DNA from: a virus | Lineage: Duplodnaviria > Caudoviricetes | Reading direction: 5' to 3' (one strand) | Length of the DNA: 64,000 nucleotides | IMG/VR virus record: IMGVR_UViG_3300031998_000024 | Span: 59,872 to 123,871 of that record | In this document: in pieces, positions 1-64,000 of the stretch | How positions within the stretch are numbered: position 1 is the first letter of the stretch | How the letters are laid out: every line of letters begins with the position of its first letter | Notes under the pieces: generated by a model | Seen by the model: the letters and a program-made list of their open reading frames with translations, nothing else | Database searches by the model: none | What the model was told of the DNA's origin: nothing | Made by a program: the position numbers and the translations under genes

Positions 1-150
1 TTTTATGGTATGGTTGGTACATCCGTTGATTTGAAGACTAATAAGATTCAATTAGGCGTAGATTTGTATCAAAAATATTTAATAGGAATCAGTGGTTTAA
101 GAATGGATGATAAGTTTGGTTACACAATCGATGTTGGAATAAAATTTTGA
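1..150 (+). CDS. 3' end of a CDS (partial); beta-strand C-terminus ending in Phe, possibly spanin/outer-membrane-type
   Basis: Open frame from base 1: FYGMVGTSVDLK...GYTIDVGIKF-TGA. Confidence 0.6.
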   Translation, partial: FYGMVGTSVDLKTNKIQLGVDLYQKYLIGISGLRMDDKFGYTIDVGIKF

Positions 151-151
151 T

Positions 152-328
152 ATGGCTAAACATAATCATGATAAGGATTCTCATTTCATACCAAGTCCGC
201 ATAAAGTTGTTACTGGGTATGAAAATGCTTTTATCAGCGATTGGAATAATACACTTTCAGCCGCTGTTGGCGATGTTTTGAAATATATAGCAAAAGTTAC
301 ATCTGAAAATATTAAACAAAATGGATGA
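152..328 (+). CDS. small hypothetical protein (58 aa)
   Basis: ATG152..TGA328, MAKHNHDKD...; tiles the gap between neighbours; below ORF-track cutoff. Confidence 0.6.
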   Translation: MAKHNHDKDSHFIPSPHKVVTGYENAFISDWNNTLSAAVGDVLKYIAKVTSENIKQNG

Positions 329-1484
329 CATTATTAGACAAATACCTATCAGCGATAAAGAGGAGGCTGAATGCATATTAAAGGCAATTGATACCGATAT
401 AATGTTTGATGAGTTAATTAAGGCTCATAATGTCGGTGATTTATTTTTCCAAAACGGAAAGACCTATGTTTGGACTGAATACGCTCCAGGAAAATTTGAT
501 TGGCATGTTTTGAAAAACAATAGAGTTGTTCGTGGTAGCGGTATCAATGGTCTTCATGGTAAAAAGGCTTTGGAAAAGGCTTTTTCCGATATTGATAAGG
601 GATTTACCGATAAAAGTAAAATGCTGTTGCGTCGCACTCCTAATAGGCATTGGCGTCTGTTTTACGATGGTGATGATATAGGTATGACGATAGATGGAAG
701 CAGTATAACCGAATCTGAATTGCGTGAAGCTGATGTTGTTTATCAAGATAAGAAGGTTGTTGATAATTTCGATTCTTTGAAAGATTACATGGAATTTTCA
801 AGTTCTGATGATGTTTATTTCGTTCAGATAATTAAGCGTTGGAAAGATAATAAGGATAAACCAGATGCTGATAAATGGAAGGCAGAGGGAAGACAGAAGG
901 GTTCATATCATTCGGGTGCTGAATATTTGAATTATTGGCTGATACATTCCACTGATGAATTAGAATCTTTGAAAGACGATATTATGAAGGTTTGCGGATA
1001 CAACAATGCAAGAGCCTACATAACTATCAATAGCAGAAAACAGAGTCAAGTAAATCAATACATTGGTCAATTTAAGAGCCGCTTTTCAGACCCGAATGAC
1101 CCAAGAGTTAAGAATGCTGAAGCGATACTTTATGGTATGCCTAAGACTGGACCAAATTGGCGCAATGAGCGTTTAAGAGTTTTGCTTGATATAGATACAA
1201 CGAGTGATAAGATTGTAAACATTAATGGTAAAACCGTCAATGTTTGGGATGAAACAGAAAGACGATTGAAAGCATTAGGAATTAAGGTGGCTGCTCGTTA
1301 CGAAACACCTTCAGGTGGTTTACATCTTATTCTTAATAATAAGAATAATCGCAACCTTCGTGATTTTTACAGAGGTTTGTCTGATTTTGACGGAGGTAGA
1401 AATTTAGGTGTTACCGCTACAGTTCATCCATCTGATGATACAAAGATGATTCTTTATTCTAATGTTGATACAGCAGGATATTAA
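321..1484 (+). CDS. protein with N-terminal KA/WTEYxPGKFDW module and C-terminal AEP/primase-polymerase-like domain
   Basis: LIKAHNVGD..WTEYAPGKFDW; ARAYITIN, VLLDID, ETPSGGLHLI resemble AEP motifs. Confidence 0.55.
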   Translation: MDDIIRQIPISDKEEAECILKAIDTDIMFDELIKAHNVGDLFFQNGKTYVWTEYAPGKFDWHVLKNNRVVRGSGINGLHGKKALEKAFSDIDKGFTDKSKMLLRRTPNRHWRLFYDGDDIGMTIDGSSITESELREADVVYQDKKVVDNFDSLKDYMEFSSSDDVYFVQIIKRWKDNKDKPDADKWKAEGRQKGSYHSGAEYLNYWLIHSTDELESLKDDIMKVCGYNNARAYITINSRKQSQVNQYIGQFKSRFSDPNDPRVKNAEAILYGMPKTGPNWRNERLRVLLDIDTTSDKIVNINGKTVNVWDETERRLKALGIKVAARYETPSGGLHLILNNKNNRNLRDFYRGLSDFDGGRNLGVTATVHPSDDTKMILYSNVDTAGY

Positions 1485-1495
1485 GATAGTTTGAC

Positions 1496-2965
1496 ATGGT
1501 TTTATCTCAAGCACAAATTGATGATATTGTTGCTATACTTCAGCAACATCAATTAACATTTATCGCTAAACAGTTGGGTGTTAATTATCTATTAGCAACT
1601 GATAGGGCTATTCTTGTTGCTCATGGAGTTGATTTAAGTAAGTTCGCAAATTCTCAAGGAATAATAGAACAAGCGTATTTATTTGGTTTACTTTCACAAG
1701 CAATGGATGATAAACGAGCAAAGAATATGACTTATGCTCAATTCAAGAAGTTTATCAAGTCAGGTCAGTTTGTTCCGCTTACGGATGAAGAGGAATTTGT
1801 GCTTGAGCAAGTTAAAAACCAGTCATACAACGACATTAGTGGTTTAGGCAGTAAGATTATACAAGGCACTAAAAATATCGTTGTACGGGCAAATTTAAGA
1901 ACACAGAATAATATAAGGAATATAATCAAAAACAAGGCTATTGATGCTGTGAAATTCCGTCAATCTGCTGCAAAAATGGCTTCTGAAATAGGTCATGCTA
2001 CAGATGATTGGGAAAGAGATTTTTTGAGGATTTCCTATTATGTACTTCAGAATGCTTATAATTACGGAAGGGCAAGGTCTATTTACAGAGAACATGGAGA
2101 AGATGCTGAAGTTTATTTCGATATCTTAAAGGGTGCTTGTAAACATTGTCGTGAATTGTATCTAAAAGACCCTGATGATGAAAATAGTGAGCCGATTGTT
2201 TTTAAGTTAAAGGATGTTCTTGAAAATGGAAATAATATTGGTAGAAAAGTAGCAGATTGGTTGCCAACTGTTTCTCCAATACATCCTTATTGTCGTTGTA
2301 ATATACGATTCAAAGACCCGAATATGGAATGGGATGAAGAAACCTTATCATTTACCAAACCAAGGGTCTATAAACCTAAAAATAAAAAGTTACAAGGTGT
2401 TAAGTTAGATATTAAGGTAACAAAATCTGACGATGACGAATTAAATAAAGAGAGTTTCAAACAGCGTTTAGAAAATGCTAAATCTGAAACAAATACTGAA
2501 CCAACTGAAGCAGAAATTAAGGCTGGAAACTATAAGAAGGGTCATGTATCATTCGGAGGTTATAATTTCGTGATTGAGAATCCAAAGGGAAGTGAAAGAA
2601 GCGGAGTTGATAAGGATGGTAAGCGTTGGAGTATTACGATGAATAATACATATGGATATTTCCTTGGAATAATCGGTAAGGATAAAGACCATATTGATGC
2701 GTTTATCAACGATAATGCTGATTTAGATAATTTCCGTGGTAAGATTTATGTTATTGACCAGGTTAATAAAGATGGTAGTTTTGATGAACATAAAATAATG
2801 TATGGATTTAATTCTATGCGTGAAGCAAAGGCTGCTTATTTATCAAATTACGAAAAAGGTTGGAAGGGATTAGGTCGTATAACAGCTGCTCCTAAGCCAG
2901 TATTTGATAGGTGGATGAAGCGAAGTAAAAGAAAACTAAAACCATTTAGTTCGTATCAAAGTTAA
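1496..2965 (+). CDS. MuF-like minor head protein fused to phage inorganic-pyrophosphatase-like (InPase) domain
   Basis: CKHC...PIHPYCRC (MuF); PTEAEIKAGNYKKGH, IENPKGSERSG, YGYF..GKDKDHIDAFI, FDEHKIMYGF (InPase). Confidence 0.85.
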   Translation: MVLSQAQIDDIVAILQQHQLTFIAKQLGVNYLLATDRAILVAHGVDLSKFANSQGIIEQAYLFGLLSQAMDDKRAKNMTYAQFKKFIKSGQFVPLTDEEEFVLEQVKNQSYNDISGLGSKIIQGTKNIVVRANLRTQNNIRNIIKNKAIDAVKFRQSAAKMASEIGHATDDWERDFLRISYYVLQNAYNYGRARSIYREHGEDAEVYFDILKGACKHCRELYLKDPDDENSEPIVFKLKDVLENGNNIGRKVADWLPTVSPIHPYCRCNIRFKDPNMEWDEETLSFTKPRVYKPKNKKLQGVKLDIKVTKSDDDELNKESFKQRLENAKSETNTEPTEAEIKAGNYKKGHVSFGGYNFVIENPKGSERSGVDKDGKRWSITMNNTYGYFLGIIGKDKDHIDAFINDNADLDNFRGKIYVIDQVNKDGSFDEHKIMYGFNSMREAKAAYLSNYEKGWKGLGRITAAPKPVFDRWMKRSKRKLKPFSSYQS

Positions 2966-2983
2966 TAATATTGCGAATTGTTA

Positions 2984-3024
2984 GACGCGGCTACATGCTG
3001 AAAGGCGGTAGCCGCATCGTTTTT
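2984..3024 (+). terminator. intrinsic terminator with GCTGAAAGGC apical loop
   Basis: GACGCGGCTAC/GTAGCCGCATC stem followed by T run. Confidence 0.7.
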
Positions 3025-3062
3025 ATATACATAGTTCTTAAATTAAAGTAATTCATAAAGAC

Positions 3063-3752
3063 ATGAAGAAAAGTAATAAAGAAAAAAGTTATCTGATTAT
3101 CCAGCCTCATTCTGACGATGCTTTGTTTAGCGTTGGTCATCTTGTTCTTTCAGAACATAATGTTTCAATTCTTACTGTTGAGAATAATGCTAAAAGAATA
3201 AGTGAGGATGAAAAACTTTATCAGTTTATCGGAAAAAATTGGAATCATTTAGATGTAGATTTTGATGACCAATCTTTCTATGAGTTTTATAAACATAATA
3301 AGGATTTGAACGAAAGTAATGGACATGATTTCATGATTTCTTATTTTGGCGAAGAAAAGATGTCTAAAATAAAGAATGCTGTAAATAAGTTTGTTGAAAA
3401 ATTTGTTTCTCAAAATGAAGATAGTATTATTTATTTGCCTTGGGGTATTGGACATCCGTTTCATCTATTTATCAGAATTTGCGTTGAAAGAAAGTTTGCG
3501 AATAAAGATGGTGTGAGATTGCGTTTTTATCGTGATTTTCCGCATTCATATAAGCGTAGAGCGCAAGCGCAGGTCGCTGAACAACTTCATGATTTTGTAT
3601 TGTATAAAAGTTATGATGTTAAGGATTTTGCCGATATTAAATGGGAATTGGCTAAAAAGTTCTATAAGAGTCAAAGTGGTTTGCTTTGGTTTGAACAAGG
3701 ATATATCAAAAAGAATTTACCTGAAGAAGTGTATGTGAGAAAACCGAGTTAA
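3063..3752 (+). CDS. PIG-L/LmbE-family N-acetyl-sugar deacetylase
   Basis: IIQPHSDDA (PHxDD), PWGIGHPFH (HxxH), FYRDFPHS. Confidence 0.8.
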   Translation: MKKSNKEKSYLIIQPHSDDALFSVGHLVLSEHNVSILTVENNAKRISEDEKLYQFIGKNWNHLDVDFDDQSFYEFYKHNKDLNESNGHDFMISYFGEEKMSKIKNAVNKFVEKFVSQNEDSIIYLPWGIGHPFHLFIRICVERKFANKDGVRLRFYRDFPHSYKRRAQAQVAEQLHDFVLYKSYDVKDFADIKWELAKKFYKSQSGLLWFEQGYIKKNLPEEVYVRKPS

Positions 3753-3753
3753 T

Positions 3754-5199
3754 ATGAAAATTTTAATATCATCATTTACGATAGCAAAACAAGGTGGGAT
3801 AGTTCAATATATCCATTCGATGATTCAAGCCTTTAAGGAATTGGGTCATGATATAGATATTGTTGAACTTGCTCCTAATCGTATTACAGAAAGTGCATAC
3901 AAGAGTAAGTTTGAATCCATAAAGAGTGGGGAATATCAACGCAAGATAGTTCCCCATTCTCAGTCAGGAGGTTACTGCTTTGATGAATCAAGCGGTTATT
4001 TTTTCAACACTTATTACGGATATTTTTTGCCACCGAGTAATAAAATTTGCGTATTTGATTCTGATGCTGTGGAGCGTTGGTATAAACTTGTTTCAGATGT
4101 AGATATTATTCTTTGGAATTTTATGCCAACTAAAACCCGTGAATGGCAAAAGAAGGGTACAAAATTTGATTATTGGTGGAAGTTTTTTGATTTACCTAAA
4201 TCTGTTAAGCAGGTTTTTCTTACTCACGATGCTTATTTTAATATAAGAGCAAGTAATGTAACTGCATTGAAAAAGAAAATTTTGTTTCTTGGTTGCGCTC
4301 ATTTAGCCGCTTATCAATGTTGTTCTGAAATTGGTATAAGAAGAACATTGTTGTTGAATCCAAGATATATAGAGAAAAACGCAAGTATGCCTGTTGTTTC
4401 TTTTAATGACAGAAAAACAGATTTCTTTGCTGCTCATATGTTTAAGCCTATGAAACATATGGAAGAGTTAATTGCCGCTATTCCGTATGTTAATAAGGGT
4501 GATGAAACTTATTCTTGTATGGTTGCTGGAACTGGCATAGAGTATTCTTACATGACCAGTGAAGATAAAATAAAACCATGTTATTTATGCAGTAAGAAGC
4601 GTGACCCTAATTTACCAGATAAACTTGATGGTAAAATTAGTTTATGGAATAGAGCCTTAACATTTGGTATGGATTATAGAGGTCAAATGAGCGGTGACGA
4701 TGTTTATAAACAATTATTGAATACTAAATTTGCTATTGACCCATCTTGGGCAACTCACTATGCTCAATATTGTCGTACTCATATAAACGGCTTTATCATT
4801 GAGGCTATGATGTTAGGTGCTTATCCTGTGTTAAGGGATTACAGAGGATTAGATAAAGCAAATAGCAATGTTTATGACCCATTGTTTGAGAGTATTAATG
4901 CTGTAATAATTCCGTGGGATGCTACACCTAAACAATTTGCTAAAATTTTGAAATCCGCTATTGCTGATATGACACCAAAGCGTTTTTTGAGAGAAACGAA
5001 AGAAAATTTCCAAATAGTAAACGAATTATTTAATGCTCGTAAAAATGCCGAAGAAATAATTAGATTATGTCGCGGAGGTAAACGATTAGTCAAGGCAGAA
5101 TTGGAAAAAGGTGTTGATTCAGATAATGTGAAGAAAATATCCGAAGATATTATGACAAATTTCTTTGGAATTGAATTACCAATCAAATGGCAGAATTAG
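3754..5199 (+). CDS. GT-B fold glycosyltransferase
   Basis: MKILI..GGIVQY..AFKELGHDIDIV; FKPMKHMEELI; AIDPS..GFIIEAMMLGAYPV. Confidence 0.8.
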   Translation: MKILISSFTIAKQGGIVQYIHSMIQAFKELGHDIDIVELAPNRITESAYKSKFESIKSGEYQRKIVPHSQSGGYCFDESSGYFFNTYYGYFLPPSNKICVFDSDAVERWYKLVSDVDIILWNFMPTKTREWQKKGTKFDYWWKFFDLPKSVKQVFLTHDAYFNIRASNVTALKKKILFLGCAHLAAYQCCSEIGIRRTLLLNPRYIEKNASMPVVSFNDRKTDFFAAHMFKPMKHMEELIAAIPYVNKGDETYSCMVAGTGIEYSYMTSEDKIKPCYLCSKKRDPNLPDKLDGKISLWNRALTFGMDYRGQMSGDDVYKQLLNTKFAIDPSWATHYAQYCRTHINGFIIEAMMLGAYPVLRDYRGLDKANSNVYDPLFESINAVIIPWDATPKQFAKILKSAIADMTPKRFLRETKENFQIVNELFNARKNAEEIIRLCRGGKRLVKAELEKGVDSDNVKKISEDIMTNFFGIELPIKWQN

Positions 5200-5258
5200 A
5201 ATACCATTAACAACTATAATACTATCCATATAGTGTTATAATTCTAATTCTTAATAAT

Positions 5259-7538
5259 ATGACAAAAACAACCAAACAAGTAAAAGTTGGTGATGTTAAG
5301 ACCGTAAACGATGTGGAATACATTTGTAAGGGTTTTACATCTAATGGTAAACCAATGTGGCGTAAGAATGAAATTGAAAAGGCTCATAATGTTGGTGATG
5401 CACACCCGTCAAAACCTTGGGTGTGGACAGAATATAAGCCTGGAAAATTTGATTGGCGCCCTGTGAAGAAAAAAGATGGTGATGCCGGCAAGACTGGTGG
5501 AGCCGCTACATCTACTCAACAGCAACAACCTAAATCGCAAAATCAAGGACAAACTCAACCTTCTACTGACGGTGCTAAGAAGAGTGGAAAACAAACCGCT
5601 CAACAGCAACAGCCTAAGAAAATTGATAAGAAGGTTGAAGATATGACACCCGATGAATTAGCTGAATACGCTAAGGATGCTTCAACTGAGGCTTTGGCTA
5701 AGGTTGTTAATGACAAAAACCAAGACAAGGGATTTCGTCAATTAGCGTTCAATGAATTGAAAAAGCGTGATGATTATGACCCTGAGTCGGTTTTTAGTGA
5801 AGATTTGGAAGATGGATTTTTCCCGATTCGTAAACCCACTATTGAATACAAGAAAAAGAAGCCTGAAATTCCAGTAAATAGTTATCAGATTAAGGATTAT
5901 GAAACTCAAAGCAATACTGGAAGAATTAAGGTAGGTATCAATAAAACTCGTGCTAATTACAGAAATCGTACTGATGACCAAATACTTGGTACTTTGAATG
6001 ATGTTCGTGCCAGGTATCAACTTCGTCAACTTGCTTATGAAGAAGCAATGGCGCGTGGTATTCCTGAAGATAAAATTAATGTTCGTGGTACACTTGAATC
6101 TTTTTGGAAGGATGTTGCTTATGAAAAGCAAATGCAGGATGCTAAGTCAAAGCCTCTGAATCCTGAAGAGGGTGCTGAATTGGTGTACGATTGGAAGGGA
6201 TTGGACCATGAAGCAATTATGCACGATGAATTTGATGATGGTGAAGACCCGATATGGCTTGACGACAATTCAGACAAGGTTAAGAGAATATTTCATACCG
6301 ATACTTTGTCAGGTCGTCAACGCTATGATACATTTAAGGATTATTATCAAAGAAATCCTGACCTTGTTCCGTATTACCTTAATGCTACTCAAAAAGTTGA
6401 TATGCTTAATGGCGATATGTATGAGTGGGCAAAGAGCGATGTTTCACCCTTATTCGTATCAGCTGGTGGAGCAGGTGCTGGTAAGACCTATGGTTGGAAA
6501 GAGATTGTTGCTAAGCATTTGAATCTACCTGAATTAAAACCTGGTCAAGACCCGTCTAACGGAGATTGGGGTTATGTAATGCTTTCAAACGAGCAGGCTG
6601 AAGATAAGGAGAAATTCACAAGAACGCTTGCTAAATATAACGGAACATATATTGATTCCAATGGTAATGAGAAACCTCATATCTTAGTTTTCGATGATTC
6701 CGATAAATTGCTTATCACTAAATCAAAGGATTTGATTGCGTTGATGAAGAAAATCAACGATGGTGAACCAAGCAATCGAATATTTACCAATCCCGATACT
6801 GGTCAACAGGAAGTTTGGAGAGGTAAGATTATAATCATGACTAATAAGGATTCTGGTAAGTTGCAAGCAGGTAATGAAGATGTTACCGCAATCTTCAGTC
6901 GTGGTACTGTTAGCGATATTCGTTTCACCCGTAATGAAACAATGGAATTACTTGCTAACAGATATATGACTATGGCGTTACCTAAGTGTCAGAATACATT
7001 TGAAGAACAGAATTTCACCGATGAAGAGATTGAAGATTTCCGTCAGGATATTTACAATTATATGTCTAAACATATTGGTGATGCTGACCCTGCTAAATTC
7101 ACTCCAAGAGCGTTCTTGAATATTGCAGAACATGTTGCTCCAAGATGGAAGGGTTCAAAGGTGATTAGAACTGGTAAGGGTAACATAGGTGTAGATTTGC
7201 CGTGGCAAGTAACTGCTCTCAGTATCATTAAAGCCGAAAACAACGATATTGAAAAGGCTAATGAGGATAGCGAGTTTTCAAACGAAAACATGAAGAAAAC
7301 AAAAGAGCGTGTTTTGAAGCGTATAGAGCAAGCCAAGAAGGATGGTTCGTATGAAGCACTTTATGGTATGGAGGCTCAAAATGCTATGTTGTTTGGTGAC
7401 CCGCGTACTGAAGAAGAAAAGAAAAAGGATGAGAAAAAAGAAGCAAAGCAAGACAAGAAAAATAAGAAGGAGGAAACCAAGAAGGGGTTTGATGATGAAA
7501 TGAGTCTTGCTGAAGCTGAATCGCTTTTATTTGGTTAA
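5259..7538 (+). CDS. AAA+-type P-loop ATPase with N-terminal WTEYKPGKFDW module (putative virion cargo)
   Basis: Walker A GGAGAGKT, Walker B ILVFDDSD, sensor-1-like IIIMTN, FSRG. Confidence 0.7.
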   Translation: MTKTTKQVKVGDVKTVNDVEYICKGFTSNGKPMWRKNEIEKAHNVGDAHPSKPWVWTEYKPGKFDWRPVKKKDGDAGKTGGAATSTQQQQPKSQNQGQTQPSTDGAKKSGKQTAQQQQPKKIDKKVEDMTPDELAEYAKDASTEALAKVVNDKNQDKGFRQLAFNELKKRDDYDPESVFSEDLEDGFFPIRKPTIEYKKKKPEIPVNSYQIKDYETQSNTGRIKVGINKTRANYRNRTDDQILGTLNDVRARYQLRQLAYEEAMARGIPEDKINVRGTLESFWKDVAYEKQMQDAKSKPLNPEEGAELVYDWKGLDHEAIMHDEFDDGEDPIWLDDNSDKVKRIFHTDTLSGRQRYDTFKDYYQRNPDLVPYYLNATQKVDMLNGDMYEWAKSDVSPLFVSAGGAGAGKTYGWKEIVAKHLNLPELKPGQDPSNGDWGYVMLSNEQAEDKEKFTRTLAKYNGTYIDSNGNEKPHILVFDDSDKLLITKSKDLIALMKKINDGEPSNRIFTNPDTGQQEVWRGKIIIMTNKDSGKLQAGNEDVTAIFSRGTVSDIRFTRNETMELLANRYMTMALPKCQNTFEEQNFTDEEIEDFRQDIYNYMSKHIGDADPAKFTPRAFLNIAEHVAPRWKGSKVIRTGKGNIGVDLPWQVTALSIIKAENNDIEKANEDSEFSNENMKKTKERVLKRIEQAKKDGSYEALYGMEAQNAMLFGDPRTEEEKKKDEKKEAKQDKKNKKEETKKGFDDEMSLAEAESLLFG

Positions 7539-7559
7539 TAATTTCAAAAGCCTGAAATT

Positions 7560-10064
7560 ATGAAAAAGAGCAGAAAGGCTTTGGAGACAATTGCCCTTGG
7601 ATATTCTGAGGGCATTGTCTCTGTTGATATTTTGATTAAGGCTTGTAATCATTATAAGTTACAAGAGAATCTTGTTGGTAATTTTGAATATGATAAGAAA
7701 GTATCAAAGTCTTTATTTGACCAACTTAATGGTGTTAAACCTAATAAAGAATTATTGAAAGCAATAGTTCCTGGTCAAACTAAATATGTTGATGGCGTTC
7801 TTTATATTTATTCCGCAACCAAACAAGGTAGTAAAACCGATTACGGATGGCATGTCGCTCAAAAGTCTAAGGTCGGTAAGGGTTCAACGCTTGATGATAA
7901 GGCTGCTAAGGCTGCTGAGAGTGCGGTTAATGAATTATTCCCAGTAGATATAGCGAGTGTTACTGAAGTTAAGCGTTTAGGCGGTTCAACAGGTGCTAAA
8001 CTCGTTAAGGATGTTAAGGGTAATGAATATGTAATGAAGCGTGTTGATAAGTCTATAAATCCGAAGGGAAATGCTGAGCATATCCGTTCAGAGTATGTGG
8101 CCAATATGCTTTATAACATCTTAGGTCAACGCACTCCTGATTATGAACTTTATGATGCTGATACCGATGACCCGAAACTTTTAAGCAGATTTATTCCAGG
8201 AACAAGACAGCCTAATAGTAGAGATTTTGCTAAAATGTCTGAAGGCTTTATAGCAGACATTCTTTTGGCTAACTGGGATGTTTATATGAACGACAATTGC
8301 TTAATTGATGCTGGTGGTAATGTAATTAGGGTTGATAATGGCGGTTGTTTAGCGTTTCGTGCTAAGGGTGAATTAAAGTCGCCTCCGTTTGATGGTGATG
8401 TGAATCGTACATACCGAGATATGTTGAACTACAACAGTTTGTTAGCAAAATATCTTGTTGACGAAAATGTTGTTCAACAGATTGATAACGCTTTGGCTAA
8501 GCGTGATGATATTGTTAATTTCTTGAAAGAATCGGGGGATGATAATTTAGCAAACATCTTTGGACAGAGAATAGATGGATTGAAAACTATTCGTGACCAA
8601 ATCAATGCTAATATTGCTCGTAAGGCTGCCTTGGCCGCTGCTAAAGCAGGTAAGATACCTCCGAGAAAACTCATGCCTAAGCAAGAAATGTATCGTGCCT
8701 TAGAGGATGATGAGTTAGAGGATGTTTTCAATGAAGTTGCTCAGATGTGCGGTGGTCAAAAAGATAGAGCGTTGACTAATACAGATTCAACATTCGGTTG
8801 GTCTATATTATCACGGATTTGTCAATTACGCGGATTTGATGCGAGACCAAAAGTTGTAACAGAAGCGGATTTTTGGAAAGAGGCTGCTAAGGCTGATTTG
8901 CCATTAATGTTAAGAGGTAATGCTTCAGGTGGCGGTAAAACCGCTGGTGAGTATGCTGATATGTTCCGTTATGACGATGTTTGTTTTTATGGAAAGGCAG
9001 GAATTTGGGGACAGGGTATTTATGCCCATACGGATGATAAAAACGACAAATGGATTAGGTATCAATCTAAGGCTGATGACTATGACCGCAAAGATGATGT
9101 GAATTTACATTCAACGCAAACTAACTATAAATCAACTCAAGGATATATTGATGCATTTTCTTATGCTGGTAGTAGCGATGAAGGTGTCTTGAAGATACTT
9201 TGGGAAAAGGGAGCGAATGTTGTAAATATTGAAGACCTTATAAACGAAATTAAGGCTACACCTCCTCAATTGAAGGATAAAAAATTGTTTGCTACAATTC
9301 AATCTTTACAAAAACAGTTGAATACTGTTAAGAGTGAATGGACAAACGCAAAACTTGCTCTTCAGAATATATCTAAAACTATTCAAGATACAGTGCGTAA
9401 GAAAATGCACTATGATGAAGATGCTATTGCTGAGATGTATGACACAATCGATAATACCGATTGGGGAAATCGTAATGCTCAAGGTAAATTTGATTATCCT
9501 TCTTATGATGACTTTGTAGTTGGTAAGATGGTTGAGTGGGTTACTAAGAATGGCGGTAAGGCTAAGATTGATAAGGATTTTGTTGTATTTGAAATCAATG
9601 GTCAAAGAGAATCAATAGCAAGAGAATCTTGGGAAAATAACGCTATACGAAGAAAAAGTGCTATCACTTCACCATATCATTATCAAGCAGAATTATTTAA
9701 GACCTTTATGGAAACAAACTGTATAGGTAAAGTTCAAAAGGCTATTGATTTTGCTTTGAGACATTCGACTGATGCTACTGCTAAGGCTCAGGCTGAAGCT
9801 GATACCAAAGAAAAGGAATATTACAAGATTGACGCTGATTTGAAGCAAGCGATGCAGAACAGTGTTAGTGATTCCTTGTATTCATATATTTATAGCAAAG
9901 TTAAAGGATTAGGATTGCGTGATAGCGGCGACAATATGTCAGTCGTTGGTATTTATGCTGCTATGAAGGGATATGATGGTATCTATATTCACAACGGCAA
10001 TGATTGGAATCATGGCTTTAATGTGATATTGAACAGAAGTAAGGTAATAACATCAATGGAGTAA
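7560..10064 (+). CDS. PI3K/HipA-like kinase domain fused to a putative ADP-ribosyltransferase-like domain
   Basis: LGGSTGA..YVMK, SEYVA, LANWDV..DN, RVDNGG; later LMLRG..GIWGQGIY..YAAMKGYDGI..VILNRS. Confidence 0.65.
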   Translation: MKKSRKALETIALGYSEGIVSVDILIKACNHYKLQENLVGNFEYDKKVSKSLFDQLNGVKPNKELLKAIVPGQTKYVDGVLYIYSATKQGSKTDYGWHVAQKSKVGKGSTLDDKAAKAAESAVNELFPVDIASVTEVKRLGGSTGAKLVKDVKGNEYVMKRVDKSINPKGNAEHIRSEYVANMLYNILGQRTPDYELYDADTDDPKLLSRFIPGTRQPNSRDFAKMSEGFIADILLANWDVYMNDNCLIDAGGNVIRVDNGGCLAFRAKGELKSPPFDGDVNRTYRDMLNYNSLLAKYLVDENVVQQIDNALAKRDDIVNFLKESGDDNLANIFGQRIDGLKTIRDQINANIARKAALAAAKAGKIPPRKLMPKQEMYRALEDDELEDVFNEVAQMCGGQKDRALTNTDSTFGWSILSRICQLRGFDARPKVVTEADFWKEAAKADLPLMLRGNASGGGKTAGEYADMFRYDDVCFYGKAGIWGQGIYAHTDDKNDKWIRYQSKADDYDRKDDVNLHSTQTNYKSTQGYIDAFSYAGSSDEGVLKILWEKGANVVNIEDLINEIKATPPQLKDKKLFATIQSLQKQLNTVKSEWTNAKLALQNISKTIQDTVRKKMHYDEDAIAEMYDTIDNTDWGNRNAQGKFDYPSYDDFVVGKMVEWVTKNGGKAKIDKDFVVFEINGQRESIARESWENNAIRRKSAITSPYHYQAELFKTFMETNCIGKVQKAIDFALRHSTDATAKAQAEADTKEKEYYKIDADLKQAMQNSVSDSLYSYIYSKVKGLGLRDSGDNMSVVGIYAAMKGYDGIYIHNGNDWNHGFNVILNRSKVITSME

Positions 10065-10069
10065 GAATC

Positions 10070-10450
10070 ATGGAAGGCAAGATAAATTTATTTGATGTTC
10101 TGAATAATACAATGACTTATATCAGAGCAAAAAATCCGAGTAATTTGTTGCCATTTAAGGGTGATTTACCTATAATCAAACCTTGGCAAGAGGATTTGTT
10201 TAGAGAGGGTACAAACGGAAAACATTGGCTTGAAGAATGCGATGATTGGATTCAAAGAGTCTTAATCAAGGCTCAGCGTATTGCTGACATTGATAACGGA
10301 TTTCGTGAGTATCTTTATAACAACGGTATTCATCATGAGTATTTCAAAATGAATGGTGAGAAAAAGGTCGTTGAGATAAAAAGATTTCTTGACTCTAATA
10401 GTCTTACTATTGATGATTTGATAATTACTAATGATGATGCAATGGAGTAA
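10070..10450 (+). CDS. hypothetical protein
   Basis: 126 aa ORF in operon context. Confidence 0.7.
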   Translation: MEGKINLFDVLNNTMTYIRAKNPSNLLPFKGDLPIIKPWQEDLFREGTNGKHWLEECDDWIQRVLIKAQRIADIDNGFREYLYNNGIHHEYFKMNGEKKVVEIKRFLDSNSLTIDDLIITNDDAME

Positions 10451-10476
10451 GTGTTATTCATAATACATTTGTTTTT

Positions 10477-10507
10477 CAGGCTGGGGTGTAAATTCCAGCC
10501 TGTTTTT
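10477..10507 (+). terminator. intrinsic terminator
   Basis: CAGGCTGG/CCAGCCTG stem + T run. Confidence 0.75.
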
Positions 10508-10550
10508 ATTTTATCAGGGTTAATACTTTAAGCATTAAATCATTATAATT

Positions 10551-10988
10551 ATGTTAAATAGTACAACAATTAAGGTTATTACCGAAGGTCAAAAATTAGA
10601 GTATGCTACACCTCAAAGTAGCGGTATGGATTTAAGAGCAAACAACGATGAAACAATCATCTTAAAGGTAGGCGAAAGAAAATTGATACCAACTGGTATT
10701 AAAGTTCAATTAGCAGAAGGTACTGAAATGCAAATACGCAGTCGCAGCGGTTTGGCTTTGAAAAAGGGGATTATTGTTTGGAATGCTCCTGGGACTATTG
10801 ATGCTGATTATAGGGGTGAAGTTGGCGTAATCCTTTATAACGGAGGCGATGAAGATTTTGAAATCAATAAGGGTGATAGGATTGCTCAAGCAGTAGTTGT
10901 TCCATATCTTAAAGCATTTGTTAATTATGTTGACAAATTAGACGATACGCAAAGAGGTGAAGGTGGATTTGGACATACTGGAGTTTGA
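10551..10988 (+). CDS. dut: trimeric dUTPase
   Basis: SGMDLRA, RSRSGLA, GTIDADYRGE, GDRIAQ, RGEGGFGHTG. Confidence 0.97.
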   Translation: MLNSTTIKVITEGQKLEYATPQSSGMDLRANNDETIILKVGERKLIPTGIKVQLAEGTEMQIRSRSGLALKKGIIVWNAPGTIDADYRGEVGVILYNGGDEDFEINKGDRIAQAVVVPYLKAFVNYVDKLDDTQRGEGGFGHTGV

Positions 10989-10990
10989 TT

Positions 10991-11281
10991 ATGAATGAAC
11001 GCGGTTTTGTTTATAAGGTCGTAAAAAATATTGAATCAAAATTTAGCGGTGTAATATCATACGCTTATTTAGATTTCAATATCAACAAAACATATAGATG
11101 GTGGTGTGTTTGTATTGATAATTACGAATTATATACATCTGCTGAGTTTAGGAATTTCGCAAATAATTGGCAAAAACTATCTAAAAAAATAAACGCAAAA
11201 ATAGTTTTTGTTTATTGTATTCCGAAAGAAAAGAAACTGATTGAACTTTCAGAAAATAATAATCTAATCATGAATGTTTGA
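10991..11281 (+). CDS. hypothetical protein
   Basis: ORF, probable ATG at 10991. Confidence 0.6.
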   Translation: MNERGFVYKVVKNIESKFSGVISYAYLDFNINKTYRWWCVCIDNYELYTSAEFRNFANNWQKLSKKINAKIVFVYCIPKEKKLIELSENNNLIMNV

Positions 11282-11283
11282 AG

Positions 11284-11313
11284 TTATCCGTCCATACGAC
11301 GGATAATTTTTTT
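11284..11313 (+). terminator. intrinsic terminator
   Basis: TTATCCGTC/GACGGATAA stem + T run. Confidence 0.7.
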
Positions 11314-11365
11314 GCTAAAATTAAAAATTTTTTGGCGAAATTTTATTTTGTATTGAATTTTTATC

Positions 11366-11373
11366 TAATTTTG
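11366..11373 (+). promoter_or_regulatory. Bacteroidota sigma-A -7 box
   Basis: TAATTTTG matches TAnnTTTG upstream of the helicase gene. Confidence 0.55.
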
Positions 11374-11434
11374 CATTGAAAAACTCAGCAAAATAAAACT
11401 TAGCAAAGTTTATAATATCAAAATAACAACGACT

Positions 11435-12920
11435 ATGAAATTCAAACCAAGTAAGTATCAAAGAGTTGTCTATCAATTCATCAAGAGTTGTAAGGGCAAT
11501 GCGGTTGTAGAAGCTGTTGCAGGCAGCGGTAAAAGTACAACAATTGTTAATGCAATAGATATTATTCCCGAAGACAAGAAAATATTATTTCTTGCTTTCA
11601 ATAAAAGCATTGTTACTGAGTTGCAAAAAGAAAATCGGGAATAAACCTAATTGCGATATTAAGACACTTCACAGTCTTGGAGCAAAACAGTTGATGTATT
11701 ATCTTCATTCTCAGATTGATGATACAAAATATAAATCATACCTAAATAGCGGAATTGAATCTGGTAAGTTCCACATGACCAGTACCGATTTTGGTCCATC
11801 TGCAAAAGAAGATTGGAAGCGAAATATTTTACAGTTGATTGACCTTGGTCGCGTTAATCTTTGCAATGATATAAATGATTTAGATGATGTAGCATTCAAA
11901 TTTCAAATGTTTATCGTTGATAATGAGTGTGAAATTGCTTGGAATATTATTCAGTGGGGTAAGACTAACACAAGCATTATAGATTTTACTGATATGATTT
12001 ATTTACCCGTTGTTTTGGATTTGAGAATGTGGAAATACGATTGGGTATTTATTGATGAATGTCAGGATTTGAATGCCGCTCAAAGAGAATTGTTTTTGCG
12101 CTGTATTAAATCTAAAACTGGTAGATTTATTGCTGTAGGCGATAGAATGCAGAGCATTTACGGATTTAGTGGTGCTGATGAAGAGAGTTTCAACAAACTT
12201 AGACAATTGCCACATACCGCTAAATTACCGCTTTCAATCTGTTATCGTTGTGATAAAGATATTATACAATTAGCAAAGCAATATGTTCCTCAAATTGAGG
12301 CAAGAGATAATGCTGATAACGGAGTGGTTGAAATGAATTCTAAGGTAGCGGATGTTAAAGATGGTGATATGATTCTTTGCCGTACTACTGCGCCGCTTGT
12401 GAAACTTTGTATTCAATATATTTCGTCAGGTGTTAAGGCTTATGTGAAGGGTAGAGATATAGGAGTTAATTTAATCAATATGATTAAAAAGACTAATAAG
12501 AAAAACATTGCTGACTGCTATTCTTACTTTGATAAGGAGTTGGAAAAGATTTGTGAAAGGGTTATAAAGAAAACACATTGCACAAGCGAGGAGGCAAAAG
12601 ATAGCGACATTTACAGAACATATCAAGATAAGATTGATGCTATTAATATTCTTTCTGAAGGTTTGACTACATGCGATGAGGTTATGAATCATATTACCGA
12701 AATTTTCAAGGATGAAAACGGTCAAGGTATTTGCCTCAGCACAATTCATAAGAGTAAGGGTTTGGAAAGCGATAGAGTGTTTGTATTGTGTCCTGAAAAA
12801 CTGTTTCTGAAAAGTGCTATGAGGATTCCGTGGCAAGCAGAACAAGAAAAGAATTTAGTATATGTTTGCGTCACAAGAGCGAAGCATTTCTTAGGTTACA
12901 TATCGGATTTCAAAGCCTAA
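11435..12920 (+). pseudogene. UvrD/Rep SF1 helicase interrupted by a 1-nt frameshift
   Basis: Frame A has AVAGSGKS and LAFN then stops at 11644; frame B has TLHS, IDECQD, VGD..QSIYGFSGA, STIHKSKGLE, YVCVTRAK; extra A in run 11625-11629. Confidence 0.85.
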
Positions 12921-13108
12921 TAAATAAAGAATGTGGTTGAATCCTTTGTAATATGCTATTAGCAATGTTTTCTACTAAATAGATAATACGGAAGTCAATC
13001 ACGGGTTAAAAATTGTTTAGCACTAATGTAATGCTTGATAAATTCTCTGTCTGCCAATTACAAACTTCAAAAATCAACCGAGATATTTATAATTATAAAA
13101 CTTAATTG

Positions 13109-13462
13109 ATGATGTCACCACAATTAGAAGCGTATGTTGCACAACAAGAGCAACTTTTTAAGATGAAACAAACAACGCTATCCTTCAAAGAAGCGGATTG
13201 GTTCATTAATTTCAATTCATACGATAAAACAACAGCATTAGTAATTCCTGGAGCTGATGGAATTGGTGTTATGTTTATCGTTCTTAATGGTAATCATATA
13301 GCCGATTTTCAGAAGGTTATTGATGAGTATAAGAATTGGAGTGAAGAAATAAACGGATGTTTAGGTGAATGTATTCGTTGGGCAATTAAACAAGATGATA
13401 TTATCCCACAAAGATGTACCATAGGCGTGTTTAACCAAAAGATAAAATTTGTTCAAAAATGA
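13109..13462 (+). CDS. hypothetical protein
   Basis: ORF with AT-rich leader. Confidence 0.65.
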   Translation: MMSPQLEAYVAQQEQLFKMKQTTLSFKEADWFINFNSYDKTTALVIPGADGIGVMFIVLNGNHIADFQKVIDEYKNWSEEINGCLGECIRWAIKQDDIIPQRCTIGVFNQKIKFVQK

Positions 13463-13648
13463 TAAATTCCGAAAACATAGTTTATATAAACGCTTGGGCA
13501 ATGTGCCAGGATAACAGGGGGTAAACTACTCACAACCCAAGCCATCCGTACCATAAGAAAATCATACAATCTTATTGCGTTAGGGGGTAGGGGGTTAAAC
13601 TCTTGCTTTATCTACATTCCTCCCATAGAAAATTAAAAAATAAACAAA

Positions 13649-13789
13649 ATGATAGATTTTTTTGGCGCATGTTTGGTAATTTGGTTTGATGAATTGAATT
13701 ACTACTTTACAAAATACGGCGTTGATACGCTTGATGCCTTAGATGATTTGCTTTGGTTTACATTCGGAGTTGATTTAATTGTATTGTAA
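13649..13789 (+). CDS. small hydrophobic protein (46 aa)
   Basis: MIDFFGACLVIW...GVDLIVL-TAA abutting the ATG at 13791. Confidence 0.5.
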   Translation: MIDFFGACLVIWFDELNYYFTKYGVDTLDALDDLLWFTFGVDLIVL

Positions 13790-13790
13790 T

Positions 13791-15284
13791 ATGATTGATG
13801 TTAAGATAAATAGAATAAACAATTTTGTTTACAGTTTTGCACTTTCAACGCATAATGGAATTAAGGCAATTTCCAGAGCGTTGACTTTCAAGAATCCTAA
13901 TCCGTATGCTTATCAGCAAACCATTACAATGTTCGATAGACAAAAACTTACTTTCAAAATAGGTATGTTTCCAACAGTAATCGAATATTTGAATGATAAT
14001 AATATTCCTTATGAGGTAGATGATTATGATTTTGATTTACCCGATGGAGTTGTTATTGATGATAGGATGAGTGGTAAATACATTCATCAGGCTAAGGCTG
14101 TTGAAGCGTTTTACAAGCGTAGATTTGGAATTATTCAAGTACCAACGCGTGGTGGAAAAACCTTTATTATGTCTGAGATATTACGAATTTTCTTGGATAC
14201 AGATGATGGAAACTTTTTGTTTTGCGTTGACAATGTTACGCTTTTTAATCAGGCTGTTGATGATATAAAGAAGTTTTTTGAAAGATATGACGGGATTGAA
14301 GTTGGTGAAATTAAGGCTGGTCATGTAGATACAAGTAAGAGAGTAACTGTTGCTATGATTCAGACTATACAAGCAACCTTTGGTGAGCGTTGTCATGATG
14401 CTGTTAAGCAGAGAAATCTAAAAGCGTATCTGAAAAATCTCAAGTTTTTATCTGTTGATGAGATACATGATAATGTTTCGGATTCAAAGTTGAAGTTGTA
14501 TAAGATGTGTAAAAATATTGATTATTTGCTGCTTCTTTCTGCAACTCCATATAAAAGCGAAACACCGATTCAGAATATCAAATTACAAGAATGGAGTGGT
14601 GATATAATCTATACAATTACAGAAGAGGAATTGCGTGAGCGTAAAGTGTTGTCTGATTATAAAGTCTTTTTGTTCGCAGTAAATCACAATCAGATTGATT
14701 ACGATATTGAAGATGATGACTATCAAACTCTGAGAGATAGGTTGATTTTCAAATCAGATATACGAAATAATGCTTTGATTAACATAATCCGTATTTTGAA
14801 CAAATTAGAGTTGAAAACGCTTGTGTTGTTCCAATCTATTGAACATGGAGAAGTTATATCAAAACGGGTTGGTTTTCCGTTTATTTGTGGTAAAAATAGT
14901 CAAGCGGAAAGAAATAGGGAAAAGGAAAAATTTTTGCATAAGAAACGCGGTGGTATTCTTTTAGCGTCTAACATATTCAAAAAAGGTGTTACGCTGCCTG
15001 AATGTGAAGTGATAATAATAGTAGATGAGGGGTTGGAGGTTTCATCTGTTATTCAGAAAAAAGGTCGTACATTAGGAGTTACTGAAACCAAGGTAAAGAG
15101 TTTGGTAATAGATTTCATTGATATTTACGATGTATATTTCAGTGAACATTCTGAGAGCCGTTTAGAAACATATGTTAGTGAAATAGGAGAAAAGAATGTT
15201 GGTTTGTTAGATGTTACTGATGAGGATTACCTATATACATTTGAATGTTGGGTAAGGAAATGGTTTGGCATTAAGTCGCTTTAA
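13791..15284 (+). CDS. SF2 DExH helicase (UvsW-like)
   Basis: PTRGGKT, VDEIH, LSATP, QKKGRTL. Confidence 0.9.
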   Translation: MIDVKINRINNFVYSFALSTHNGIKAISRALTFKNPNPYAYQQTITMFDRQKLTFKIGMFPTVIEYLNDNNIPYEVDDYDFDLPDGVVIDDRMSGKYIHQAKAVEAFYKRRFGIIQVPTRGGKTFIMSEILRIFLDTDDGNFLFCVDNVTLFNQAVDDIKKFFERYDGIEVGEIKAGHVDTSKRVTVAMIQTIQATFGERCHDAVKQRNLKAYLKNLKFLSVDEIHDNVSDSKLKLYKMCKNIDYLLLLSATPYKSETPIQNIKLQEWSGDIIYTITEEELRERKVLSDYKVFLFAVNHNQIDYDIEDDDYQTLRDRLIFKSDIRNNALINIIRILNKLELKTLVLFQSIEHGEVISKRVGFPFICGKNSQAERNREKEKFLHKKRGGILLASNIFKKGVTLPECEVIIIVDEGLEVSSVIQKKGRTLGVTETKVKSLVIDFIDIYDVYFSEHSESRLETYVSEIGEKNVGLLDVTDEDYLYTFECWVRKWFGIKSL

Positions 15285-15895
15285 TGCCCACCGTTATTTA
15301 CCTTATGACAAGAAGACAATTATACAAGTTCGCTGTTGATTTATTCATAGAGTTACTTACACAGGTTCAGGGTAAGCGTTCCAAGCCGTATCGTTGTAAT
15401 GCTAATGATACTAATGCTTGGAACGCTTGGTGTAAATATTACGATGATAAGGGTGTTGTTATTGGTGAAGAGTTAGTCCGAAAATATATTGAATATGGAT
15501 TACAATCGTGGTTTAATCCAGATATTCAATATACACAACGCATGAATGTTCGTTTTAGTTGGATATTTGGTTCAGCAGCGATACAGCGTTGGAATGCTTT
15601 ACCTTCTTCAGTTAGACAGTTTTATGTTACATCTTCTTTGAAAAAGGATTATGTGATAAAAAGGAAGGTGAAATCCAAGCGTTTAACATCGTTACTATTA
15701 AGAGTAAGACCTATTGAAGAAAAGTTTAAACACGAGTATTTGAATACAAAAAGAGGTTTGTTATGGTGTAAGGCTAATACAACGCTTTATCTTCATAAAA
15801 GTTCTGCTTGTGCTATTTGTGATTATAAGGATGAATGTAAGGAAATGTTGAAAAATAACATGCCTAATGTTTATCGTTTAAGAGGTTATAAATAA
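15284..15895 (+). CDS. hypothetical replication-associated protein with C-terminal Cys cluster
   Basis: Between helicases; C..CAICDYKDEC. Confidence 0.65.
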   Translation: MPTVIYLMTRRQLYKFAVDLFIELLTQVQGKRSKPYRCNANDTNAWNAWCKYYDDKGVVIGEELVRKYIEYGLQSWFNPDIQYTQRMNVRFSWIFGSAAIQRWNALPSSVRQFYVTSSLKKDYVIKRKVKSKRLTSLLLRVRPIEEKFKHEYLNTKRGLLWCKANTTLYLHKSSACAICDYKDECKEMLKNNMPNVYRLRGYK

Positions 15896-15903
15896 GAATT
15901 ATC

Positions 15904-17286
15904 ATGGCAACAGATAGATTATCGGAAAACTTTATTACAGAATTATTTGCTTATGCTTTATCAAGAAAAACTACTTTTGAGATTGTTAAGGCTTATTTGA
16001 AATATAGTTACCTTCAACAAGAATCTGAAAAGAAGTTATGGCAATGGGCAACGCGTCAATTTGATAAAGTCGGTAGAGTTCCGACAATAGGACAGATTCA
16101 GCAGGAATTTGTAAAAAACGATAGTGTATTAGAATTGATTGCTGATATAGCGGATGTTGAGGTTGATGATAAAGTTGAAGCCCATAATAATATACTTTCA
16201 ACTTTCCAAGACTATCTTAGACAGATGAAGTTTTTGGAAAGTAATGATAAGTTGGTTGAAACTTATAATAAGGGTGAAAAAGAAAAGGCATACCGATTGT
16301 TTGTAAGTTTGGCTGAGGACTTAGATAAATTTTCTATTCTTGATGCATCGTTTGAACCAGTGTTTGGCGGTTTTGATAATCGAATGGCAGAGCGTAGAAA
16401 TACCGATTACAATTCAACATTCAAAGTTGCCACTATGATTGATGAATTAGATGAAATTCTTGATGGTGGTGTTGAGAGTAGTGAATATGTACTTTGGATG
16501 GGAGCGTCAGGTGCTGGTAAATCTCAATTGTTAGTACATCTTGGTATAGCGGCAGCGCGTCAGGGTTATCGCGTTGCTCATTTTCAATTAGAAGGTACGA
16601 AAAAGCAATGTTTAGATAGATATGATGCCGCTTGGACTGGTACTTTGTATCGTGATATGAAAGTGGGTGAGGTTGGTAAGAAGAAGGAAAAGGCTTTGAA
16701 GCAGATAGTTGAAAAAATGCGGAAGAATGATATTTATGTTTCGTCTTGTGAAGATTGGGGTGGTAAAAGTATTGTTGATGTGAGAAGAGAGTTGAAGGAT
16801 TTGGAAAAGAAGGTTGGTAAGATTCATGTTATACTTATAGACTATTTGGAGTTGGCTGAATTAGGTGATGGAAAGAATTATGGAGTAGGTGATGAGCGTT
16901 TTCGTCAGGAGAAATTAAGTAGGGCTATGAAAACACTTGCTATGGAATTTAATGCCGTAGTGCATTCAGCAACTCAAACTAATACACCGAGTAAAGAAGA
17001 AACTGATGACCCTGAATATGTTTTTTCGCGTTTTAATCTAAATGAATCAAAGGGTAAGATTAGACCAACCGATGGTTTTATGACTTTGAATGTAACTTCA
17101 GATGAACGCGCTGAACAATTTATGCGTATCTATGTAGATAAAGCAAGAGAACACGCTGGTGGTCAGATTATACATATTTGTAATAATTTTTCATATTCAC
17201 GCTTTTACGATAGAGTTAGAACAACACAGATTGCCGATGAAGATGGTTGGGATGTTGCCGGCAAGAATAGGGATGATGACGACTAA
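15904..17286 (+). CDS. dnaB: replicative DnaB-family helicase
   Basis: GASGAGKS, FQLE, ILIDYL, SATQ, DKAR; adjacent primase. Confidence 0.9.
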   Translation: MATDRLSENFITELFAYALSRKTTFEIVKAYLKYSYLQQESEKKLWQWATRQFDKVGRVPTIGQIQQEFVKNDSVLELIADIADVEVDDKVEAHNNILSTFQDYLRQMKFLESNDKLVETYNKGEKEKAYRLFVSLAEDLDKFSILDASFEPVFGGFDNRMAERRNTDYNSTFKVATMIDELDEILDGGVESSEYVLWMGASGAGKSQLLVHLGIAAARQGYRVAHFQLEGTKKQCLDRYDAAWTGTLYRDMKVGEVGKKKEKALKQIVEKMRKNDIYVSSCEDWGGKSIVDVRRELKDLEKKVGKIHVILIDYLELAELGDGKNYGVGDERFRQEKLSRAMKTLAMEFNAVVHSATQTNTPSKEETDDPEYVFSRFNLNESKGKIRPTDGFMTLNVTSDERAEQFMRIYVDKAREHAGGQIIHICNNFSYSRFYDRVRTTQIADEDGWDVAGKNRDDDD

Positions 17287-17337
17287 AATATTTGAACATG
17301 ACCTATTCGCGGTTATAAAGAATTAAATTCTTGCTGT

Positions 17338-17640
17338 ATGATAGGTATTATTTACAAATTTACGATTGTCGCTAAATATAAGATGGATGGTTGTAAGCCG
17401 TTCTATATAGGTCAACACTTTGAGAAAATAAGTGAAGAATAGAAATTAAAAATATCTCAAGCGCAAAAGGTAGAATTGTTTCAGAGAACAGAATTTTGAG
17501 AGGTGAAAAACATCCTATGTATGGTAAACATCGTTCAGAGGAAACAAGGAAAAAGATAGGATTAGGAAATAAGGGTAAGATTGTTTCAGAGGAAACAAGG
17601 AGAAAAAATGGCTGAGTCAGCAAGGTTAAGAGAACAAAGA
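17338..17640 (+). pseudogene. decayed GIY-YIG homing endonuclease with NUMOD3 repeats
   Basis: MIGIIYKFT..PFYIGQH then TAG; downstream GEKHPMYGKHRSEETRKKIG..KGKIVSEETRRK. Confidence 0.8.
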
Positions 17641-17653
17641 AAAAGATTGAAAA

Positions 17654-18628
17654 ATGCTTGATAATAGAATTTCTGACGCTGATTTGCGTTCTTTATTGAA
17701 TGTAAAAAAGGAAACGAGAAGTGGGCAATATATAATAGATTTTTGTCCGTTTTGTTCCAAAGCAGAGCATTTTTATATTAACAAGATTACTCAGCGTTGG
17801 GATTGTAAGCGTTGTGGTGAGCAAGGTAATATTTATAAGTTATTAAAACACTTTGATAAGGTTTATCTTTTGGGTGAACCGAGTGTTAAATATCAAGATG
17901 AGATTAAGTCTATAAGAGAAATACAAAGTGTTGAGAATAGCAATGAAATTGCCCAAATAAAAGAATTGCCTGAAATCCGTATGCCAGCTGGATTTCGGGT
18001 TTATTCTTATATTCCTCCATATCTTCAACAACGCGGAATAAATATGGAAGATATAAAGCATTGGCGTTTTGGTTCAACTGCTATTGTTTCAAGATATATA
18101 AATTATGTTTTAGTACCTATTTATGATAATGGAGCAATTAGAGGGTTTATTGGTAGATATGGTAGTAAGAATGTTCCGAGTGATAAATTGCGTTATTCTA
18201 ATAGTTTGAATACTGATTTTTCTGAATTGTTATTTGGGTACGATGATATTGTTGAAAATGAAACAGAAGTGGTTGTAATAACAGAGGGGTTGTTTGATGC
18301 TATTGCGGTTACTAAGAAATTGAATTTATTCTTTGATAATTCTGTTAGGGCGGTTTGTACATTTGGTAAAAAGATTAGTAATGTTCAGATAGCGAAATTA
18401 GTTGCTAAAAAAATCCGTAAGGTGATTTTACTTTATGATTTTGATGCTGTTAAGGATATAAGGAAATATGGTGTTTTGTTAGATGAATATTTTGATACGA
18501 AAATCGCTGTTGCTTTGAATAAAAAAGATATTGACGAATGTAATATTGAAGAAGTTATTGATGTTTTTAAAAACCTTCGTTCAGTTAGGGATTTCAATTC
18601 AAGTATAGCAGAAAAGATAAAACACTAA
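17654..18628 (+). CDS. dnaG: DNA primase (Zn finger + TOPRIM)
   Basis: CPFC..H..WDCKRC; TEGLFDA; YDFD; KDIDE. Confidence 0.9.
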   Translation: MLDNRISDADLRSLLNVKKETRSGQYIIDFCPFCSKAEHFYINKITQRWDCKRCGEQGNIYKLLKHFDKVYLLGEPSVKYQDEIKSIREIQSVENSNEIAQIKELPEIRMPAGFRVYSYIPPYLQQRGINMEDIKHWRFGSTAIVSRYINYVLVPIYDNGAIRGFIGRYGSKNVPSDKLRYSNSLNTDFSELLFGYDDIVENETEVVVITEGLFDAIAVTKKLNLFFDNSVRAVCTFGKKISNVQIAKLVAKKIRKVILLYDFDAVKDIRKYGVLLDEYFDTKIAVALNKKDIDECNIEEVIDVFKNLRSVRDFNSSIAEKIKH

Positions 18629-18667
18629 CATATATAAAATAAATGTATTTGTAAAATTGTTTTGTAT

Positions 18668-19099
18668 ATGACCGATAGTGTAAAAAGTCGTGAACTTTCA
18701 ACCGCTGAATATTTTACTCAAGTTCAAAAAGAGTATTTAATTGCTTGGTTCCGTTCTAAAATTTATTTCAATCCAAAAAATAAGCGTTATTGGCGTAAGG
18801 TGATGTCATTTAAGGCTGAAAAGATTGAACAGATAGCGAAACGGAATAATTTGAATTCAATTCTTAATAGTGAAAAGAAGATGTCTGAGTTTCAAGAATC
18901 TTTATTTGATTCAAATGGTAAGCCGAAATTTGAAATGAATCAAGAGGATTTGAGAAATTATTTTACTATTGGAAACGAATTTTCTTATAACGGTGAAATT
19001 TATACACTTGATTTAGTTAATGGCGATGAATTAGTGCTGTTAGATTCAGGTGGAGAAAAAATTGTTGTCAATAAAGACGATGTTTGCCGAATTATTTGA
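18668..19099 (+). CDS. hypothetical protein
   Basis: ORF. Confidence 0.65.
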   Translation: MTDSVKSRELSTAEYFTQVQKEYLIAWFRSKIYFNPKNKRYWRKVMSFKAEKIEQIAKRNNLNSILNSEKKMSEFQESLFDSNGKPKFEMNQEDLRNYFTIGNEFSYNGEIYTLDLVNGDELVLLDSGGEKIVVNKDDVCRII

Positions 19100-19188
19100 T
19101 GAATTTTTTTATCTTGGTTTGGGTTCAAAACCAATCAAAGTTTAGCAAAATAGAGATTGTTTTGCTATAAAATCGTGAAAAATATTGA

Positions 19189-19276
19189 AAAAATAAAAAA
19201 ATTTCGTCAAAAACCAAAAATTTTTTGGAAAAATATTTTGCCGTATTATTTTTTTTCGTAATTTCGCGGTGTAAAT
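19189..19276 (+). promoter_or_regulatory. repeated host-type promoter cassette, copy 1
   Basis: TTTG (19237)-N18-TAATTTCG with upstream A/T tracts; 19189-19268 identical to 47377-47456. Confidence 0.8.
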
Positions 19277-19303
19277 AGTTACGAATCGTAAAATAAGATT
19301 GCC

Positions 19304-19945
19304 ATGACGAGTGAAAAAAAGATGTCGGATATGCTTTATGAGAGGTACGAATACCTGGCTCATAAGTATGCAAGTAAAATTTTCTCCTATGAAGAATTGG
19401 GGATGGAATACGAAGATTTGTTACAAGAATTTCGTATCAAGATTTACACTTCAATTAAGGCTTATGCCCGTAGGTGGAAACAGTATCGTGAAACGGGTAC
19501 GAATAAACCAGTACCGATTAAGTTTTATCTTGATGCTGCTTGCGGTAATAAAACGAGAGATTTCATGAAGTTGATTTCAAGGGAAAACCATAAGGTTAGA
19601 ATTGATGATATCAACTTTGATTACGGAATCAATCAAGAGAGTAAGGTGAATACATCGCAGAATACCTTTATTGTTAATGGTGTTGATTTATTAGAAGGTT
19701 TGACTGGAAAAGAGAGAATGGTGTTTTCACTTTATTTGCGCGGTTACAACAAAACTTTTCTTAGCAAAGTTTATTATAGCAAGAAATCAGAAAAGAGAGC
19801 AAAAAGAAAAGTGATTGATTCGGGTGATGAACCCTTTACACCACAAGATATTATCGAAATGCAAAAGGCAAAGTTGATAGCGAAATATGGTGCTGAGTTG
19901 AATCAGGCGAATCAAGTTTACACTACTTATGACTTTGAAGACTGA
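19304..19945 (+). CDS. sigma-70-like factor (phage sigma 1)
   Basis: Region 2-like YEYLAHKYA..EYEDLLQE; region 4-like LEGLTGKERMVFSLYLRGY. Confidence 0.65.
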   Translation: MTSEKKMSDMLYERYEYLAHKYASKIFSYEELGMEYEDLLQEFRIKIYTSIKAYARRWKQYRETGTNKPVPIKFYLDAACGNKTRDFMKLISRENHKVRIDDINFDYGINQESKVNTSQNTFIVNGVDLLEGLTGKERMVFSLYLRGYNKTFLSKVYYSKKSEKRAKRKVIDSGDEPFTPQDIIEMQKAKLIAKYGAELNQANQVYTTYDFED

Positions 19946-19986
19946 ATTTAATCAAAATAGTATTAACAACCTAAATTGTAAAAATT

Positions 19987-20964
19987 ATGGCAAAAAAAAT
20001 TGATGAAGCAACTGCTGAAAGATTGGTTGCAATTGGTATCAAGGCTAAGAACGAAGATGAAGCACGCGAAAAGATGCTGAAAATCTTGGCTGAAAACGAC
20101 ATTGACGGCATGGAAGAAGAAGACACTGAGTCTTTGCTTGACATGGTTGAGAGCCTCGTTGACCCTGATGGCGAAATGAGTGAAGAAGAAGAGAACGATG
20201 CTTTGGCGCGTGAAATTTCTGATGATGAAGAGGATGATGATGAGCCGCTTGAGCCTCATGCTGAACCTAAGTCTGCTAAGAAAGCTGAAAAGAAAGCCGA
20301 AAAGAAGGCTGACGCTGAACCTAAGTCCGAAAAGAAAGCCGAAAAGAAGGCTGAAAAGAAAGCCGAAAAGAAGGCTGAGAAGAAAATCGGCAAGCGCGGT
20401 TTGAAACTTGACCCTAAGAACAATAAGGATGACCGCAAGTTCTTCAAGTTCTTGGAAAAGTTTTTCCCAACTGAACAATACGATTATTGCTGGTTGGCAA
20501 TGAACGGCGTCACTATCAAGTATAGGGGTAAAAATAGCAATCATTCAGTCCTTTCACTTGAAGTTTGCACTCAACAGCAGGATGGTAGTATTACCTGTAA
20601 CATGTATCTTCAGACTTTCACCAAGTCGTTGGAGCAATTGGATGAGGCTGGCGTGGAATACGCTATTTGCTGGAATGGAGTGCCGTTTGTTCGCACCGTC
20701 ACCTTTGAAGACATCGAATCAATTATTTCAGACCTCATTGAACACATGGAAGAGTTCGTGAGTAAGATTGACAAGCGTTTGGGCGACAATCGTAAGAAGA
20801 TGGAAAAGAGCCTGGACAAGAATACCAAGGCTGAAAAGAAGTCTGCTAAGAAGGTTGAAGAGCCTGAAGACGATGACGATGAAGAAGAGGATGACGAGGA
20901 GGAGGATGATGAGCCTGAAGAGAAGCCCGCAAAGAAGCAGGTGAAAAAGGGTAGCAAGAAGTAA
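19987..20964 (+). CDS. acidic/AEKK-repeat protein with central globular domain
   Basis: (AEKK)n repeats, poly-D/E tracts. Confidence 0.75.
   Translation: MAKKIDEATAERLVAIGIKAKNEDEAREKMLKILAENDIDGMEEEDTESLLDMVESLVDPDGEMSEEEENDALAREISDDEEDDDEPLEPHAEPKSAKKAEKKAEKKADAEPKSEKKAEKKAEKKAEKKAEKKIGKRGLKLDPKNNKDDRKFFKFLEKFFPTEQYDYCWLAMNGVTIKYRGKNSNHSVLSLEVCTQQQDGSITCNMYLQTFTKSLEQLDEAGVEYAICWNGVPFVRTVTFEDIESIISDLIEHMEEFVSKIDKRLGDNRKKMEKSLDKNTKAEKKSAKKVEEPEDDDDEEEDDEEEDDEPEEKPAKKQVKKGSKK
20274..20384 (+). repeat. 12-nt coding tandem repeat (AEKK)
   Basis: GCYGAAAAGAAR units. Confidence 0.8.
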
Positions 20965-20987
20965 ATCTTGGTTCAATACTTTCCATT

Positions 20988-21023
20988 GTGAGCGGATTCC
21001 AAACGGAGTTCGCTCACTTTTTT
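20988..21023 (+). terminator. intrinsic terminator
   Basis: GTGAGCGGATTCC/GGAGTTCGCTCAC stem + T run. Confidence 0.8.
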
Positions 21024-21068
21024 AATCCATCGTTTTTAAGAAAAGAATTTAATTAAAAAGAAGTAGAT

Positions 21069-22277
21069 ATGATTGAAAAGAATTTAGAAGTTTTTGAGCC
21101 TGAAAATGGGTTTGTTCAAACAGAGAATTTTGCTAAACAGTATCCAAGAATTAACAATTTTATTCTCAATAACCAAGATGGTTGGGATGAAAGTCGTGAT
21201 GGTAAGGTTAGAGAAATTTTGGATTTCAAAACAACGCTGCTTAATCCTTATAAAAGGATGGTTGGTGGACAAAAAAGAAACATTAATGTGTTTTTTCTAC
21301 TTGCTGAAGCGATGTGGATTTTTGCGGGTCATAAGGATGTTTCGTTTCTCACAGCATTCAATAAAAAGATGGGCGATTTTTCGGATGACGGTAATGTATT
21401 CCACGCGCCATACGGATTCCGTTTGCGTCACTGGGGAGTTCGTTCTGAAGACAAATTCGTTGAAGAAAATATGCACATTGCTCAAGGGTATGACCAAATT
21501 TCTGATGCGGTAAAGATTTTTCAAAATAATCCTAATAGCCGTCAGGTTGTTCTTGCTATTTGGAATCCTGATTTTGACCTTGGTACTATTACTAAGGATA
21601 TTCCGTGCAACGATATTGTTATAATGAAAATCCGTAATGGTAAACTTTATACAACTGTTCAGAATCGTAGTAATGATTTACATTGGGGATTGCCTACTAA
21701 TATTTTCCAGTTTGGATTTTTGAGCGAGATTTTGGCTAATGTTCTTGGTGTTACTCTTGGAACGCAAACACATAATTCTCATAGCCTACATATTTATGAT
21801 TGGAATCAGATAGCGTTTACAATGCAATCTGAATACGAAAGCGGTAATCAAACAACGCTTTATGAAATTCCTAATATAGTCGCTATTCCAATGGATATTG
21901 ATTTCGATAATCAGATTGCTGGAAATAGATTGAGGGAGGTTGATATTATGATTGAAAGAATTATATCAAACCTTACCAAAATAATTAATGGCGTAGAGCC
22001 TAATGAAGAGGAGGTAGCAGATACGATTAGTAAGTCAAAATGGTTTACTTGCGTTTATAGGATGCTTGAAATTTATTTGAATTACAAAAAGGATATTGCT
22101 AAGGATTTCAGTGCTGAAGAAAAGAAGGATTGCGCTAAATTTGCCTTGGATTCTATTTACAGCGTTCTTATAAGTAAAGAAATGGAAAATTGGGATATTG
22201 GTACATTAGCGGTTAATTTCTTTGCTCATAGAATAGGCGATGAACCAAAACCAGAAATTTTAATTGGTAAGTTATGA
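21069..22277 (+). CDS. thymidylate-synthase homolog, probable dUMP hydroxymethylase
   Basis: ESRDG, NVFFLLAEAMWIFAG, FSDDG..APYGFR, KDIPCN, NRSNDLHWGLPTN, HSLHIY. Confidence 0.8.
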   Translation: MIEKNLEVFEPENGFVQTENFAKQYPRINNFILNNQDGWDESRDGKVREILDFKTTLLNPYKRMVGGQKRNINVFFLLAEAMWIFAGHKDVSFLTAFNKKMGDFSDDGNVFHAPYGFRLRHWGVRSEDKFVEENMHIAQGYDQISDAVKIFQNNPNSRQVVLAIWNPDFDLGTITKDIPCNDIVIMKIRNGKLYTTVQNRSNDLHWGLPTNIFQFGFLSEILANVLGVTLGTQTHNSHSLHIYDWNQIAFTMQSEYESGNQTTLYEIPNIVAIPMDIDFDNQIAGNRLREVDIMIERIISNLTKIINGVEPNEEEVADTISKSKWFTCVYRMLEIYLNYKKDIAKDFSAEEKKDCAKFALDSIYSVLISKEMENWDIGTLAVNFFAHRIGDEPKPEILIGKL

Positions 22278-23950
22278 TTGACGAAAATCTCAGAAATTGG
22301 GTTTCAGATAACAAAATGATAATATCGGAGTCATCGCAAGGCGATTCCGATATTATTTTGATTGATGGTGTAGGTAAGTTTCTTTATATACATCCATTTG
22401 GCGGTAATATTATTGATGAAGATTTCGGGTTTATAATGTCGGATGAAGAATTTGAATTATGCGACAATAAACAGGTTGATTATATACTATTTGAATTTGG
22501 TGGTAAGTTTTATTATTCACCGCTGAAAGAAGATAGGAGTAAGTACAACGAAATAATTTATAAACCTGAATTCAATGATTTCAAATATCTTGGTAAGTGT
22601 TCTGAAGATTTAGTTATGCCGTTTGTTCATCTTGGTGTTCACGATGAGTATGAGATGATGAATGGTAGCGGTAATGCTAAATTATGGGCTCAAAAGGCTG
22701 CTTTTTTAGGATATAAGGCTTTGGGACTTTCTGATTGTAATACCTTAGCAGGAACACTTGCGTTTCAGGAGGCTTGCGATAAATATAAATTACAACCAGT
22801 TATTGGTGAAACCGTAATTGTTGCTAAAAATTATAATCCCGATAGTTCGGTGATGCCTGAAACATTTGAATTGAAGTTATTCGTTACTAATGATGTCGGT
22901 TGGAAAAATCTTTTATTTATTAGCAAGGAAATAAATGTGAAATACAAGGGTTTTATTCCCGATGAAATACTTTTCCAATACGCTGATGGATTAGTGGCAG
23001 TAATACCACCCGCAAGTCTTTTTAACAACATTAGTAGTGATATAGATTCTACTAATAAATTGATAAAGTTGTATAAGAAACATTTTGTCGATTTATATTA
23101 TCAAATTGATACAGTTGAATACAATTCTAAAACGCTTTTCAAGAAACATCTTTCAGCAATAGATAGATATTTATGCAATTATCGTAAAAAGATAAAGCCG
23201 ATTGTTATTAATGATTCTTATTATCTTGATGCGGAAGAACATGAATTAAAATCTATGTTGAATAAAATTACTGGTAAGGTTAATGCTGAATCTGAAGACC
23301 AGTATTTCAAAAGCGTTGGAGATACGCTTGCTTCATATGACGATTGGTTTGATGATGTAGAGCCTTTATTTGATGCTATTATTGTCGGTATAGAAAACAC
23401 AAATAAATTAGCAGAACAATGTAATTTCCGTATCAACAATTCAGATAGAAAAATCCCTAAGTTTGAAGTTGATGACCCTGAAGCGTTTTTCTTTGATGTT
23501 CTTCAAAAGGGTATAAATGACAAGTTAGTTGGCAAGATTCCTGAAAAGGATATGGAGCAATATATGAAAAGAATAGAGTTTGAATGTTCAATCATTGTTC
23601 CTAATGATTTGTGTTCATATTTACTTATTCTTTGGGATATTATTCAGTGGTGTAAATCTGAGGGATATATGGTTGGTCCAGGTCGTGGTTCTGTTTGTGG
23701 TTCGTTAGTAGCGTATTGTATGGACATTACTCAAGTTGACCCTATTCCGAATGGTTTGTATTTTGAAAGATTTTTGAATATTGCTCGTATAGCAGCACAC
23801 CATAGTTATACATTAACAATGGAAGATGGTTCTGAGTATAAGTTTAATGATGGTGACCGTGTTCCGATAGTTGGCGGAGGTTTTGTTGAAGTTTCTAAGG
23901 AAACGAATTGGGATGATTTAGATATTGATGTTAAGGCAATAGTTTTATAA
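22274..23950 (+). CDS. dnaE: DNA polymerase III alpha, N-terminal half (PHP + start of palm)
   Basis: FVHLGVHDEY, NDSYY, GPGRGSVCGSLVAY, LYFERFLN. Confidence 0.95.
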   Translation: MIDENLRNWVSDNKMIISESSQGDSDIILIDGVGKFLYIHPFGGNIIDEDFGFIMSDEEFELCDNKQVDYILFEFGGKFYYSPLKEDRSKYNEIIYKPEFNDFKYLGKCSEDLVMPFVHLGVHDEYEMMNGSGNAKLWAQKAAFLGYKALGLSDCNTLAGTLAFQEACDKYKLQPVIGETVIVAKNYNPDSSVMPETFELKLFVTNDVGWKNLLFISKEINVKYKGFIPDEILFQYADGLVAVIPPASLFNNISSDIDSTNKLIKLYKKHFVDLYYQIDTVEYNSKTLFKKHLSAIDRYLCNYRKKIKPIVINDSYYLDAEEHELKSMLNKITGKVNAESEDQYFKSVGDTLASYDDWFDDVEPLFDAIIVGIENTNKLAEQCNFRINNSDRKIPKFEVDDPEAFFFDVLQKGINDKLVGKIPEKDMEQYMKRIEFECSIIVPNDLCSYLLILWDIIQWCKSEGYMVGPGRGSVCGSLVAYCMDITQVDPIPNGLYFERFLNIARIAAHHSYTLTMEDGSEYKFNDGDRVPIVGGGFVEVSKETNWDDLDIDVKAIVL

Positions 23951-23961
23951 ACATATTTATC

Positions 23962-24693
23962 ATGAATTTTACTTGTTTTAATATGGAGTGGGAGCCTACC
24001 ATGGAAGGTGGTAGGTTAATACACACAAAACAACCTTGGATGTGGTATGACGCAAGTCAAATTTGGGTTAGTGAAAATGAAATGAAGTTATGGGTTGAGA
24101 AGAAACCTAATACAATACATCATTGGGATGGTAAAACATATAATCCGAAAATTGCGGTTGGAATAGCGAGGTCTGTGAAAACATTCCTTCGCGGTAACTT
24201 TTCAGCAGAAATAATGATGCCAAGCGGTAAAAATCTATGGCCATCGTTTTGGTTAGTTGGAGCAGATAAAGATTGGCCATTATGCGGTGAAATAGATATT
24301 GTAGAATCATGGAGTAATCGTTGCAGTAGTTATTTTAGATTCACTATTCCACAGCCTCCGTATTTAGTGCCATCGTGGAAAACTACTACAAATGTGCATT
24401 GGTCTGAGAATGGTGAATATAAATATACTGGTTCACGGAGTTTGCCGTTAATATTTTCTTTGAAGAATCCAAGTAATACATTTGTTAAATACGAATTGAT
24501 TTGGGAATCGGATAGAATTTTGTTTTTAGTTGATGGTAAAACAATTCGTTGTTATGGTTATGATGTAGCGAAACATTTGAGTAATTCACTGCAGAGAGTT
24601 ATTTTCAATAATTGGGTTCAAGGTGAAGATTGTTCGTTAAAACAACCAATGATTATACGGAATTTTAAATATGAACCATTAGTATGTATTTGA
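23962..24693 (+). CDS. glycoside hydrolase family 16
   Basis: LWPSFWLVG..WPLCGEIDIVE (ExDxxE), YELIW..ILFLVDG. Confidence 0.85.
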   Translation: MNFTCFNMEWEPTMEGGRLIHTKQPWMWYDASQIWVSENEMKLWVEKKPNTIHHWDGKTYNPKIAVGIARSVKTFLRGNFSAEIMMPSGKNLWPSFWLVGADKDWPLCGEIDIVESWSNRCSSYFRFTIPQPPYLVPSWKTTTNVHWSENGEYKYTGSRSLPLIFSLKNPSNTFVKYELIWESDRILFLVDGKTIRCYGYDVAKHLSNSLQRVIFNNWVQGEDCSLKQPMIIRNFKYEPLVCI

Positions 24694-24694
24694 T

Positions 24695-26776
24695 ATGAAA
24701 GTTAGGTCTGTAAAGGTTAAAAAATTCTATCAAGATACACCCGATATAGATGTCGATTTTGAGCCAGTTGCTCGTGACGCTGTGAAGGATTATATTGTTC
24801 GCAAATACGGAAGTGCTTGGTCTTGTAGTGTATCTACTTACACACGTGTGAAGTTGAAAACCGCCATAAAGGATTTTGGTAAGGTTGAGGGATTGCCGTT
24901 TGATTTGACCAATAAGGTTACAAAGGATATTGATGACCAAATTGAATACACTTGGGGTGATTTAATAGAATTTGGTTCAAGGTCTAAAACGCTTTATAAA
25001 TTCATTCAGGAAAATCCTGAAATAATACATTTGACCAAATATGCTTTGATGATACCGAAGGCTGAAAGTATTCACCCTTCTGCTTATATAATAGTACCTA
25101 AACAAAATTCAGATGGAGAGAAAACCGATATTTTCAATCTAATGCCTATGAAGGAAATTGATGGGCTTTTAGTTTGTGAATGGGAGGGTAAGTACACTGA
25201 AAGTTCTTTGTTCTTGAAAGAGGATATTTTAGGACTATCTCAATTGACTAAGATACACAACATCATGAAGTTAATTGAGAAACATTATGGCACAAAAATA
25301 GATGTTACGCAAATTCCGTTTGACGACAAAGAGGTTTTTAAGTTCTTCAAAAGAGGATGGTGTGAAGATGTATTTCAGTTCGGAACAACTGGTTTGATGG
25401 GTTATTGTCGTCAGGTTAAACCAAGTCAATTATCGGATTTAATTGCTATGACCGCTTTATTCAGACCTGGTCCAATGGAGAGTAACGCTCATCAAGATTT
25501 TGCCGATATTAAGAATGGAAGGAAAAAACCTAAATACGATTATGGTATTCAAAATATAACAGAGGAAACATATTCACTTTTGGTGTACCAAGAGCAAATG
25601 ATGTCTATCATTCACCAGTTAGGAGGGTTATCGCTTATTGATGCTGAAAATGCGAGAAAATACATCAAGAAAAAGGCTCATAAGGAATTGAATGAGTTGG
25701 GTGATAGATTTATAGCAGGTGCTATTAGCAATGGATGTCCTGAAAAAGAGGCTAAGAAGATTTGGGATAAGATGAACGCTTTTAGTTCTTACAGTTTCAA
25801 TAAGAGTCATGCTGCTGCTTATAGTTATATTTCATATTGGTCAATGTGGTTTAAGGTTAATTATCCGCTTGAATTTTGGACTGTTTCTTTGAGCGAAAGT
25901 AAGGAAACTGAAATACCATATAGATTAGCTGAAATGAAAAAGGCTGGAGTTGAGGTTGAAGTAAGACCGCCTGATGTTAATTATTCAACCGATTATTTCA
26001 CTTGTGACCCCAAGGAGCAACGAATATTCTTCAGTTTGAATAAGATTAAGGGTGTTGGTGATGTAGCGGTTGCTTCATTATTGAAAGAGCGTAACGAACA
26101 TGGTCAGTTTTTTGATTTCGATGAGTTTCTTTCAAGAGTTCCTGGTAAGGTGAATAAGACTGTTATCAAGGGTTTGATAGTTGGCGGAGCGTTTGATTTA
26201 TTGTGTGATATAAAACAACCGCGTGATAGAAAGAAATTATTAGAGCGTTATTTGATTGATATCAAAAAAGATTCTGAACTACCTGAGCCGTATAATTCAC
26301 CCGATTCTTTGACTAATGCATTTTGGATTCAAGAGCAAAAGCGTTTGACTGGTTTTGGTGAAATTGATTACGAAAACTATATAAAGGATTTGATTCCAAA
26401 TAAGCGGTTTGTAAGTCTTTATGTAGATGAAAACGAATTTGAAAGAGTTCCTGAAAAGAAGGAGGTTGTACTGGCTGGTAAGTTTTTGTTTTATCGTGAA
26501 AGTAATACTAAGAATGGTGTTATGGGTACAATACAACTTGATTGTAATAATACCATTATTAATTGCACTATTTGGCCTGATATTTGGCAACTTTATAGGG
26601 AAGAAATTGAAGATTACAAGGGTAGGATAATAGCATTAAACGGATTCGCTCAGAAGGACAAGTTCAGAAATGAAAAGCGTTTATTTTCAAATGATAGAAC
26701 AAAAATTTATGTTATTAGTGAGAGTAAGACAGCGTTAAATAGATTACAAGAATGGCGTAATTCAAAAAAGATTTAA
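24695..26776 (+). CDS. dnaE: DNA polymerase III alpha, C-terminal half
   Basis: PDIDVDF, KEDILGL, VFQF, ALFRPGP, VYQEQ, FNKSHA, PPDVN, IKGVG, OB fold. Confidence 0.95.
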   Translation: MKVRSVKVKKFYQDTPDIDVDFEPVARDAVKDYIVRKYGSAWSCSVSTYTRVKLKTAIKDFGKVEGLPFDLTNKVTKDIDDQIEYTWGDLIEFGSRSKTLYKFIQENPEIIHLTKYALMIPKAESIHPSAYIIVPKQNSDGEKTDIFNLMPMKEIDGLLVCEWEGKYTESSLFLKEDILGLSQLTKIHNIMKLIEKHYGTKIDVTQIPFDDKEVFKFFKRGWCEDVFQFGTTGLMGYCRQVKPSQLSDLIAMTALFRPGPMESNAHQDFADIKNGRKKPKYDYGIQNITEETYSLLVYQEQMMSIIHQLGGLSLIDAENARKYIKKKAHKELNELGDRFIAGAISNGCPEKEAKKIWDKMNAFSSYSFNKSHAAAYSYISYWSMWFKVNYPLEFWTVSLSESKETEIPYRLAEMKKAGVEVEVRPPDVNYSTDYFTCDPKEQRIFFSLNKIKGVGDVAVASLLKERNEHGQFFDFDEFLSRVPGKVNKTVIKGLIVGGAFDLLCDIKQPRDRKKLLERYLIDIKKDSELPEPYNSPDSLTNAFWIQEQKRLTGFGEIDYENYIKDLIPNKRFVSLYVDENEFERVPEKKEVVLAGKFLFYRESNTKNGVMGTIQLDCNNTIINCTIWPDIWQLYREEIEDYKGRIIALNGFAQKDKFRNEKRLFSNDRTKIYVISESKTALNRLQEWRNSKKI

Positions 26777-26780
26777 TATT

Positions 26781-27434
26781 ATGATTGAAAAAATTGTAAA
26801 TGGTAGTTATCTAAAAAGGATTGATAACATTATTCAGTGGCAGGAGCGCGATGTGTTTAACAAAGAGAGTGTTTCTCAGCATTCGTACAAAGTGAGCGTT
26901 TTTGTTAGGATTTTATTGGAAGATATTTTCAATAATCCTGATTGTAGCAAGAATTTTGAAATTCAAAATTTCAAATTAGATTGCGTAACTCATGCGATGT
27001 TTCATGATTGGGATGAGGCGATTTTTATGCGTGATTTATCTCATGCAATTAAGTATAATGATTTCAACGGCAATCAAATTCGTCAGGTTATTGATGATTA
27101 TGTGAAACACGAATTTGTAAAAGAGTTCGATACCTATCAGGATACATGCGCTTATAAAGTGTTAGCACCAGCGGTAGTTTGTTTGAATCCTTGCGTTAAA
27201 AAGGTTGTTAAGTTAGGAGATTGGCTTGCTTTACTTTTTTATTGCAGAAGGGAAATAGCATTAGAAAATGCGAATTTTGAAAAAACATATATGTATTGCC
27301 GCCACAGTGTTATTAAAGCAGCGCAAGATGTTGTTGAAGTTATAGACCAAAGATTTGGTATTGATGCGAGTAATTTAATTGAAACTATACAAACAATTCT
27401 AAAAAGTTCTGTTTATGGAGAAAATGACTATTGA
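26781..27434 (+). CDS. HD-domain 5'-deoxynucleotidase (YfbR-like)
   Basis: ESVSQHSY, MFHDWDE..RDL, VVKLGD. Confidence 0.8.
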   Translation: MIEKIVNGSYLKRIDNIIQWQERDVFNKESVSQHSYKVSVFVRILLEDIFNNPDCSKNFEIQNFKLDCVTHAMFHDWDEAIFMRDLSHAIKYNDFNGNQIRQVIDDYVKHEFVKEFDTYQDTCAYKVLAPAVVCLNPCVKKVVKLGDWLALLFYCRREIALENANFEKTYMYCRHSVIKAAQDVVEVIDQRFGIDASNLIETIQTILKSSVYGENDY

Positions 27435-27771
27435 AGAAGTTTCCGCAATGATGACGGAAATAGAGCAAAAAGAGCCGAATGTCGCACAAGCGATAGGAAT
27501 GGTTGTTAAACACATACACGGCACCTATTCAGACAAATACGCTAAGGGTCAGGATATGGGTGTTGATACGAAAAAGATGCTTTATCATCCTATTGGCGGT
27601 AAATTTATCAACGAATATCAGATTGCCAGATATTTACAGCGTTATGTAACTTCAGGAACAAAGAAAAGCGGTTTATTGATTGATTTGATGAAAATGATTC
27701 ATTATGCCGTATTTGAAATTGTTCGTAGAATAAACGCTAATCAACTTGAAATGAATGAACCAGCAAATTAA
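27415..27771 (+). CDS. DUF3310-like protein
   Basis: HIHGTYSDKY..IARYLQRY..KK..DLMKMIHY. Confidence 0.55.
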   Translation: MEKMTIEEVSAMMTEIEQKEPNVAQAIGMVVKHIHGTYSDKYAKGQDMGVDTKKMLYHPIGGKFINEYQIARYLQRYVTSGTKKSGLLIDLMKMIHYAVFEIVRRINANQLEMNEPAN

Positions 27772-27777
27772 ATCGTT

Positions 27778-28299
27778 ATGGACAAAAAAGTAATTAACAT
27801 CAACGGTAAGCAGTATGTATTAACAATTGGTGATTTCGATAAGGAATTAGATATTGAGGACATCTTGAAAATAGATTATTCTAATTTGATTGGTGAACTC
27901 GTTACATTTCCTATTATTGAAAATCGTATTGGTTTAATGCTTGCCGATGCTGAAAGTAAAGTTTCTGAGGTAAAGTTGAACAGAGACATTCTTGAAGCAA
28001 AACTCAAAGAAAAATATGCCTTACAATTAGCAGATGAAAACGGAGGTAAAAAGCCGACTGTCGATGCTATCAACGCTGCTGTTATGCAGGATAAGGGGTA
28101 TCAAGCCGTATGTCGTTCTAAGATTGCTGCGGAAAAAGCAAGAGATTATGCTAATTCTTTGCTTTGGTCTGCTAAATCTAAGTCAAGCAAACTTGAAAAG
28201 TTATCCTTAACAATACAAAATCAAGAAGTTCCTGATGAGTTGTTAGAAGGAAAAATCAACAACATAGTTATTAAGAAAACAAAGAGAGTTATTGATTAA
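27778..28299 (+). CDS. UvsY-like recombination mediator (putative)
   Basis: Helical protein, KPTVDAINAAV; upstream of SSB and RecA. Confidence 0.5.
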   Translation: MDKKVININGKQYVLTIGDFDKELDIEDILKIDYSNLIGELVTFPIIENRIGLMLADAESKVSEVKLNRDILEAKLKEKYALQLADENGGKKPTVDAINAAVMQDKGYQAVCRSKIAAEKARDYANSLLWSAKSKSSKLEKLSLTIQNQEVPDELLEGKINNIVIKKTKRVID

Positions 28300-28316
28300 C
28301 AAATACCGATTAAATC

Positions 28317-29591
28317 ATGAGTAAAAATTCACTGAGAGACCAATTCAAACCTACAAGCGTTAAGAGTTTGAAGAGAGTTGCTGAAGAGGATGAAAAGATG
28401 TTGGGTATTGGTTCCAACGAATACCTTCAGCTGGAAGACAAGAAAACAATCAAGATTCGTATTTTCCCTGCTCATCCTGGGGTTGAGTCGTTCTACATTC
28501 GTCGTAAGTGTTATTGGCTACCATTCCAGCGTAATGATGGTGAAATGGGTCGCACGAGCGTCAATGATTCCGTTATCCACGGTGGCACTAAGATGGATTT
28601 GATTGACGAATACATGAAGTTTGCCCGTAAGATTGTTGGCAACGATGCTGATAAGATTGACGCGCTTACTGGCCGTGATGGTCTTACACCTTCTTACAGT
28701 TGGATTTGTTATGCTGATAAGGTTCAGCCTGACACTGAATTGAAGGCTAAATTATGGGAGTTCCGTAAGGTTGTCCGTGATGCTTTGAATCGTTTGACCT
28801 TTACTGAAGACGATGATGAGGCTATTGAAACTGACCCGTTCACCGATATTGACGAGGGTTTGCCCGTCATGGTGAGTTACAATAAGACACCTAATCGTAA
28901 GAAGGGTGAGAATTATTACGATGTAGCATTTGCTAAGAAACCTGTTCCAAGACCTTTGAGCGATGCTGAACTTGAATATTTCAGCACTTTGACTCCTTTG
29001 AATGAAGTTCTTGGTAAGTATAGCATTAATGACTTTGAAAGAGCGTTGGCTGGTCTTCAGATTTTCGATGAGGAAAACGAGATTGGTTTGTTTGACAACG
29101 ATGATTGGCTTGAAAAGGTTGAAGAAATTCGTGCTCAGTATGATTCTGACGATAGCGATGAAGAGAAACCTAAGAAGAAGTCTGTGAAAAAGACTGTAAA
29201 GAATCAAGACGATGACGATGATGACGAGCCTGAAGAGAAGCCCGCAAAGAAGTCTAAGAAGCAGGTTGAAGACGATGACGATGAAGATGAAAAGCCGTCA
29301 AAGGATTCAGAAGAGGATGAAGAGGATGAAGACGAAGATGAAAACAACGGTGGTGATTCCGATGATGACGATGAATTTGCAGATATGGACAGAAGCGAGT
29401 TGAAGAAGTACATCAAGGAAAAAGGCTTAGATGTTTCTGTCAAGAAGTCTATGAGCGATGACGATTTGCGTGAAGCCGTTAGAGCCGCAATGAAGGAAAA
29501 TTCTGACGATGATGAAGACGATTCAGAAGATGATGAGCCGAAGTCAAAAGTGTCGTTGGCTGATATTCGTAAAAAATTAGCAAGAAAGTAA
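28317..29591 (+). CDS. gp32-like single-stranded DNA-binding protein with long acidic tail
   Basis: KIRIFPAHP, DPFTDIDEG..YYDV, acidic tail; position before recA. Confidence 0.7.
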   Translation: MSKNSLRDQFKPTSVKSLKRVAEEDEKMLGIGSNEYLQLEDKKTIKIRIFPAHPGVESFYIRRKCYWLPFQRNDGEMGRTSVNDSVIHGGTKMDLIDEYMKFARKIVGNDADKIDALTGRDGLTPSYSWICYADKVQPDTELKAKLWEFRKVVRDALNRLTFTEDDDEAIETDPFTDIDEGLPVMVSYNKTPNRKKGENYYDVAFAKKPVPRPLSDAELEYFSTLTPLNEVLGKYSINDFERALAGLQIFDEENEIGLFDNDDWLEKVEEIRAQYDSDDSDEEKPKKKSVKKTVKNQDDDDDDEPEEKPAKKSKKQVEDDDDEDEKPSKDSEEDEEDEDEDENNGGDSDDDDEFADMDRSELKKYIKEKGLDVSVKKSMSDDDLREAVRAAMKENSDDDEDDSEDDEPKSKVSLADIRKKLARK

Positions 29592-29625
29592 TTTTAGTTG
29601 AACATTGAATTTGTTAATTACTTGT

Positions 29626-29659
29626 ATGGGGCTGGATTTCGGTTCAGCCCATCGTTTTT
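29626..29659 (+). terminator. intrinsic terminator
   Basis: GGGCTGGA-TTTCGG-TTCAGCCC stem-loop + T run. Confidence 0.75.
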
Positions 29660-29686
29660 ATATAAAAGTATAAATTTCATTATGTT

Positions 29687-30814
29687 ATGGCAAATATTAT
29701 AGACAAATTAGTGAAAAAATTTGATAGTGATAAAATTATCAAATTTTCAGAAAAAGATTCTTTTTCATCAATGCAATCTTGGGCTCATACTGGTTCACCG
29801 AGTTTAGATTTCAACCTTTCAACATTCGGATTGCCTACTGGCATTGTTGAGATTTCTGGTAATAGTCGTTCAGGTAAAACAACAATAGCATTACAATCAA
29901 TGGCTAATTTTCAAAAAGAGAATGGCGATGATGCTGTATGTGTTATACTATCCAGTGAGAATCGTGATAATAAGGATTACGCAAGGCGTATAGGAGTTAA
30001 TGTAGATAAGGTGTTAATTGTTAAAATAACCTTTGTAGAAGAAATGTTTATGCTTGTAAAACAAATTATTGACGAGGTTAATGATATATATGACGAGCAG
30101 GGTAATAAGGGCAAGCCTAAATTTTTCTTTATATGGGATTCTCTTGGTGCTACATTATCTTTGAATGAAAGAGATACTATGGAGGAAAATGTATCTATGC
30201 TGGAAAAGAAAATGCAGAAGGGAGAAACGCTTGATGAGTTAAAGCACGAGAAAATCGGAGTGTTTGCAAAAGAGGCTAAGAAATTTGCAAAATACATTTT
30301 GTCGTTAGCGTATAGCAATATCATACATTTTGTAATACTTAATCATGTTTATGATACTATTACTGGTATGGGTATTTCAACTAAGAAAAGCACTGGCGGT
30401 GAATGGGTTGCTTATATTCCAACGCTTAGAATTTTGATGCAGATTAAGGGTATGGAAAAAGTTGGTGAAGAGGAGGTTGCTCAAATTAGTAAGGTTAAGG
30501 TTGTTAAAAATGATTTTGGCAGCCGTAAAACAACCGAAATTCGTATATTGTTAGGAGAGGGTGTGATATTGTCTCAGGATGATATTGATTATGCTTTGGA
30601 ACATAAGATTCTTCAACTTGAAGGTAAAAAGAAGGTTACTTTCATGAATGGTAAATTATCATGGAGTTCGCCAAGGGAATTTTTCCAACTTTATTACGAT
30701 AGAAACAAGTTTTTGAAAGTCCTACATGCCAAGATTCGTAAATCAATGCAGTCTGATTTGCTTGCTTTGAAGGCTAAGTATAATGAAGAAAACGACATAG
30801 AAGATGAAGAGTAA
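29687..30814 (+). CDS. recA: RecA/UvsX recombinase
   Basis: TGSPSLD, GNSRSGKT, IWDSL, STGG, KVVKN. Confidence 0.9.
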   Translation: MANIIDKLVKKFDSDKIIKFSEKDSFSSMQSWAHTGSPSLDFNLSTFGLPTGIVEISGNSRSGKTTIALQSMANFQKENGDDAVCVILSSENRDNKDYARRIGVNVDKVLIVKITFVEEMFMLVKQIIDEVNDIYDEQGNKGKPKFFFIWDSLGATLSLNERDTMEENVSMLEKKMQKGETLDELKHEKIGVFAKEAKKFAKYILSLAYSNIIHFVILNHVYDTITGMGISTKKSTGGEWVAYIPTLRILMQIKGMEKVGEEEVAQISKVKVVKNDFGSRKTTEIRILLGEGVILSQDDIDYALEHKILQLEGKKKVTFMNGKLSWSSPREFFQLYYDRNKFLKVLHAKIRKSMQSDLLALKAKYNEENDIEDEE

Positions 30815-31886
30815 TGTATTAAAACCACATCCGTTATTTATCTTGTTGAATGATATTCATATAGATAAACAGAAGGGTGAATTAGTTAAAGATATTTTCA
30901 ACCAAGTTATAAAGATAGCACATGAATATGATGTGAATTATCTAATGCTTGGCGGGGATGTTTTTACTAATCGCAGTGGACAGCCGCTTGATTGTTTATC
31001 CACATTTCAGGATATTCTTGATACATTATCGGATAATAATATATTTACTCATGTAATTCCAGGAAATCATGATAAAACTGACCCTGATGATTATAGGAGT
31101 TATGTTGATATTTATCGCGGTAATAAGAATTTGAGAATACATCGTGAAGGTGTTAGTATGGTTTTAGGAGGTTGTTGTGTTGCTATGATTCCTTATTTTA
31201 GCGAAGAAAAATGGTTGGATGAATTTAATAGGGTTCAAGGAATTTCTGAAGCGCAATACATAGATGGTGATTTGAGTAAGGATGCTTTTAGTGTTTTGAT
31301 TACTCATATGGGGTTTGACGGAGTTCGTAATAATGATGGAAGTGAAGTTGTTTCTGATTTGAAACCTTCTTTGTTAGATTTTTATGATAAAGTTTTGGTT
31401 GGTCATTATCACAACGCTTCTAAGGTAGGTAAGAATGTTTATTACACAGGAGCCGCTTATCAGAATGATTTTGGAGAAAATGTTGTTGATAAAGGTTGTA
31501 CTATTGTATATACAGATGGTACTTTGAAATTTATTCCTTTGAAATTTCCAAAACACATTAAACATGTAATAGATGTGAATGATTCAGAGACGCTGAGGAA
31601 TTTACTTGAGAAATATGAGGGTGAAAAGTATGATAAAATAAGGTTTATTTTTCAAGGTAAAAAAGTTGATGCGTCGAAAGTGGATTTATCAGCCATTTCA
31701 GCGTTAGGGATTCAATGTAGATTTGAAAGTATTGAAGAAAAAGAGGCGGTTGATAATTCTGTTGATGAAAACGCTTTGAATTATAATAAGCAAAGTATTA
31801 CAAAGGACTTTTTGAAGTTCTGTTCTGAGAATCAAATTAAGGGTGCGTTTATGAAATATGGTTTGAATTTAATAAAGAGTATTTAA
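30804..31886 (+). CDS. sbcD: SbcD/Mre11 nuclease
   Basis: NDIH, GGDVF, PGNHD, VGHYH. Confidence 0.9.
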   Translation: MKSNVLKPHPLFILLNDIHIDKQKGELVKDIFNQVIKIAHEYDVNYLMLGGDVFTNRSGQPLDCLSTFQDILDTLSDNNIFTHVIPGNHDKTDPDDYRSYVDIYRGNKNLRIHREGVSMVLGGCCVAMIPYFSEEKWLDEFNRVQGISEAQYIDGDLSKDAFSVLITHMGFDGVRNNDGSEVVSDLKPSLLDFYDKVLVGHYHNASKVGKNVYYTGAAYQNDFGENVVDKGCTIVYTDGTLKFIPLKFPKHIKHVIDVNDSETLRNLLEKYEGEKYDKIRFIFQGKKVDASKVDLSAISALGIQCRFESIEEKEAVDNSVDENALNYNKQSITKDFLKFCSENQIKGAFMKYGLNLIKSI

Positions 31887-31887
31887 T

Positions 31888-33753
31888 ATGTGGCAACCGA
31901 AATATATACAAATGAGAAACCTATTTGCTCATGTTGATACAAAATACGAATTTAATCAAAATGTGTGTACTGTTATCTTTGGAGAAAATAGGGATGATGA
32001 CGATTCAGATAATAATGGCGCTGGTAAGAGTACCATATTTGAAGCAATAGCAATAGCGTTGACTGGTAAATCTTTGCGTGATATTGATAAGGAGGTTTTT
32101 ATAAATCGTCATAGCGAAAGTTGTGAGGTTGAAATGTATCTTGAAAATACTGTTTTGAACAGTACGCTTGGGATAGTTAGAAAATTTTATAGGGGTGGAA
32201 AATCCGCTAAGGTAGAAGTGTATGAAGATGGTGAACAGAATAAACAACTTGTTAGTGTTAATGACGCTAATGCGAGAATCATTGATTTAATAGGGATAAC
32301 AAGGGATGATTTACTTAGATACTTTATAATAAGCCAAGATAATCGTTATCAATTTTTCACAGCTGGCGATGCTGAAAAAAAGGAGGTTTTGAATCGTATT
32401 ACTAATGCTGATATGATTAAGTCGATTTTAGATAAATTGAGTAGCGACAAAAAGCGTTTATCTGCTGATGCAAGCGGTTTTCAAACCGATATTGATAAGT
32501 ACGAAAGTAAGTTGGAGATTTACCAGGAGCAAAGAAAAGAAGTGTTTGCAAAAGACAATTCCGATGAAATTAGTAAGAAGCAGAAGCGTATAAAAGAATT
32601 GAATGATAAGATTAAGGAAAGTGAAAATAGTATTACCGATGCTGAAAAGAGGTTGGTGAAATTGCGTAGTTCAGATGATTATAAGTTGATTAGTAATGTT
32701 AGCGATGTTTCTGAATTAGAGAATAGGCGCAAAAATATACGCAATAAAATTAAACAATTGGAAAGCGATGAGAGGGAGGCTGAACAAATAATTGCTAATT
32801 TGAAACGAGATTTATCAGGTTCAGTAGAATGTCCTGAATGCGGTCATGAATTTATTCCTAAGTCGAATTATGATATGTCGATTGATTCGATGAAGGAAAC
32901 AATCAAAGAAACTGAATTGAGTTTATCTGATATAAAATCTCAAATTTCTGTTCAAAATGATAAGTTGAAGAAGGTGAACGAAAAGATTTCAAAATCAGAA
33001 AAAGATAGTGAAACAGCAAGTCGTGCTAAATCAAAAGAGCGTTCAATTCAAAGAGAGATTGAAGATTATAGAGGCGAAATAAAGAGTTATCAAGGTAGAA
33101 TCAAAACGCTTCAATCAGAGATTAAGGATTTGAAAGAAAACACTGATTCTGCTAAATTGATAAAAGATTACGATGATAAGATTTCCGCTATTGAAAAAGA
33201 GATTGCAGAAAAAAGAGAACAAATGACCGCTGTATCCAATGAATTAGCAATGGTTGATTATTGGATATATTATATGGGAAGAGCAGGATTTCAAACATAT
33301 TTAGCAAACAGGGCTGTAAAAATAATTGAAGGAATAACTAATTCATTTTTGAATCGTTTCCATTCCAGTATGACTGTTGAAGTAAATGGTTTTCGTGTGA
33401 ATAAGGATGGTACAGTTAGGGATAAAATTGATGTGATGGCTGTATATAAGGGGATGTATGCTCAAAACTTTATGGGGTATTCTGGCGGTGAAAGAAGTCG
33501 TATTTATCTTGCGTCAATATTAGGTATTCAGCATTTAATCAATCTATCTACAAATGGTAAGGGTTTATCATTATTGCTTCTTGATGAATGTCTGAATAAT
33601 GTAGATTCAAGAGGGGTTGTTAATATATGTAATATTCTTAACAATTTAGGTGTTACTATATTGATGATTACTCAGAATATTTCCAACGATGTAAATATCA
33701 ACAATAAGATATTAGTAGTGCGTGAAGATGAGGTTGCGAGGATTGAAAATTAA
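31888..33753 (+). CDS. sbcC: SbcC/Rad50 ATPase
   Basis: NGAGKS, coiled coil with CPECG hook, YSGGE, LLLDE. Confidence 0.92.
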   Translation: MWQPKYIQMRNLFAHVDTKYEFNQNVCTVIFGENRDDDDSDNNGAGKSTIFEAIAIALTGKSLRDIDKEVFINRHSESCEVEMYLENTVLNSTLGIVRKFYRGGKSAKVEVYEDGEQNKQLVSVNDANARIIDLIGITRDDLLRYFIISQDNRYQFFTAGDAEKKEVLNRITNADMIKSILDKLSSDKKRLSADASGFQTDIDKYESKLEIYQEQRKEVFAKDNSDEISKKQKRIKELNDKIKESENSITDAEKRLVKLRSSDDYKLISNVSDVSELENRRKNIRNKIKQLESDEREAEQIIANLKRDLSGSVECPECGHEFIPKSNYDMSIDSMKETIKETELSLSDIKSQISVQNDKLKKVNEKISKSEKDSETASRAKSKERSIQREIEDYRGEIKSYQGRIKTLQSEIKDLKENTDSAKLIKDYDDKISAIEKEIAEKREQMTAVSNELAMVDYWIYYMGRAGFQTYLANRAVKIIEGITNSFLNRFHSSMTVEVNGFRVNKDGTVRDKIDVMAVYKGMYAQNFMGYSGGERSRIYLASILGIQHLINLSTNGKGLSLLLLDECLNNVDSRGVVNICNILNNLGVTILMITQNISNDVNINNKILVVREDEVARIEN

Positions 33754-33801
33754 ACAACGCAAGGTTTTATATAAGCAACGAATTTTGTAAACTATATAAA
33801 A

Positions 33802-34299
33802 ATGGAACAGAAAGACAGAGCAAAGTATTTTAAGCATCATAAGATTATTGGGATTGACCCTGGTGCTACTGGCGGGATTTCGGTTTATTCTTGCGATTTG
33901 AAAAGAATAATTGAAGTCACTAAAATGCCGTCCACTCCGCAAGAGTTATTATCATTTTTGCGGATTTACAAATTTAATTCTGTGTGTTATTTGGAAAAGG
34001 TTCAAGGCATACCTGGCGCTGGTGGAGCAAGTCAAATGTTTAATTTCGGTAGGGGGTTTGGTCAAATTGAAATGGCTTTGATAGCCAATCAAATTCCGTT
34101 TACCGAAGTTATGCCTCAGAAATGGCAAAAAGAATTGCAACTTGGTCATAAGGGTACAAAGACAAAGAGTCAGTGGAAGAACAAATTAAAAGAAAAGGCT
34201 CAACAATGTTATCCGTATCTCAAAAAGATTACGCTTGATGTTTCTGACAGTTTGCTTATTGTCGAGTACGGCAGACTAATAGAAAGCAATAAGTTATGA
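33802..34299 (+). CDS. ruvC: RuvC-like Holliday junction resolvase
   Basis: IIGIDPG, YLEKV, FNFG, PQKWQK, DSLLI. Confidence 0.85.
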   Translation: MEQKDRAKYFKHHKIIGIDPGATGGISVYSCDLKRIIEVTKMPSTPQELLSFLRIYKFNSVCYLEKVQGIPGAGGASQMFNFGRGFGQIEMALIANQIPFTEVMPQKWQKELQLGHKGTKTKSQWKNKLKEKAQQCYPYLKKITLDVSDSLLIVEYGRLIESNKL

Positions 34300-34643
34300 A
34301 CAGTTATTACATTTGCAAGAATAAGGATTGTAAAAATTTCAACGAAAAAGATTATATAACTCATGAGATATTTGTTTATGATGTTGTAGAAGGCAGATTG
34401 GTTGGTTTGCATCGTAATTGCGAATGTTGCGGTGAGGTTAGAGAGTATGTAAATCCTGATGCTGATATACCGCTGTCCGAAAAGAATATAACACTTGGTA
34501 AATTTTCTTCAGCATCAAAGGAACAAAAAGCAGCAATGTTGAAAAAGCGTTCTCATGAACATTTTGAAAAACATGTAAAAGAGCGAAAAGATTATTTGAT
34601 GAACAAGGTTATTGGCGAAATGAAAGATTTGGGGAAAAAATGA
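34296..34643 (+). CDS. zinc-ribbon protein
   Basis: CKNKDC...CECCG. Confidence 0.65.
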   Translation: MNSYYICKNKDCKNFNEKDYITHEIFVYDVVEGRLVGLHRNCECCGEVREYVNPDADIPLSEKNITLGKFSSASKEQKAAMLKKRSHEHFEKHVKERKDYLMNKVIGEMKDLGKK

Positions 34644-34661
34644 CATAAAGCATGCTTACAT

Positions 34662-35294
34662 ATGGTTAGTTTAGAAAGCCACATCTTTAAGAGGGATTTC
34701 AAATACAGACAAAAATTCATCAATGTGTGCATATTGCGGATAAAATTCGGACACCGCAGCATGCGCACAATTCGAGGTTATAAGATGTACATATTTAAGA
34801 TGATGCACGATATAGTTAAGAAAAATATCAATAACTATATCAATTTGCTTACTAATGGAACATCTTGTCGTGAAATTCCTACTCATGATGAAATTTTAGC
34901 CGATATTTATGTCATGTTTGACCGTTGCATTGATAAATTCAATGTGAAGAAGGGTGCTAAATTTTATTATTATTTCAACAAGTCTATTAGCAGAAACCTT
35001 TACAGAGAATATCAAAAGATACAAAAGCGAACAGCAGCGGATATGGATGAGGATGCTTCTCAAATAAATCATGTGAAGTTACAATACCATTCCCATAATT
35101 ACGATACTGGTTTGTTGATAGATAGACTTCATTTCAACGACTTGGAAAGAAGGATATTGGAAAGTAGGTTAAGAGGTCAGCGCATCTCAGAGTTTCTAAA
35201 AGAGAATCCCGATGTTAATAATATGCAATATACTTTATCAATGAGGCATATTAAGTCGGTGGTTAATGAAGCAAGGGAAAATGGTACTTGGTAA
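34662..35294 (+). CDS. sigma-70-like factor (phage sigma 2)
   Basis: CIDKFNVKKGAKFYYYF (region 2.3-like); FNDLERRILESRLRG (region 4-like). Confidence 0.65.
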   Translation: MVSLESHIFKRDFKYRQKFINVCILRIKFGHRSMRTIRGYKMYIFKMMHDIVKKNINNYINLLTNGTSCREIPTHDEILADIYVMFDRCIDKFNVKKGAKFYYYFNKSISRNLYREYQKIQKRTAADMDEDASQINHVKLQYHSHNYDTGLLIDRLHFNDLERRILESRLRGQRISEFLKENPDVNNMQYTLSMRHIKSVVNEARENGTW

Positions 35295-35309
35295 TTAAAT
35301 TAAATAGAT

Positions 35310-35642
35310 ATGGTTGAAAATCTTTATAATCAGCATCAAAAGACTATTGAATCATTAGTCAACGAAGGCTATGTTATTTTGCAAGTCTTCAGTAGAGATA
35401 ATACATGTTTTTATTTTGCTGTTTTTGATTTCAAAGAGAGTTTTTCCAATCCTACTGCTGGCGTTGAATTTAATGCTGTGAGAGGTGTGAATATTACCGA
35501 CTTTTTGAAAAATCAAAGCGGAAATCCAAATGCAATTCAACTTATTTCAAAATTCCAACAATTTATGGAAACCGCTAATGTAGTTCGTTGCGAGTTTTCA
35601 AATAAGATGGATTGGTTGAAATGGGGAAGTGCTGCACGATGA
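35310..35642 (+). CDS. hypothetical protein
   Basis: ORF. Confidence 0.65.
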   Translation: MVENLYNQHQKTIESLVNEGYVILQVFSRDNTCFYFAVFDFKESFSNPTAGVEFNAVRGVNITDFLKNQSGNPNAIQLISKFQQFMETANVVRCEFSNKMDWLKWGSAAR

Positions 35643-37129
35643 CACCGTCACCATATCAATTAGCAATTTACAACGAGTTTAGTAATACTAACAATAACAT
35701 AACAATATCGGCTGTTGCTGGTAGTGGTAAAACGACAGTTTTGCTTGAATTGCTTAAACTTGTTCCAAAAGGCAAAACCGCTTTGTTTCTTGCCTTTAAT
35801 AATTCCATTGTGGATGAATTGAGGGATAGGATTAAATTGCGGGATGGCGTTGAGGTTATGACTATACATAGTTATGGATGGCGTTCAATTATGTGTCGCT
35901 ATGGTAGTCGGGTGAAAATGAATCCTAATAAGTCGTTAGGTAAGATTGAGCGTGTTTTGAAGAAATACGAAATCAATCAAAAGAAAAAGGGATGGTTTTT
36001 CTACATTATACCAAGGATAATTGATTTGTTGCGTTGTAATCTACTTGATGCTACAGAAGATAACATTAAGAGCGTTGCTGAATATCATGACCTTCTTGTT
36101 GGTGAAATTGAAATAAAGGTTGCTATTGATGTTTTCCGTTTAATGAATAGGGATAAAACGCAATTTGATTTCATGGATATGATATACCAGCCTTATGCCG
36201 ATATAACAATTAAGCGTAGGTGTTATGATTATGTATTTTGCGATGAGAGTCAAGATTTTTCGCTTGCTCAGCAAGACATAATTCGTGGTGCTATAAATAG
36301 ACGCGGCAGATTGATTTGCGTAGGCGATGAAAACCAGGCTATTTACGGATTTAGTGGAGCAGACACAGATAGTTATCATAAGTTATCGGAATTAAACGGC
36401 AAAAGCGTTTCTATGCCCCTATCTGTTTGTTATCGTTGTGCTAAGAATATTGTTTTAGAAGCGCAGCAGATAGTTCCGCAGATTGAATATTGTGATACTG
36501 CTATTGACGGAGTTGTTACATATGGTAGCCTTACTGAATTAGATAGAGGTGATTGGATATTGTGTAGGAATTTGAAGCCGCTTGTTGTTGCGTATCTTTG
36601 GTTGATGAAAAATAAAGTTAAGGCTAAAATAAGGGGTAAGGATATAGGTGAGGGAATCATTGCGTTGATAAATAAGACTGGTGCGAAAACATTGAGGGGA
36701 TTAGATAAATTGCTTGATGTTGAAAAAATAAAGATATTCAAACAATTAAAGCAAAGAGGGGTAAAGAAACCGCTGGTACATCCTAAGATGGAAATTTTTG
36801 AGCAAAGGCGCGATGTTATAACTTGCTTATCAGCAGAGGTGGATACAGTTAAGGAATTGGTTCAGATGATTGAAAAAATTTTCTCTGATGATGTTAAAGG
36901 AATTATGTTATCAACTATACATAAAGCGAAGGGGTTGGAGAATGATAAGGTGTTTTTTCTTTGTCCTGAACTAATACCATCAAGATTCGCAACCCAACCA
37001 TGGCAATACGAGCAGGAGCGCAACCTTCTGTATGTAGGTATAACAAGAGCAAAAAAGGAATTGGTGTATGTAAGTGGTTCTGAGTTTATTCTTGACCTGG
37101 AGAGCATACTAAATATCAAAGTTAATTAA
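35639..37129 (+). CDS. UvrD/Rep SF1 helicase (intact paralog)
   Basis: AVAGSGKT, DESQD, QAIYGFSGA, STIHKAKGLE, YVGITRAK; ATGA overlap at 35639. Confidence 0.92.
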   Translation: MTPSPYQLAIYNEFSNTNNNITISAVAGSGKTTVLLELLKLVPKGKTALFLAFNNSIVDELRDRIKLRDGVEVMTIHSYGWRSIMCRYGSRVKMNPNKSLGKIERVLKKYEINQKKKGWFFYIIPRIIDLLRCNLLDATEDNIKSVAEYHDLLVGEIEIKVAIDVFRLMNRDKTQFDFMDMIYQPYADITIKRRCYDYVFCDESQDFSLAQQDIIRGAINRRGRLICVGDENQAIYGFSGADTDSYHKLSELNGKSVSMPLSVCYRCAKNIVLEAQQIVPQIEYCDTAIDGVVTYGSLTELDRGDWILCRNLKPLVVAYLWLMKNKVKAKIRGKDIGEGIIALINKTGAKTLRGLDKLLDVEKIKIFKQLKQRGVKKPLVHPKMEIFEQRRDVITCLSAEVDTVKELVQMIEKIFSDDVKGIMLSTIHKAKGLENDKVFFLCPELIPSRFATQPWQYEQERNLLYVGITRAKKELVYVSGSEFILDLESILNIKVN

Positions 37130-37149
37130 AGAGATAGGAGAAATGAATT

Positions 37150-37296
37150 ATGTTTGAAGAGATTAAAAATAAAGCGTTTGACGATGAGTTTAACAAGTCG
37201 CAGGATGACGCAGTGGAAGGTAGAAAAGTTGATAAAACACCATTACCGAAATCAATGAAAAAGACTGATAAAGAAAAAGAACAAAAAGATGAGTAG
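37150..37296 (+). CDS. small charged protein (48 aa)
   Basis: MFEEIKNKAFDDEFNKSQDD...KDE-TAG; below ORF-track cutoff. Confidence 0.55.
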   Translation: MFEEIKNKAFDDEFNKSQDDAVEGRKVDKTPLPKSMKKTDKEKEQKDE

Positions 37297-37843
37297 GATT
37301 AGAATAGGAAGGCATTTCAATTGCCGTGGAAACGAATATGTTATTGATGATTTTTGTAAGTTATCCGAGAATGGTCAGGAGAAACCTGGAGTTGCTTATC
37401 ATGGGGTAACAGAAGTCAATCCAACAAGGTTGTTTTTATCTATTGACGATTTTCTTGCTATTCATGTTCCGACTGAATTAGAAGTCGGTGATATGGTAAA
37501 AGAGGTGTCGATGGGTAAAGTGAAAAAAATCCTTGTTGTATCCGCTGTTGATGATAAGAAACCATATCCCGTTTCATTCGCAGGTTCAGACCGAGTAGCA
37601 AAAAAGGAAATTGATGCTGAAACTAAAAAAGTAGAGGTTAAGCACGATGAACAATCAACCGATTTCTTTGTTGTTTGCTATACGAATGATAAGCAGCAGT
37701 ATGTAAATAAGATTTGTAAGATTAGGGAATATTTGGATGGTTTTGAAAATACAATCGTCAATGAAGATTTCTTCAAGATGCTGCAAGACCAGATTAAGGT
37801 AAGACGCGTGATTGATGGATTCTATAAACTAATTGAGCAATGA
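37289..37843 (+). CDS. hypothetical protein
   Basis: ORF. Confidence 0.7.
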   Translation: MSRIRIGRHFNCRGNEYVIDDFCKLSENGQEKPGVAYHGVTEVNPTRLFLSIDDFLAIHVPTELEVGDMVKEVSMGKVKKILVVSAVDDKKPYPVSFAGSDRVAKKEIDAETKKVEVKHDEQSTDFFVVCYTNDKQQYVNKICKIREYLDGFENTIVNEDFFKMLQDQIKVRRVIDGFYKLIEQ

Positions 37844-38331
37844 TTATTCCAGGATTAGACCTAAATTCAGTAGCAACGAAGATAGTTGATGTTGGTTACG
37901 CAGATGTCCTGAACTCCATAGAGGATGCTGATGAAAGGATGCAAAAGAGAAATCAACTGTTTTCCTATTATACGACTGGTGACGCAGCAAGCGCGATAAA
38001 TAAGGAAATAAGTAACATTGAGGATTCGTATGATATAATACAGCAATCATGTACTTATTTGACCACGGCTGTTAGTGTTATACCTACAACCGCAGCCGTT
38101 CCTCAGGTTATCGTAACTGGTACAGCCGTAGGTGCTCCCAACCCAGCGTGGGTGTCGTTATTCGATAATGCTATGAAGCCAGGTCTGTTAGTTAGTTGTA
38201 AATTTCTGAAATTCATATATAATCAGATTATAAAGTCGTGCGAAACAATTAGTTTTACGCCAACACCTCAGATTACCGCATTACAGGTATTAATACAGAG
38301 TACGGAAACATCAATCAACGCACTTCCATAA
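37840..38331 (+). CDS. hypothetical protein
   Basis: ORF, ATGA overlap. Confidence 0.7.
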   Translation: MIIPGLDLNSVATKIVDVGYADVLNSIEDADERMQKRNQLFSYYTTGDAASAINKEISNIEDSYDIIQQSCTYLTTAVSVIPTTAAVPQVIVTGTAVGAPNPAWVSLFDNAMKPGLLVSCKFLKFIYNQIIKSCETISFTPTPQITALQVLIQSTETSINALP

Positions 38332-38364
38332 GAATATATATAATGGAAAATCTTGATTTTGCTC

Positions 38365-38403
38365 GCATTCGCCTCCTAAGAAATTGGGGGTGAATGCATT
38401 TTT
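38365..38403 (+). terminator. intrinsic terminator
   Basis: GCATTCGCCTCC/GGGGGTGAATGC stem + T run. Confidence 0.7.
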
Positions 38404-38451
38404 ATATAAATCAAAGTTTTTCTTATTGAACTAACAATAAAGTTAAACATC

Positions 38452-38685
38452 ATGAAATTATTTAGCAAAATTCAAGATTGGAATCAAAGAAGAAAAGAGA
38501 AGGCAGCAGACCTTCAGCGCAAACTCATTTTAGAGGAAATCAATGTATCGCTGAAAGATGGTAAGATTTTCATCTTAGTTTGCGGCACCGCAGTCTATCA
38601 AGCAGAAGAAACTGAAACGGTTGGTCATCTGTTAGAGAAGGTAAGTGAAACAGCAGAGTTAGCATTAAAGTATAAAGGATTGTAA
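38452..38685 (+). CDS. hypothetical protein
   Basis: ORF. Confidence 0.65.
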   Translation: MKLFSKIQDWNQRRKEKAADLQRKLILEEINVSLKDGKIFILVCGTAVYQAEETETVGHLLEKVSETAELALKYKGL

Positions 38686-38686
38686 T

Positions 38687-39328
38687 ATGGCAAAAGCGCA
38701 ATACATAGAGAAGGCAAAGAAACCTATCTACCGACATGGTAAGCGCGTTGAATACATTAGTAAACGCGGCAAACGAGCAGGTCAAACCTTATCAAAGATA
38801 GATAGGTTCCAGCCTTCCGATGAGGGTGACGAGATTCTAATCAATGTTGGTGAGCCGTATTGGACTTGGTGTTTCTATGGCGGCAATCCGATTTATAGCA
38901 AGACCCAACCCAAACCAAGTCAACTAACAAAAAACCCATTCAAGCAAGAACTTTACTCCATACAAGAATCGTTGGACAATAATACGCCAACGGATGCTGA
39001 TGGTTTGTCGAGCCTTGTTGATGAGTTAAGGGATTCTTTGGAAATCCTAAGAGATACCTGCCAGGAGTCATTTGATAATATCCCCGAACAGTTGCAGGAA
39101 TCATCACCAGCCGCTATCACGCTCAACGAGCGCATAGAGCGTTTGGATGAAATCCTTGGTGAGATAGATTCTATTGATACCGACTTTGATTTGGATGATG
39201 TAATGTCCGACTATGAAAGGGATACAATGGACAATGACGAGTGGGAAAGAATCTGCTTAGAGAAGGAGCAGGAATGGGCATCCGAAAGATACGATGAAAT
39301 ATGCGATATTGATTTAGATATTGAATAA
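38687..39328 (+). CDS. hypothetical protein
   Basis: Basic N-terminus, acidic helical C-terminus. Confidence 0.7.
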   Translation: MAKAQYIEKAKKPIYRHGKRVEYISKRGKRAGQTLSKIDRFQPSDEGDEILINVGEPYWTWCFYGGNPIYSKTQPKPSQLTKNPFKQELYSIQESLDNNTPTDADGLSSLVDELRDSLEILRDTCQESFDNIPEQLQESSPAAITLNERIERLDEILGEIDSIDTDFDLDDVMSDYERDTMDNDEWERICLEKEQEWASERYDEICDIDLDIE

Positions 39329-39571
39329 AAGGTAAAAATTTCTGTCATAAGATTGGTATCAGCCTTGCTCCGCACTTTTATCCCGTAAGTTTATTAAGGT
39401 TACCAAATACGGAATGGAAGTTGCGGAGCAAGCATTTTATTGTTTGCTAACTTTTATTATTGCCGCGACAAACCACGAATTATTAAACAATAATTAGTAA
39501 TCATCTTGTTTTCGTTCAAATACAAATATTATTAAGGAAAAGAAAAGAATTGTAAAAATGTTTGTAAAACT

Positions 39572-40711
39572 ATGAGTAAAATTGAAATCCCAGAGGGAGT
39601 TGTTGACCAGAAAGCCTATATAAAATTTGTAGCATTATCACGCAATCCGTTAATCCGAAATCACTATATAGAAACGAGTGATGGGGAAACAATCAACCTA
39701 CATATTGCGCCCCAATGGATTCGTAAGTATATAGAGCATTTGCCGTTGAAAGAACAAGAAGAAATCTTGCAAAAGAAACAACAATGGCAAAGTATCAATA
39801 TGAAGCGTAAAGCAGCAGAACAAGCCGCGTTTGCGCAAGAACACAATAAACTTGGTAGGCCAAAAGGCGATGCTGTGGAACATGATATAGTAGAATTGCT
39901 TGGCCGAATGTTTACTGTTGCTGAGGTTGTAAAGATAATGGGAGAAGACAATGAAATTGTGATTACTGATGACCAGGTGAAGTCTGTTTTGAAGCGTAGG
40001 CTGCCTGAGATAGAACGCAAACGGGAGGAGTTTCGCAACAAAGTAGCAGATGTTCGTTTGTATAACAAAAGACCGCGTTTGGAAGAATTAGCCTGGATGT
40101 ACGGCAAGATGAAGATGCGGTATGTAGCATATAGCGGCATAGATTCCTATAATGCTATGTTGCGTACTTTGGAGCAATTACGCAAAGAGGCAGAGGGCGA
40201 CCAAATAAATATCAATGGTGCGTTAGATGTAAATGTTAATGTAGAGATTCAAGCCCATATTCAAAAAGAAATACTCAAGACTATCAACCTCAAAGAAATT
40301 ATTATTGGTAGGATTGCAGCGCGTATGGGTTATGATACAAAGAAGTTAATTGCTGGGTTGCATAATTCGTACTACAATCAGTTTGTTCAGATTTCGGGTG
40401 ATTTCAATCCTAATGCTGAAATGGAATTTCCATCTTTGATAAATTATGATTACAACGAGATAGAGCGCAAGAATACGGAGTTTGATGCTGCTGTAGAGAT
40501 TAAGGAGGAGCCTGTGACCGATAGCGACAAAGATAAAGCAGCAGCGATTCGTGAAATGTTTCTCAGCAAAATCAGAAGTCAAAGACAACAAACGGAAGCA
40601 AAAACATCTGCTTATACTAACATTGATGTTGAGTTGGATGGAAATGATATTGAGGGTGATTTTGGAGGCAAGCGTAAAATCGGTGGTCGCAGAAAGAAGG
40701 GTGGACTATGA
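39572..40711 (+). CDS. hypothetical protein, possibly terminase small subunit (DUF2280-like segment)
   Basis: HTH-like segment, then REEFRNKVADVRLYNKRPRLEEL..LEQLRKE. Confidence 0.45.
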   Translation: MSKIEIPEGVVDQKAYIKFVALSRNPLIRNHYIETSDGETINLHIAPQWIRKYIEHLPLKEQEEILQKKQQWQSINMKRKAAEQAAFAQEHNKLGRPKGDAVEHDIVELLGRMFTVAEVVKIMGEDNEIVITDDQVKSVLKRRLPEIERKREEFRNKVADVRLYNKRPRLEELAWMYGKMKMRYVAYSGIDSYNAMLRTLEQLRKEAEGDQININGALDVNVNVEIQAHIQKEILKTINLKEIIIGRIAARMGYDTKKLIAGLHNSYYNQFVQISGDFNPNAEMEFPSLINYDYNEIERKNTEFDAAVEIKEEPVTDSDKDKAAAIREMFLSKIRSQRQQTEAKTSAYTNIDVELDGNDIEGDFGGKRKIGGRRKKGGL

Positions 40712-41100
40712 GAAGGGTGCGTTGTAGAGATTGTAAGTTTTGCCGTAGGTTTGTTGTTGAAGATGCTTATGGTAAGCGTTATCAGGTTATCCGTTGTATG
40801 AATCCAAAAGTCAGCAAGGACAAAGTCAATAGGGATGACTTGGCTTGCGATGATTATCGAAAGCGTGAATTTCCTGAATCTGGTTCTTATTGTTCTATTT
40901 TGAAGTTGTATATTATTTACGATGATACAACAAAGAAAAAGAAAATACCTTGCTCTACTTGTCCAGTCCGCTGTGTTTGGTCTAAGAATAAGGAAATGCG
41001 CAACTATATAACTAAATGCGTGGGTGGTAAGACAGTGTTTCTGTCTGATGTAGTAGCGGAGGTGGAGAATACGAAAAGAAATGTTGTAAAAGTAGATTAG
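40708..41100 (+). CDS. Cys-rich hypothetical protein
   Basis: CRDCKFC, CSTCPVRC. Confidence 0.6.
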   Translation: MRRVRCRDCKFCRRFVVEDAYGKRYQVIRCMNPKVSKDKVNRDDLACDDYRKREFPESGSYCSILKLYIIYDDTTKKKKIPCSTCPVRCVWSKNKEMRNYITKCVGGKTVFLSDVVAEVENTKRNVVKVD

Positions 41101-41136
41101 CAAAATAAATTCAAACAAATTAAAAAGACTTTCATT

Positions 41137-41745
41137 ATGTTTTATGTTTTTGATTGCGGTCACGGAAAGACCACGGCAGGCAAAAGAAGTCCTGATGGAA
41201 AATTTTTAGAGTACGAATACAACCGAGAGATTGGATTGCGCGTTGCTAAGGAATTAGACAAACTTGGTATCAAATACGCATTTACTTACGCACCTTCAGA
41301 TAATACTGATTTAGGATTGACGAGCCGTGCTGAGGTTGTTAATAGGTTTGCGCGTAAATATGGAGCAGGAAATACATTGCTGATTTCTATACACTCCAAC
41401 GCTGCTGGCAATGGTAAGCAATGGCTAAATGCTAAGGGTTGGAGTATTTGGACAACCAAGGGTCAGAATAATAGTGATAAGTATGCCGAAATGTTTTGGG
41501 AAGAGGCGAAGCGGATTTGCGCATTAAAGGGTAGAACAACGCGGCAAGACACTTCAGATGGCGACCATGATTGGGAGGCTGATTTCACTGTTATCAAGAA
41601 AACTATTTGTCCATCTGTATTGATTGAAGAGTTTTTCTATGATAACATGGAAGAAATGAATTGGTTGTTGACTGAAGAGGGTAAGAGCGTATGCACTGAA
41701 ATCATCGTTAGTACGATTAAGCGGATTGAGAAGATGAAGCGTTAA
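41137..41745 (+). CDS. N-acetylmuramoyl-L-alanine amidase (Amidase_3, endolysin)
   Basis: DCGHG, GKRSPDG..EYEYN, ISIHSNA, SVLIEEFFYDN. Confidence 0.92.
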   Translation: MFYVFDCGHGKTTAGKRSPDGKFLEYEYNREIGLRVAKELDKLGIKYAFTYAPSDNTDLGLTSRAEVVNRFARKYGAGNTLLISIHSNAAGNGKQWLNAKGWSIWTTKGQNNSDKYAEMFWEEAKRICALKGRTTRQDTSDGDHDWEADFTVIKKTICPSVLIEEFFYDNMEEMNWLLTEEGKSVCTEIIVSTIKRIEKMKR

Positions 41746-42185
41746 TGATGGATTTTGAGCAACTAAAATCGTATATTGATAAAGGGTTTACAAAAGTCGA
41801 TATAGCACTATCAGTTATATACGAATTAGTGAGTACAATGCACGATGATGCGGTTGCTGTGCAAAAACTTCAAGAGCGCGTTAATCAGAGCCGACAATTG
41901 TTAAGAGAATTACAATATGACGAATATCTTAATAGTGCAGAATTTTCAACAAGACAGAAAAATAAAATAAAACGAGAACTCATGGAAGATTACATTAGAT
42001 TTGCAACCGATACTCAACTTGCTAACTTGGTTGACGAAGACATTAAGAAACTGGAAGATGAAAAGGCTGAAGAAAAGTTTGGCAAAGACTTTATGGATAT
42101 TTTGCGTAAAGCCGCTGAACGACTGAGATATGTTCCGCTGAAGTGTTGCGCGGATATGTCTAATGACGAGCAGTTTAATATTTAA
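41745..42185 (+). CDS. hypothetical protein
   Basis: ORF. Confidence 0.65.
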   Translation: MMDFEQLKSYIDKGFTKVDIALSVIYELVSTMHDDAVAVQKLQERVNQSRQLLRELQYDEYLNSAEFSTRQKNKIKRELMEDYIRFATDTQLANLVDEDIKKLEDEKAEEKFGKDFMDILRKAAERLRYVPLKCCADMSNDEQFNI

Positions 42186-42213
42186 GCATTTCGGAATCTT
42201 TCATATATTTCTG

Positions 42214-42246
42214 CTGCCCTTGGATGAAAGTCCAGGGGCAGTTTTT
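42214..42246 (+). terminator. intrinsic terminator
   Basis: CTGCCCTTGGA-TGAAAG-TCCAGGGGCAG + T run. Confidence 0.8.
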
Positions 42247-42282
42247 ATTTACATAGTTTATAATATGGTAAGCAAATAAAGT

Positions 42283-42711
42283 ATGCGACAATTTACTACT
42301 ATTGAAGAATCAATCCGTATAATGGAAATGGGATTTCCGAAAGATACAGCAAGAGCATATCGCAGGAAGGATGTGTTTTGTAAATTAGACTATTCTGAAT
42401 GTTGGATAAATCATGTAGAGATTCTTCAGGATTCTGATGATTGCGGTAATTTAGAGAAAATGAAGGATTGGGAAGGTAAGATGCCTGCTTGGTCATTTGA
42501 TACGATTCTTTTATTATTACCTCAACAAATATCATTTGGTATAGAACAACAGCGTTTTGTTTGGAATACTTATTATTATAAAGGTAATTGCGTTGTTGAA
42601 TATATCGGTGAAAAAGATAAAGAGCCTGGAATTACATTCAGAACAAATTCATTTATAAAGTCTGCGTATTTGATGCTTGTTTGGTTATACGATAACAACA
42701 AATTAAAATAG
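42283..42711 (+). CDS. hypothetical protein (paralog of 62451)
   Basis: TTIEESIRIMEMG..PAWSFDTILLLLP..WLYDN. Confidence 0.7.
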   Translation: MRQFTTIEESIRIMEMGFPKDTARAYRRKDVFCKLDYSECWINHVEILQDSDDCGNLEKMKDWEGKMPAWSFDTILLLLPQQISFGIEQQRFVWNTYYYKGNCVVEYIGEKDKEPGITFRTNSFIKSAYLMLVWLYDNNKLK

Positions 42712-42720
42712 AGTGAAATT

Positions 42721-42969
42721 ATGGCGAATAGACTATCAATGGTAATGTTCTTTAATCGGAATGAGCAAGGAACATTTGATTGCGTCGGCAGAACAAAGAT
42801 TATTAAACAGCCGTTTATTGCATTAGAAATTTATGCTAATACACCTAATCCAGCGTCACAACTTATTGAGGGTGAAACAGAAGAGGAATTGCTGAAAGCC
42901 GCTGATAAGATGGAAGATGATATGCATGATTTAGAGTATTTGGCGAAAAATGTTGAGCCGTATTTATAA
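42721..42969 (+). CDS. hypothetical protein
   Basis: ORF. Confidence 0.6.
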   Translation: MANRLSMVMFFNRNEQGTFDCVGRTKIIKQPFIALEIYANTPNPASQLIEGETEEELLKAADKMEDDMHDLEYLAKNVEPYL

Positions 42970-43211
42970 AAAATTTCGTTCAGAGTTTATAAATATGAAC
43001 TGAGTAAAAACCTCAATCAGTGGTTCCATTACGATGCGTCCTTGCCTTAAACCAGTAAGGTGGGGGCGGTTTGAAAGAAGTCTGCTTGTCGTTCTTTGAA
43101 TTATTGATTAAACCGCTTTGCGGGGATGCGTCAATATAATACATAAATTTGACGAAGCAAAAATAAATAAGTGTCGATATTTCCGAGAGCGGCAAGCGTT
43201 CTTTCATTCGC

Positions 43212-43286
43212 GTTCCTGTAGCGCAGTTCGGTTAGAGCAGCTGACTCATAATCAGCAGGTCGAAGGTTCAATCCCTTTCAGGAACA
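43212..43286 (+). tRNA. tRNA with CAT anticodon (probably Ile2, otherwise elongator Met)
   Basis: Acceptor GTTCCTG/CAGGAAC, anticodon arm GCTGA-CTCATAA-TCAGC, T loop TTCAATC; no encoded CCA. Confidence 0.92.
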
Positions 43287-43492
43287 CGAAACTGGTGGTG
43301 CACTCATTTCCGATTTCTTTCATAATCTTTATCGGTGTTATTGAGTGAAATGCCCAACCTTCTACTCACCACCAGTTAATTCCCAACGCTGAAATCGCAG
43401 TGTCCTTTGTCGGGATGGCCTCCGAAATATTGTGACGCTTGCACAGTTAGTTTAGTACTGGCGAAAGCCTTTATGAAGAGTTTGGGATGGTA

Positions 43493-43585
43493 GGGTGTGA
43501 TACACCGCGATTTTGGGCGGTGCTTTTTGATTCGTTAGTATCCATACGATAGAATTGTTAGTTGGTTCGATTCCAGCCTCACCCA
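43493..43585 (+). ncRNA. tRNA-like element without a canonical anticodon arm
   Basis: GGGTGTG/CTCACCC-A acceptor, GTTGG-TTCGATT-CCAGC T arm, 6-bp CACCGC/GCGGTG arm. Confidence 0.6.
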
Positions 43586-43587
43586 CA

Positions 43588-43860
43588 AGCAAAGTCCGTT
43601 GAGATATTAATGAGGACTTGTTGGACAAGGGTTCGATTCCCTTCACCTCCACGCTGGCGTGCGTAGCGTTAGTCACATTCGTCAATTCGGGGGAGAAATC
43701 CCCCAACCTTGGGGGTGACTGGTTTTGACAGCAAGTTAGTAGGTAATGTTGAGGAGTTTGTGGCCTATAAATGGCAAAAAAGTTTCTTTTGACCGCATGG
43801 TCAATCAGCGTCATGAAGCAAGAGTTTATGCTTGCGCAGCCTAATGGCTGAAAGATGCGG
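43588..43860 (+). ncRNA. ssrA: circularly permuted (two-piece) tmRNA
   Basis: Acceptor piece ..GGAC-AAGGG-TTCGATT-CCCTT-CACCTCC-A (ends 43651) lies before 5' GGGGGTGACTGGTTTTGAC (43711); G3:U70; tag frame 43773-43844 ends YACAA-TAA. Confidence 0.9.
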
Positions 43861-43861
43861 C

Positions 43862-43901
43862 AGGGAGGGTTTACGGTGTAAATGCCTCCTTGTTTCTTTT
43901 T
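43862..43901 (+). terminator. intrinsic terminator after tmRNA
   Basis: GGAGG-GTTTAC/GTAAAT-GCCTCC stem + T-rich tail. Confidence 0.7.
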
Positions 43902-43957
43902 ACACAGCAGGGTTTATAAATTCAAAAACTTATACTAACAAATTAAATCGTTACACT

Positions 43958-44491
43958 ATGAAAATCAGTTTTGAGATTACTCCAAGTGAGTTGTTTGAGT
44001 TACTTGATGGATTATCCGAGCCTCAGGAGCCGCAGGAAGTCCCAGTTGGTATGCTTGTTGTAGGTGTTAAATCTAAAATTTCTGAATCACAAGGAAATCA
44101 GAACAAGCGTAAAGAATCAAATACGAACAATCAAGAAAAAGAGGTCAAGGAAAATGCTGATAAGCAACCTAAGACCGAAGGCGATGGTTCAGAAATTTCT
44201 AATGATGAGCATCCTGATGAAAATAGGGGTGGTAAGAATTACAAAAAGGAATTGCGTAGCAAGCCTGTGGATGTTTGTTTAGAAAGCGATGAAAAAGAGG
44301 ATTGGAAGAAATTCAAGAGCGTTAAGGATGCTGCTGATTATATAGGCACTACATCTAATAGCGTTATCAAAGCAATCAAACAAGGTAAGTCAATCATGGG
44401 TTACAAAGTCCGATATACAAACAAGGAGTTGGACGACATCTTCAAAAAGATAGATGAAGACAATAAGAAACCCTATGAGCCTGGTAAGTAA
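43958..44491 (+). CDS. NUMOD1/IENR1-type HTH protein
   Basis: KPVDV..FKSVKDAADYIG..IKAIK..GYKVRY; real start probably ATG43958. Confidence 0.7.
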   Translation: MKISFEITPSELFELLDGLSEPQEPQEVPVGMLVVGVKSKISESQGNQNKRKESNTNNQEKEVKENADKQPKTEGDGSEISNDEHPDENRGGKNYKKELRSKPVDVCLESDEKEDWKKFKSVKDAADYIGTTSNSVIKAIKQGKSIMGYKVRYTNKELDDIFKKIDEDNKKPYEPGK

Positions 44492-44493
44492 TT

Positions 44494-44646
44494 ATGAAAG
44501 TTTCTTTGCAATTTTCAAACGGCAAGGAATATGAATTTCCAATGTTTTCTGTACCATTCGTTAAAGAAGTGAATAGAATTTGCCGAATAGCGAATGGTAC
44601 AGATGGCAATATTGTACAACAGATAGTCATCAACGAGTTAGATTGA
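44494..44646 (+). CDS. small hypothetical protein (50 aa)
   Basis: MKVSLQFSNG...NELD-TGA fills the gap. Confidence 0.55.
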   Translation: MKVSLQFSNGKEYEFPMFSVPFVKEVNRICRIANGTDGNIVQQIVINELD

Positions 44647-44651
44647 ATATT

Positions 44652-45215
44652 ATGAGCAAAGACATAGAAGGTTGGGTAGATTTACCTGAGCATGTTAGGG
44701 AGGCTTTTGATAAAGCATTTGAAGACAACCCTAAGACTAAGAAAATACGCAGCGAGATTCTAAAAGCGCAAGCAGGTAGAAAATATGTTACCGCTTTACA
44801 GTTAAGCAATCAACTTTTAGCAGCAAGGCAAGATGCTCAGAAAACACTGTTATCTGAGAAGCGTACCGAGTCAGAACAGATTTCATTATTAGAGTTAGGA
44901 TTGGAAGACAAGTATGTCGAATTGATAAATGTTTTAAGTATCGCTATGTATATGGCTTGCGATATGCTTGAATTTTTCTCCATGGATATTAATGAAATCG
45001 TGAAGAGAAAAGACCCAACTGCGAGTTTTGATATGTTTGACCCAATTATAAAGGTAGGTAAAGAAGCAAAGGGCAATCTGAATTATCTTTGGAAAAATAC
45101 TAATATGTTCGATAGCGAATGTTTTGCTGATAATTCCGATGATATTAGACAGATGCTTGTTAATAAGGCAAAGAAGGTTTACAAAGATTATCAAAAGCGC
45201 AAGGGCAATGGATAA
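44652..45215 (+). CDS. hypothetical protein
   Basis: ORF from ATG44652. Confidence 0.65.
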   Translation: MSKDIEGWVDLPEHVREAFDKAFEDNPKTKKIRSEILKAQAGRKYVTALQLSNQLLAARQDAQKTLLSEKRTESEQISLLELGLEDKYVELINVLSIAMYMACDMLEFFSMDINEIVKRKDPTASFDMFDPIIKVGKEAKGNLNYLWKNTNMFDSECFADNSDDIRQMLVNKAKKVYKDYQKRKGNG

Positions 45216-45537
45216 CAAAACATTTACACCTAACTTACCATATAACGCGATTTATTTGCGTAAATATTCGTATTGGTTGTATGGTAGGAGAATGTTTGCT
45301 GTAAATGAATTGAATGTCCAGGTTATCGGAGAAACTGATAAGAGTTATCGTATTAGGTATTTGAATAAGGATGATTCTTTGAATAGTGAAAGTTGGGTGA
45401 AGAAAAGCAAGATAAGATTCAAGTATTTGCAGGATGGCGGATTTTGCGATTTCAAACAATCATATGTACCTAATTTCACTTGTTGGTATTGTAGAGTGTT
45501 TTGCGCGATGGTTGGAAAAGATTTACCGAAAAATTAA
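45208..45537 (+). CDS. hypothetical protein with C-terminal Cys cluster
   Basis: ORF from ATG45208. Confidence 0.6.
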   Translation: MDNKTFTPNLPYNAIYLRKYSYWLYGRRMFAVNELNVQVIGETDKSYRIRYLNKDDSLNSESWVKKSKIRFKYLQDGGFCDFKQSYVPNFTCWYCRVFCAMVGKDLPKN

Positions 45538-45549
45538 AAACATACTATC

Positions 45550-46083
45550 ATGATAAAGACAATACTTTTAATTATTTTCATTGTTGCGTTCGTTATAATG
45601 TTTGGCGGAATTGCGTTTGGAAAGTTTTTGAAATTTAATCCGACTAAGAATTGGATAAGCAGGAAGTTTAGGTTGTACAAAATCTTCAAAGAAAAATATT
45701 ACAATGTTTTTGATATTTCGATTGAAGAGGTTGAACAACTTTTTCACTTTGTTATTGAATTGCGTTGTAGTAATGAGAAGAGGGTTGTGTATGAATATCG
45801 GAATGGTTACCTTGTTATGTATTATCCCCAGGGTGTTCTTGCGCAAGATAGGTTTATTGACGAGCCTTATGCTATAATCCGTGATGGGTATGCTGAAACA
45901 TCTTTATGCGTAGGTTTCAACGGAGATATATCAAAGTATCAAATCAGGTATAAACCTCATGAAATCACTTGGGTTAGGATAATCAAAGAAAGCAATCAAT
46001 CTGAGAAAGTACCTATGACTGAAGAAGAACAAAAGAAGGTGATTCATGCTTATAGAGATTTCCTGATAAGGTCTGTTTTGTAA
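45550..46083 (+). CDS. membrane-anchored hypothetical protein
   Basis: N-terminal hydrophobic helix. Confidence 0.65.
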   Translation: MIKTILLIIFIVAFVIMFGGIAFGKFLKFNPTKNWISRKFRLYKIFKEKYYNVFDISIEEVEQLFHFVIELRCSNEKRVVYEYRNGYLVMYYPQGVLAQDRFIDEPYAIIRDGYAETSLCVGFNGDISKYQIRYKPHEITWVRIIKESNQSEKVPMTEEEQKKVIHAYRDFLIRSVL

Positions 46084-46226
46084 TTTGTGATTCCATAATA
46101 TATAAATTTTTGGGCGTCGATTTCCTTGCGATTTCGGCGCATTTTTTATACGATGATGAAAATTAAACACCGCAAGGTTATTAACATCATGATATAAATT
46201 TATTCACCAATTAAAAATAAAGTATT

Positions 46227-46508
46227 ATGGCTACAATTCAGAACAAAACGACAAAAGAAACCGCAACGGAATTTAATTTTGACAACGGAGCCTGGGTCAA
46301 GGTTGATACCTTTGACGAGGATGTAAACGAAAATGGTGCCGACTATGAGTACATGGTTGATGACGATGAAGAAACCTACATTTCAGGATGTCTTGAATTT
46401 GATAGTAATGTCTTAATCGGATTTGACGGATGTTACGAATTGCCTCAGGAGGTTGTCACTGCTGTTGCTGATTTAGGTTATCAGATAGACGATATTTTCA
46501 ACGAATAA
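46227..46508 (+). CDS. acidic hypothetical protein
   Basis: ORF. Confidence 0.65.
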   Translation: MATIQNKTTKETATEFNFDNGAWVKVDTFDEDVNENGADYEYMVDDDEETYISGCLEFDSNVLIGFDGCYELPQEVVTAVADLGYQIDDIFNE

Positions 46509-46521
46509 AAATTTTAGCATT

Positions 46522-47274
46522 ATGGAAAACGAAGTTATGAATCAAAACATCGTCAGACTTAATGAAATGAAGTCTGTTAAGATGGTAAGTGTTACATCGA
46601 AGAAAAGACCTATTGCGAAATTCATGAAGGAGGTCGCGGTTTACCTGACGGAAAATTATGACAATCTTGATGAGTTAGAAAAGTGTTACAAGACTATGCT
46701 GGATGATATGCCCGATGAGTCTTGCTCTGAGGTGATGAAGATTTACGAAGTACGGCTGAAGGAATTGCGCAAAAAGCGTAAAGAAGAACAAGAGCGTGAA
46801 GAGGATTTGAGTCATAAGCGTGGTCGCAAGGCTTTTCGTAAAGTAGGTGACCATCATCCTAATCATCCCGAATGGATTTGGACAGAGTATAAGCCTGGAA
46901 AGTTTGACTGGCGTAACGATAGCACTGTTGCTAAGGATGCGAAGGCCACGGAGCCTGATAAGGGGTCAACTAAGAGTGAAAAGGCAGTTAGCAAGCAGAA
47001 AACCAATGTTAGCAAAAAGGAAAACGAGCCTAAGAAACTGACTATGGATGAACTGCTTCAGTTACCCACGCCAAAAGATTTGAATAAGTTGCAGAAGAAT
47101 GTTTTGAAACTTTTCAAGCGTGGTGTAAGAGTTGTTAAAAAGGAAACGACTTACTGGTTGGTGAATCCCGATGGTACGAATAAGGATTGCGTGGATAAGG
47201 GTACGCTGGAAGCCTTGCAGCGCAAGTACAACATAGATTATGTGCCTCAGGGGTTTTGGTATATCGGTAAATAA
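46522..47274 (+). CDS. hypothetical protein with internal WTEYKPGKFDW module
   Basis: RKAFRKVGDHHPNHPEWIWTEYKPGKFDWR. Confidence 0.7.
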   Translation: MENEVMNQNIVRLNEMKSVKMVSVTSKKRPIAKFMKEVAVYLTENYDNLDELEKCYKTMLDDMPDESCSEVMKIYEVRLKELRKKRKEEQEREEDLSHKRGRKAFRKVGDHHPNHPEWIWTEYKPGKFDWRNDSTVAKDAKATEPDKGSTKSEKAVSKQKTNVSKKENEPKKLTMDELLQLPTPKDLNKLQKNVLKLFKRGVRVVKKETTYWLVNPDGTNKDCVDKGTLEALQRKYNIDYVPQGFWYIGK

Positions 47275-47323
47275 GGCGGCATAGTTTATAATATTGTCTT
47301 TGGACAGAATTTCACTCGTTGTT

Positions 47324-47361
47324 GGAAGGGTGGGCGCGAAAACGCTCACCTTCCTGTTTTT
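47324..47361 (+). terminator. intrinsic terminator
   Basis: GGAAGGGTGGGCG/CGCTCACCTTCC stem + T run. Confidence 0.75.
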
Positions 47362-47376
47362 AGGCGAAATTTTGAT

Positions 47377-47456
47377 AAAAATAAAAAAATTTCGTCAAAA
47401 ACCAAAAATTTTTTGGAAAAATATTTTGCCGTATTATTTTTTTTCGTAATTTCGCG
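47377..47456 (+). promoter_or_regulatory. repeated host-type promoter cassette, copy 2
   Basis: Identical to 19189-19268. Confidence 0.8.
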
Positions 47457-47505
47457 TCATAAAACTTTTATCAACATAGTTATAAACATTAAAAACGAGT
47501 GAATT

Positions 47506-48135
47506 ATGAAAGCGCAAAGAACACTAATCGAAAAGCACTACTGGAATGAAGAAGGTGCTTATTCAGAAGAAATTAGCCAAATGACCGCAGAACAAGTTCC
47601 TGCTATTGGTCGCGCAAAAAACCTTATGGGTGAAATTCTTAGAGCGTCAAACAGACTTTATTACGAGTATTGCAACAACGGCAATGGTAATGCTATTGTT
47701 GTAATTGACGCTGACCCTGAAGAAATCGCTTGCCCTTGCTGCAATGGTACTGGTTGTTGCCTTGTTCTTAATGAGGATGGTGAGGAAGAGGAAATTGATT
47801 GCGAATGCTGCGGCGGTTGCGGCTATGTTTACGAAGATAATGGTGGTGTTGAGTATCGCGTTAATGAGTATTGGTTAGGCTTTGTTAATCTGATTAAAGA
47901 AGCGTTCACCGATACGGATGACGACAAGAACACGCCAGAATTTATCAAAGAGGCTGGATTTGCTATGGATAGTCTGAAAGCGTTCTTAGAAGAATGCGCA
48001 CCTTCAGGCGACAAATGGTATTTCAACGATGATAATATGCACCGCTATGACCTTATGATGGATTTGGTCTATGAGTATGCTATGAATCATCAAAACGATA
48101 GCCGCGAAATTCCTGCTTGGTATGAAAACGAATAA
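47506..48135 (+). CDS. protein with DnaJ-type CxxCxGxG zinc finger
   Basis: CPCCNGTG...CECCGGCG. Confidence 0.7.
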   Translation: MKAQRTLIEKHYWNEEGAYSEEISQMTAEQVPAIGRAKNLMGEILRASNRLYYEYCNNGNGNAIVVIDADPEEIACPCCNGTGCCLVLNEDGEEEEIDCECCGGCGYVYEDNGGVEYRVNEYWLGFVNLIKEAFTDTDDDKNTPEFIKEAGFAMDSLKAFLEECAPSGDKWYFNDDNMHRYDLMMDLVYEYAMNHQNDSREIPAWYENE

Positions 48136-48161
48136 AGTTAATAATCAAAAATTCAACTAAT

Positions 48162-48353
48162 ATGAAAACGAAAGAAATTATTGAGCAAGCGCAGATTCAG
48201 GATGGGCTCACTGCGCGCAAGCAACCCACCTTATTCAAACTCATGATTGAAGAGTTGAGAAATACTTATGCTGAGTTTGGCGATGACTTAAATCAACTTG
48301 TTGACGAAAGTAAATTGACTGAGATTTGCTTAAAAGCGGATATGTCCTATTGA
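48162..48353 (+). CDS. hypothetical protein
   Basis: ORF. Confidence 0.55.
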   Translation: MKTKEIIEQAQIQDGLTARKQPTLFKLMIEELRNTYAEFGDDLNQLVDESKLTEICLKADMSY

Positions 48354-48482
48354 CCAAAGTTTTTAAGGATGAAAGTCTTTTTATTTTGTTATAATTACGA
48401 AACAGCCGTGAGATTCCAAATTGCGGCTGTTTCTCATTTGTTTAGCAAGGTTTTTAATTAAGAAATGTAAATCTATACTGAA

Positions 48483-48956
48483 ATGGGTAATATAAGCAAT
48501 CTCAAGCAGGATTTAGAGTTAATCGTGAGCGTTTGTTCGCTACAACAGAAACAATTCTATGAAAAGATGTTATCCGATTTGAAGGAATGTGAAGTTGTTT
48601 CGGTTTACGACTTATTTGATGCTGACCAAATAGATTTGATGAAAAGTTTAGTGATAACTAAGGAATGCTACAGAAACGCTTATTTAATATCAATGTGTTT
48701 TCCGAATGTTAGTTATGTTGAAGGGAGGGTGCTTTGCGTTATTCCGATAGACCACGCATTTAATTGTATTGACGGAAAATTCTTTGATGCTACATTAGAG
48801 TTAGTGGTTGGTGATGATGTAACTAAGATGGAGTATGCTTATTTAGCAAAGTACGATTTAGGGGATATTGAACCAATAGTGCTTGAGCGGGGTTATTATG
48901 GTGAGATTTACAAAGATTCTATAATCAAGGAAATTAAATCAAAAGAACAAAAATAA
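48483..48956 (+). CDS. hypothetical protein, possible transglutaminase/papain-like fold
   Basis: ECYRNA..YVEG..HAFN..FDAT (C-H-D triad-like). Confidence 0.5.
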   Translation: MGNISNLKQDLELIVSVCSLQQKQFYEKMLSDLKECEVVSVYDLFDADQIDLMKSLVITKECYRNAYLISMCFPNVSYVEGRVLCVIPIDHAFNCIDGKFFDATLELVVGDDVTKMEYAYLAKYDLGDIEPIVLERGYYGEIYKDSIIKEIKSKEQK

Positions 48957-48964
48957 TTACGACT

Positions 48965-49519
48965 ATGGACAAACAATTACAAAAAGACATCCGCTATTTG
49001 CGTATGGCTACAATCTGGGCTGGTAATTCGTATGCTATCCGACTTAATGTTGGTTGCTTAATCGTAAAGGATGAAAGCATAATCAGCGATGGTTATAATG
49101 GTACTCCAAGAGGTTTTGAAAATGTTTGCGAAGAGTATGTTGGCGATGATTCCGATAGGTCTAAATTTATCCAGCAGGAATTAGAGGCAATAAACAACGA
49201 TGAAGAAAAGAGGGATTATTTGCGTAAACTTTATATCAATAAACATACCTTAGTTAGCAAGCCGTATGTATTACACGCAGAGGCTAATGCAATAACTAAG
49301 TTAGCACGCTCAACTCAGAGTTGTGACGGCGCAACGCTTTATTGTACCGATATGCCTTGTATGGAATGTAGTAAGTTAATTATTCAATCAGGTATTTGCC
49401 GTGTTGTTTATGAAAGACCATATAGAATTACGGATGGCGTTGATTTGTTGAAGCGTGCCGGCATAGAGGTTGTAAATATACCTACAGAAACAGTTTATAG
49501 TAGGGAATTTCGTGTATAA
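48965..49519 (+). CDS. dCMP deaminase
   Basis: GYNGTPRG, LHAEANAI, PCMEC. Confidence 0.95.
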   Translation: MDKQLQKDIRYLRMATIWAGNSYAIRLNVGCLIVKDESIISDGYNGTPRGFENVCEEYVGDDSDRSKFIQQELEAINNDEEKRDYLRKLYINKHTLVSKPYVLHAEANAITKLARSTQSCDGATLYCTDMPCMECSKLIIQSGICRVVYERPYRITDGVDLLKRAGIEVVNIPTETVYSREFRV

Positions 49520-49545
49520 TTGGGCAAAAATTAAAAATTTTTGGT

Positions 49546-49613
49546 AAAAATCGAAAAATTTTTGGAAAAATATTTTGCCGTATCAAAATAATTCGTAATT
49601 TCGCGGTGTAAAT
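49546..49613 (+). promoter_or_regulatory. repeated host-type promoter cassette, copy 3
   Basis: TTTTGGAAAAATATTTTGCCGTAT..TTCGTAATTTCGCGGTGTAAAT. Confidence 0.75.
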
Positions 49614-49640
49614 GAATGTATAACCCTTAAATTTTAAGTC

Positions 49641-49886
49641 ATGGAAGCAAAAGAAAATGTAATGAAAGTCAGTTTCACCGACAGAGTAATTAGAGTGATT
49701 TCAAAGTTCGTCAAAATCCTCAACGGACAATTCGGCAGAAAAACTTTGAAAAATCCGTACCGCGCAATTTGGAAGGTATTTGCCTGGGGCTTGTTTGCCT
49801 TCATCGTGTTACGCTGTATCTTAGTTCCAGCAATGGAATGGTGGGATGGAGTGGTTGAAAATCTCAACTATCTAATTTGGGGATAA
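49641..49886 (+). CDS. small membrane protein
   Basis: One TM helix. Confidence 0.6.
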   Translation: MEAKENVMKVSFTDRVIRVISKFVKILNGQFGRKTLKNPYRAIWKVFAWGLFAFIVLRCILVPAMEWWDGVVENLNYLIWG

Positions 49887-50257
49887 CTAAAATCTGTTTT
49901 TCATAATCGTGTGGGCGATAGGCTTAGGCTTGTCGCCTTTTTCTTTGCTTACCAATCATATGAATGATTTATTATTTGAGGTGGTAAATTATACAGATTG
50001 GATTTTACCACTGGCTATATGGGTATGGAATATGTTTGTTTTGAAAAGAGGGGGGGGATTATAGGGGGGTGAAATCCAAATGAATTTGGCTTCCACCTGA
50101 GTGTGAAGATAAACTTCACATACATCTGTACATGTATATATACGCGAAGGCAATCAGCAAAAAATATAAAGGGAGGCTTTGCTATAAGCGCGTATGCGTA
50201 GCGCGAAAGAAAAAAACAGCGGCAGAGTTATTTCATTTGATTAAAAAGACTTTTGAT

Positions 50258-50635
50258 ATGCAAAAAGATTTGAATTATGACTATTTGACTGGTCAAGAAT
50301 GTTTACATGAAACTATCCAGTTTGATGAATCAACGAGAGATTATTACAAGTTTGTAGCCGACTGTTTAGGCTGCGGAATAGATGAACTTGGTTTAGTGCA
50401 GGTGCATTGCGATTTCGCTGATACGGATGAAGAGGGTTGGGAAATAGATAGTTTCTTTCCAGCTGGATGTGATAAACAAGTAAGGGTTTTGTGTGCGAAT
50501 TTTGAAACACCTTCGTTCAATATCGGTGAAGTTTTAGAAATCATCTATAACGGAGAAAAATTCATAGCAGACCATAATGCCAGCCCATTCGGGGTTTGGG
50601 CTAAAATCGAAGACAATGATGAAATTTCTCACTAA
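50258..50635 (+). CDS. hypothetical protein
   Basis: Probable start ATG50258 (MQKDL). Confidence 0.6.
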   Translation: MQKDLNYDYLTGQECLHETIQFDESTRDYYKFVADCLGCGIDELGLVQVHCDFADTDEEGWEIDSFFPAGCDKQVRVLCANFETPSFNIGEVLEIIYNGEKFIADHNASPFGVWAKIEDNDEISH

Positions 50636-51191
50636 GTTAGCGCAAAGAATCCTCAAGGATGAGATTGCTAATTATGAATCTCAAATAACCGACTTGACCA
50701 AAGATAGGGATGGTTATTTAGATTCTTATGTTAAGGCAAACGGAACAATTGCGGAGTTAAAGAATGAGTTGAATAAAAAGGGTAACTGCATGTTACCAGT
50801 TTCACTTGTCGCTGAGGTTGTTAAATTTTTGCCTGACGCTAATTTCCTTGCTATTCATATTCCTAACAGCGGTGACGAATACATTATGAATTCAGGCAGC
50901 TGTTCCTTTGGTCGTTATGATTGGAAGTTTGAAATTAAGATTGATAAGGTTGTTAGGATTTCGGACAAAAAGATTGAATTGATAGTTAATCTTACCAATA
51001 CCAGGGGTGTTAAGACCGAAATTCATATACCAGCAACATTAGTTACATATCATAATATCGCTTCAGACATAAAGGGATATGTTTGGAATATGTATGGTAG
51101 TGGTATTGATATGATTACCGATGATGTTTATAGGGTTGTAGATGACGCGGTTGATGTTTGGGCTAATTGTCTAAGGGATTTGTTCTGCTAA
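50616..51191 (+). CDS. hypothetical protein
   Basis: ORF from MMKFL. Confidence 0.6.
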   Translation: MMKFLTKLAQRILKDEIANYESQITDLTKDRDGYLDSYVKANGTIAELKNELNKKGNCMLPVSLVAEVVKFLPDANFLAIHIPNSGDEYIMNSGSCSFGRYDWKFEIKIDKVVRISDKKIELIVNLTNTRGVKTEIHIPATLVTYHNIASDIKGYVWNMYGSGIDMITDDVYRVVDDAVDVWANCLRDLFC

Positions 51192-51193
51192 TT

Positions 51194-51505
51194 ATGGGTA
51201 AGGGTAATCAAAACGATAATGGTGAAGAAACCAAGGTTGTTCGTAAAATGGTACTGCTGGACGACTTTGGCGCTGTAATTCCTATGTATAGTATCACCAA
51301 AATCGAAAAGAAAACGAGATTTATTGAAACTCCAAGACCGCGTTGGCAATTCGGCATAGTTATTAATGGCGGGATGGAACAAAGTACCTTCCACCCAGTT
51401 ACCGATATAAGTGCTTGGTATGAGCGTGAGGATACAAGAAATAAAAAGTTTGAATATCTTTGCGAAATCCTTTATGAATGGGGAATTGAAATTGAAGTAA
51501 TCTAA
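51194..51505 (+). CDS. hypothetical protein
   Basis: ORF from MGKGN. Confidence 0.6.
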   Translation: MGKGNQNDNGEETKVVRKMVLLDDFGAVIPMYSITKIEKKTRFIETPRPRWQFGIVINGGMEQSTFHPVTDISAWYEREDTRNKKFEYLCEILYEWGIEIEVI

Positions 51506-51569
51506 ACAGAGTTTTACATAAAAACACACTTAATCAACAAATTTATTAACAAACAAATTGTAAATCATC

Positions 51570-51881
51570 ATGAAGAAATGGGATTTCATTAAGTTGGTTG
51601 CCAACAAGGTTGGTCTTTCCCAACAGCAGGTCAATGAAGTTATTGACGAAATGGGTAATGTGATTGTGGAACAGTGCCGCGATAACGGAGAAACGATTTC
51701 ACTGCCTACCCTGGGTACATTCAAGCAGAAAGTCAACGCTGCTCGCAAAGGTCGTAATCCGCTCACTGGCGAAACGATTGATGTGAAGGGTAGCAAGACT
51801 ATCATTTTCCGTCCAATGCCTTCTGTTAAGGTCGTTGATGAGCCTGAAAAGAAAACCGCTAAGAAGGCTGCTAAGAAGTAA
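51570..51881 (+). CDS. hup: HU histone-like DNA-binding protein
   Basis: LGTFK..ARKGRNPLTGETI..FRP; Lys/Ala tail. Confidence 0.92.
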   Translation: MKKWDFIKLVANKVGLSQQQVNEVIDEMGNVIVEQCRDNGETISLPTLGTFKQKVNAARKGRNPLTGETIDVKGSKTIIFRPMPSVKVVDEPEKKTAKKAAKK

Positions 51882-51913
51882 ATTCGTATTAATGTTATCA
51901 TGTTCAAAAGGCG

Positions 51914-52297
51914 ATGGATTCCTTGCGGATGAAGTCGCCTTTTGTTTTACCAGAGTTAATTATAAAAAGATTTGTTGATATGGAAGCAGTAAAAGATTAT
52001 AATTCCCTGCCTAAGTTCTTGCGGGTAAACGCTAATCAGACTGGAGCAAACCATAATAAGTTCTTGCTAAGACCTTATTTGGAAGGTGAGATTGTTAGGG
52101 TACAGCCAGCTGAGTTACAAAAGCCTAATCGTCAGTATGACCATTTGTACGAGCATGTTAAGCCTATAACAGATGATTTTTTCCGTGCTCGTTTCTGCGC
52201 TATCTTGCGTAAGGATGATAATGGTAAGTTTTCAATCCCTTATACGATACAATGGCGCAGTTTAGATTTGATGAAAAAAGTTTCGGGAGGTAATTGA
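51914..52297 (+). CDS. hypothetical protein
   Basis: ORF. Confidence 0.6.
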   Translation: MDSLRMKSPFVLPELIIKRFVDMEAVKDYNSLPKFLRVNANQTGANHNKFLLRPYLEGEIVRVQPAELQKPNRQYDHLYEHVKPITDDFFRARFCAILRKDDNGKFSIPYTIQWRSLDLMKKVSGGN

Positions 52298-52298
52298 T

Positions 52299-52958
52299 AT
52301 GTTGCGTTCTTACTATTGCGTTCATGATGTTGAAACTGGCGGATTGGATTGTAATAAAAATCCGATAACTCAATATGCTTGCGTTATTCTTGACCCATTT
52401 ACTTTGAAGGAGGTAGATAGGTATGAAACATTTGTAAAGCCTTATGATGATTTGACGATAGAAAAGCAGGCAATAGAACACACGATGGTCACTATGTCCG
52501 ATGTAAACAACGGCGTATCTTGTAAAAAGTTGTATTCTACTTTGAAAACGCTTTGGTCAAAATATCAAGCAAATGGTAAATTTAAGGATTCCAACCGCAT
52601 TGTTTCTGTGGGTCATAATATTCCGTTTGACCACGGATTTCTTCAGTATGTATTTAATCGGTTTGATGATTCTATTTGGAATTATTTATTGCCGAATTTC
52701 TTAGATACATTTGCGATTGGTAAACTTGCATTTGCGATAAATGGTGATGAAAAGTTGAATTTGACCGCTTGTACTGAAAGGGCTAAAATTAGGTTGAACG
52801 ATGCTCACGGAGCAATGAACGATGTAGAGGCTACAGCCGATTTGTTGCGGTGGTATATGAGGAAAATTCGTAATAATAAGGGTGATGTAGTTGCTACTAA
52901 TGAAGTGAAGCGTGAGAGGGGTCAGAAGTTTTTTGAATTTGCGTGTGGTGCTAAATAG
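52299..52958 (+). CDS. DEDDh 3'-5' exonuclease (DnaQ/epsilon-like)
   Basis: HDVETGG, GHNIPFD, LDT, AHGAMNDV. Confidence 0.9.
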   Translation: MLRSYYCVHDVETGGLDCNKNPITQYACVILDPFTLKEVDRYETFVKPYDDLTIEKQAIEHTMVTMSDVNNGVSCKKLYSTLKTLWSKYQANGKFKDSNRIVSVGHNIPFDHGFLQYVFNRFDDSIWNYLLPNFLDTFAIGKLAFAINGDEKLNLTACTERAKIRLNDAHGAMNDVEATADLLRWYMRKIRNNKGDVVATNEVKRERGQKFFEFACGAK

Positions 52959-53003
52959 TTAGCAAAGTTATCAAACATAGAAATCGAACAAAATCTAAAT
53001 AAA

Positions 53004-53717
53004 ATGAACACGAAAAGTCAAATAGTTACAAAAGAGGACACCATCACCGCTATTGAGTTGGTTGTCCGTGAGTTCGTAAATCCCGATGTTATTGGGAAAT
53101 GGTTTACTGCAAAAGAGCGTTCATTGGGCAATATTATGTCTAATATCGGCTTGAATCATTGCTATTCGTCATTTATCTATGAACAGTTGAAGCAGATAGG
53201 CTTGATTGAAAAAGTAGGTATAAATGCTCAATTAAGATATAGGATTTTGACGGATGTTATTCCTGATGTTCACGCTGTTGCAGAGAAAATATATCAAGCG
53301 CGTATAGACGCTGGCAAGGATTACAAATCAAAGCGCAAAAGCGTTACCGATACACAACCAGGCGATTTGACTCCACCTAAGCCGAAGTATTATCCTGACC
53401 AGGGTGATGATTACAAGAAGGAATGTCGTAAGACAAAGAGGGTTATTCATCGTGAGCAGCGTATTCCACATTTAGGCGATGTTGTATATGCCTTAGTTAA
53501 TGGTATGATTACGCAAGTAAAGATTACCTGTGTACGCATGACGGATGATAACAAGATTTTTGTTAATTTCACTTCAGCGATATTAGAGAAGGATGAAGCA
53601 ACTCAGATTTCCAACCCGATTAAAAAAGAGGATTGGTGTTTGCGCAATATTTCGTTTACGGTTGATGAGTTGTTAAGTAAGTTGCAAAAGAATGTTGTTA
53701 AATTTGAAAAGAAATAA
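53004..53717 (+). CDS. hypothetical protein
   Basis: ORF. Confidence 0.7.
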   Translation: MNTKSQIVTKEDTITAIELVVREFVNPDVIGKWFTAKERSLGNIMSNIGLNHCYSSFIYEQLKQIGLIEKVGINAQLRYRILTDVIPDVHAVAEKIYQARIDAGKDYKSKRKSVTDTQPGDLTPPKPKYYPDQGDDYKKECRKTKRVIHREQRIPHLGDVVYALVNGMITQVKITCVRMTDDNKIFVNFTSAILEKDEATQISNPIKKEDWCLRNISFTVDELLSKLQKNVVKFEKK

Positions 53718-53839
53718 GGCTATGATGGATGACGAATATAAGAAATCATTTGCAGGTTGTTTAGGTACTGCTATTGCAATTTGCTTATTCTTTGTGGTAT
53801 TAGGAGTTGTTTTGTATTTTGTTAAAAAATAATTGTAAT

Positions 53840-54562
53840 ATGGCTACAGAAAAATCTAAGACTGAAAATGTTGAAACAGCAAAGAAGCCTGCTGCTAAAA
53901 AGTCAACAATCAAAAAGTCAACAGTAAAAACCGCTGCAACAAAGACTAAAAAAGAGGCGGTTGAACCTAAGCAACTAACACCTGAAGAGAGTGTTATTAT
54001 TGTTGCTTGTATGAATACCGACTTTTTGGAAAAACTTGATAAGTTAGCAAAAAGCGAAGGTTTGAAAATCGTTCTTACTAATGAACAAGTGATTACCGAC
54101 TATGTTGCTTCTCAAGCGGAAGAAATTGATGAGGCTGCTCGCATGACCGCTTTTTTGAAGGATGATAAGAATAGGCGCATTGCTCAGGAGCACGCCAAAG
54201 AAATTTATCGTATTATTAGCAACGACAAGCCGCTTGAGAAATCAAAGGATATGGAATTCAAGATTAAGGATATTGTTAAGAATACAACCTTGTCTTGGAG
54301 TAAGGCTAATGAAATGCTCAATACCTTAGAAGCGTTTGGTTTCATACATCGTAAGGGTAAGGATGGTTTGATTTTCGACTTTGATTTGAAGACTATTCGT
54401 GAGCATATTTACTCTCAGGTTACATTTAGCGTTGAAAGTTTGAATTATGACATTCAGCGTTACATGGGTGCTGTTGCCGAAAGTTCTGATATTAGCGATG
54501 AGGACAAGGAGGCATTTATAAGTAAATTCAAGGATGAAGTGGTTAAAAATATCGTGTTTTAG
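53840..54562 (+). CDS. hypothetical protein, possible winged-helix domain
   Basis: Lys/Thr-rich N-terminus; KIKDIVKNTTLSWSKANEMLNTLEAFGFI. Confidence 0.6.
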   Translation: MATEKSKTENVETAKKPAAKKSTIKKSTVKTAATKTKKEAVEPKQLTPEESVIIVACMNTDFLEKLDKLAKSEGLKIVLTNEQVITDYVASQAEEIDEAARMTAFLKDDKNRRIAQEHAKEIYRIISNDKPLEKSKDMEFKIKDIVKNTTLSWSKANEMLNTLEAFGFIHRKGKDGLIFDFDLKTIREHIYSQVTFSVESLNYDIQRYMGAVAESSDISDEDKEAFISKFKDEVVKNIVF

Positions 54563-54591
54563 TTTACAAAGTTCGATTTCTAACACACGCA

Positions 54592-54623
54592 GCCACAACG
54601 CTGAAAAGCGATTGTGGCATTTT
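54592..54623 (+). terminator. terminator-like hairpin with GCTGAAAAGC loop
   Basis: GCCACAA-CGCTGAAAAGCG-ATTGTGGC + T-rich tail. Confidence 0.6.
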
Positions 54624-54647
54624 CAGTTTTTATAAAAATCAATCTAA

Positions 54648-57600
54648 ATGCTTGGTGAATTAGAAACATACAAAAGAAGTCCGTTACACAAAGCAGAGTG
54701 TCTAAGAATTGTTGATGAGATTATAGACGGATTGGATGAGCGTGGTATCAACGAGATAATGGAAGGTACTGAGCTGGATATTGATAGAATGATTGATATA
54801 ATGCTTGAGGAAACCTTCTGTGTTATCTTTACTGGTCAGCGTGAAATAGACTTTGCTCCACACTATACAGAGCGTTTATCAGAGAGTATAGAAGAAACGC
54901 TAAGGGTAAATAATTTGACTTATTTCATTACAAGTGTTTTACCCGATTTTCAGTTTGGTTGGCATCATATTGAGTGGGGTGACTTAGTGATGCACTATAA
55001 GAAGTTGTGTGTTGAGGCTGCTCGTGGTCACGGAAAATCTTGGTATTTTAGCAACGCTTATATCATTTGGCAGTTGTATAGATATAAGAGGTCAAAGACG
55101 ATGCAATTCAGCATGAGACCAACGCGAAGCAATAGCAATCGTGGTTTTTTGTTTTCGTTTTCACTGCAACAAAGTGTTGACCTTATAGAGATTTTGAAGG
55201 GTACGATTGAAAGCAACGATACATTAGCAGAAAGACTAATGCCTCAAAATACCAAAGAGGGTGCTTGGGCGTCAACTAATATAACTTGTAGAAATGGAGC
55301 GCGTTTGACTGGTAAGGGTTTTGGTTCGTCTGTTCGTGGTGCTCACCCTTATTTTATTGTTGTTGATGACGGGTTAAAAGATAATGTAATTTATTCAAGC
55401 CTACAAAGACAAAAGAGCATTGATTATTTTCATTCGGTAATCATGAATATGATTATTCCTGGCGGGCAAACAATCGTTGTCGGTTGCGTTTCACCTTACA
55501 CTATTGTATTATCTGATAAAAGAGGTTTTATCAGAATGAGAAGTGTTAAGTATAATTACATAGAGGATAAGAAAAAAGTTGTAAAACACGTTGAAAAGTT
55601 TTTAGATAAGAATGGATTTTCTCAAACGTCGCATTATTTTTATAATGGCGTAGGAGACATGCTCAGAATCACTTTACAAGGCGGTTTTGAGTTAGAGTGC
55701 AGTAAAATACATCCGTTATGGAAGATGTTTGAAAACGGAATACCAGGCTGGCAAAAATCAGCTGAGTTGAAGATTGGTGATTATATCGCTATAAAACCAA
55801 CTGAAATTGAATCATTTGGAATGCCTGTTGAGCTAAAATCTTTTATAAGTTCTTATAAAAGGAAAAAGAATCGAAATTATAATGAGCAGAATTTGAAATT
55901 ACCATTATATTTAGATGAAGATTTGGCGTATTTTATTGGACTTTGGATTGCAGAAGGTACAATTTACAAAAATGGAAGTGGAATTGAAATGTCCACTGGC
56001 GATTCTGAGATTGAAGATTTTTTGAAATCTTTGATAAAATATAATATTAATTTTAGAGGAAATGGAAGATTTGATAAAAGTTATGCTTATTCGTGTACGA
56101 ATAAGAGATTACATGCGTTTTTCATTTGGTTGGGTTTTGATTGCCCTTGTTATTGTAATATAAAGAATATTCCCGATAAATTATTATCAGCGCCAAAGAA
56201 TATTTTAAAACAAATAATTTCAGGAATATTTGATGGCGATGGACATGTAGATGAAAGTGATGGTAAAATAGGAGTTGTATTATCATCTACATCCCTTGGT
56301 TTAATTAAAACAGTGCAAAATGTTTTATTAATGGGATGGGGGATAATTTCAACTTATAGTTATGTAAAAGCGGAAAGTATTAATGCAAGCGGAAAGAATA
56401 ACACTCACGTTAATTATGACCAATACAGTTTGGTTATAATAGGTCATAATGCGATTAAATTCGGTAAGGAAATCGGATTTAAATTAAGTAGAAAGCAATT
56501 GCGCATTGAAAAGCATTTCAGCGACAAATTTAATCTTAACAATTCTAATTTTTATAATATTCCTCATCAAGCTGGTCTGTATAAAAATGCTGAAAATAAA
56601 CGTTTAGCAAATAAAATAACGTATAGAGATAAAGAGGGGTATGGGAATTTTATAGATTCTGCTTATTCTATTAAAAAAGCTAAAACTATAAATAAATTCG
56701 TATTGAAAAAGGTTTGCGAATTTATGAAAAAGATAACAAATAGCAATGATTATGACCAATTGCTTAAAAATTGTGAAGAAGATGTTATTTGGAGGAGAAT
56801 TGTTAAAATTGAAAAATTTCAAGGAAGTTCTTGCGATTTTGTAATTCCGTCAACGCATTCTTTTATAACCAACGGAATTGTTTCGCATAACACACCATTT
56901 CACGCTCAAGACCTTTATGGAGATTTGAAAACCAAGAAGGGGTGGTTTGTAATAGAATATCCTGCTATATTTCCTGATGGAAGGATTCTTTGGCCTCAAA
57001 GATTCTCATATCAAACGCTTATGGATATGCGTAACACGCAGGGAAATATCATATTTAGCCGTGAAAATCTTTGCCGCCCAATTGTGTCAGATGCTTCTAT
57101 ATTCTCCTTTGATATTTTACGCAACAGCCTTATACGCATGGAAATTTATTGCTTAGTGCGTAGTAGGGATGATTTTCCGAAAAAGTTTGATAAGGTTGTT
57201 GTTGGAGCCGACTTTGCTATATCATCTGCCGTTGGAGCCGACTATTATTGCTATACTGTGTTTGGCGTTGGAGAGGATGGCGGAATGTGGTTGCTTTGGA
57301 TAGAGATTGGTAAGGGGCGAAAGTATGATGAGCAGTTGCAGATTCTAAGAGGAATCAATGCGCGTTTTAGACCTGATGTAATGGTGTTTGAAGCGAATGT
57401 ATTCCAACAGATATTTTCAGATGGCGCGCAAGATTATGGAATGCCTGTTGTTTCGCATACAACGGGTACGGAGAAAAATGACTTATCAAAAGGTTGGGTT
57501 GCATTAGCAACGATGTTTGAAAGAGGAATGTTCCACATACCAGTTGGCGATGATTATAGTCAAAGAATAAAGGATATGATTTTTGACCAGTTAGGTTCAG

Positions 57601-57722
57601 TTGCATTTACTGACCATGGTTTACAGTCGGTTGGTTCGCACGATGATATTTGTAGTAGTATGTGGCTTGCTACTTTGGGTAGGAATTTGCAACGCACTGG
57701 CAGTAAATTTATGTTTTTGTAG
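54648..57722 (+). CDS. terL: terminase large subunit (intein-containing)
   Basis: AARGHGKS, VRGAHP..VVDD, VG|TP, GADFA, FEANVFQ, HDDIC. Confidence 0.92.
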   Translation: MLGELETYKRSPLHKAECLRIVDEIIDGLDERGINEIMEGTELDIDRMIDIMLEETFCVIFTGQREIDFAPHYTERLSESIEETLRVNNLTYFITSVLPDFQFGWHHIEWGDLVMHYKKLCVEAARGHGKSWYFSNAYIIWQLYRYKRSKTMQFSMRPTRSNSNRGFLFSFSLQQSVDLIEILKGTIESNDTLAERLMPQNTKEGAWASTNITCRNGARLTGKGFGSSVRGAHPYFIVVDDGLKDNVIYSSLQRQKSIDYFHSVIMNMIIPGGQTIVVGCVSPYTIVLSDKRGFIRMRSVKYNYIEDKKKVVKHVEKFLDKNGFSQTSHYFYNGVGDMLRITLQGGFELECSKIHPLWKMFENGIPGWQKSAELKIGDYIAIKPTEIESFGMPVELKSFISSYKRKKNRNYNEQNLKLPLYLDEDLAYFIGLWIAEGTIYKNGSGIEMSTGDSEIEDFLKSLIKYNINFRGNGRFDKSYAYSCTNKRLHAFFIWLGFDCPCYCNIKNIPDKLLSAPKNILKQIISGIFDGDGHVDESDGKIGVVLSSTSLGLIKTVQNVLLMGWGIISTYSYVKAESINASGKNNTHVNYDQYSLVIIGHNAIKFGKEIGFKLSRKQLRIEKHFSDKFNLNNSNFYNIPHQAGLYKNAENKRLANKITYRDKEGYGNFIDSAYSIKKAKTINKFVLKKVCEFMKKITNSNDYDQLLKNCEEDVIWRRIVKIEKFQGSSCDFVIPSTHSFITNGIVSHNTPFHAQDLYGDLKTKKGWFVIEYPAIFPDGRILWPQRFSYQTLMDMRNTQGNIIFSRENLCRPIVSDASIFSFDILRNSLIRMEIYCLVRSRDDFPKKFDKVVVGADFAISSAVGADYYCYTVFGVGEDGGMWLLWIEIGKGRKYDEQLQILRGINARFRPDVMVFEANVFQQIFSDGAQDYGMPVVSHTTGTEKNDLSKGWVALATMFERGMFHIPVGDDYSQRIKDMIFDQLGSVAFTDHGLQSVGSHDDICSSMWLATLGRNLQRTGSKFMFL
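55485..56891 (+). mobile_element. intein with LAGLIDADG homing endonuclease (469 aa)
   Basis: G|CVSPYT start, CSKIHP block B, FIGLWIAEG and ISGIFDGDG, GIVSHN|T end. Confidence 0.95.
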
Positions 57723-57752
57723 CATATATAATTACAATAAAATAGTGTAATC

Positions 57753-58916
57753 ATGAATCACAGAGATTTAGTTGCTTTACAAATACAAAAGTCGTTTATT
57801 GATAATGAATTAGAAAAGGCTTTTCCAATAGGCACTGTTAGGAATTGGGGCGGTGTAGATTATAAGAAAGTTGGAGATAATGAATGGGTTAAGGTTGAAA
57901 GTGGTAAGTCTGTTGCTAATAGTATAATTTTGAAACGATTGAAAGAAGATGTTAAGGATTTGAAGGATAAACGCGATATTGTAACAATTCTGGAAAAAGA
58001 AAAGCGTGCGAGAGAGGTTGGTAAACCAAAAGAGTCAATGAAGTTTAGAGTTCTTTGGGATTCAAAATTTAGCAAGGATATTGAATATGTAAATCAAGTT
58101 AGGGAAATAGATGATAAAATTAAAGATGTTCTTGGTGAAATATCTGAATTATCTACTACTATAAAAAAGCCTACAAGAGCGAAAAAAGAGGTTACAACTA
58201 ACGATGAATTATTTCAGAATTTAGGTTTGCGTGCTTTGAAAGATTTTGGTTGGTTAGAGATTAAGGGTGATGATGGTAAATTTATAAGGAAGGGTTTGAG
58301 TGCTAAGGAGGCATTAGGAGAAACCGCTGATTCATCAAATTATTTTCTTTATACTTATGCTGTTTTTGATGAAATTATCCAAGATAAGTGGGAAATGGAT
58401 GAAAATAAGGTTCATCGTAAATTTATTGATGCTGTTGCTGAATTTAATGAAATGAAGGAAAGCGGAAAATATGAATATACACATTCTCCTAAAAGCGATA
58501 GTGAATATTTAGTTGATAAGGAAAATGGTGTTGTTTATAGAATTGCTAATCATTGGGGTAAATGCGCATCTTGCGATTGGTATATACGCTATAAGGGTAA
58601 AAAAGATGGTTATGCAACAGAGGGTAGTAAATATATTTTAGCAAAATGTAATTTTTCTGATTTTCGTCGAAAGGAAACTACTGGAGGATTATTTGAAAAT
58701 CCTGATTATGTAAAAGCAAGCATAAATGCGGTTGAGGATTGTTTGAAAAAGATTAAGGGTCATTTAGATTCAGGAATAGTTTTTAGTAAAGGTGCAAAGA
58801 TGGAAATGATGAAGAGTTGGAGTGTTTGCAAAATGCGTATGTCTAATGTTAAGTCTGATTTGAAGAATAGTGTTGATAAATTGCAATCCGAGTATGAAAA
58901 ATTGTTTGCTTTATAA
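57753..58916 (+). CDS. hypothetical protein, putative head cargo
   Basis: IQKSF..LEKAFPIGTVRNWGGVDYKKVGDNEW. Confidence 0.7.
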   Translation: MNHRDLVALQIQKSFIDNELEKAFPIGTVRNWGGVDYKKVGDNEWVKVESGKSVANSIILKRLKEDVKDLKDKRDIVTILEKEKRAREVGKPKESMKFRVLWDSKFSKDIEYVNQVREIDDKIKDVLGEISELSTTIKKPTRAKKEVTTNDELFQNLGLRALKDFGWLEIKGDDGKFIRKGLSAKEALGETADSSNYFLYTYAVFDEIIQDKWEMDENKVHRKFIDAVAEFNEMKESGKYEYTHSPKSDSEYLVDKENGVVYRIANHWGKCASCDWYIRYKGKKDGYATEGSKYILAKCNFSDFRRKETTGGLFENPDYVKASINAVEDCLKKIKGHLDSGIVFSKGAKMEMMKSWSVCKMRMSNVKSDLKNSVDKLQSEYEKLFAL

Positions 58917-58961
58917 TACTGTTTGAATAGAACAGATTGTTCAGATGTTTAGTTCATTTTT

Positions 58962-58999
58962 CCGCCTGTTCCGCTGAAAAGTAGAATGGGTGGTTTTTT
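58962..58999 (+). terminator. intrinsic terminator with GCTGAAAAGT loop
   Basis: CCGCCTGTTC/GAATGGGTGG stem + T run. Confidence 0.7.
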
Positions 59000-59020
59000 A
59001 TTACAAGGTTTTTATTGTAT

Positions 59021-59749
59021 ATGAAATACATGGGTAGTAAACGAAGGATTGCGTCTGATATTTTAGATGTTATGATGCATTATTATAAGGATGATAATCC
59101 TAAGTTTGTCGATGTATTTTGCGGCGGTTGTAATCTTTTAGAACATGTTCCAGCAAATTGGAAAAGAATTGCAAATGACAATAATATTTTCCTAATACAT
59201 ATGTGGTTCGCAATAACTAATAATGTGGTTGCGGATTTGCCTAAGCGTATTGAAAAGGATTTATACAGCGATGTAAGAAGGGCATGGCATAAGGGTGATG
59301 TAAGCATGTATCCAATTTATCTTCAAGGTTGGGTAGGATTTATGGCAAGTTACAACGGCAGATTCTTTGACGGAGGTTATTCAGGACACAATGCAAATGG
59401 AAGAGATTATATTGAAGAGCAAATCAATAATACCTTAAAGCAAGTTGATAAATTAAGGAATGTTGTTTGGTGTGCAGGAGATTATTCTGAATTAAGTCCG
59501 TTGCCTAAACATAGTCTTATTTATTGTGACCCGCCATACAATGGAACAAAAGAGTACTCAACATCAGTCGGTTTTGATTATGATAAGTTTTACGATTGGT
59601 GTAGAGTTAAAAAGCAAGAGGGTCATGAAATTTTCGTATCGGAATATAATATGCCTTCTGATTTTGATTGCGTTTGGGAGAAACAAGTCACAAATGCAAT
59701 GAATCAACACAAAACATACAAACCAATAGAGCGTTTGTTCAAACTGTAA
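59021..59749 (+). CDS. DNA adenine methyltransferase (D12/Dam-like)
   Basis: YMGSK, DVFCGG, YCDPPY, FVSEY. Confidence 0.9.
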   Translation: MKYMGSKRRIASDILDVMMHYYKDDNPKFVDVFCGGCNLLEHVPANWKRIANDNNIFLIHMWFAITNNVVADLPKRIEKDLYSDVRRAWHKGDVSMYPIYLQGWVGFMASYNGRFFDGGYSGHNANGRDYIEEQINNTLKQVDKLRNVVWCAGDYSELSPLPKHSLIYCDPPYNGTKEYSTSVGFDYDKFYDWCRVKKQEGHEIFVSEYNMPSDFDCVWEKQVTNAMNQHKTYKPIERLFKL

Positions 59750-59811
59750 TTTTATTTTTCCGTATTCTGTTCAGATATAGTTTTACTGAAGTTTGTAAAA
59801 TTTTTTATTCT

Positions 59812-60189
59812 ATGGCAGACAGAATACAAATTAGACGCGACAAAGCGTATGTTTGGGCGTCAGTTAATCCCATGTTGGCGGATGGAGAATTAGGTTATGA
59901 AGTTGAAACAAATCATTGTAAACTTGGTGATGGTTTTACTCGTTGGAATGATTTGAAGTACACCGATGCCTCAAAGGCAGATTACACTACAGTATTATCA
60001 AAAAACATGTTTAATCCAGCTGATTGCGTAGTTGGTAAGCGTTTAGCGTATCGTGGAACAACTGGTTAGCCTTATGTTGTTGATAGTGAAAATTTGATGA
60101 TTTCATGATTGATTAAGGTTGAGCCTGGTGAGATTTACTATTATGGTGATTATCTACTAAATTACCCTAAAAAATTGCGTCAAACCTAA
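59812..60189 (+). pseudogene. decayed tail-fibre/receptor-binding gene (Mtd_N-like N-terminus)
   Basis: IQIRRD..W..NPMLADGELGYE..KLGDG..WNDL; in-frame TAG and TGA, then IKVEPGEIYY. Confidence 0.7.
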
Positions 60190-60378
60190 TAAATAAAGGC
60201 ATCTACATAGGGTTGGTATTAGAATTTGTTTGCTGAGTTTTTGATTTTTAGAGCGATTTTTAGCAAGGTTATTAGACTGGGGTAATATGTGGATATTGCG
60301 ATGGGTTTGCTTTGAAAATTTCTTCAATAAAAATCACGGCAAAGTTATTTGTTATAGAGATTATTAAATATTGTAGAA

Positions 60379-60687
60379 ATGTCAAAGAAAACAAAGAAGC
60401 AAAGAGCATTAGAGGCTTGGAATCGTGTATATGAAAGCCTAATGAAACACAAAGATTTGGAGCGTTTTCAACAAAGTTACGAAGTAATAAGGAATATTCA
60501 CGGAGAATGCAGTGGGTATTTATGGTACAAAATACGCTATGATGTTTTCCATAATATTATTGTACCTAATTGGTTATCTTCTATGCATATTGAACATAGG
60601 AACAAACTTTACAATTTAGTGGAAAGAACGCTTGGTCACGGATTAGCAAATGAGTTGCAGTTGATTGATAACAAGAGAACATGGTAG
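60379..60687 (+). CDS. hypothetical protein
   Basis: ORF. Confidence 0.6.
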   Translation: MSKKTKKQRALEAWNRVYESLMKHKDLERFQQSYEVIRNIHGECSGYLWYKIRYDVFHNIIVPNWLSSMHIEHRNKLYNLVERTLGHGLANELQLIDNKRTW

Positions 60688-60699
60688 ATAGGAGGTTAT

Positions 60700-60981
60700 A
60701 TGTATTGTCCGTTAGGTAATTTATATTGTGATGGTTGTAATTATAAACTTACAGGTGGTTGCTATTTGCAGAAATCATATAGTATATCAGCAGAAGAAAG
60801 TCGCAAGGTTGAACAAGAACGCGAAATTGGTTATATGATATTATATTTAACTAAGGCAAAAACAGAAGTTGGGGGTATGATTACCATAGATGATGCAATT
60901 CATGAATTATATAAAAGAACAAGGTTTGCAAGAGAAGTTATGTTGCAATGCAATATAATAAATACTCAGCAAAGTTATTAG
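60700..60981 (+). CDS. hypothetical protein with N-terminal Cys cluster
   Basis: ORF. Confidence 0.6.
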   Translation: MYCPLGNLYCDGCNYKLTGGCYLQKSYSISAEESRKVEQEREIGYMILYLTKAKTEVGGMITIDDAIHELYKRTRFAREVMLQCNIINTQQSY

Positions 60982-61065
60982 ATTGGGGTAATACAATAGT
61001 TGTATTCACCGTTCAGTTATAATATAGGTAGTAAGAAATTTCAAAACAATTAAATTCAAAAAATT

Positions 61066-62268
61066 ATGGTTACACTTGAAGAAGTTTTCAGAAAGTCACA
61101 AGACAATCTTACAAAGTCATTCGATGCAGAGAAATTCTCATCAGACATCGAAAACCTATCAAAGGCAGAAACAGAGTGGCTTTTAGGACAAATTCAAGCC
61201 GAAATCCTCAAAGGCGGCGATTACAACACGCTCACCGAAATGCGCGACATAGCCTTGCAGAACATACAGAAGGCTGTTTATGTCGACAACGCTCAAAACC
61301 GCAAACTTGGTCGCGTAGGTCAACAGTATGGTGGTAAAAAGAAAATTGATGATGAAATTGAAGAATTAAAAAGCAGGTTATTCAAAGAGCAGTCCGCTGA
61401 TGCTTATAATGATATGATATTCAAACTAACTGATGAAAAAGACGGTTATAGTGGTAAAACAGCTATTGATTCTAAATATGGTAAATATGATGCAAAAGAG
61501 TATTTAAGGGTGTTTTATGAATTTAGGGATGCTCCTAATTCTTTACTGAAATCTGTAAGGTTAAATCATAAATCAAATAGTCCGTTTGATGTAGCAGACC
61601 GTAAGGCTGTTGACGAAATTTTAGAAAAGCGTAAGGCTGGTGATAAAATGTTTCAACCTAAGGAAAAGAAGATAGAAGAAAAAACATCTAATCCAATACA
61701 AGTTGGAACTCATAATTTTGTTAGGGCATTAAGAACAAATACAGAGGGTATTGAAGGTGATTTTACACCGTCAAAGGAGTGCTTGAAAGCGTTGAGGAAT
61801 TATCGTGTTGCTGCCTTTAATTTTGTAAAAAAGAATCCCGAAGTTGCTAAACTTTCTATTGATGAAATATTAGACATGTTTAATCCTGATAATTATCATA
61901 ATTATGCTGATAAATATAAAGGATTTGAAGAATTATATAATGCAGCAGATGATTATTATGATTGGAGTATGGAGTTTGTAATGGAAGATGATATTAGTGA
62001 AAAGATAGAAAAGAAAGCAAAGAAAACAAGTGAAGATGCGATTTCTGCTATTATTTCAGACCAAGGTCAGGTAGGGAATGACAAGGAGTCAAAGAAAAAG
62101 TTAGATGCAATTAAATCAGCAGTAATAAAATTTGTGAAAAAGAATCCTGATGTTAATATAACCATTTCAGGATGGGATAGTATTTTGAACGGTGAGGGGC
62201 AAAAGAAATTTGGATATTATGAAGGGTTTGATGAATTAGATAAGGTAATTGATGACTACTTAGGTTGA
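61066..62268 (+). CDS. putative head cargo protein with multiple K[SAG] sites and an internal repeat
   Basis: FRKS, LTKS, LSKA, ILKG, IQKA; FVKKNP..Y.GF.EL..DDY occurs twice. Confidence 0.7.
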   Translation: MVTLEEVFRKSQDNLTKSFDAEKFSSDIENLSKAETEWLLGQIQAEILKGGDYNTLTEMRDIALQNIQKAVYVDNAQNRKLGRVGQQYGGKKKIDDEIEELKSRLFKEQSADAYNDMIFKLTDEKDGYSGKTAIDSKYGKYDAKEYLRVFYEFRDAPNSLLKSVRLNHKSNSPFDVADRKAVDEILEKRKAGDKMFQPKEKKIEEKTSNPIQVGTHNFVRALRTNTEGIEGDFTPSKECLKALRNYRVAAFNFVKKNPEVAKLSIDEILDMFNPDNYHNYADKYKGFEELYNAADDYYDWSMEFVMEDDISEKIEKKAKKTSEDAISAIISDQGQVGNDKESKKKLDAIKSAVIKFVKKNPDVNITISGWDSILNGEGQKKFGYYEGFDELDKVIDDYLG

Positions 62269-62450
62269 TAAGAATTAGTCTTAATACCTTACCATCACTC
62301 CAACCAGCGCATTAAAACCAAGCAAAGTTTATAAGAACAATCTTATTTTACATAGTCGTTATTTTTCATCCACTGATAGTTGCGAAACCTTTGGTGGATT
62401 TTTCTTTTTAAGCAGAGTTATATATTGTAGTAAATCAAAATAAATGAACT

Positions 62451-62867
62451 ATGGAAAATCAAACATTAGGCTGGACGAGCCTCGAACAAAGCAAACGATT
62501 AGTTGAAGCAGGTCTTAATCCATATACTGCTGATATGTACTATTATGATAAAGACGAAATACCACGAATCTTTTTCATAAAAGAGGCTGAAATGTCAGTT
62601 AAATCCAAAATGAAAACCACAAAACTTTATAATCCTTGCTGGTCATTAGGCAAGTTAATAAGTTTGATGCCGAAAAGTATTCCACACGGTGATGAACTTT
62701 TGATTTTTGTAAGTAAAGATAAATACAATGTTGGTTATTTCTCATTTATTGATAGAATATCGTATGATGTTACGCATAACGAGATTGAAGATACAATGAT
62801 TGATAGCGTGGTTAAAAACATCGTTTATTTGCTCAATAATGGATATATAAAGAAGGCGAATGACTGA
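62451..62867 (+). CDS. hypothetical protein (paralog of 42283)
   Basis: TSLEQSKRLVEAG..PCWSLGKLISLMP..YLLNNG. Confidence 0.7.
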   Translation: MENQTLGWTSLEQSKRLVEAGLNPYTADMYYYDKDEIPRIFFIKEAEMSVKSKMKTTKLYNPCWSLGKLISLMPKSIPHGDELLIFVSKDKYNVGYFSFIDRISYDVTHNEIEDTMIDSVVKNIVYLLNNGYIKKAND

Positions 62868-63078
62868 ACAGCAACAATGGAATAGATATGTCTATGCAAT
62901 CAATTATTGTATTGGTTTTGGTTATCATATTCTTCCAGTGTTTTCAAAACGAAGCAGTAATGTTAAATACATCAAAGTAAAGAACGAGAGAAACGAAGAA
63001 TGTGTGATATACTTACAACCGAGAAAATACAAACCTACAGAATTGTTTGATTTAATTTATGAAAGGATAAAACCATGA
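62860..63078 (+). CDS. hypothetical protein
   Basis: ORF. Confidence 0.55.
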   Translation: MTEQQQWNRYVYAINYCIGFGYHILPVFSKRSSNVKYIKVKNERNEECVIYLQPRKYKPTELFDLIYERIKP

Positions 63079-63458
63079 TTGCAGAACAATATGTATCTTA
63101 TGAAGTAGCAAAATTGCTTCAACAAAAGGGATTTACCGAAACTTGTAATTCATATTATACGGAAGATGGTATTTTACATATAGATGGTTTCCATTACCAG
63201 CATTCTAATATTATGTTTGCTCCAACTCATCAAATGGCGTTAGCGTGGTTACGGAACAATAATATTGATGTTTGTATTTCAGTAGGATTAGTTGGAAAGG
63301 AATGTAAGAAGTTTTATTTTTGGTGCCCATGTATTCAAAAAACATGCTATTTTGAATATCCTATAAATAAAGCGGATGGTTCATGTGAAGAAATAGCACT
63401 AACCTATGAAGATGCAATTGAAGCTGCTTTGAAATATTGCCTTACAGAGTTACTTTAA
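63075..63458 (+). CDS. hypothetical protein
   Basis: YVSYEVAKLL..KGF..APTHQMALAWLR..YEDAIEAALKYCL. Confidence 0.7.
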   Translation: MIAEQYVSYEVAKLLQQKGFTETCNSYYTEDGILHIDGFHYQHSNIMFAPTHQMALAWLRNNNIDVCISVGLVGKECKKFYFWCPCIQKTCYFEYPINKADGSCEEIALTYEDAIEAALKYCLTELL

Positions 63459-63493
63459 TATCCGATACTTATTCACTCATAATCTTGTTATTT

Positions 63494-63531
63494 TGTCTCC
63501 CATTTGTTTCACAGCAGGTGGGAGACATTTT
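63494..63531. terminator. terminator hairpin between convergent genes
   Basis: TGTCTCCCA/TGGGAGACA stem. Confidence 0.65.
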
Positions 63532-63702
63532 ATTTATCAAGGTTAGTTATTAGAAACTTACTGATAATGGATATATAGCAATTATTGAAAGAATACCGCG
63601 ATAACTGGTATAAGACAATAGGAATTAAACCGTCAAAGAATTACAATATTTGCAATAGTATTGACGAATTCAAAAGAAGATGGAATGAAATGATAGGTGT
63701 TG

Positions 63703-63903
63703 CTAATGGTTGTTGATAATTTGAGCAATGGTATCTACTCCATTAGATATATGTTGCCCCAATATTTCGGTGTTTAATACTCCAACAACGCAACCGCAAT
63801 CAGCGCATTGAATAAAAGTAATTGGATAATGAATGCTGATTATTCTTTTGTTCATTCCTTCAAACCTATTTCCTCCACAACTTGGACATTTTGATGCTGC
63901 CAT
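63703..63903 (-). CDS. small zinc-ribbon protein
   Basis: MAASKCPSCG...QCADCGCVVG; ATG at 63903. Confidence 0.7.
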   Translation of the reverse strand: MAASKCPSCGGNRFEGMNKRIISIHYPITFIQCADCGCVVGVLNTEILGQHISNGVDTIAQIINNH

Positions 63904-63928
63904 AATTTTTATATTTAGATTAGTTCGG

Positions 63929-63960
63929 CAAAGATACGGCAAATTTTATTTCTCAGCAAA
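63929..63960 (-). promoter_or_regulatory. canonical Bacteroidota sigma-A promoter
   Basis: Minus strand TTTG-N20-TATCTTTG upstream of ATG63903. Confidence 0.8.
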
Positions 63961-64000
63961 GTTATTATACAAGTAAACTAACAATGAAAGGAGAAATAAA

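Follow-up and report, generated by a model that had tools for sequence, protein, structure and literature searches.

Two adjacent genes in the complete 124-kb genome of a cattle-gut phage raise the question of why a phage would pair a deacetylase with a glycosyltransferase (GT), and of what the two enzymes would act on. Both lie in the window, the 64,000-nt stretch of DNA that was analysed:

3063..3752, + strand: P0001, predicted LmbE/PIG-L-fold metal-dependent de-N-acetylase, 229 aa (assigned from fold and motifs)
3754..5199, + strand: P0002, predicted retaining-type GT-B glycosyltransferase, 481 aa (assigned from fold and clade context)

The original prediction held that the pair adds an N-acetylhexosamine (HexNAc) to 5-hydroxymethyluracil (hmU) in DNA and then removes the acetyl group, with glycosylation of capsid proteins as the alternative. 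The two ORFs are adjacent as it described, both on the + strand with 1 nt between them. Its placement of the pair among virion genes fits the upstream side, where the portal and head-associated genes are found, but not the downstream side, which carries genes for an AAA+ protein, an 834-aa protein and a dUTPase, and the replication genes.

Default Pfam and PHROG scans gave no match for either P0001 or P0002. Against the Pfam PIG-L model (PF02585; CAZy CE14), P0001 scores 13.5 bits where the cut-off is 28.2 (E=0.1, residues 11-51 only), and a PDB sequence profile search with P0001 returned nothing relevant, noise only. The motifs named in the original prediction, PHxDD and HxxH, are nevertheless well conserved: PHSDD (residues 15-19) and both histidines of GHPFH (residues 130-134) are invariant among 39 homologs. 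In LmbE/PIG-L enzymes the first motif supplies a zinc-ligand His and Asp together with the catalytic Asp, and the HPDH/HxxH motif supplies the third zinc ligand. PHSDD aligns with the start of the Pfam PIG-L model and with AAHFDDE in the Pfam-recognised PIG-L protein of locus L070, and GHPFH aligns with HPDHEF of the same protein, with Phe in place of Asp; the P0001 homolog of locus L086 has Asn instead of the first His of the HxxH motif. The AF2 model of P0001 (pLDDT 93.5) has as its best match the teicoplanin deacetylase Orf2* (2x9l; Z 18.0, rmsd 3.3 Å, 199 residues aligned). Altogether 22 LmbE entries are recovered at Z 12.7-18.0, the next fold reaching Z 9.1, and Foldseek matches an LmbE-family deacetylase at E 3.3e-8. 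The closest structural neighbours are all de-N-acetylases of GlcNAc conjugates, and the LmbE fold neighbours also include the hydratase GalB. Judged by its modelled fold, P0001 is clearly an LmbE/PIG-L-type deacetylase.

P0002 is similarly remote from Pfam GT4/GT1 (E~0.04), scoring 14.1 and 14.3 bits against PF00534 and PF13439 (cut-offs 26.4 and 28.5), and precomputed matches to PF13439 or PF00534 exist for a few members of its family. A PDB profile search with 34 P0002 homologs gave no T4 AGT chain at E<=1, only noise, and neither P0002 nor the locus had a relative among 50,697 phage records searched with blastn and tblastn. The AF2 model (pLDDT 87.9) has a GT-B fold, as had been proposed. 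T4 AGT (CAZy GT72), itself a GT-B enzyme, ties with TarM as the best match, both at Z 23.0. PimA follows close behind, and SdgB, BshA and MshA are among the top neighbours; TagF-type enzymes are absent from the neighbours listed. The Foldseek comparison with T4 AGT, suggested alongside the original prediction, places the DNA-bound enzyme as the top match, at 10-13% structure-based identity and with no sequence-level match. P0002 aligns with AGT chains at Z 22.7-23.0 (344-348 of 380-401 residues, rmsd 3.6-3.9 Å), about 346 residues or ~88% of AGT being superposed, and is 80-100 aa longer, with additional hairpins in the N-domain and a helical tail at the C-terminus. Outside the P0002 family, the viral proteins nearest in structure include some annotated as DNA alpha-glucosyltransferases. 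Because TarM ties at Z 23.0, the AGT match is not specific, and the predicted fold of P0002 does not pick its acceptor. The linkage formed would probably be alpha, since the close structural neighbours are all retaining enzymes. Residue E350 (in the context EAMMLGAYPV) is invariant in the family and the residue eight before it is Thr342, not Glu, on an EX7E motif reading made from sequence only. The isoelectric points of P0002 (8.9) and P0001 (8.4) are compatible with DNA binding and not discriminating.

Clues to the acceptor come from other genes of the phage, the last of which lies just outside the 64-kb window:

10551..10988, + strand: dUTPase (PF00692, E 6.7e-32; phrog_135, E 1.3e-56)
21069..22277, + strand: dUMP hydroxymethylase-like thymidylate-synthase (TS) homolog, 402 aa (PF00303, E=6.5e-25)
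26781..27434, + strand: YfbR-like HD 5'-deoxynucleotidase (PF12917, E 4.6e-17)
L004:11783-12913: P0241, PF18723 protein (aGPT-Pplase1/"5-hmdU DNA kinase helical", HMUDK_hel)

The dUMP-hydroxymethylase-like enzyme noted earlier has as its best phage matches the dUMP hydroxymethylases of SPO1 (gp29), SP8 and SP-10 (~44% identity, ~165 bits), whereas the top-scoring true thymidylate synthase of the PDB reaches 75 bits. In the alignment the catalytic Cys (DIPCN) and the dUMP-type Asn (LPTNI) are both matched, and the gene is found in 5/5 complete relatives. By sequence, the product is closest to the dUMP hydroxymethylases of hmU phages (SPO1, SP-10). A dUTPase supplies dUMP while preventing dUTP from entering DNA, and the GT clusters of L070 and L088 likewise contain dUTPase or DCD genes. 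The YfbR-like protein is a candidate dTMP-excluding nucleotidase, and a YfbR-like gene directly follows the HMUDK_hel-GT-TS genes in L088, while an NT5C nucleotidase gene precedes the GT gene in L070.

The P0241 gene, located 10 kb upstream of the P0001-P0002 pair, matches PF18723 with E=4.6e-46 (157.9 bits, cut-off 25). Its product shares homology with the C-terminal half of SP-10 gp186 (residues 297-597) as well as with proteins that ViI-like phages encode as standalone genes. SP-10 gp186 is an experimentally shown 5-hmdU DNA kinase, labelled aG/PT-PPlase1 in Table 3 of Lee 2018 (PMC5889632). The clade-2 aGPT-Pplases depend on a conserved Cys and the Glu next to it, and use primary amines or hydroxyls as nucleophiles (PMC8989533). 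Cys347-Glu348 is invariant in P0241 and its distant homologs, and this conservation suggests a catalytic role for P0241, beyond recognition alone.

The P0002 clade is small, with 207 cluster representatives among 1.84 billion proteins, and its gene neighborhoods are informative. In a tally of 13 sampled 50%-identity clusters (three of the contigs being too short to judge), HMUDK_hel is fused to the GT, adjacent to it or within 12 kb of it in 8/13 lineages, a TS-like gene is nearby in 5/13 and an LmbE-type deacetylase is next to the GT in 3/13; two lineages have radical-SAM/SPASM neighbours instead. Most lineages with this GT lack a deacetylase (e.g., L077, L082, L088). The gene orders, which come from unrelated phage lineages, include:

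L082: HMUDK_hel-GT-TS
L088: HMUDK_hel-GT-TS-YfbR-DUF3310
L077: HMUDK_hel-GT
L074: GT-HMUDK_hel
L086: P0001-type deacetylase-GT-HMUDK_hel
L070: NT5C, GT, PIG-L, TS-like, HMUDK_hel, sugar nucleotidyltransferase (weak APH-like match), TAGT, dUTPase_2, with a few further genes interspersed

In L081 the GT is preceded by a gene for neither HMUDK_hel nor a deacetylase. In locus L079, an 829-aa protein (P0268, present on two independent contigs) joins the GT to HMUDK_hel and is followed by a TS-like gene; its GT part is 31% identical to P0002 (E 4e-46) and its HMUDK_hel part is 26% identical to P0241 (E 2e-23). Genes for a TagD-like cytidylyltransferase and an APH-like protein are also present at this locus. 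A search for longer (fused) GT forms at 899-2565 aa found none, and an alignment of diverse GT homologs offered no conserved stretch for a pattern scan. The L086 deacetylase, which precedes a distant GT homolog, is a true P0001 homolog (hhalign 99.6%, E 7.7e-25). The L070 PIG-L protein was also considered as a P0001 homolog; direct tests show motif-level similarity only, marking it as a separately diverged LmbE enzyme. Within the family of the phage studied here, the pair, P0241 and the hydroxymethylase gene are universal, and P0002 is about as conserved as the portal. The P0001 gene is directly upstream of the GT gene, or separated from it by one inserted gene, in every family locus with upstream flank.

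Given the recurrent fusion or adjacency with HMUDK_hel and TS-like genes and the phage's own P0241, the genomic link of the GT clade to hmU-DNA hypermodification is well supported, and the original choice of hmU DNA over the capsid as target gains strong independent support from the P0268 fusion and from the HMUDK_hel, TS-like and LmbE-type neighbours. Virion-protein glycosylation is known in some mycobacteriophages, and the pair could be imagined to modify virion proteins, or host wall polymers like TarM and TarP, rather than DNA: it follows portal and head-associated genes, adjoins an InPase-domain polyvalent-type protein in this phage family and is 10-16 kb away from the other pathway genes in this phage, and TarM and SdgB are top structural neighbours of P0002. 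In other lineages, however, the operons that hold the GT serve replication and nucleotide metabolism, not virion structure, and the GT is joined to or lies beside HMUDK_hel and TS-like genes there; in L086 a P0001-type deacetylase accompanies it in such an operon. We therefore regard capsid glycosylation by the pair as unlikely, and protein or envelope targets in general as highly improbable.

We lean toward the view that P0001 and P0002 carry out the final tailoring in a pathway that replaces thymidine, in which a HexNAc is transferred onto hmU in DNA and then de-N-acetylated. The folds, motifs and recurrent genomic linkage are as described above; for the substrates, order of steps and product we propose the following. 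By homology, the SPO1-gp29-like enzyme (21069-22277) would make 5-hydroxymethyl-dUMP, with the dUTPase and 5'-deoxynucleotidase biasing the nucleotide pools, so that hmU would replace T in phage DNA. After replication, P0002, working together with the separately encoded P0241, would attach a HexNAc to the 5-hydroxymethyl group of hmU residues in the DNA. GlcNAc taken from host UDP-GlcNAc is the simplest candidate, and P0241 would probably recognise or flip the hmU base. P0001, as an LmbE-type zinc deacetylase, would then take off the N-acetyl group, so that the major groove would carry a hexosaminyl-oxymethyl-uracil whose free amine is largely protonated. Such a cationic base would shield the DNA from host nucleases and offset its charge during packaging, roles also proposed for the amines of putrescinyl-T, 5-NeOmdU and 5-NedU. 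We infer the HexNAc donor and the direct O-glycosylation of hmU by analogy, from LmbE family logic and fold similarity.

The original prediction saw no hmU-DNA kinase in the window, and none was detected there or genome-wide: tblastn and phmmer searches of the complete genome gave no match to the N-terminal kinase of SP-10 gp186 or the small kinases that L070 and L077 encode, and PF13521, PF13671 and PF02223 were not found in it, a search that a very divergent kinase could escape. A 759-aa neighbour, P0242, was considered as an hmU-DNA kinase for its Walker A at residue 403 and set aside: it lacks similarity to SP-10 gp186, and the Atlas clusters closest to it consist of viral AAA+ ATPases. 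It is the only otherwise unexplained Walker A protein in the genome. A clade-2 transferase, a PLP decarboxylase, a TAGT and sugar-nucleotide or donor-synthesis genes were likewise not detected in the complete genome. That no kinase, TAGT or sugar-nucleotide gene was detected is in keeping with a transferase that draws directly on a UDP-sugar of the host. The step from no kinase to direct glycosylation had, however, been argued without P0241, encoded just beyond the window, whose Cys-Glu pair resembles the catalytic pair of the amino-acid:DNA transferases and might make the base bond.

That possibility leads to an amine-nucleophile route, in which P0001 and P0002 would build a free-amine sugar compound or alter a base-attached group and P0241 would bond the C5-methylene; this would give an N-linked or linker-bridged base instead of an O-glycoside of hmU. 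BshA and BshB make one such free-amine sugar compound, GlcN-malate, and BshA and MshA are among the structural neighbours of P0002. Deacetylation by P0001 would yield exactly such a primary amine, and the invariant Cys347-Glu348 is like the essential pair of clade-2 aGPT-Pplases (PMC8989533). The genome also encodes a radical-SAM/SPASM enzyme, as do M6 and SP10, homologous to those adjoining GT homologs; this gene is, however, missing in one complete relative that retains all the other genes. The P0241 relatives in known pathways, like the known transferases of this superfamily generally, require phosphorylated hmU, which counts against the route in a genome with no detected kinase. The fusion in P0268 of the GT to a DNA-base-binding domain is simpler if the GT itself acts on DNA, and the DNA alpha-glucosyltransferase annotations among the viral neighbours of P0002 point the same way. 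We consider both the route and its N-linked or linker-bridged product rather unlikely. Returning to O-glycosylation by P0002, we would give slightly less than an even chance to its fuller form, a kinase-independent branch of thymidine hypermodification in which the GT-B clade replaces the hmU-DNA kinase as partner of aGPT-Pplase1 and the product is alpha-hexosaminyl-oxymethyl-uracil. If so, and at the same tentative level, this base would be common to a whole family of 100-124-kb gut phages and would be an amino-sugar analogue of base J.

The identity of the transferred group is a separate matter. Glucose is the sugar transferred in T4 and base J, and P0002 might transfer glucose, or a phospho-alcohol in the manner of TagF, with P0001 hydrolysing a different amide or ester on the adduct. 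The prevalence of GT-clade lineages without a deacetylase implies that the transferred sugar need not be N-acetylated in general, and donors probably differ between lineages, since L079 carries the TagD-like cytidylyltransferase and APH-like gene and L070 a sugar nucleotidyltransferase; the occurrence of the hydratase GalB within the LmbE fold would also allow another substrate. Set against these points are the consistent GlcNAc-conjugate specificity of the closest P0001 neighbours, the absence of TagF-type enzymes from the P0002 neighbours listed and the lack of a detected donor-synthesis gene in the genome, which speaks for a plentiful UDP-sugar of the host, for example UDP-GlcNAc, as donor. 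We consider a non-HexNAc group quite improbable for this phage.

Transfer of HexNAc followed by its deacetylation has well-known parallels: in MshA/MshB, BshA/BshB, PIG-A/PIG-L and teicoplanin GtfA/Orf2*, GT4-type GlcNAc transfer is followed by LmbE de-N-acetylation. The phage pair shares with these systems the same two-step logic, the two folds and side-by-side genes, and the top structural matches of the pair include BshA, MshA, BshB, MshB, Orf2* and Dbv21. Unlike these enzymes, both phage proteins are too diverged for Pfam, and HPDH reads HPFH. The acceptors of the known systems are small molecules, lipids or a glycopeptide, whereas the genomic linkage of the phage pair points to a DNA base. 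T4 AGT is the closer parallel in acceptor, a phage enzyme that acts post-replication on a 5-hydroxymethylpyrimidine in DNA, the role predicted for P0002; unlike P0002 in its setting, AGT transfers glucose from UDP-glucose onto hmC with neither a deacetylase nor an aGPT-Pplase partner. In base J, as in the predicted product, a sugar is O-linked to the hydroxymethyl of hmU in DNA. The kinetoplastid base arises when JBP oxidises T and a GT-A-type JGT adds the sugar; it is a rare, regulatory base with beta-linked glucose, whereas the pathway proposed here would draw hmU from the nucleotide pool and use a retaining-type GT-B enzyme and an amino sugar.

Phages SP10, PhiW-14, ViI, M6 and PaMx11, whose thymidine hypermodification systems combine a 5-HMUDK kinase with an aGPT-Pplase/AADT (Lee et al. 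2018, 2021), likewise encode a dUMP hydroxymethylase and an aGPT-Pplase-family protein. SP10-type systems resemble the proposed pathway in post-replicative tailoring that ends in a free amine and in also encoding a radical-SAM enzyme; unlike them, the present phage has no detected P-loop kinase, clade-2 transferase or PLP decarboxylase. In contrast to the kinase fusion of SP-10 gp186, a GT-B enzyme takes the place of the kinase as the PF18723 fusion or neighbour partner. Sugars on phage thymidine are also found in SP-15, YerA41 and Carin-5, and SP-15 GTs are among the viral structural neighbours of P0002. The bases of these phages have a hydroxypentyl linker, phosphate and oligosaccharides, and their polymerase is a UDG-fused PolA, whereas the present phage has a split DnaE; one member of the GT clade (L075) does adjoin a UDG-fused PolA of the type found in those phages. 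Carin-5 has a GT block with a deacetylase adjoining the polymerase, annotated as a polysaccharide deacetylase, not LmbE (PMC12686479). Thymidine-hypermodification fragments of YerA41 differ by 162, 161 and 203 Da (PMC9023294), and as 161 Da is hexosamine-sized and 203 Da HexNAc-sized, amino sugars on phage thymidine are not wholly unprecedented. This qualifies the original claim of an undescribed base, although we found no description of hexosaminyl-hmU itself in the literature searched. A report on HTVC023P-type pelagiphages lists TS, aG/PT-PPlase1, a 5'-deoxynucleotidase and a putative glucosyltransferase near PolA, a set that resembles the arrangement in L082 and L088; it is a remark on gene content, without clade definition, fusion, deacetylase or chemistry (PMC9599517).

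If the proposed pathway is correct, it would add to phage DNA a new base, an amino sugar on hmU, and a new set of enzymes acting on polymer DNA, comprising an hmU-DNA-specific GT-B clade and, in P0001, the first LmbE-type deacetylase proposed to act on DNA. To our knowledge, reconstitution studies have left open the role of the clade-1 aGPT-Pplase domain, for which the pathway would provide a first functional clue: the domain would be a module whose partner can be a kinase or a glycosyltransferase. The T4 glucosyltransferases are useful tools, used for hmC mapping, and an hmU-specific glycosyltransferase would be a practical tool to label hmU in genomes. Hypermodifications decide whether a phage genome can be read by restriction enzymes, CRISPR nucleases and sequencing chemistries. 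Metagenomes contain homologs of this phage family in the hundreds, along with dozens of contigs of 50-124 kb that are near-complete, and with this abundance the modification could bias recovery by standard library preparation.

The predicted deacetylase (P0001) and glycosyltransferase (GT; P0002) belong to a complete phage record of 123,871 bp with direct terminal repeats, of which the window is the second half (59872–123871) and in which the plus strand carries nearly all genes. The window sequence was found in bovine gut metagenome runs, which may be its source. The adjacent open reading frames claimed by the original prediction are present at their claimed coordinates, separated by 1 nt. 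The genes of this phage that concern us are as follows (L004 and L085 are stretches of the same genome):

Window 1496–2965: 489-aa protein with an InPase domain match (PF18823, E 3.4e-49) in its C-terminal 140 residues
Window 3063–3752: deacetylase P0001, 229 aa
Window 3754–5199: GT P0002, 481 aa
Window 5259–7538: P0242, 759 aa
Window 10551–10988: dUTPase
Window 21069–22277: thymidylate synthase (TS) homolog
Window 26781–27434: YfbR-like 5'-deoxynucleotidase
Genome 51783–52913 (L004:11783–12913): P0241, a standalone PF18723 protein, outside the window but close to it, 10 kb 5' of the pair
Genome 19092–20084 (L085:3093–4085): radical-SAM + SPASM enzyme, outside the window

P0001 and P0002 have no match reaching the Pfam or PHROG threshold; at relaxed Pfam thresholds they match PIG-L (E = 0.1) and GT4 and GT1 (E ~0.04), respectively. 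Metagenomes hold hundreds of homologs of each, and the contigs that carry them reach ~124 kb. The assignment of P0001 to the PIG-L deacetylases, made from PHxDD and HxxH motifs, is supported by the invariance of PHSDD (residues 15–19) and GHPxH (130–134) across 39 homologs and by an AF2 model (pLDDT 93.5) whose high-level structural matches are solely LmbE-family enzymes. The teicoplanin deacetylase Orf2* is the best match (Z 18.0, rmsd 3.3 Å, 199 residues). Next come Dbv21, BshB, diacetylchitobiose deacetylase, and MshB; 22 LmbE entries match at Z of at least 12.7, and the next fold is at Z 9. The predicted GT-B fold of P0002 is likewise upheld by its model (pLDDT 87.9), for which Foldseek ranks T4 alpha-glucosyltransferase, in its DNA-bound form, first (E 8.9e-12). 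Given that this enzyme ties with TarM (Z 23.0, ~346 residues aligned) and that the next neighbors, PimA, HepE, BshA, and MshA, are all retaining enzymes, the modeled fold says retaining GT-B but does not name the acceptor. Two phage SP-15 GTs and proteins with a DNA alpha-glucosyltransferase annotation are among the nearest viral models outside the family of close relatives.

In the best-supported mechanism, hmU would substitute for T via the nucleotide pool, the GT and the PF18723 protein would attach N-acetylhexosamine, from a host UDP-sugar, to hmU in DNA at its hydroxymethyl group, and the deacetylase would then uncover the amine; we infer all substrates and the product. N-acetylhexosamine is proposed because all close neighbors of P0001 are de-N-acetylases of GlcNAc conjugates and because mycothiol, bacillithiol, GPI anchors, and teicoplanin are known to be made by this two-step logic, a GT4-type transfer and then an LmbE deacetylation. 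The retaining structural neighbors of the GT suggest an alpha linkage. Known thymidine hypermodifications (putrescinyl-T, 5-NeOmdU, and 5-NedU) set a pattern that a free amine would match.

The description of the gene product at 21069 as dUMP-hydroxymethylase-like agrees with its nearest relatives, the dUMP hydroxymethylases of SPO1 (gp29), SP8, and SP-10 (~44% identity and ~165 bits, versus 75 bits at most for true thymidylate synthases), and with alignment of the catalytic Cys and the dUMP-type Asn. The absence of a visible hmU-DNA kinase now extends to the complete genome, in which the P-loop kinase half of SP-10 gp186 has no BLAST or phmmer match and PF13521, PF13671, and PF02223 are absent. 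P0242, the sole unexplained Walker A protein, was rejected as a kinase candidate, being a viral AAA+ ATPase. It is encoded directly 3' of the GT and is syntenic throughout the family yet poorly conserved (27–53% identity). An N-terminal module ('VGD...WTEYKPGKFDW') and a Q-rich linker precede its ATPase core, in which Walker A is at residue 403; the tail is rich in K and E.

P0241 matches PF18723 ('5-hmdU DNA kinase, helical domain', HMUDK_hel; E 4.6e-46) and is equivalent to residues 297–597 of SP-10 gp186, a protein whose N-terminal half is a P-loop kinase (Walker A at residue 40) and whose C-terminal half is listed as aG/PT-PPlase1 (Lee et al. 2018, PMC5889632). Standalone homologs occur in ViI-like (gp160 of ViI) and SP10-like phages. 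P0241 is 71–74% identical among divergent relatives, a conservation above that of the GT, and its Cys-Glu pair (Cys347-Glu348), invariant also in distant homologs, resembles the catalytic pair of clade-2 amino-acid:DNA transferases (PMC8989533). This invariant pair favors the main rival explanation, in which P0241 would use it to join to the base a group that the GT and deacetylase would prepare or decorate; the missing kinase speaks against the canonical version of this route, but a variant stays compatible.

The family has a fixed gene order across 64 IMG/VR loci (portal, p635, InPase protein, deacetylase, GT, AAA+, p834), conservation of the GT is similar to that of the portal, and the hydroxymethylase and P0241 are present in all five divergent complete relatives. 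Because this uniformity makes co-occurrence within the family uninformative, distant GT relatives were sought by an exhaustive profile search, which matched 207 cluster representatives among 1.84 billion. The GT clade is small and separate from the large GT4 family. Genomic context was taken for 12 further representatives, picked by rank and not by context; three contexts gave no information (contigs short or neighbors unfamiliar). Contigs with GT neighborhoods include:

L070–72: NT5C, GT, PIG-L, TS-like, unassigned 283-aa gene, AAA_28, T4 EndoIV-like, dNMP-kinase-like, HMUDK_hel, sugar nucleotidyltransferase, 113-aa gene, TAGT, dUTPase_2
L073/L074: GT, then HMUDK_hel (profile E 2.8e-55; sequence outside the profile's training set)
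L075, L084: radical-SAM/SPASM gene directly 5' of GT
L077: AAA_28/Tmk-like kinase, then overlapping HMUDK_hel-GT
L082/L083 (Tara Oceans scaffold): UvrD, HMUDK_hel, GT, TS, PDDEXK, PolA, with overlapping stops and starts
L086: P0001 homolog, GT, HMUDK_hel, consecutive
L088: UvrD, HMUDK_hel, GT, TS, YfbR-like, DUF3310, consecutive; PolA and DCD/dUTPase further on

Co-occurrence across phages, a suggested check, was tallied over 13 lineages, this phage included: HMUDK_hel lies within 12 kb of the GT in eight (one fused, five directly adjacent, two at 4–12 kb), a TS-like gene is near it in five, and an LmbE-type deacetylase directly adjoins it in three. Given that thymidine-hypermodification genes are estimated to occur in ~1 phage per 2000 (PMC8989533), this linkage is far beyond chance, in a small sample of 13 lineages. 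The fusion, P0268, is a natural 829-aa protein on two independent contigs (L079:1954–4443 and L080:17–2506); its residues 9–424 align with P0002 (31% identity, E 4e-46) and residues 509–762 with P0241 (26% identity, E 2e-23), and its gene is followed by a TS-like gene. Upstream lie genes for a cytidylyltransferase resembling TagD and for another protein, with a weak APH-like match; the donor in this lineage may be other than a simple UDP-sugar. The L088 row unites genes found dispersed in this phage. The original alternative of capsid glycosylation, widened here to capsid or cell wall, is now unlikely, because the GT occupies replication operons in other lineages.

The 243-aa protein of L086 is a true P0001 homolog (hhalign 99.6%, E 7.7e-25, 29% identity, PHSDD kept). 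The L070 PIG-L protein, which Pfam recognizes, shares with P0001 the catalytic motifs alone, which marks it as an LmbE enzyme that diverged separately. L070:1–13104 is a dense 13-kb DNA-modification cluster of an unrelated metagenomic phage, and its sugar nucleotidyltransferase has a weak APH-like match; it probably yields a base of greater complexity, glycosylated twice. L075 encodes, 3' of the GT, a PolA fused to UDG; phages YerA41, Carin-5, and SP-15, whose T is hypermodified, have polymerases of this type. The radical-SAM + SPASM enzyme of this phage is homologous to those of L075 and L084 (E 1.4e-26), is kept in four of five complete relatives, and may perform a further tailoring step.

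Known DNA glycosylations include hmC glucosylation in T4 DNA and base J. TAGT-type and GT-A/GT-B glycosylation of 5hmC is described in TET phages (bioRxiv 10.1101/2023.12.21.572611), and arabinosyl-hydroxycytosine is known (PMC13326640). SP-15, YerA41, and Carin-5 have thymidines bearing oligosaccharides; YerA41 fragments show mass differences of 161 and 203 Da (PMC9023294), and the Carin-5 GT block includes a deacetylase (PMC12686479). A pelagiphage study grouped TS, aG/PT-PPlase1, 5'-deoxynucleotidase, and a putative glucosyltransferase near PolA (PMC9599517). In the literature searched, without Iyer et al. 2013, we found no description of the GT clade as such, the GT-PF18723 fusion, the GT pairing with LmbE-type deacetylases, or a hexosaminyl-hmU base.

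The InPase domain of the 489-aa protein, encoded directly 5' of the deacetylase in most family loci, is of a type found in polyvalent or virion-associated proteins. In 11 relatives (L008, L021, L025, L028, L029, L030, L036, L049, L050, L060, and L063) the deacetylase lies 1.27–2.4 kb upstream of the GT start, versus the usual ~0.67 kb, implying an extra gene inserted between the pair. Elsewhere in the window, we observed the following:

22274–26776: DnaE-type polymerase in two ORFs, broken inside the DNA_pol3_alpha NTPase domain (Pfam model 2–99 and 99–260)
23962–24693: 243-aa ORF between the DnaE halves, Glyco_hydro_16 match (E 1.5e-13)
43212–43287: tRNA-Met (ARAGORN)
43562–43935: permuted tmRNA-like gene (ARAGORN), tag peptide ending in ACAA
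54648–57722: 1024-aa protein with an intein (Intein_splicing) bearing a LAGLIDADG endonuclease; Walker A at residue 124

Follow-up and report, generated by a model that had tools for sequence, protein, structure and literature searches.

A replicative polymerase gene of a phage is split beside its catalytic motif and flanked at the break by a putative intein-derived, non-splicing clasp

The DNA analysed here (the window, 64,000 nucleotides of a Caudoviricetes virus genome) encodes the polymerase DnaE as two genes that are broken at the active site. The N half carries an acidic tail and the C half a basic head, neither of which belongs to the polymerase proper. With some reservation we favour the explanation that a mobile endonuclease cassette fractured DnaE and that tail and head form an intein-derived, non-splicing clasp which rejoins the two halves. 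The features concerned are:

22274-23950, plus strand: DnaE N half, 558 aa, comprising an N-terminal extension, the PHP domain, the beginning of the palm as far as FERFLN and the acidic tail
23789-23947, plus strand: N tail, 53 aa, net charge -7, with the acidic LDIDV as last strand
23962-24693, plus strand: GH16 glycoside hydrolase gene, 243 aa, with an EIDIVE motif
24695-26776, plus strand: DnaE C half, 693 aa, comprising the remaining palm, thumb, fingers and HhH, with FNKSH unbroken
24695-24739, plus strand: C head, 15 aa, net charge +4, forming a basic MKVxSVKVKK-type strand
24740-24760, plus strand: PDIDVDF catalytic strand with the two metal-binding aspartates of the palm

The N half matched PF02811 (4e-14) and positions 2-99 of PF07733 (5e-30), while the C half matched positions 99-260 of PF07733, PF17657 (1e-45) and PF14579 (2.5e-20). 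Since PF07733 stops on the N half and resumes on the C half at the same position (99), the break corresponds to a single profile position. It is located between FERFLN and PDIDVDF, just upstream of the catalytic strand, and according to Pfam the domain set of a DnaE / Pol III alpha subunit (PHP, PDxDxDF palm, fingers, HhH) is complete across the two halves. The first-pass annotation had described exactly these ORFs, with the motif broken into two genes; the tail and head residues that it quoted were read correctly, and the site of the cyanobacterial split (FNKSH) is indeed uninterrupted within the C half. In the window, both halves share one reading frame, and no terminator was found between the genes of the split DnaE. 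Furthermore, no PolA or PolB is encoded in the complete 123.9-kb genome, and the split DnaE is the only replicative polymerase of the phage.

An identical break point was seen in about 93 (at least 93) clusters of N-half proteins 550-564 aa in length. The same split was found in 34 of the 83 related loci that we examined, and also in the cultured Cellulophaga phage phiST (gp044/gp045). This recurrence is far beyond chance, and the split is neither private to this phage nor accidental. Among the relatives, the frames of the two halves relative to each other differ (0, +1 or -1), and the halves meet at ATGA, TAAATG or a 1-nt gap, junctions that are typical of translational coupling. The first-pass annotation had proposed a comparison with unsplit relatives carrying the same insert, and such natural contiguous proteins were found among the loci examined (L064/L080, L078 and L087). 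A search for longer proteins by tail words returned no unsplit relatives with the insert, and scans with L087 and L078 for further contiguous forms gave nothing useful.

The borders of the inserted DNA became visible when the alleles of two loci, L068 and L076, were compared. Up to the FERFLNxxR codons they are 96.9% identical; at the break, a 962-nt block in one is replaced by 37 nt in the other, and exactly from the PD codon onwards identity returns to 96.5%. The 962-nt block consists of tail, endonuclease and head, whereas the 37-nt alternative encodes a plain loop. As alleles with near-identical flanks differ by this block, tail and head are part of a mobile cassette. The tail is absent from uninterrupted alleles, and in a quick tree search split and unsplit alleles were intermixed at branch lengths of 0-0.015.

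In the window, the gap between the halves measures 744 nt and is filled by an intact GH16 gene, which starts 11 nt past the stop codon of the N half and ends 1 nt before the start of the C half; no endonuclease is present in this slot. The GH16 product matched PF00722 at 1.5e-13 (51 bits, cut-off 22) and retains the ExDxxE catalytic motif as EIDIVE. PF26113 (GH16_XgeA) was matched in relatives. Most relatives with a gap, on the other hand, contain a free-standing GIY-YIG/NUMOD3 homing endonuclease or a remnant of it. The endonuclease lies between adjacent, co-oriented halves in L004, L017, L019, L033, L055-L068, L079, L081 and L086. Of the seven proteins scanned, five exceeded the NUMOD3 cut-off and two, L055 and L086, fell slightly short of it (17.1 and 19.9 versus 20.4 bits); GIY-YIG and SegE_GIY-YIG scored just under their cut-offs (E 3e-5 to 7e-3), and an N-terminal GIIYK motif is present. 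Judged by these sequence features, the cargo gene of the relatives is a GIY-YIG homing endonuclease. The C terminus of the endonuclease is still encoded in gap remnants that measure 64 and 116 nt. In the closest relatives the slot holds an EcoRI-type methyltransferase or a decaying endonuclease, and in others it is empty. The GH16 gene, the endonuclease cassette, the presence/absence polymorphism and the published precedents discussed below had not been mentioned in the first-pass annotation.

Tail and head together make up one beta domain of about 65 aa, to which the tail supplies four to five strands. Both parts are under purifying selection (dN/dS of 0.28 for the tail and 0.34 for the head). 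The acidic N side and basic C side reported earlier for the window recur in the relatives: tails have a mean charge of -4.8 and are negative in 22 of 24 cases, and head starts have a mean charge of +2.6 and are positive in 23 of 24. In the three contiguous forms the charge is near neutral. Residues needed for splicing, the +1 nucleophile included, are missing, as had been noted for the window, and none is conserved in the relatives either. In window and relatives alike, neither tail nor head has a conserved Cys, and the residue at the start of the tail varies among relatives (S, A, T, N, K and others). There is no TxxH of block B, the aligned positions reading N..D, R..D, P..T or similar, and no terminal HN; the head closes with D and then T, V, L, M, S or Q, ahead of PD. 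The non-splicing reading of the first-pass annotation is thereby upheld, the halves being separate genes for which no RNA-level or protein-level joining signal was found.

The same annotation had likened the termini to the Hint fold of split inteins. To this question the predicted structures and the sequence searches gave different answers. Two AlphaFold models of tail plus head reached modest confidence (pLDDT 68 and 56); both were built from one shallow alignment of 36 rows, in which the tail rows had been trimmed to keep LDIDV out of the catalytic PDxDxD columns. When the models were compared to 48,161 chains with VIA-align, the top 15 and top 13 matches, respectively, were all inteins or Hint domains (Z 3.6-6.4), with the values not exceeding 6.4 where the tool calls Z 7-8 common. 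The best match was gp41-1 (Z 5.8 and 6.4), and the PolII mini-intein gave Z 5.5 and 5.9 with an rmsd of 2.0-2.1 over 53-58 residues. Inteins also ranked first in a viral library. Residues 47-99 of Npu IntN align to residues 7-61 of the model, which places the break at the end of IntN, the canonical site of split inteins. Coverage is confined to the region between block B and the beginning of IntC; the domain corresponds to about half a Hint fold. In Foldseek, which had been proposed earlier together with profile comparison of the tails, inteins made up six of the seven top matches, but with E values of at least 0.19, and the profile searches made here were negative.

No Hint domain was found by Pfam in the tails and inserts, where only noise appeared (DUF1344, Tudor_2). 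The best hit of a PDB profile search was a KDM4 Tudor domain (E 0.02), with gp41-1 reaching only E 0.48, and hhalign against two real inteins from these phages gave P values of 0.03 and 0.16 (probabilities of 1.6% and 0.4%). When PF14890 was searched against the genome at E values up to 10, the terminase intein alone matched, and tail and head did not. An exhaustive profile search of 1.84 billion representatives yielded no Hint domain, only N-half fragments and long multi-repeat proteins; the latter matched over many short stretches each and were read as generic beta-hairpin repeats. The sequence-profile searches that were negative on the tails do recover the terminase intein of this genome. 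The predicted structures resemble the middle of the Hint fold, with a break at the canonical place, and every sequence or profile test for Hint was negative. We read tail and head as a putative clasp that is non-splicing and probably intein-derived.

We propose the following mechanism. A complete cassette consists of three parts: about 160 nt read in frame with the N half, which encode the acidic tail; the gene of a free-standing GIY-YIG/NUMOD3 homing endonuclease; and about 45-50 nt in frame with the C half, which encode the basic head, start with an ATG of their own and are usually translationally coupled. Uninterrupted dnaE alleles are presumably cleaved by the endonuclease, and repair would copy the entire heterologous block into the cut allele, so that tail and head would move together with the endonuclease. 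Tail and head would be two pieces of one small beta domain, with the cut lying in the turn of a hairpin. Once translated, the acidic final strand of the tail may pair with the basic first strand of the head; the completed domain would keep the polymerase halves joined without a peptide bond, and holding them non-covalently would render the insertion phenotypically neutral. The most likely ancestor of the domain is a mini-intein from which ~45 residues at the start and ~20 at the end were lost, and all splicing residues would have disappeared with these ends. In the lineage of the window, the endonuclease would have been lost and its slot re-used by the GH16 gene. What we infer in this scheme is that the halves assemble non-covalently via the hairpin, that the endonuclease homes and that the domain descends from an intein. 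Whether one may go further and regard a truncated, dead split intein as a portable non-covalent staple that travels with a GIY-YIG endonuclease, its slot later serving as a landing pad for cargo, appears to us evenly balanced.

The same cassette genetics might apply to a domain that does not derive from an intein, which is possible but which we consider unlikely. Its Hint likeness would then be convergent or a modelling artefact, and the domain could be an unrelated small SH3-/Tudor-like fold or endonuclease-borne sequence selected for charge complementarity. This would fit the uniformly negative Hint searches by sequence and profile, the Tudor domains as best sequence matches, the Z values of at most 6.4 and the pLDDT of 56-68, and it has been reported that such tails can work without demonstrated intein ancestry (Crona et al., PMC3045599). 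However, the top 13-15 of 48,161 chains were exclusively inteins or Hint domains for both models, in agreement with Foldseek and the viral library, and the break coincides with the canonical site of split inteins and of endonuclease insertion. Moreover, like inteins, the cassette is located at a catalytic motif and travels together with a homing endonuclease, and canonical inteins occur in the same gene family and in the same genome.

The other alternatives are far less probable. That the halves are covalently joined by non-canonical protein trans-splicing, with the contiguous polymerase being the active form, we regard as very improbable. Although the predicted fold is Hint-like, and the tail of the window begins with Ser and its head ends in Asp-Thr (rare inteins end in Asp), these junction residues are unconserved, blocks A and G are absent along with TxxH, and about 65 aa compare with at least 125 aa in known mini-inteins. 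In addition, the contiguous natural forms retain the insert in the mature frame. The latter also argues against a group I intron, ribosomal bypassing or a frameshift that would remove or bridge the interruption in RNA or during translation, as the insert is translated in these forms. Phage genes are often interrupted by endonuclease-bearing introns and the halves of the window are in the same frame, but the frames vary among relatives with coupling-type junctions, and at a dN/dS of about 0.3 tail and head evolve as protein. Searches with intron models gave no relevant Rfam match in positions 22000-27000 of the window or in six related loci, and we give this explanation hardly any credence. Finally, it is highly unlikely, and supported by nothing specific, that split dnaE is a decaying pseudogene in a phage replicated by the host polymerase, as neither half is truncated or has lost a motif, both are under purifying selection, the split is kept in at least 93 clusters and in phiST, and the complete genome holds no alternative polymerase.

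If the clasp mechanism is true, RNA splicing and protein splicing would be joined by a third means of making a selfish insertion into an essential active site harmless, and a fixed slot flanked by the staple would act as a landing pad for unrelated cargo such as the GH16 and methyltransferase genes. At the population level, the data show that the peptide segments which would heal the break belong to the mobile element. The case also suggests that a replicative polymerase cut beside its catalytic aspartates can function as a non-covalent heterodimer. Measuring about 65 aa (roughly 50 + 15 aa with a charge zipper), the clasp might be of use as a small, splice-free protein-complementation tag. 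As the cultured phage phiST has the same split, the idea is testable. Furthermore, it would link fractured genes with active split inteins to endonuclease-fragmented genes that are reassembled by tails, and the speculation, already in print, that tails of this kind are left over from inteins would gain concrete support.

Dassa et al. (2009, PMC2677866) have described fractured genes that come with split inteins and with a homing endonuclease encoded as a free-standing gene. As in the present case, an essential replication gene (DnaE included) lies in adjacent halves on the same strand, with a free-standing GIY-YIG-type endonuclease gene between them (here in relatives). An acidic N piece is combined with a basic C piece, the break is located (in the present case according to the models) where intein endonuclease domains insert, and the halves abut once the endonuclease is lost. 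In contrast, those inteins measure 88-105 and 33-54 aa, have all five catalytic residues and splice, while the pieces found here comprise about 50 and 15 aa with none of these residues, and the halves must therefore remain non-covalent. By the description given in that work, its three DnaE sites are distinct, both among themselves and relative to the cyanobacterial site (PMC2677866). The cyanobacterial split DnaE intein (Npu/Ssp) shares with our case the enzyme family, the acidic IntN and basic IntC and, according to the models, the position of the break within the fold (Npu IntN 47-99 on the tail). Unlike here, it is inserted before FNKSH, its halves are at separate loci, and it is catalytically complete and splices.

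The NrdA of Aeromonas phage Aeh1, split by mobE, has element-derived tails, and the authors of that study considered that these might go back to a degenerate split intein (Crona et al. 2011, PMC3045599). There too, a free-standing homing endonuclease interrupts an essential enzyme at the active site, and the insertion brings with it unique tails of opposite charge. The enzyme differs, the Aeh1 endonuclease is the HNH enzyme mobE instead of a GIY-YIG enzyme, and the charges are reversed, the N-side tail of NrdA being basic and the C-side tail acidic. The NrdA tails serve dimerisation of the heterodimer and are needed for function (PMC3045599), whereas the role of the dnaE tails is putative. Compared to Aeh1, the split dnaE adds a defined beta domain with natural contiguous versions and a predicted Hint-like fold, as well as population evidence in which tail, endonuclease and head form one indel.

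The virus record is complete (123,871 bp, with direct terminal repeats), and the window forms its second half. As the first-pass annotation had claimed, DnaE is encoded there by two genes. The ORF listing and Pfam bear this out, and the sequences it quoted for the acidic C-terminal extension of the N half (tail) and the basic start of the C half (head) agree with the window ORFs. The locus comprises:

22274–23950, DnaE N half, 558 aa, same orientation as the C half; PHP and DNA_pol3_alpha positions 2–99 (Pfam)
23962–24693, GH16 glycoside hydrolase in the slot between the halves, 243 aa; PF00722, 51 bits, EIDIVE motif
24695–26776, DnaE C half, 693 aa, same orientation as the N half; DNA_pol3_alpha positions 99–260, finger domain and HHH_6 (Pfam)

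Given these Pfam ranges, the break falls at a single DNA_pol3_alpha profile position, between FERFLN and PDIDVDF (site 1), and the GS-type nucleotide-binding loop and the metal-binding aspartates lie on different polypeptides. The cyanobacterial split site FNKSH is uninterrupted, as had been stated. No terminator-like site was found between the N half, the gap gene and the C half. Because no family A or B polymerase was found in the genome, the split DnaE is the sole polymerase found there. Its neighbours are a 402-aa thymidylate-synthase-like gene upstream (21069–22277; PF00303, 6.5e-25) and a YfbR-like 5′-deoxynucleotidase downstream (26781–27434; PF12917, 4.6e-17), which suggests a nucleotide-pool or base-modification module.

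The same split occurs in the cultured Cellulophaga phage phiST (gp044/gp045, stop-start spacing 1 nt), with a tail and head related to those of the window. A word-based search returned about 93 clusters of 550–564-aa N halves, and each of these N halves has a homologous tail at its end. Of 83 loci that we sorted, comprising the window, phiST and relatives from IMG/VR, 34 were split at site 1, 43 were unsplit and had a plain loop of 13 residues separating FERFLNxxR from PD, and two remained unclassified. The other four (L064/L080, L078 and L087) were unsplit but carried the same insert in frame; these are the kind of insert-bearing unsplit relatives that the first-pass annotation had proposed to align. 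The two unclassified loci (L023 and L024; 55% identity, match to query residue 553) had no FERFLN-type motif by the pattern used. Directly adjoining halves meet in an ATGA overlap, TAAATG or a 1-nt gap, junctions that are characteristic of translational coupling; how the two frames relate varies from locus to locus. In the split locus L075, overlapping frames interrupt the C half a second time, about 100 aa past its start (L075:1511–1520), perhaps through a frameshift or an error in assembly.

In the natural contiguous proteins the tail runs into the head via a tight turn, the place where split forms are cut. Within the window's clade, median dN/dS was 0.28 (tail) and 0.34 (head), against 0.21 in the upstream and 0.08 in the downstream flank; both segments are thus protein and not an intron. 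An alternating strand of the LDIDV type closes the tail, and a KVKxVKVK-type strand opens the head. The acidic N-side and basic C-side pattern described earlier holds across relatives: 22 of 24 tails are negative (mean net charge −4.8; window −7) and 23 of 24 heads are positive over their first 12 residues (mean +2.6; window +5). The three contiguous forms are near-neutral. One of them, L064, appears from the tree to be a re-fusion, since it groups as sister to L017, which bears the endonuclease (98% support); in L064 the alternating charges are gone. The near-neutral contiguous forms, very few in number, fit an electrostatic pairing that is selected only in the broken chain. The tail's last strand (23917–23931; aromatic-x-x-LDIDV) resembles the catalytic aromatic-x-D-x-PDIDV segment (24740–24760) so closely that MAFFT aligned the two, and real inteins carry the block F motif VYDVEV at the matching relative position; this likeness may reflect ancestry or strand chemistry only.

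Protein splicing at site 1 is very unlikely. Relatives differ in the first residue of the tail, at the TxxH positions and in the residue that precedes PD, and His-Asn is absent from the tail and head of the window and its relatives, in agreement with the reported loss of block A Cys1, TxxH and the terminal HN/SN. In length the tail-plus-head segment reaches about half of the smallest inteins, and it stays in the mature frame of natural contiguous proteins. Canonical inteins in the same gene pool illustrate what a functional one carries:

window, ~55485–56891, terminase intein within the large terminase ORF (54648–57722, 1024 aa); Cys1...SHN/T
L082 (a related DnaE locus), 7078–~7950, DnaE intein at GFNK/SH with an HNH domain; Cys1...TSNH...VYDVEV...CN/S

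The terminase intein has canonical residues and a LAGLIDADG-type endonuclease region; its PF14890 matches (2.4e-6 and 8.7e-4) fall under the family cut-off. The L082 intein occupies the insertion site of the cyanobacterial split intein, whereas the window allele is uninterrupted there. A canonical HNH-containing intein is also present at this site in L066, and probably in L057 and L063.

The claim that the tails resemble Hint strands found a counterpart in predicted structures and in none of the sequence searches. Pfam returned no Hint family for tails or inserts, and its intein model, run on the genome at E up to 10, found the terminase intein only. A PDB-sequence profile search ranked KDM4 Tudor domains first (E 0.02), with the gp41-1 intein at E 0.48. 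Using hhalign, the expected block B region of a canonical DnaE intein from a related phage was aligned with P of only 0.03, and the window's own terminase intein gave P 0.16. No intein was returned by an exhaustive search of 1.84 billion representatives. By sequence methods, Hint homology is thus negative or indecisive. We modelled the L064 insert in its natural contiguous form (82 aa, pLDDT 68) and a read-through of the split L075 across its in-frame TAAATG junction (88 aa, pLDDT 56); both have five strands, and both derive from one 36-row alignment. Against 48,161 representative chains in VIA-align, the top 15 and top 13 matches were inteins or Hint domains only, at Z values whose absolute level is below what the tool calls distinctive: PI-PfuI (6.0 and 5.6), gp41-1 (5.8 and 6.4), PolII mini-intein (5.5 and 5.9; rmsd 2.0–2.1 over 53–58 residues), KlbA (4.8 and 5.2) and Hedgehog Hint (3.9). 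In Foldseek against the PDB, inteins made up six of the top seven matches, yet with E of at least 0.19; near the top of a viral library were several large terminases and two proteins named intein C-terminal splicing regions. The aligned intein residues run from ~35–50 to ~105–120. Npu IntN residues 47–99 (of 102) align to model residues 7–61, so that the natural break would fall at the canonical split-intein site, the point where endonuclease domains are inserted as well. Because the Z values are low and the models not independent, we consider a Hint ancestry of the tail-plus-head domain only reasonably probable.

The tail and head are part of a mobile element. In a quick maximum-likelihood tree of the N-terminal 480 aa (SH-aLRT support), unsplit plain-loop and split endonuclease-bearing alleles are intermixed in one tight clade (branch lengths 0–0.015). 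DNA of the split L068 and the unsplit L076 is 96.9% identical up to the FERFLNxxR codons, followed by 962 nt in L068 versus 37 nt in L076, and 96.5% identity resumes exactly at the PD codon. Thus tail, endonuclease and head form one indel block. Cutting of the plain allele by the endonuclease, with repair then copying all non-homologous DNA, would be expected to yield such a block, the behaviour proposed for the Aeh1 nrdA mobE insertion by Crona et al. (PMC3045599). L066 is unsplit at site 1 and carries the same endonuclease family at a second DnaE site ~340 aa downstream of PD (6064–6990; GIY-YIG). The first 318 nt of this gene are 84.6% identical to the site-1 gene, and this fracture has short tails only, without the Hint-like insert.

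In relatives with a gap, the slot nearly always holds one gene of 190–320 aa with an N-terminal GIIYK-type GIY-YIG motif, NUMOD3 repeats and a common C-terminal motif; the endonuclease's last residues are still encoded in gaps of 64 and 116 nt. The relatives nearest to the window (one well-supported clade; N part 81% identical) each differ in slot content: the slot is empty in L012 and holds a frame-broken endonuclease in L004/L010 and an EcoRI-type adenine methyltransferase in the closest relative (L011:2807–3652; PF13651, 6e-81). The window's 744-nt gap, where the first-pass annotation mentioned no gene, is the GH16 gene, 11 nt from the N-half stop and 1 nt from the C-half ATG. Its relatives (58–62% identity, equal length, PF00722 and PF26113 GH16_XgeA) are common in metagenomes, some on ~55–100 kb contigs with phage-like neighbour genes. 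There they lie amid methyltransferase and DUF551-type accessory genes, not between DnaE halves; GH16 is thus a floating accessory gene that came to occupy a slot emptied of its endonuclease. Deposited phage genomes gave only three distant matches (25–29% identity), of which two are nearly full-length and come from ~640-kb phage records.

A literature search found no paper on this DnaE case. The locus is arranged like the fractured genes of Dassa et al. 2009 (PMC2677866), here without a working intein. The tail and head share the logic of the Aeh1 NrdA tails, which, as Crona et al. 2011 already suggested, might stem from a degenerate split intein (PMC3045599). New relative to these precedents are the host enzyme and site, a defined tail-plus-head domain with natural contiguous versions, its predicted partial Hint fold with the break at the canonical site, direct evidence for a single indel made up of tail, endonuclease and head, and the re-use of the slot by unrelated genes.

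Follow-up and report, generated by a model that had tools for sequence, protein, structure and literature searches.

We infer, with considerable confidence, that a virulent-looking phage, most likely of a Bacteroidota host, carries a functional two-piece tmRNA which contains no pseudoknots and which belongs to a class of phage genes that probably derives from the one-piece ssrA of Bacteroidia, apart from the two-piece lineages of Alphaproteobacteria, Betaproteobacteria and cyanobacteria. tmRNA is the RNA that frees stalled ribosomes, and its two-piece form is textbook knowledge for three bacterial lineages. The gene lies in the right half of a 123,871-bp IMG/VR virus record; this half, 64,000 nt in length, is referred to here as the window, and all coordinates follow its numbering. 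We use "class A" as a working name for the minimal two-piece tmRNA of Bacteroidota phages, and not for a published family. Genes of this kind are already annotated as tmRNA in four public phage records; the gene described here is one further, rather divergent member with a hint of expression, and is not the discovery of the family.

Organization of the tmRNA gene

The non-coding stretch between the end of one ORF at 42969 and the start of the next at 43958 holds a tRNA-Met gene and the tmRNA gene. ARAGORN calls a permuted tmRNA here (43562-43935) with a 23-residue tag frame, and the Rfam model tmRNA_permuted (RF04321) matches 43603-43844 with 59.1 bits against a gathering cut-off of 47 (E 6e-9 for the whole window). 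The two programs concur that this is a circularly permuted, two-piece tmRNA gene. Its parts are as follows.

43586-43651, plus strand: acceptor piece, 66 nt before CCA addition, with a putative 5' end (sequence, ARAGORN and two-strand fold)
43589-43597, plus strand: P2c, 3' strand (two-strand fold)
43603-43609, plus strand: P2b, 3' strand (two-strand fold)
43615/6-43623, plus strand: P2a, 3' strand (two-strand fold)
43627-43643, plus strand: T arm (sequence; pairs counted on 42 relatives)
43644-43650, plus strand: acceptor stem, 3' strand (sequence; pairs counted on 42 relatives)
43651, plus strand: discriminator A (sequence)
43652-43710, plus strand: intervening segment of 59 nt, presumed discarded, with hairpins at 43653-43673 and 43689-43704 (fold z = -2.8)
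43711-43901, plus strand: coding piece, ~190 nt (Rfam, ARAGORN and folding)
43711-43717, plus strand: acceptor stem, 5' strand
43718-43728, plus strand: D-loop analogue
43729-43737, plus strand: P2a, 5' strand (two-strand fold)
43744-43750, plus strand: P2b, 5' strand (two-strand fold)
43753-43761, plus strand: P2c, 5' strand (two-strand fold)
43773-43844, plus strand: tag reading frame of 23 codons and the stop UAA, resuming on a Gly codon (GGC) and ending in Tyr-Ala-Cys-Ala-Ala (ARAGORN)
43837-43850, plus strand: stop-codon hairpin of 5 bp with the stop in its loop (folding)
43859-43901, plus strand: intrinsic terminator, made up of a 16-bp hairpin and a U-run, at which the coding piece ends

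When 43586-43651 (with CCA added) and 43711-43900 are folded together as two strands without constraints, they form a 7-bp acceptor stem with G3:U70 and three P2 helices, with a single G-G mismatch in P2c; an alternative pairing extends into a tRNA-like element immediately upstream. The tRNA-Ala-like domain thus consists of the acceptor stem with its G3:U70 pair, the discriminator A and a T arm with a conserved T loop, and has no anticodon arm. The CCA end is not encoded, A43651 being followed by its first C only. The stop-codon hairpin resembles helix 5 of standard tmRNA.

Most of this arrangement had been anticipated in an earlier note on the same DNA, made from the sequence alone. Its permuted order, with an acceptor 3' half ending at 43651 upstream of a 5' half starting at 43711, has the correct coordinates; its acceptor stem with G3:U70 and three P2-like helices are reproduced by the unconstrained fold; its hairpin-bearing spacer of 59 nt is present, folding giving two hairpins; and the stop codon that it placed in a hairpin lies in the loop. 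It had named ARAGORN and a permuted-tmRNA covariance model as checks, and both report a permuted tmRNA, ARAGORN with the very tag frame that the note had read. A minus-strand ORF of 120 codons (43452-43814) lies over the tmRNA gene; it has a marginal PHROG match only (E 0.009), and we do not regard it as a gene.

Small size and the predicted absence of pseudoknots

The resume codon begins at nt 63, 62 nt after the 5' end, which confirms the earlier count. All bases before the resume codon lie in the acceptor strand, the D-loop analogue or the P2 strands, save the 11 nt from P2c to the resume codon, and these are all resume context; pseudoknot 1 could therefore not be accommodated. On the 3' side of the tag are the stop hairpin and the terminator and nothing more, and the acceptor piece starts at the P2 3' strand, so that nothing replaces pseudoknots 2-4. 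Judged from the spacing and the folds of both pieces, the pseudoknots, of which there are typically four in tmRNA, are predicted to be absent from this RNA; the minimal form without obvious pseudoknots that had been suggested from the sequence is thereby borne out. The mature RNA is predicted to total ~255-260 nt. In E. coli tmRNA, pseudoknot 1 is important, yet it can be replaced by a hairpin.

The phage and its presumed host

The 123,871-bp record has direct terminal repeats and is estimated to be complete; in the window the long ORFs are all on the plus strand and the G+C content is ~35%. The source of the DNA is a bovine gut metagenome. The best matches of the DnaE, TerL and UvrD-like helicase proteins, at ~33-36% identity, are in phages of Bacteroides, Chryseobacterium, Tenacibaculum and Cellulophaga, and these protein matches, together with the habitat, make a Bacteroidota host plausible; the assignment to a Bacteroidota phage in the earlier note is plausible on the same grounds. 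We could not identify a tyrosine-type (PF00589) integrase in the phage which, at 124 kb and with direct terminal repeats, looks virulent. No SmpB gene was found in the phage, so that host factors would be needed for its tmRNA to act.

The large terminase (54648-57722; 1024 residues) has matches to intein-containing helicases, RecA and endonuclease families over residues ~280-750, with both flanks matching terminase, and the insertion looks like an intein or a homing endonuclease. The DnaE-type polymerase is split between the ORFs 22274-23950 and 24695-26776, with one gene in between; two adjacent DnaE genes are annotated as well in Tenacibaculum phage Larrie and Cellulophaga phage phi13:1.

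A family of minimal two-piece tmRNAs in phages

When the region was compared by blastn with 50,697 phage records, only tRNA-Met look-alikes and a 32-nt cyanophage T-arm match came back, an outcome which indicates that nucleotide searches cannot find relatives of this RNA. Pattern scans in which a T arm with its acceptor strand had to precede a tmRNA 5' end by 35-70 nt gave loci on 98 viral, 29 metagenome and 6 genome contigs, and these split cleanly into two classes by the distance to the resume codon. In class A, 55-65 nt lie between the 5' end and the resume codon and the tags begin with Gly; in class B the distance is at least 83 nt, mostly 83-107, and the tags begin with Ala in 68 of 70 genes, in the proteobacterial style. 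The study gene has the class A spacing, the Gly resume codon, a Bacteroidia-type D-loop analogue, the three-part P2 between the pieces and no pseudoknots.

At least 42 distinct class A genes were collected on viral and metagenome contigs, and ARAGORN missed about half of them. Neither blastn nor the contig scans found a close relative of the study gene: a scan with its exact T arm returned two contigs, neither closely related. There is likewise no relative of the neighbouring 379-residue protein in the viral contigs, and synteny could therefore not be used.

The earlier note had proposed covariation across relatives as a check, and among class A the acceptor stem, the T stem and the P2 pairings do covary. 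Across the 42 distinct genes the acceptor stem is 100% paired and G3:U70 is invariant, while pair 5:68 is CG in 20, UA in 14, GC in 6, AU in 1 and GU in 1; in the T stem, where two pairs covary fully, pairing is 99.5%. This complementarity was not imposed by the search, since the positions concerned were left free (N) in the patterns. The three-helix layout of P2 recurs in most members, and the P2a strands show matched changes across the class. Attempts at aligning the P2 helices with MAFFT left them misaligned (35-66% paired), and an anchored run-length count of P2a fails on a one-base bulge found in most members; we therefore turned to a partner-swap energy test. In 21 of 24 cluster representatives the acceptor and coding strands form a stronger duplex with each other than with strands taken from other clusters (mean difference -4.4 kcal/mol; Wilcoxon p 1.5e-6), and the strand pair of the study gene, at -27.1 kcal/mol against a swap mean of -13.3, beats all swaps (82/82). 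Shuffle z-scores of the P2 duplex for single sequences are weak in many AU-rich members, with a median of -0.96. In the class A alignment, conservation at the resume-codon GG is at least 90%; the spacer measures 16-70 nt and is not conserved in sequence.

Two further observations were made on the collected loci. On L233, a DUF805b RNA motif (2563-2597; Rfam RF02914, 44.7 bits) lies ~50 nt 3' of a class A gene with a 16-nt spacer. Among class B, the viral-contig loci L011, L025-L028, L046, L059, L071, L083 and L089 encode unusually long tags, of 29 residues, which start with Ala-Asn/Lys-Ala and end with Leu-Ala-Val, and which are near-identical over many contigs.

The upstream RNA cluster and a hint of its expression

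Several further elements precede or span the tmRNA gene.

43212-43287, plus strand: tRNA-Met (CAU), the first recognisable gene of the cluster (ARAGORN; Rfam tRNA, 63.4 bits)
43493-43585, plus strand: tRNA-like element with an acceptor stem, a 6-bp D-like stem and a T arm, in which an irregular long arm replaces the anticodon arm (cloverleaf-like fold)
42999-43864, plus strand: rumen metatranscriptome contig of 866 nt (run X3; 2 mismatches), reaching across all of the RNA cluster, from a structured region 5' of tRNA-Met through that gene, two structured modules and the tRNA-like element to the tmRNA gene as far as its terminator

Neither ARAGORN nor Rfam calls the tRNA-like element at 43493-43585. 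It ends 37 nt before a GGAC motif, and in 6 of the 42 class A genes a tRNA called by ARAGORN (five typed, one untyped) ends 34-36 nt before this motif; the presence of a tRNA at the equivalent position suggests upstream processing, and the element is probably a processing signal which sets the 5' end of the acceptor piece.

The 866-nt contig begins just 3' of a promoter-like motif at 42981, and its depth is 40.9 versus 5.5 for the next contig, which lies on the downstream gene (~7-fold). It runs straight through the spacer 43652-43710, which fits either a precursor or DNA carry-over, assembled contigs carrying no information on RNA ends or strand. This contig, which may reflect DNA carry-over, is a weak hint that the RNA cluster is expressed.

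Between tRNA-Met and the tRNA-like element, 43288-43492 is a structured non-coding stretch of ~200 nt with no Rfam match. Two other runs, X5 (a bovine-gut RNA library, size-fractionated) and X4, have contigs at 95-99% identity which cover this stretch alone; parts left uncovered in these runs are uninformative, and one of the contigs starts exactly after tRNA-Met. The start of the 866-nt contig lies ~30 nt past the preceding ORF, and the ~200 nt from there to tRNA-Met (42999-43211) hold no credible ORF and may belong to the transcript as an additional RNA. In the ORF downstream of the tmRNA, an X3 contig skips 48 nt at 44062-44111, which makes it an in-frame length variant of this gene in a near-identical phage.

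The locus might be a functionless remnant, composed of host ssrA pieces acquired by a phage integrating into the tmRNA gene, and phages which integrate into ssrA are indeed known to carry its 3' end (PMC9004378). We judge this highly improbable: both halves, the tag frame and the terminator are present, and in permuted order; the pairings between the pieces covary over 24 sequence clusters; the phage has direct terminal repeats and no tyrosine-type integrase was found in it; and the region stands at raised depth in an RNA library.

Proposed mode of action

For a functional tmRNA the following pathway can be proposed. The gene would be transcribed as the last unit of an RNA cluster of ~870 nt, as a single non-coding transcript. 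Enzymes of tRNA processing (RNase P and those of 3'-end processing) would cut beside the tRNA-like element, 3' of A43651 and 5' of G43711, the 59-nt spacer would be discarded, and CCA would be added by the CCA-adding enzyme of the host. The 66-nt acceptor piece and the coding piece of ~190 nt would then be held together by the acceptor stem and the three-part P2. Host AlaRS would charge the RNA by way of G3:U70, and host SmpB and EF-Tu would bring it to stalled ribosomes, where translation would resume at the Gly codon at 43773 and add the 23-residue tag ending in Ala-Ala. The phage might gain from additional rescue capacity, from a tag specific to it, or by competing with the host tmRNA. The roles put forward in the earlier note, an altered tag or resistance to the RNases of the host, are speculative.

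Competition could also be the chief purpose, with the RNA a decoy which is charged or bound by SmpB and thereby blocks or diverts trans-translation in the host. There is a precedent in the tag-less tmRNA-like RNA of mycobacteriophage DS6A, which is cited in PMC11915505 as inhibiting the endogenous tmRNA in E. coli; a phage without SmpB would draw on the host supply, and all pseudoknots are missing. Unlike the DS6A RNA, however, the class A genes with a readable tag keep the resume context, an open frame, a hydrophobic residue followed by Ala-Ala or a similar end, and a stop codon, and the study gene has the stop-codon hairpin as well. A pure decoy would not need the resume context, tag frame and stop codon, and we consider this explanation improbable.

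Relationship to the one-piece tmRNA of Bacteroidia

Among Bacteroidota genomes, standard tmRNA was found above cut-off in 96 of 101 in a sample of the phylum and in 52 of 61 of the class Bacteroidia, in line with the statement in the earlier note that Bacteroidota ssrA is one-piece. The permuted model exceeded its cut-off in one of 151 Bacteroidota genomes, an Aequorivita MAG, on a 5.8-kb contig (L111/L150) where ARAGORN misses the gene; this contig probably comes from a phage and was binned with the MAG. A tmRNA database covering 29,415 Bacteroidota assemblies has 24,380 standard and 48 permuted genes (PMC11915505, Supplementary Table 2), and assigns the 48 to the alpha, beta or cyano type by best score.

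Several features of the study gene recur unchanged or nearly unchanged in the one-piece Bacteroidia tmRNA (RF00023): the resume context with its Gly resume codon, the motif that precedes the T arm, P2a and the D-loop analogue. The last two are near-identical in the one-piece Bacteroidia loci L182, L185 and L172, and a Gly resume codon occurs in 23 of 27 Bacteroidia genomes versus 2 of 70 class B genes. The one-piece RNA, of 350-405 nt, differs in being unpermuted and in having pseudoknot 1 on the 5' side of the tag and more structure on the 3' side; in the sampled Bacteroidia its resume codon is at nt 95-99 and its length is 356-406 nt. Its tags have 8-10 residues and mostly end in Tyr-Ala-Leu/Met-Ala-Ala, whereas the study tag has 23 and ends in Tyr-Ala-Cys-Ala-Ala.

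None of the lineage-specific Rfam models reaches its cut-off. The best is beta_tmRNA (RF01850) with 45.1 bits against a cut-off of 84, over model positions 76-167, the tRNA-like core, only; the alpha (RF01849) and cyano (RF01851) models have no match at the gathering cut-off and, at E up to 1, fall below the 45.1 bits of beta. Because Gly resume codon, resume context and D-loop analogue are shared with Bacteroidia, and the alpha, beta and cyano models stay below their cut-offs, a separate, Bacteroidia-derived origin of class A is plausible, the balance lying level or tilting somewhat in its favour on the sequence features at hand. The earlier note had inferred an independent permutation in a phage; with a family of at least 42 genes it is not a private or first event, but an origin apart from alpha, beta and cyano may well stand.

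Alternatively, class A may go back to a permuted lineage of greater age, such as the proteobacterial type of the class B phages, and may have converged on Bacteroidia features through the need to work with the SmpB, ribosome and protease of Bacteroidota. The best partial match among the lineage models is, after all, to beta_tmRNA, though it is far under the cut-off and confined to the tRNA-like core. Identity of the tRNA-like domain is 0.67 to Bacteroidia versus 0.61-0.65 to the other groups compared, alpha and cyano loci standing outside this comparison, and these small margins would suit an older lineage; the domain, with ~70 columns, is too short to support a tree robustly. Classes A and B also share motifs on the T-arm side, which the scan patterns selected for. 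However, class A is like the one-piece Bacteroidia RNA, and unlike class B, in three separate traits, namely the resume context, the Gly resume codon, and the D-loop analogue together with P2a; class B moreover retains at least 83 nt before the resume codon. We therefore think descent from an older permuted lineage unlikely.

The derivation from Bacteroidia can be stated in its fullest form: class A would be a fourth independent origin of two-piece tmRNA, from one-piece Bacteroidia ssrA, found in phages only and having lost all pseudoknots, with a tmRNA of ~255-260 nt which works with host SmpB and AlaRS and whose 5' end is set, in the present gene, by a non-decoding tRNA-like element. To this combined statement we would give an even chance. 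If true, it means that permutation arose again, outside cells, and that these phages offer a natural test of the minimum RNA required for trans-translation.

Comparison with known two-piece tmRNAs

The closest known counterparts are in Bacteroidota phages. A permuted tmRNA was confirmed in Chryseobacterium phage MA9V-3 (PV245944.1), Maribacter phage Panino (PP540027.1) and crAss-like cr50_1 (NC_055868.1): for each of these GenBank lists a tmRNA feature, ARAGORN makes a permuted call, RF04321 scores above cut-off and the tag has Gly first. In crAss-like cr10_1 (NC_055875.1), an annotated tmRNA lies beneath a blastn match. MA9V-3 and Panino are cultured phages of Bacteroidota. MA9V-3 has the class A spacing, 61-62 nt from 5' end to resume codon, like the study gene, and in Panino the start of the tag is much like that of the study tag and a tRNA also abuts the tmRNA gene. 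Outside the tRNA-like core the study gene is unrelated to these four, and blastn with the window recovers none of them. Compared with the annotated genes of Bacteroidota phages its tag is longer (23 residues), with Cys near the end, and it is preceded by a tRNA-like element with no anticodon loop where the annotated case has a true tRNA. The specifics of the study gene are thus the long tag ending in Tyr-Ala-Cys-Ala-Ala, the anticodon-less tRNA-like element, the rumen setting and the contig from an RNA library.

The public phage records carry the label "tmRNA" with no mention of permutation or absent pseudoknots, and a full-text literature search on tmRNA in Bacteroidota and crAss-like phages and on permuted tmRNA found no description of the class A form. 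For annotation, the genes missed by ARAGORN matter, as does the filing of permuted Bacteroidota genes under alpha, beta or cyano by best score. The family also raises the question of why gut and marine Bacteroidota phages carry a ribosome-rescue RNA of their own, with long and divergent tags.

Two-piece tmRNAs have been published for other phages, namely the OM43 phage Melnitz, pelagimyophages and cyanophages, and 53 of 133 distinct phage tmRNAs called by ARAGORN were two-piece (Buchholz et al., 2022, PMC9004378). As here, these are permuted ssrA genes in lytic phages; they are of the alpha or cyano type, matching the two-piece lineages of their hosts, and some have a glutamine riboswitch (PMC9004378). 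In the study phage, by contrast, the presumed host phylum has a one-piece tmRNA and the RNA lacks pseudoknots, unlike the published phage two-piece tmRNAs.

In cells, two-piece tmRNA is found in Alphaproteobacteria, some Betaproteobacteria and cyanobacteria (Keiler et al., 2000; Sharkady and Williams, 2004, as cited in PMC9004378). These RNAs (RF01849-RF01851) have in common with the study gene the permuted order and a precursor cut into acceptor and coding pieces, which are joined by the acceptor stem and P2. They resume on Ala, whereas the study gene resumes on Gly, has no pseudoknots, is phage-borne and scores below the cut-offs of their models. If the reading given here is true, the phage-borne lineage is new in two respects, its mimicry of the one-piece Bacteroidota tmRNA and its loss of all pseudoknots.
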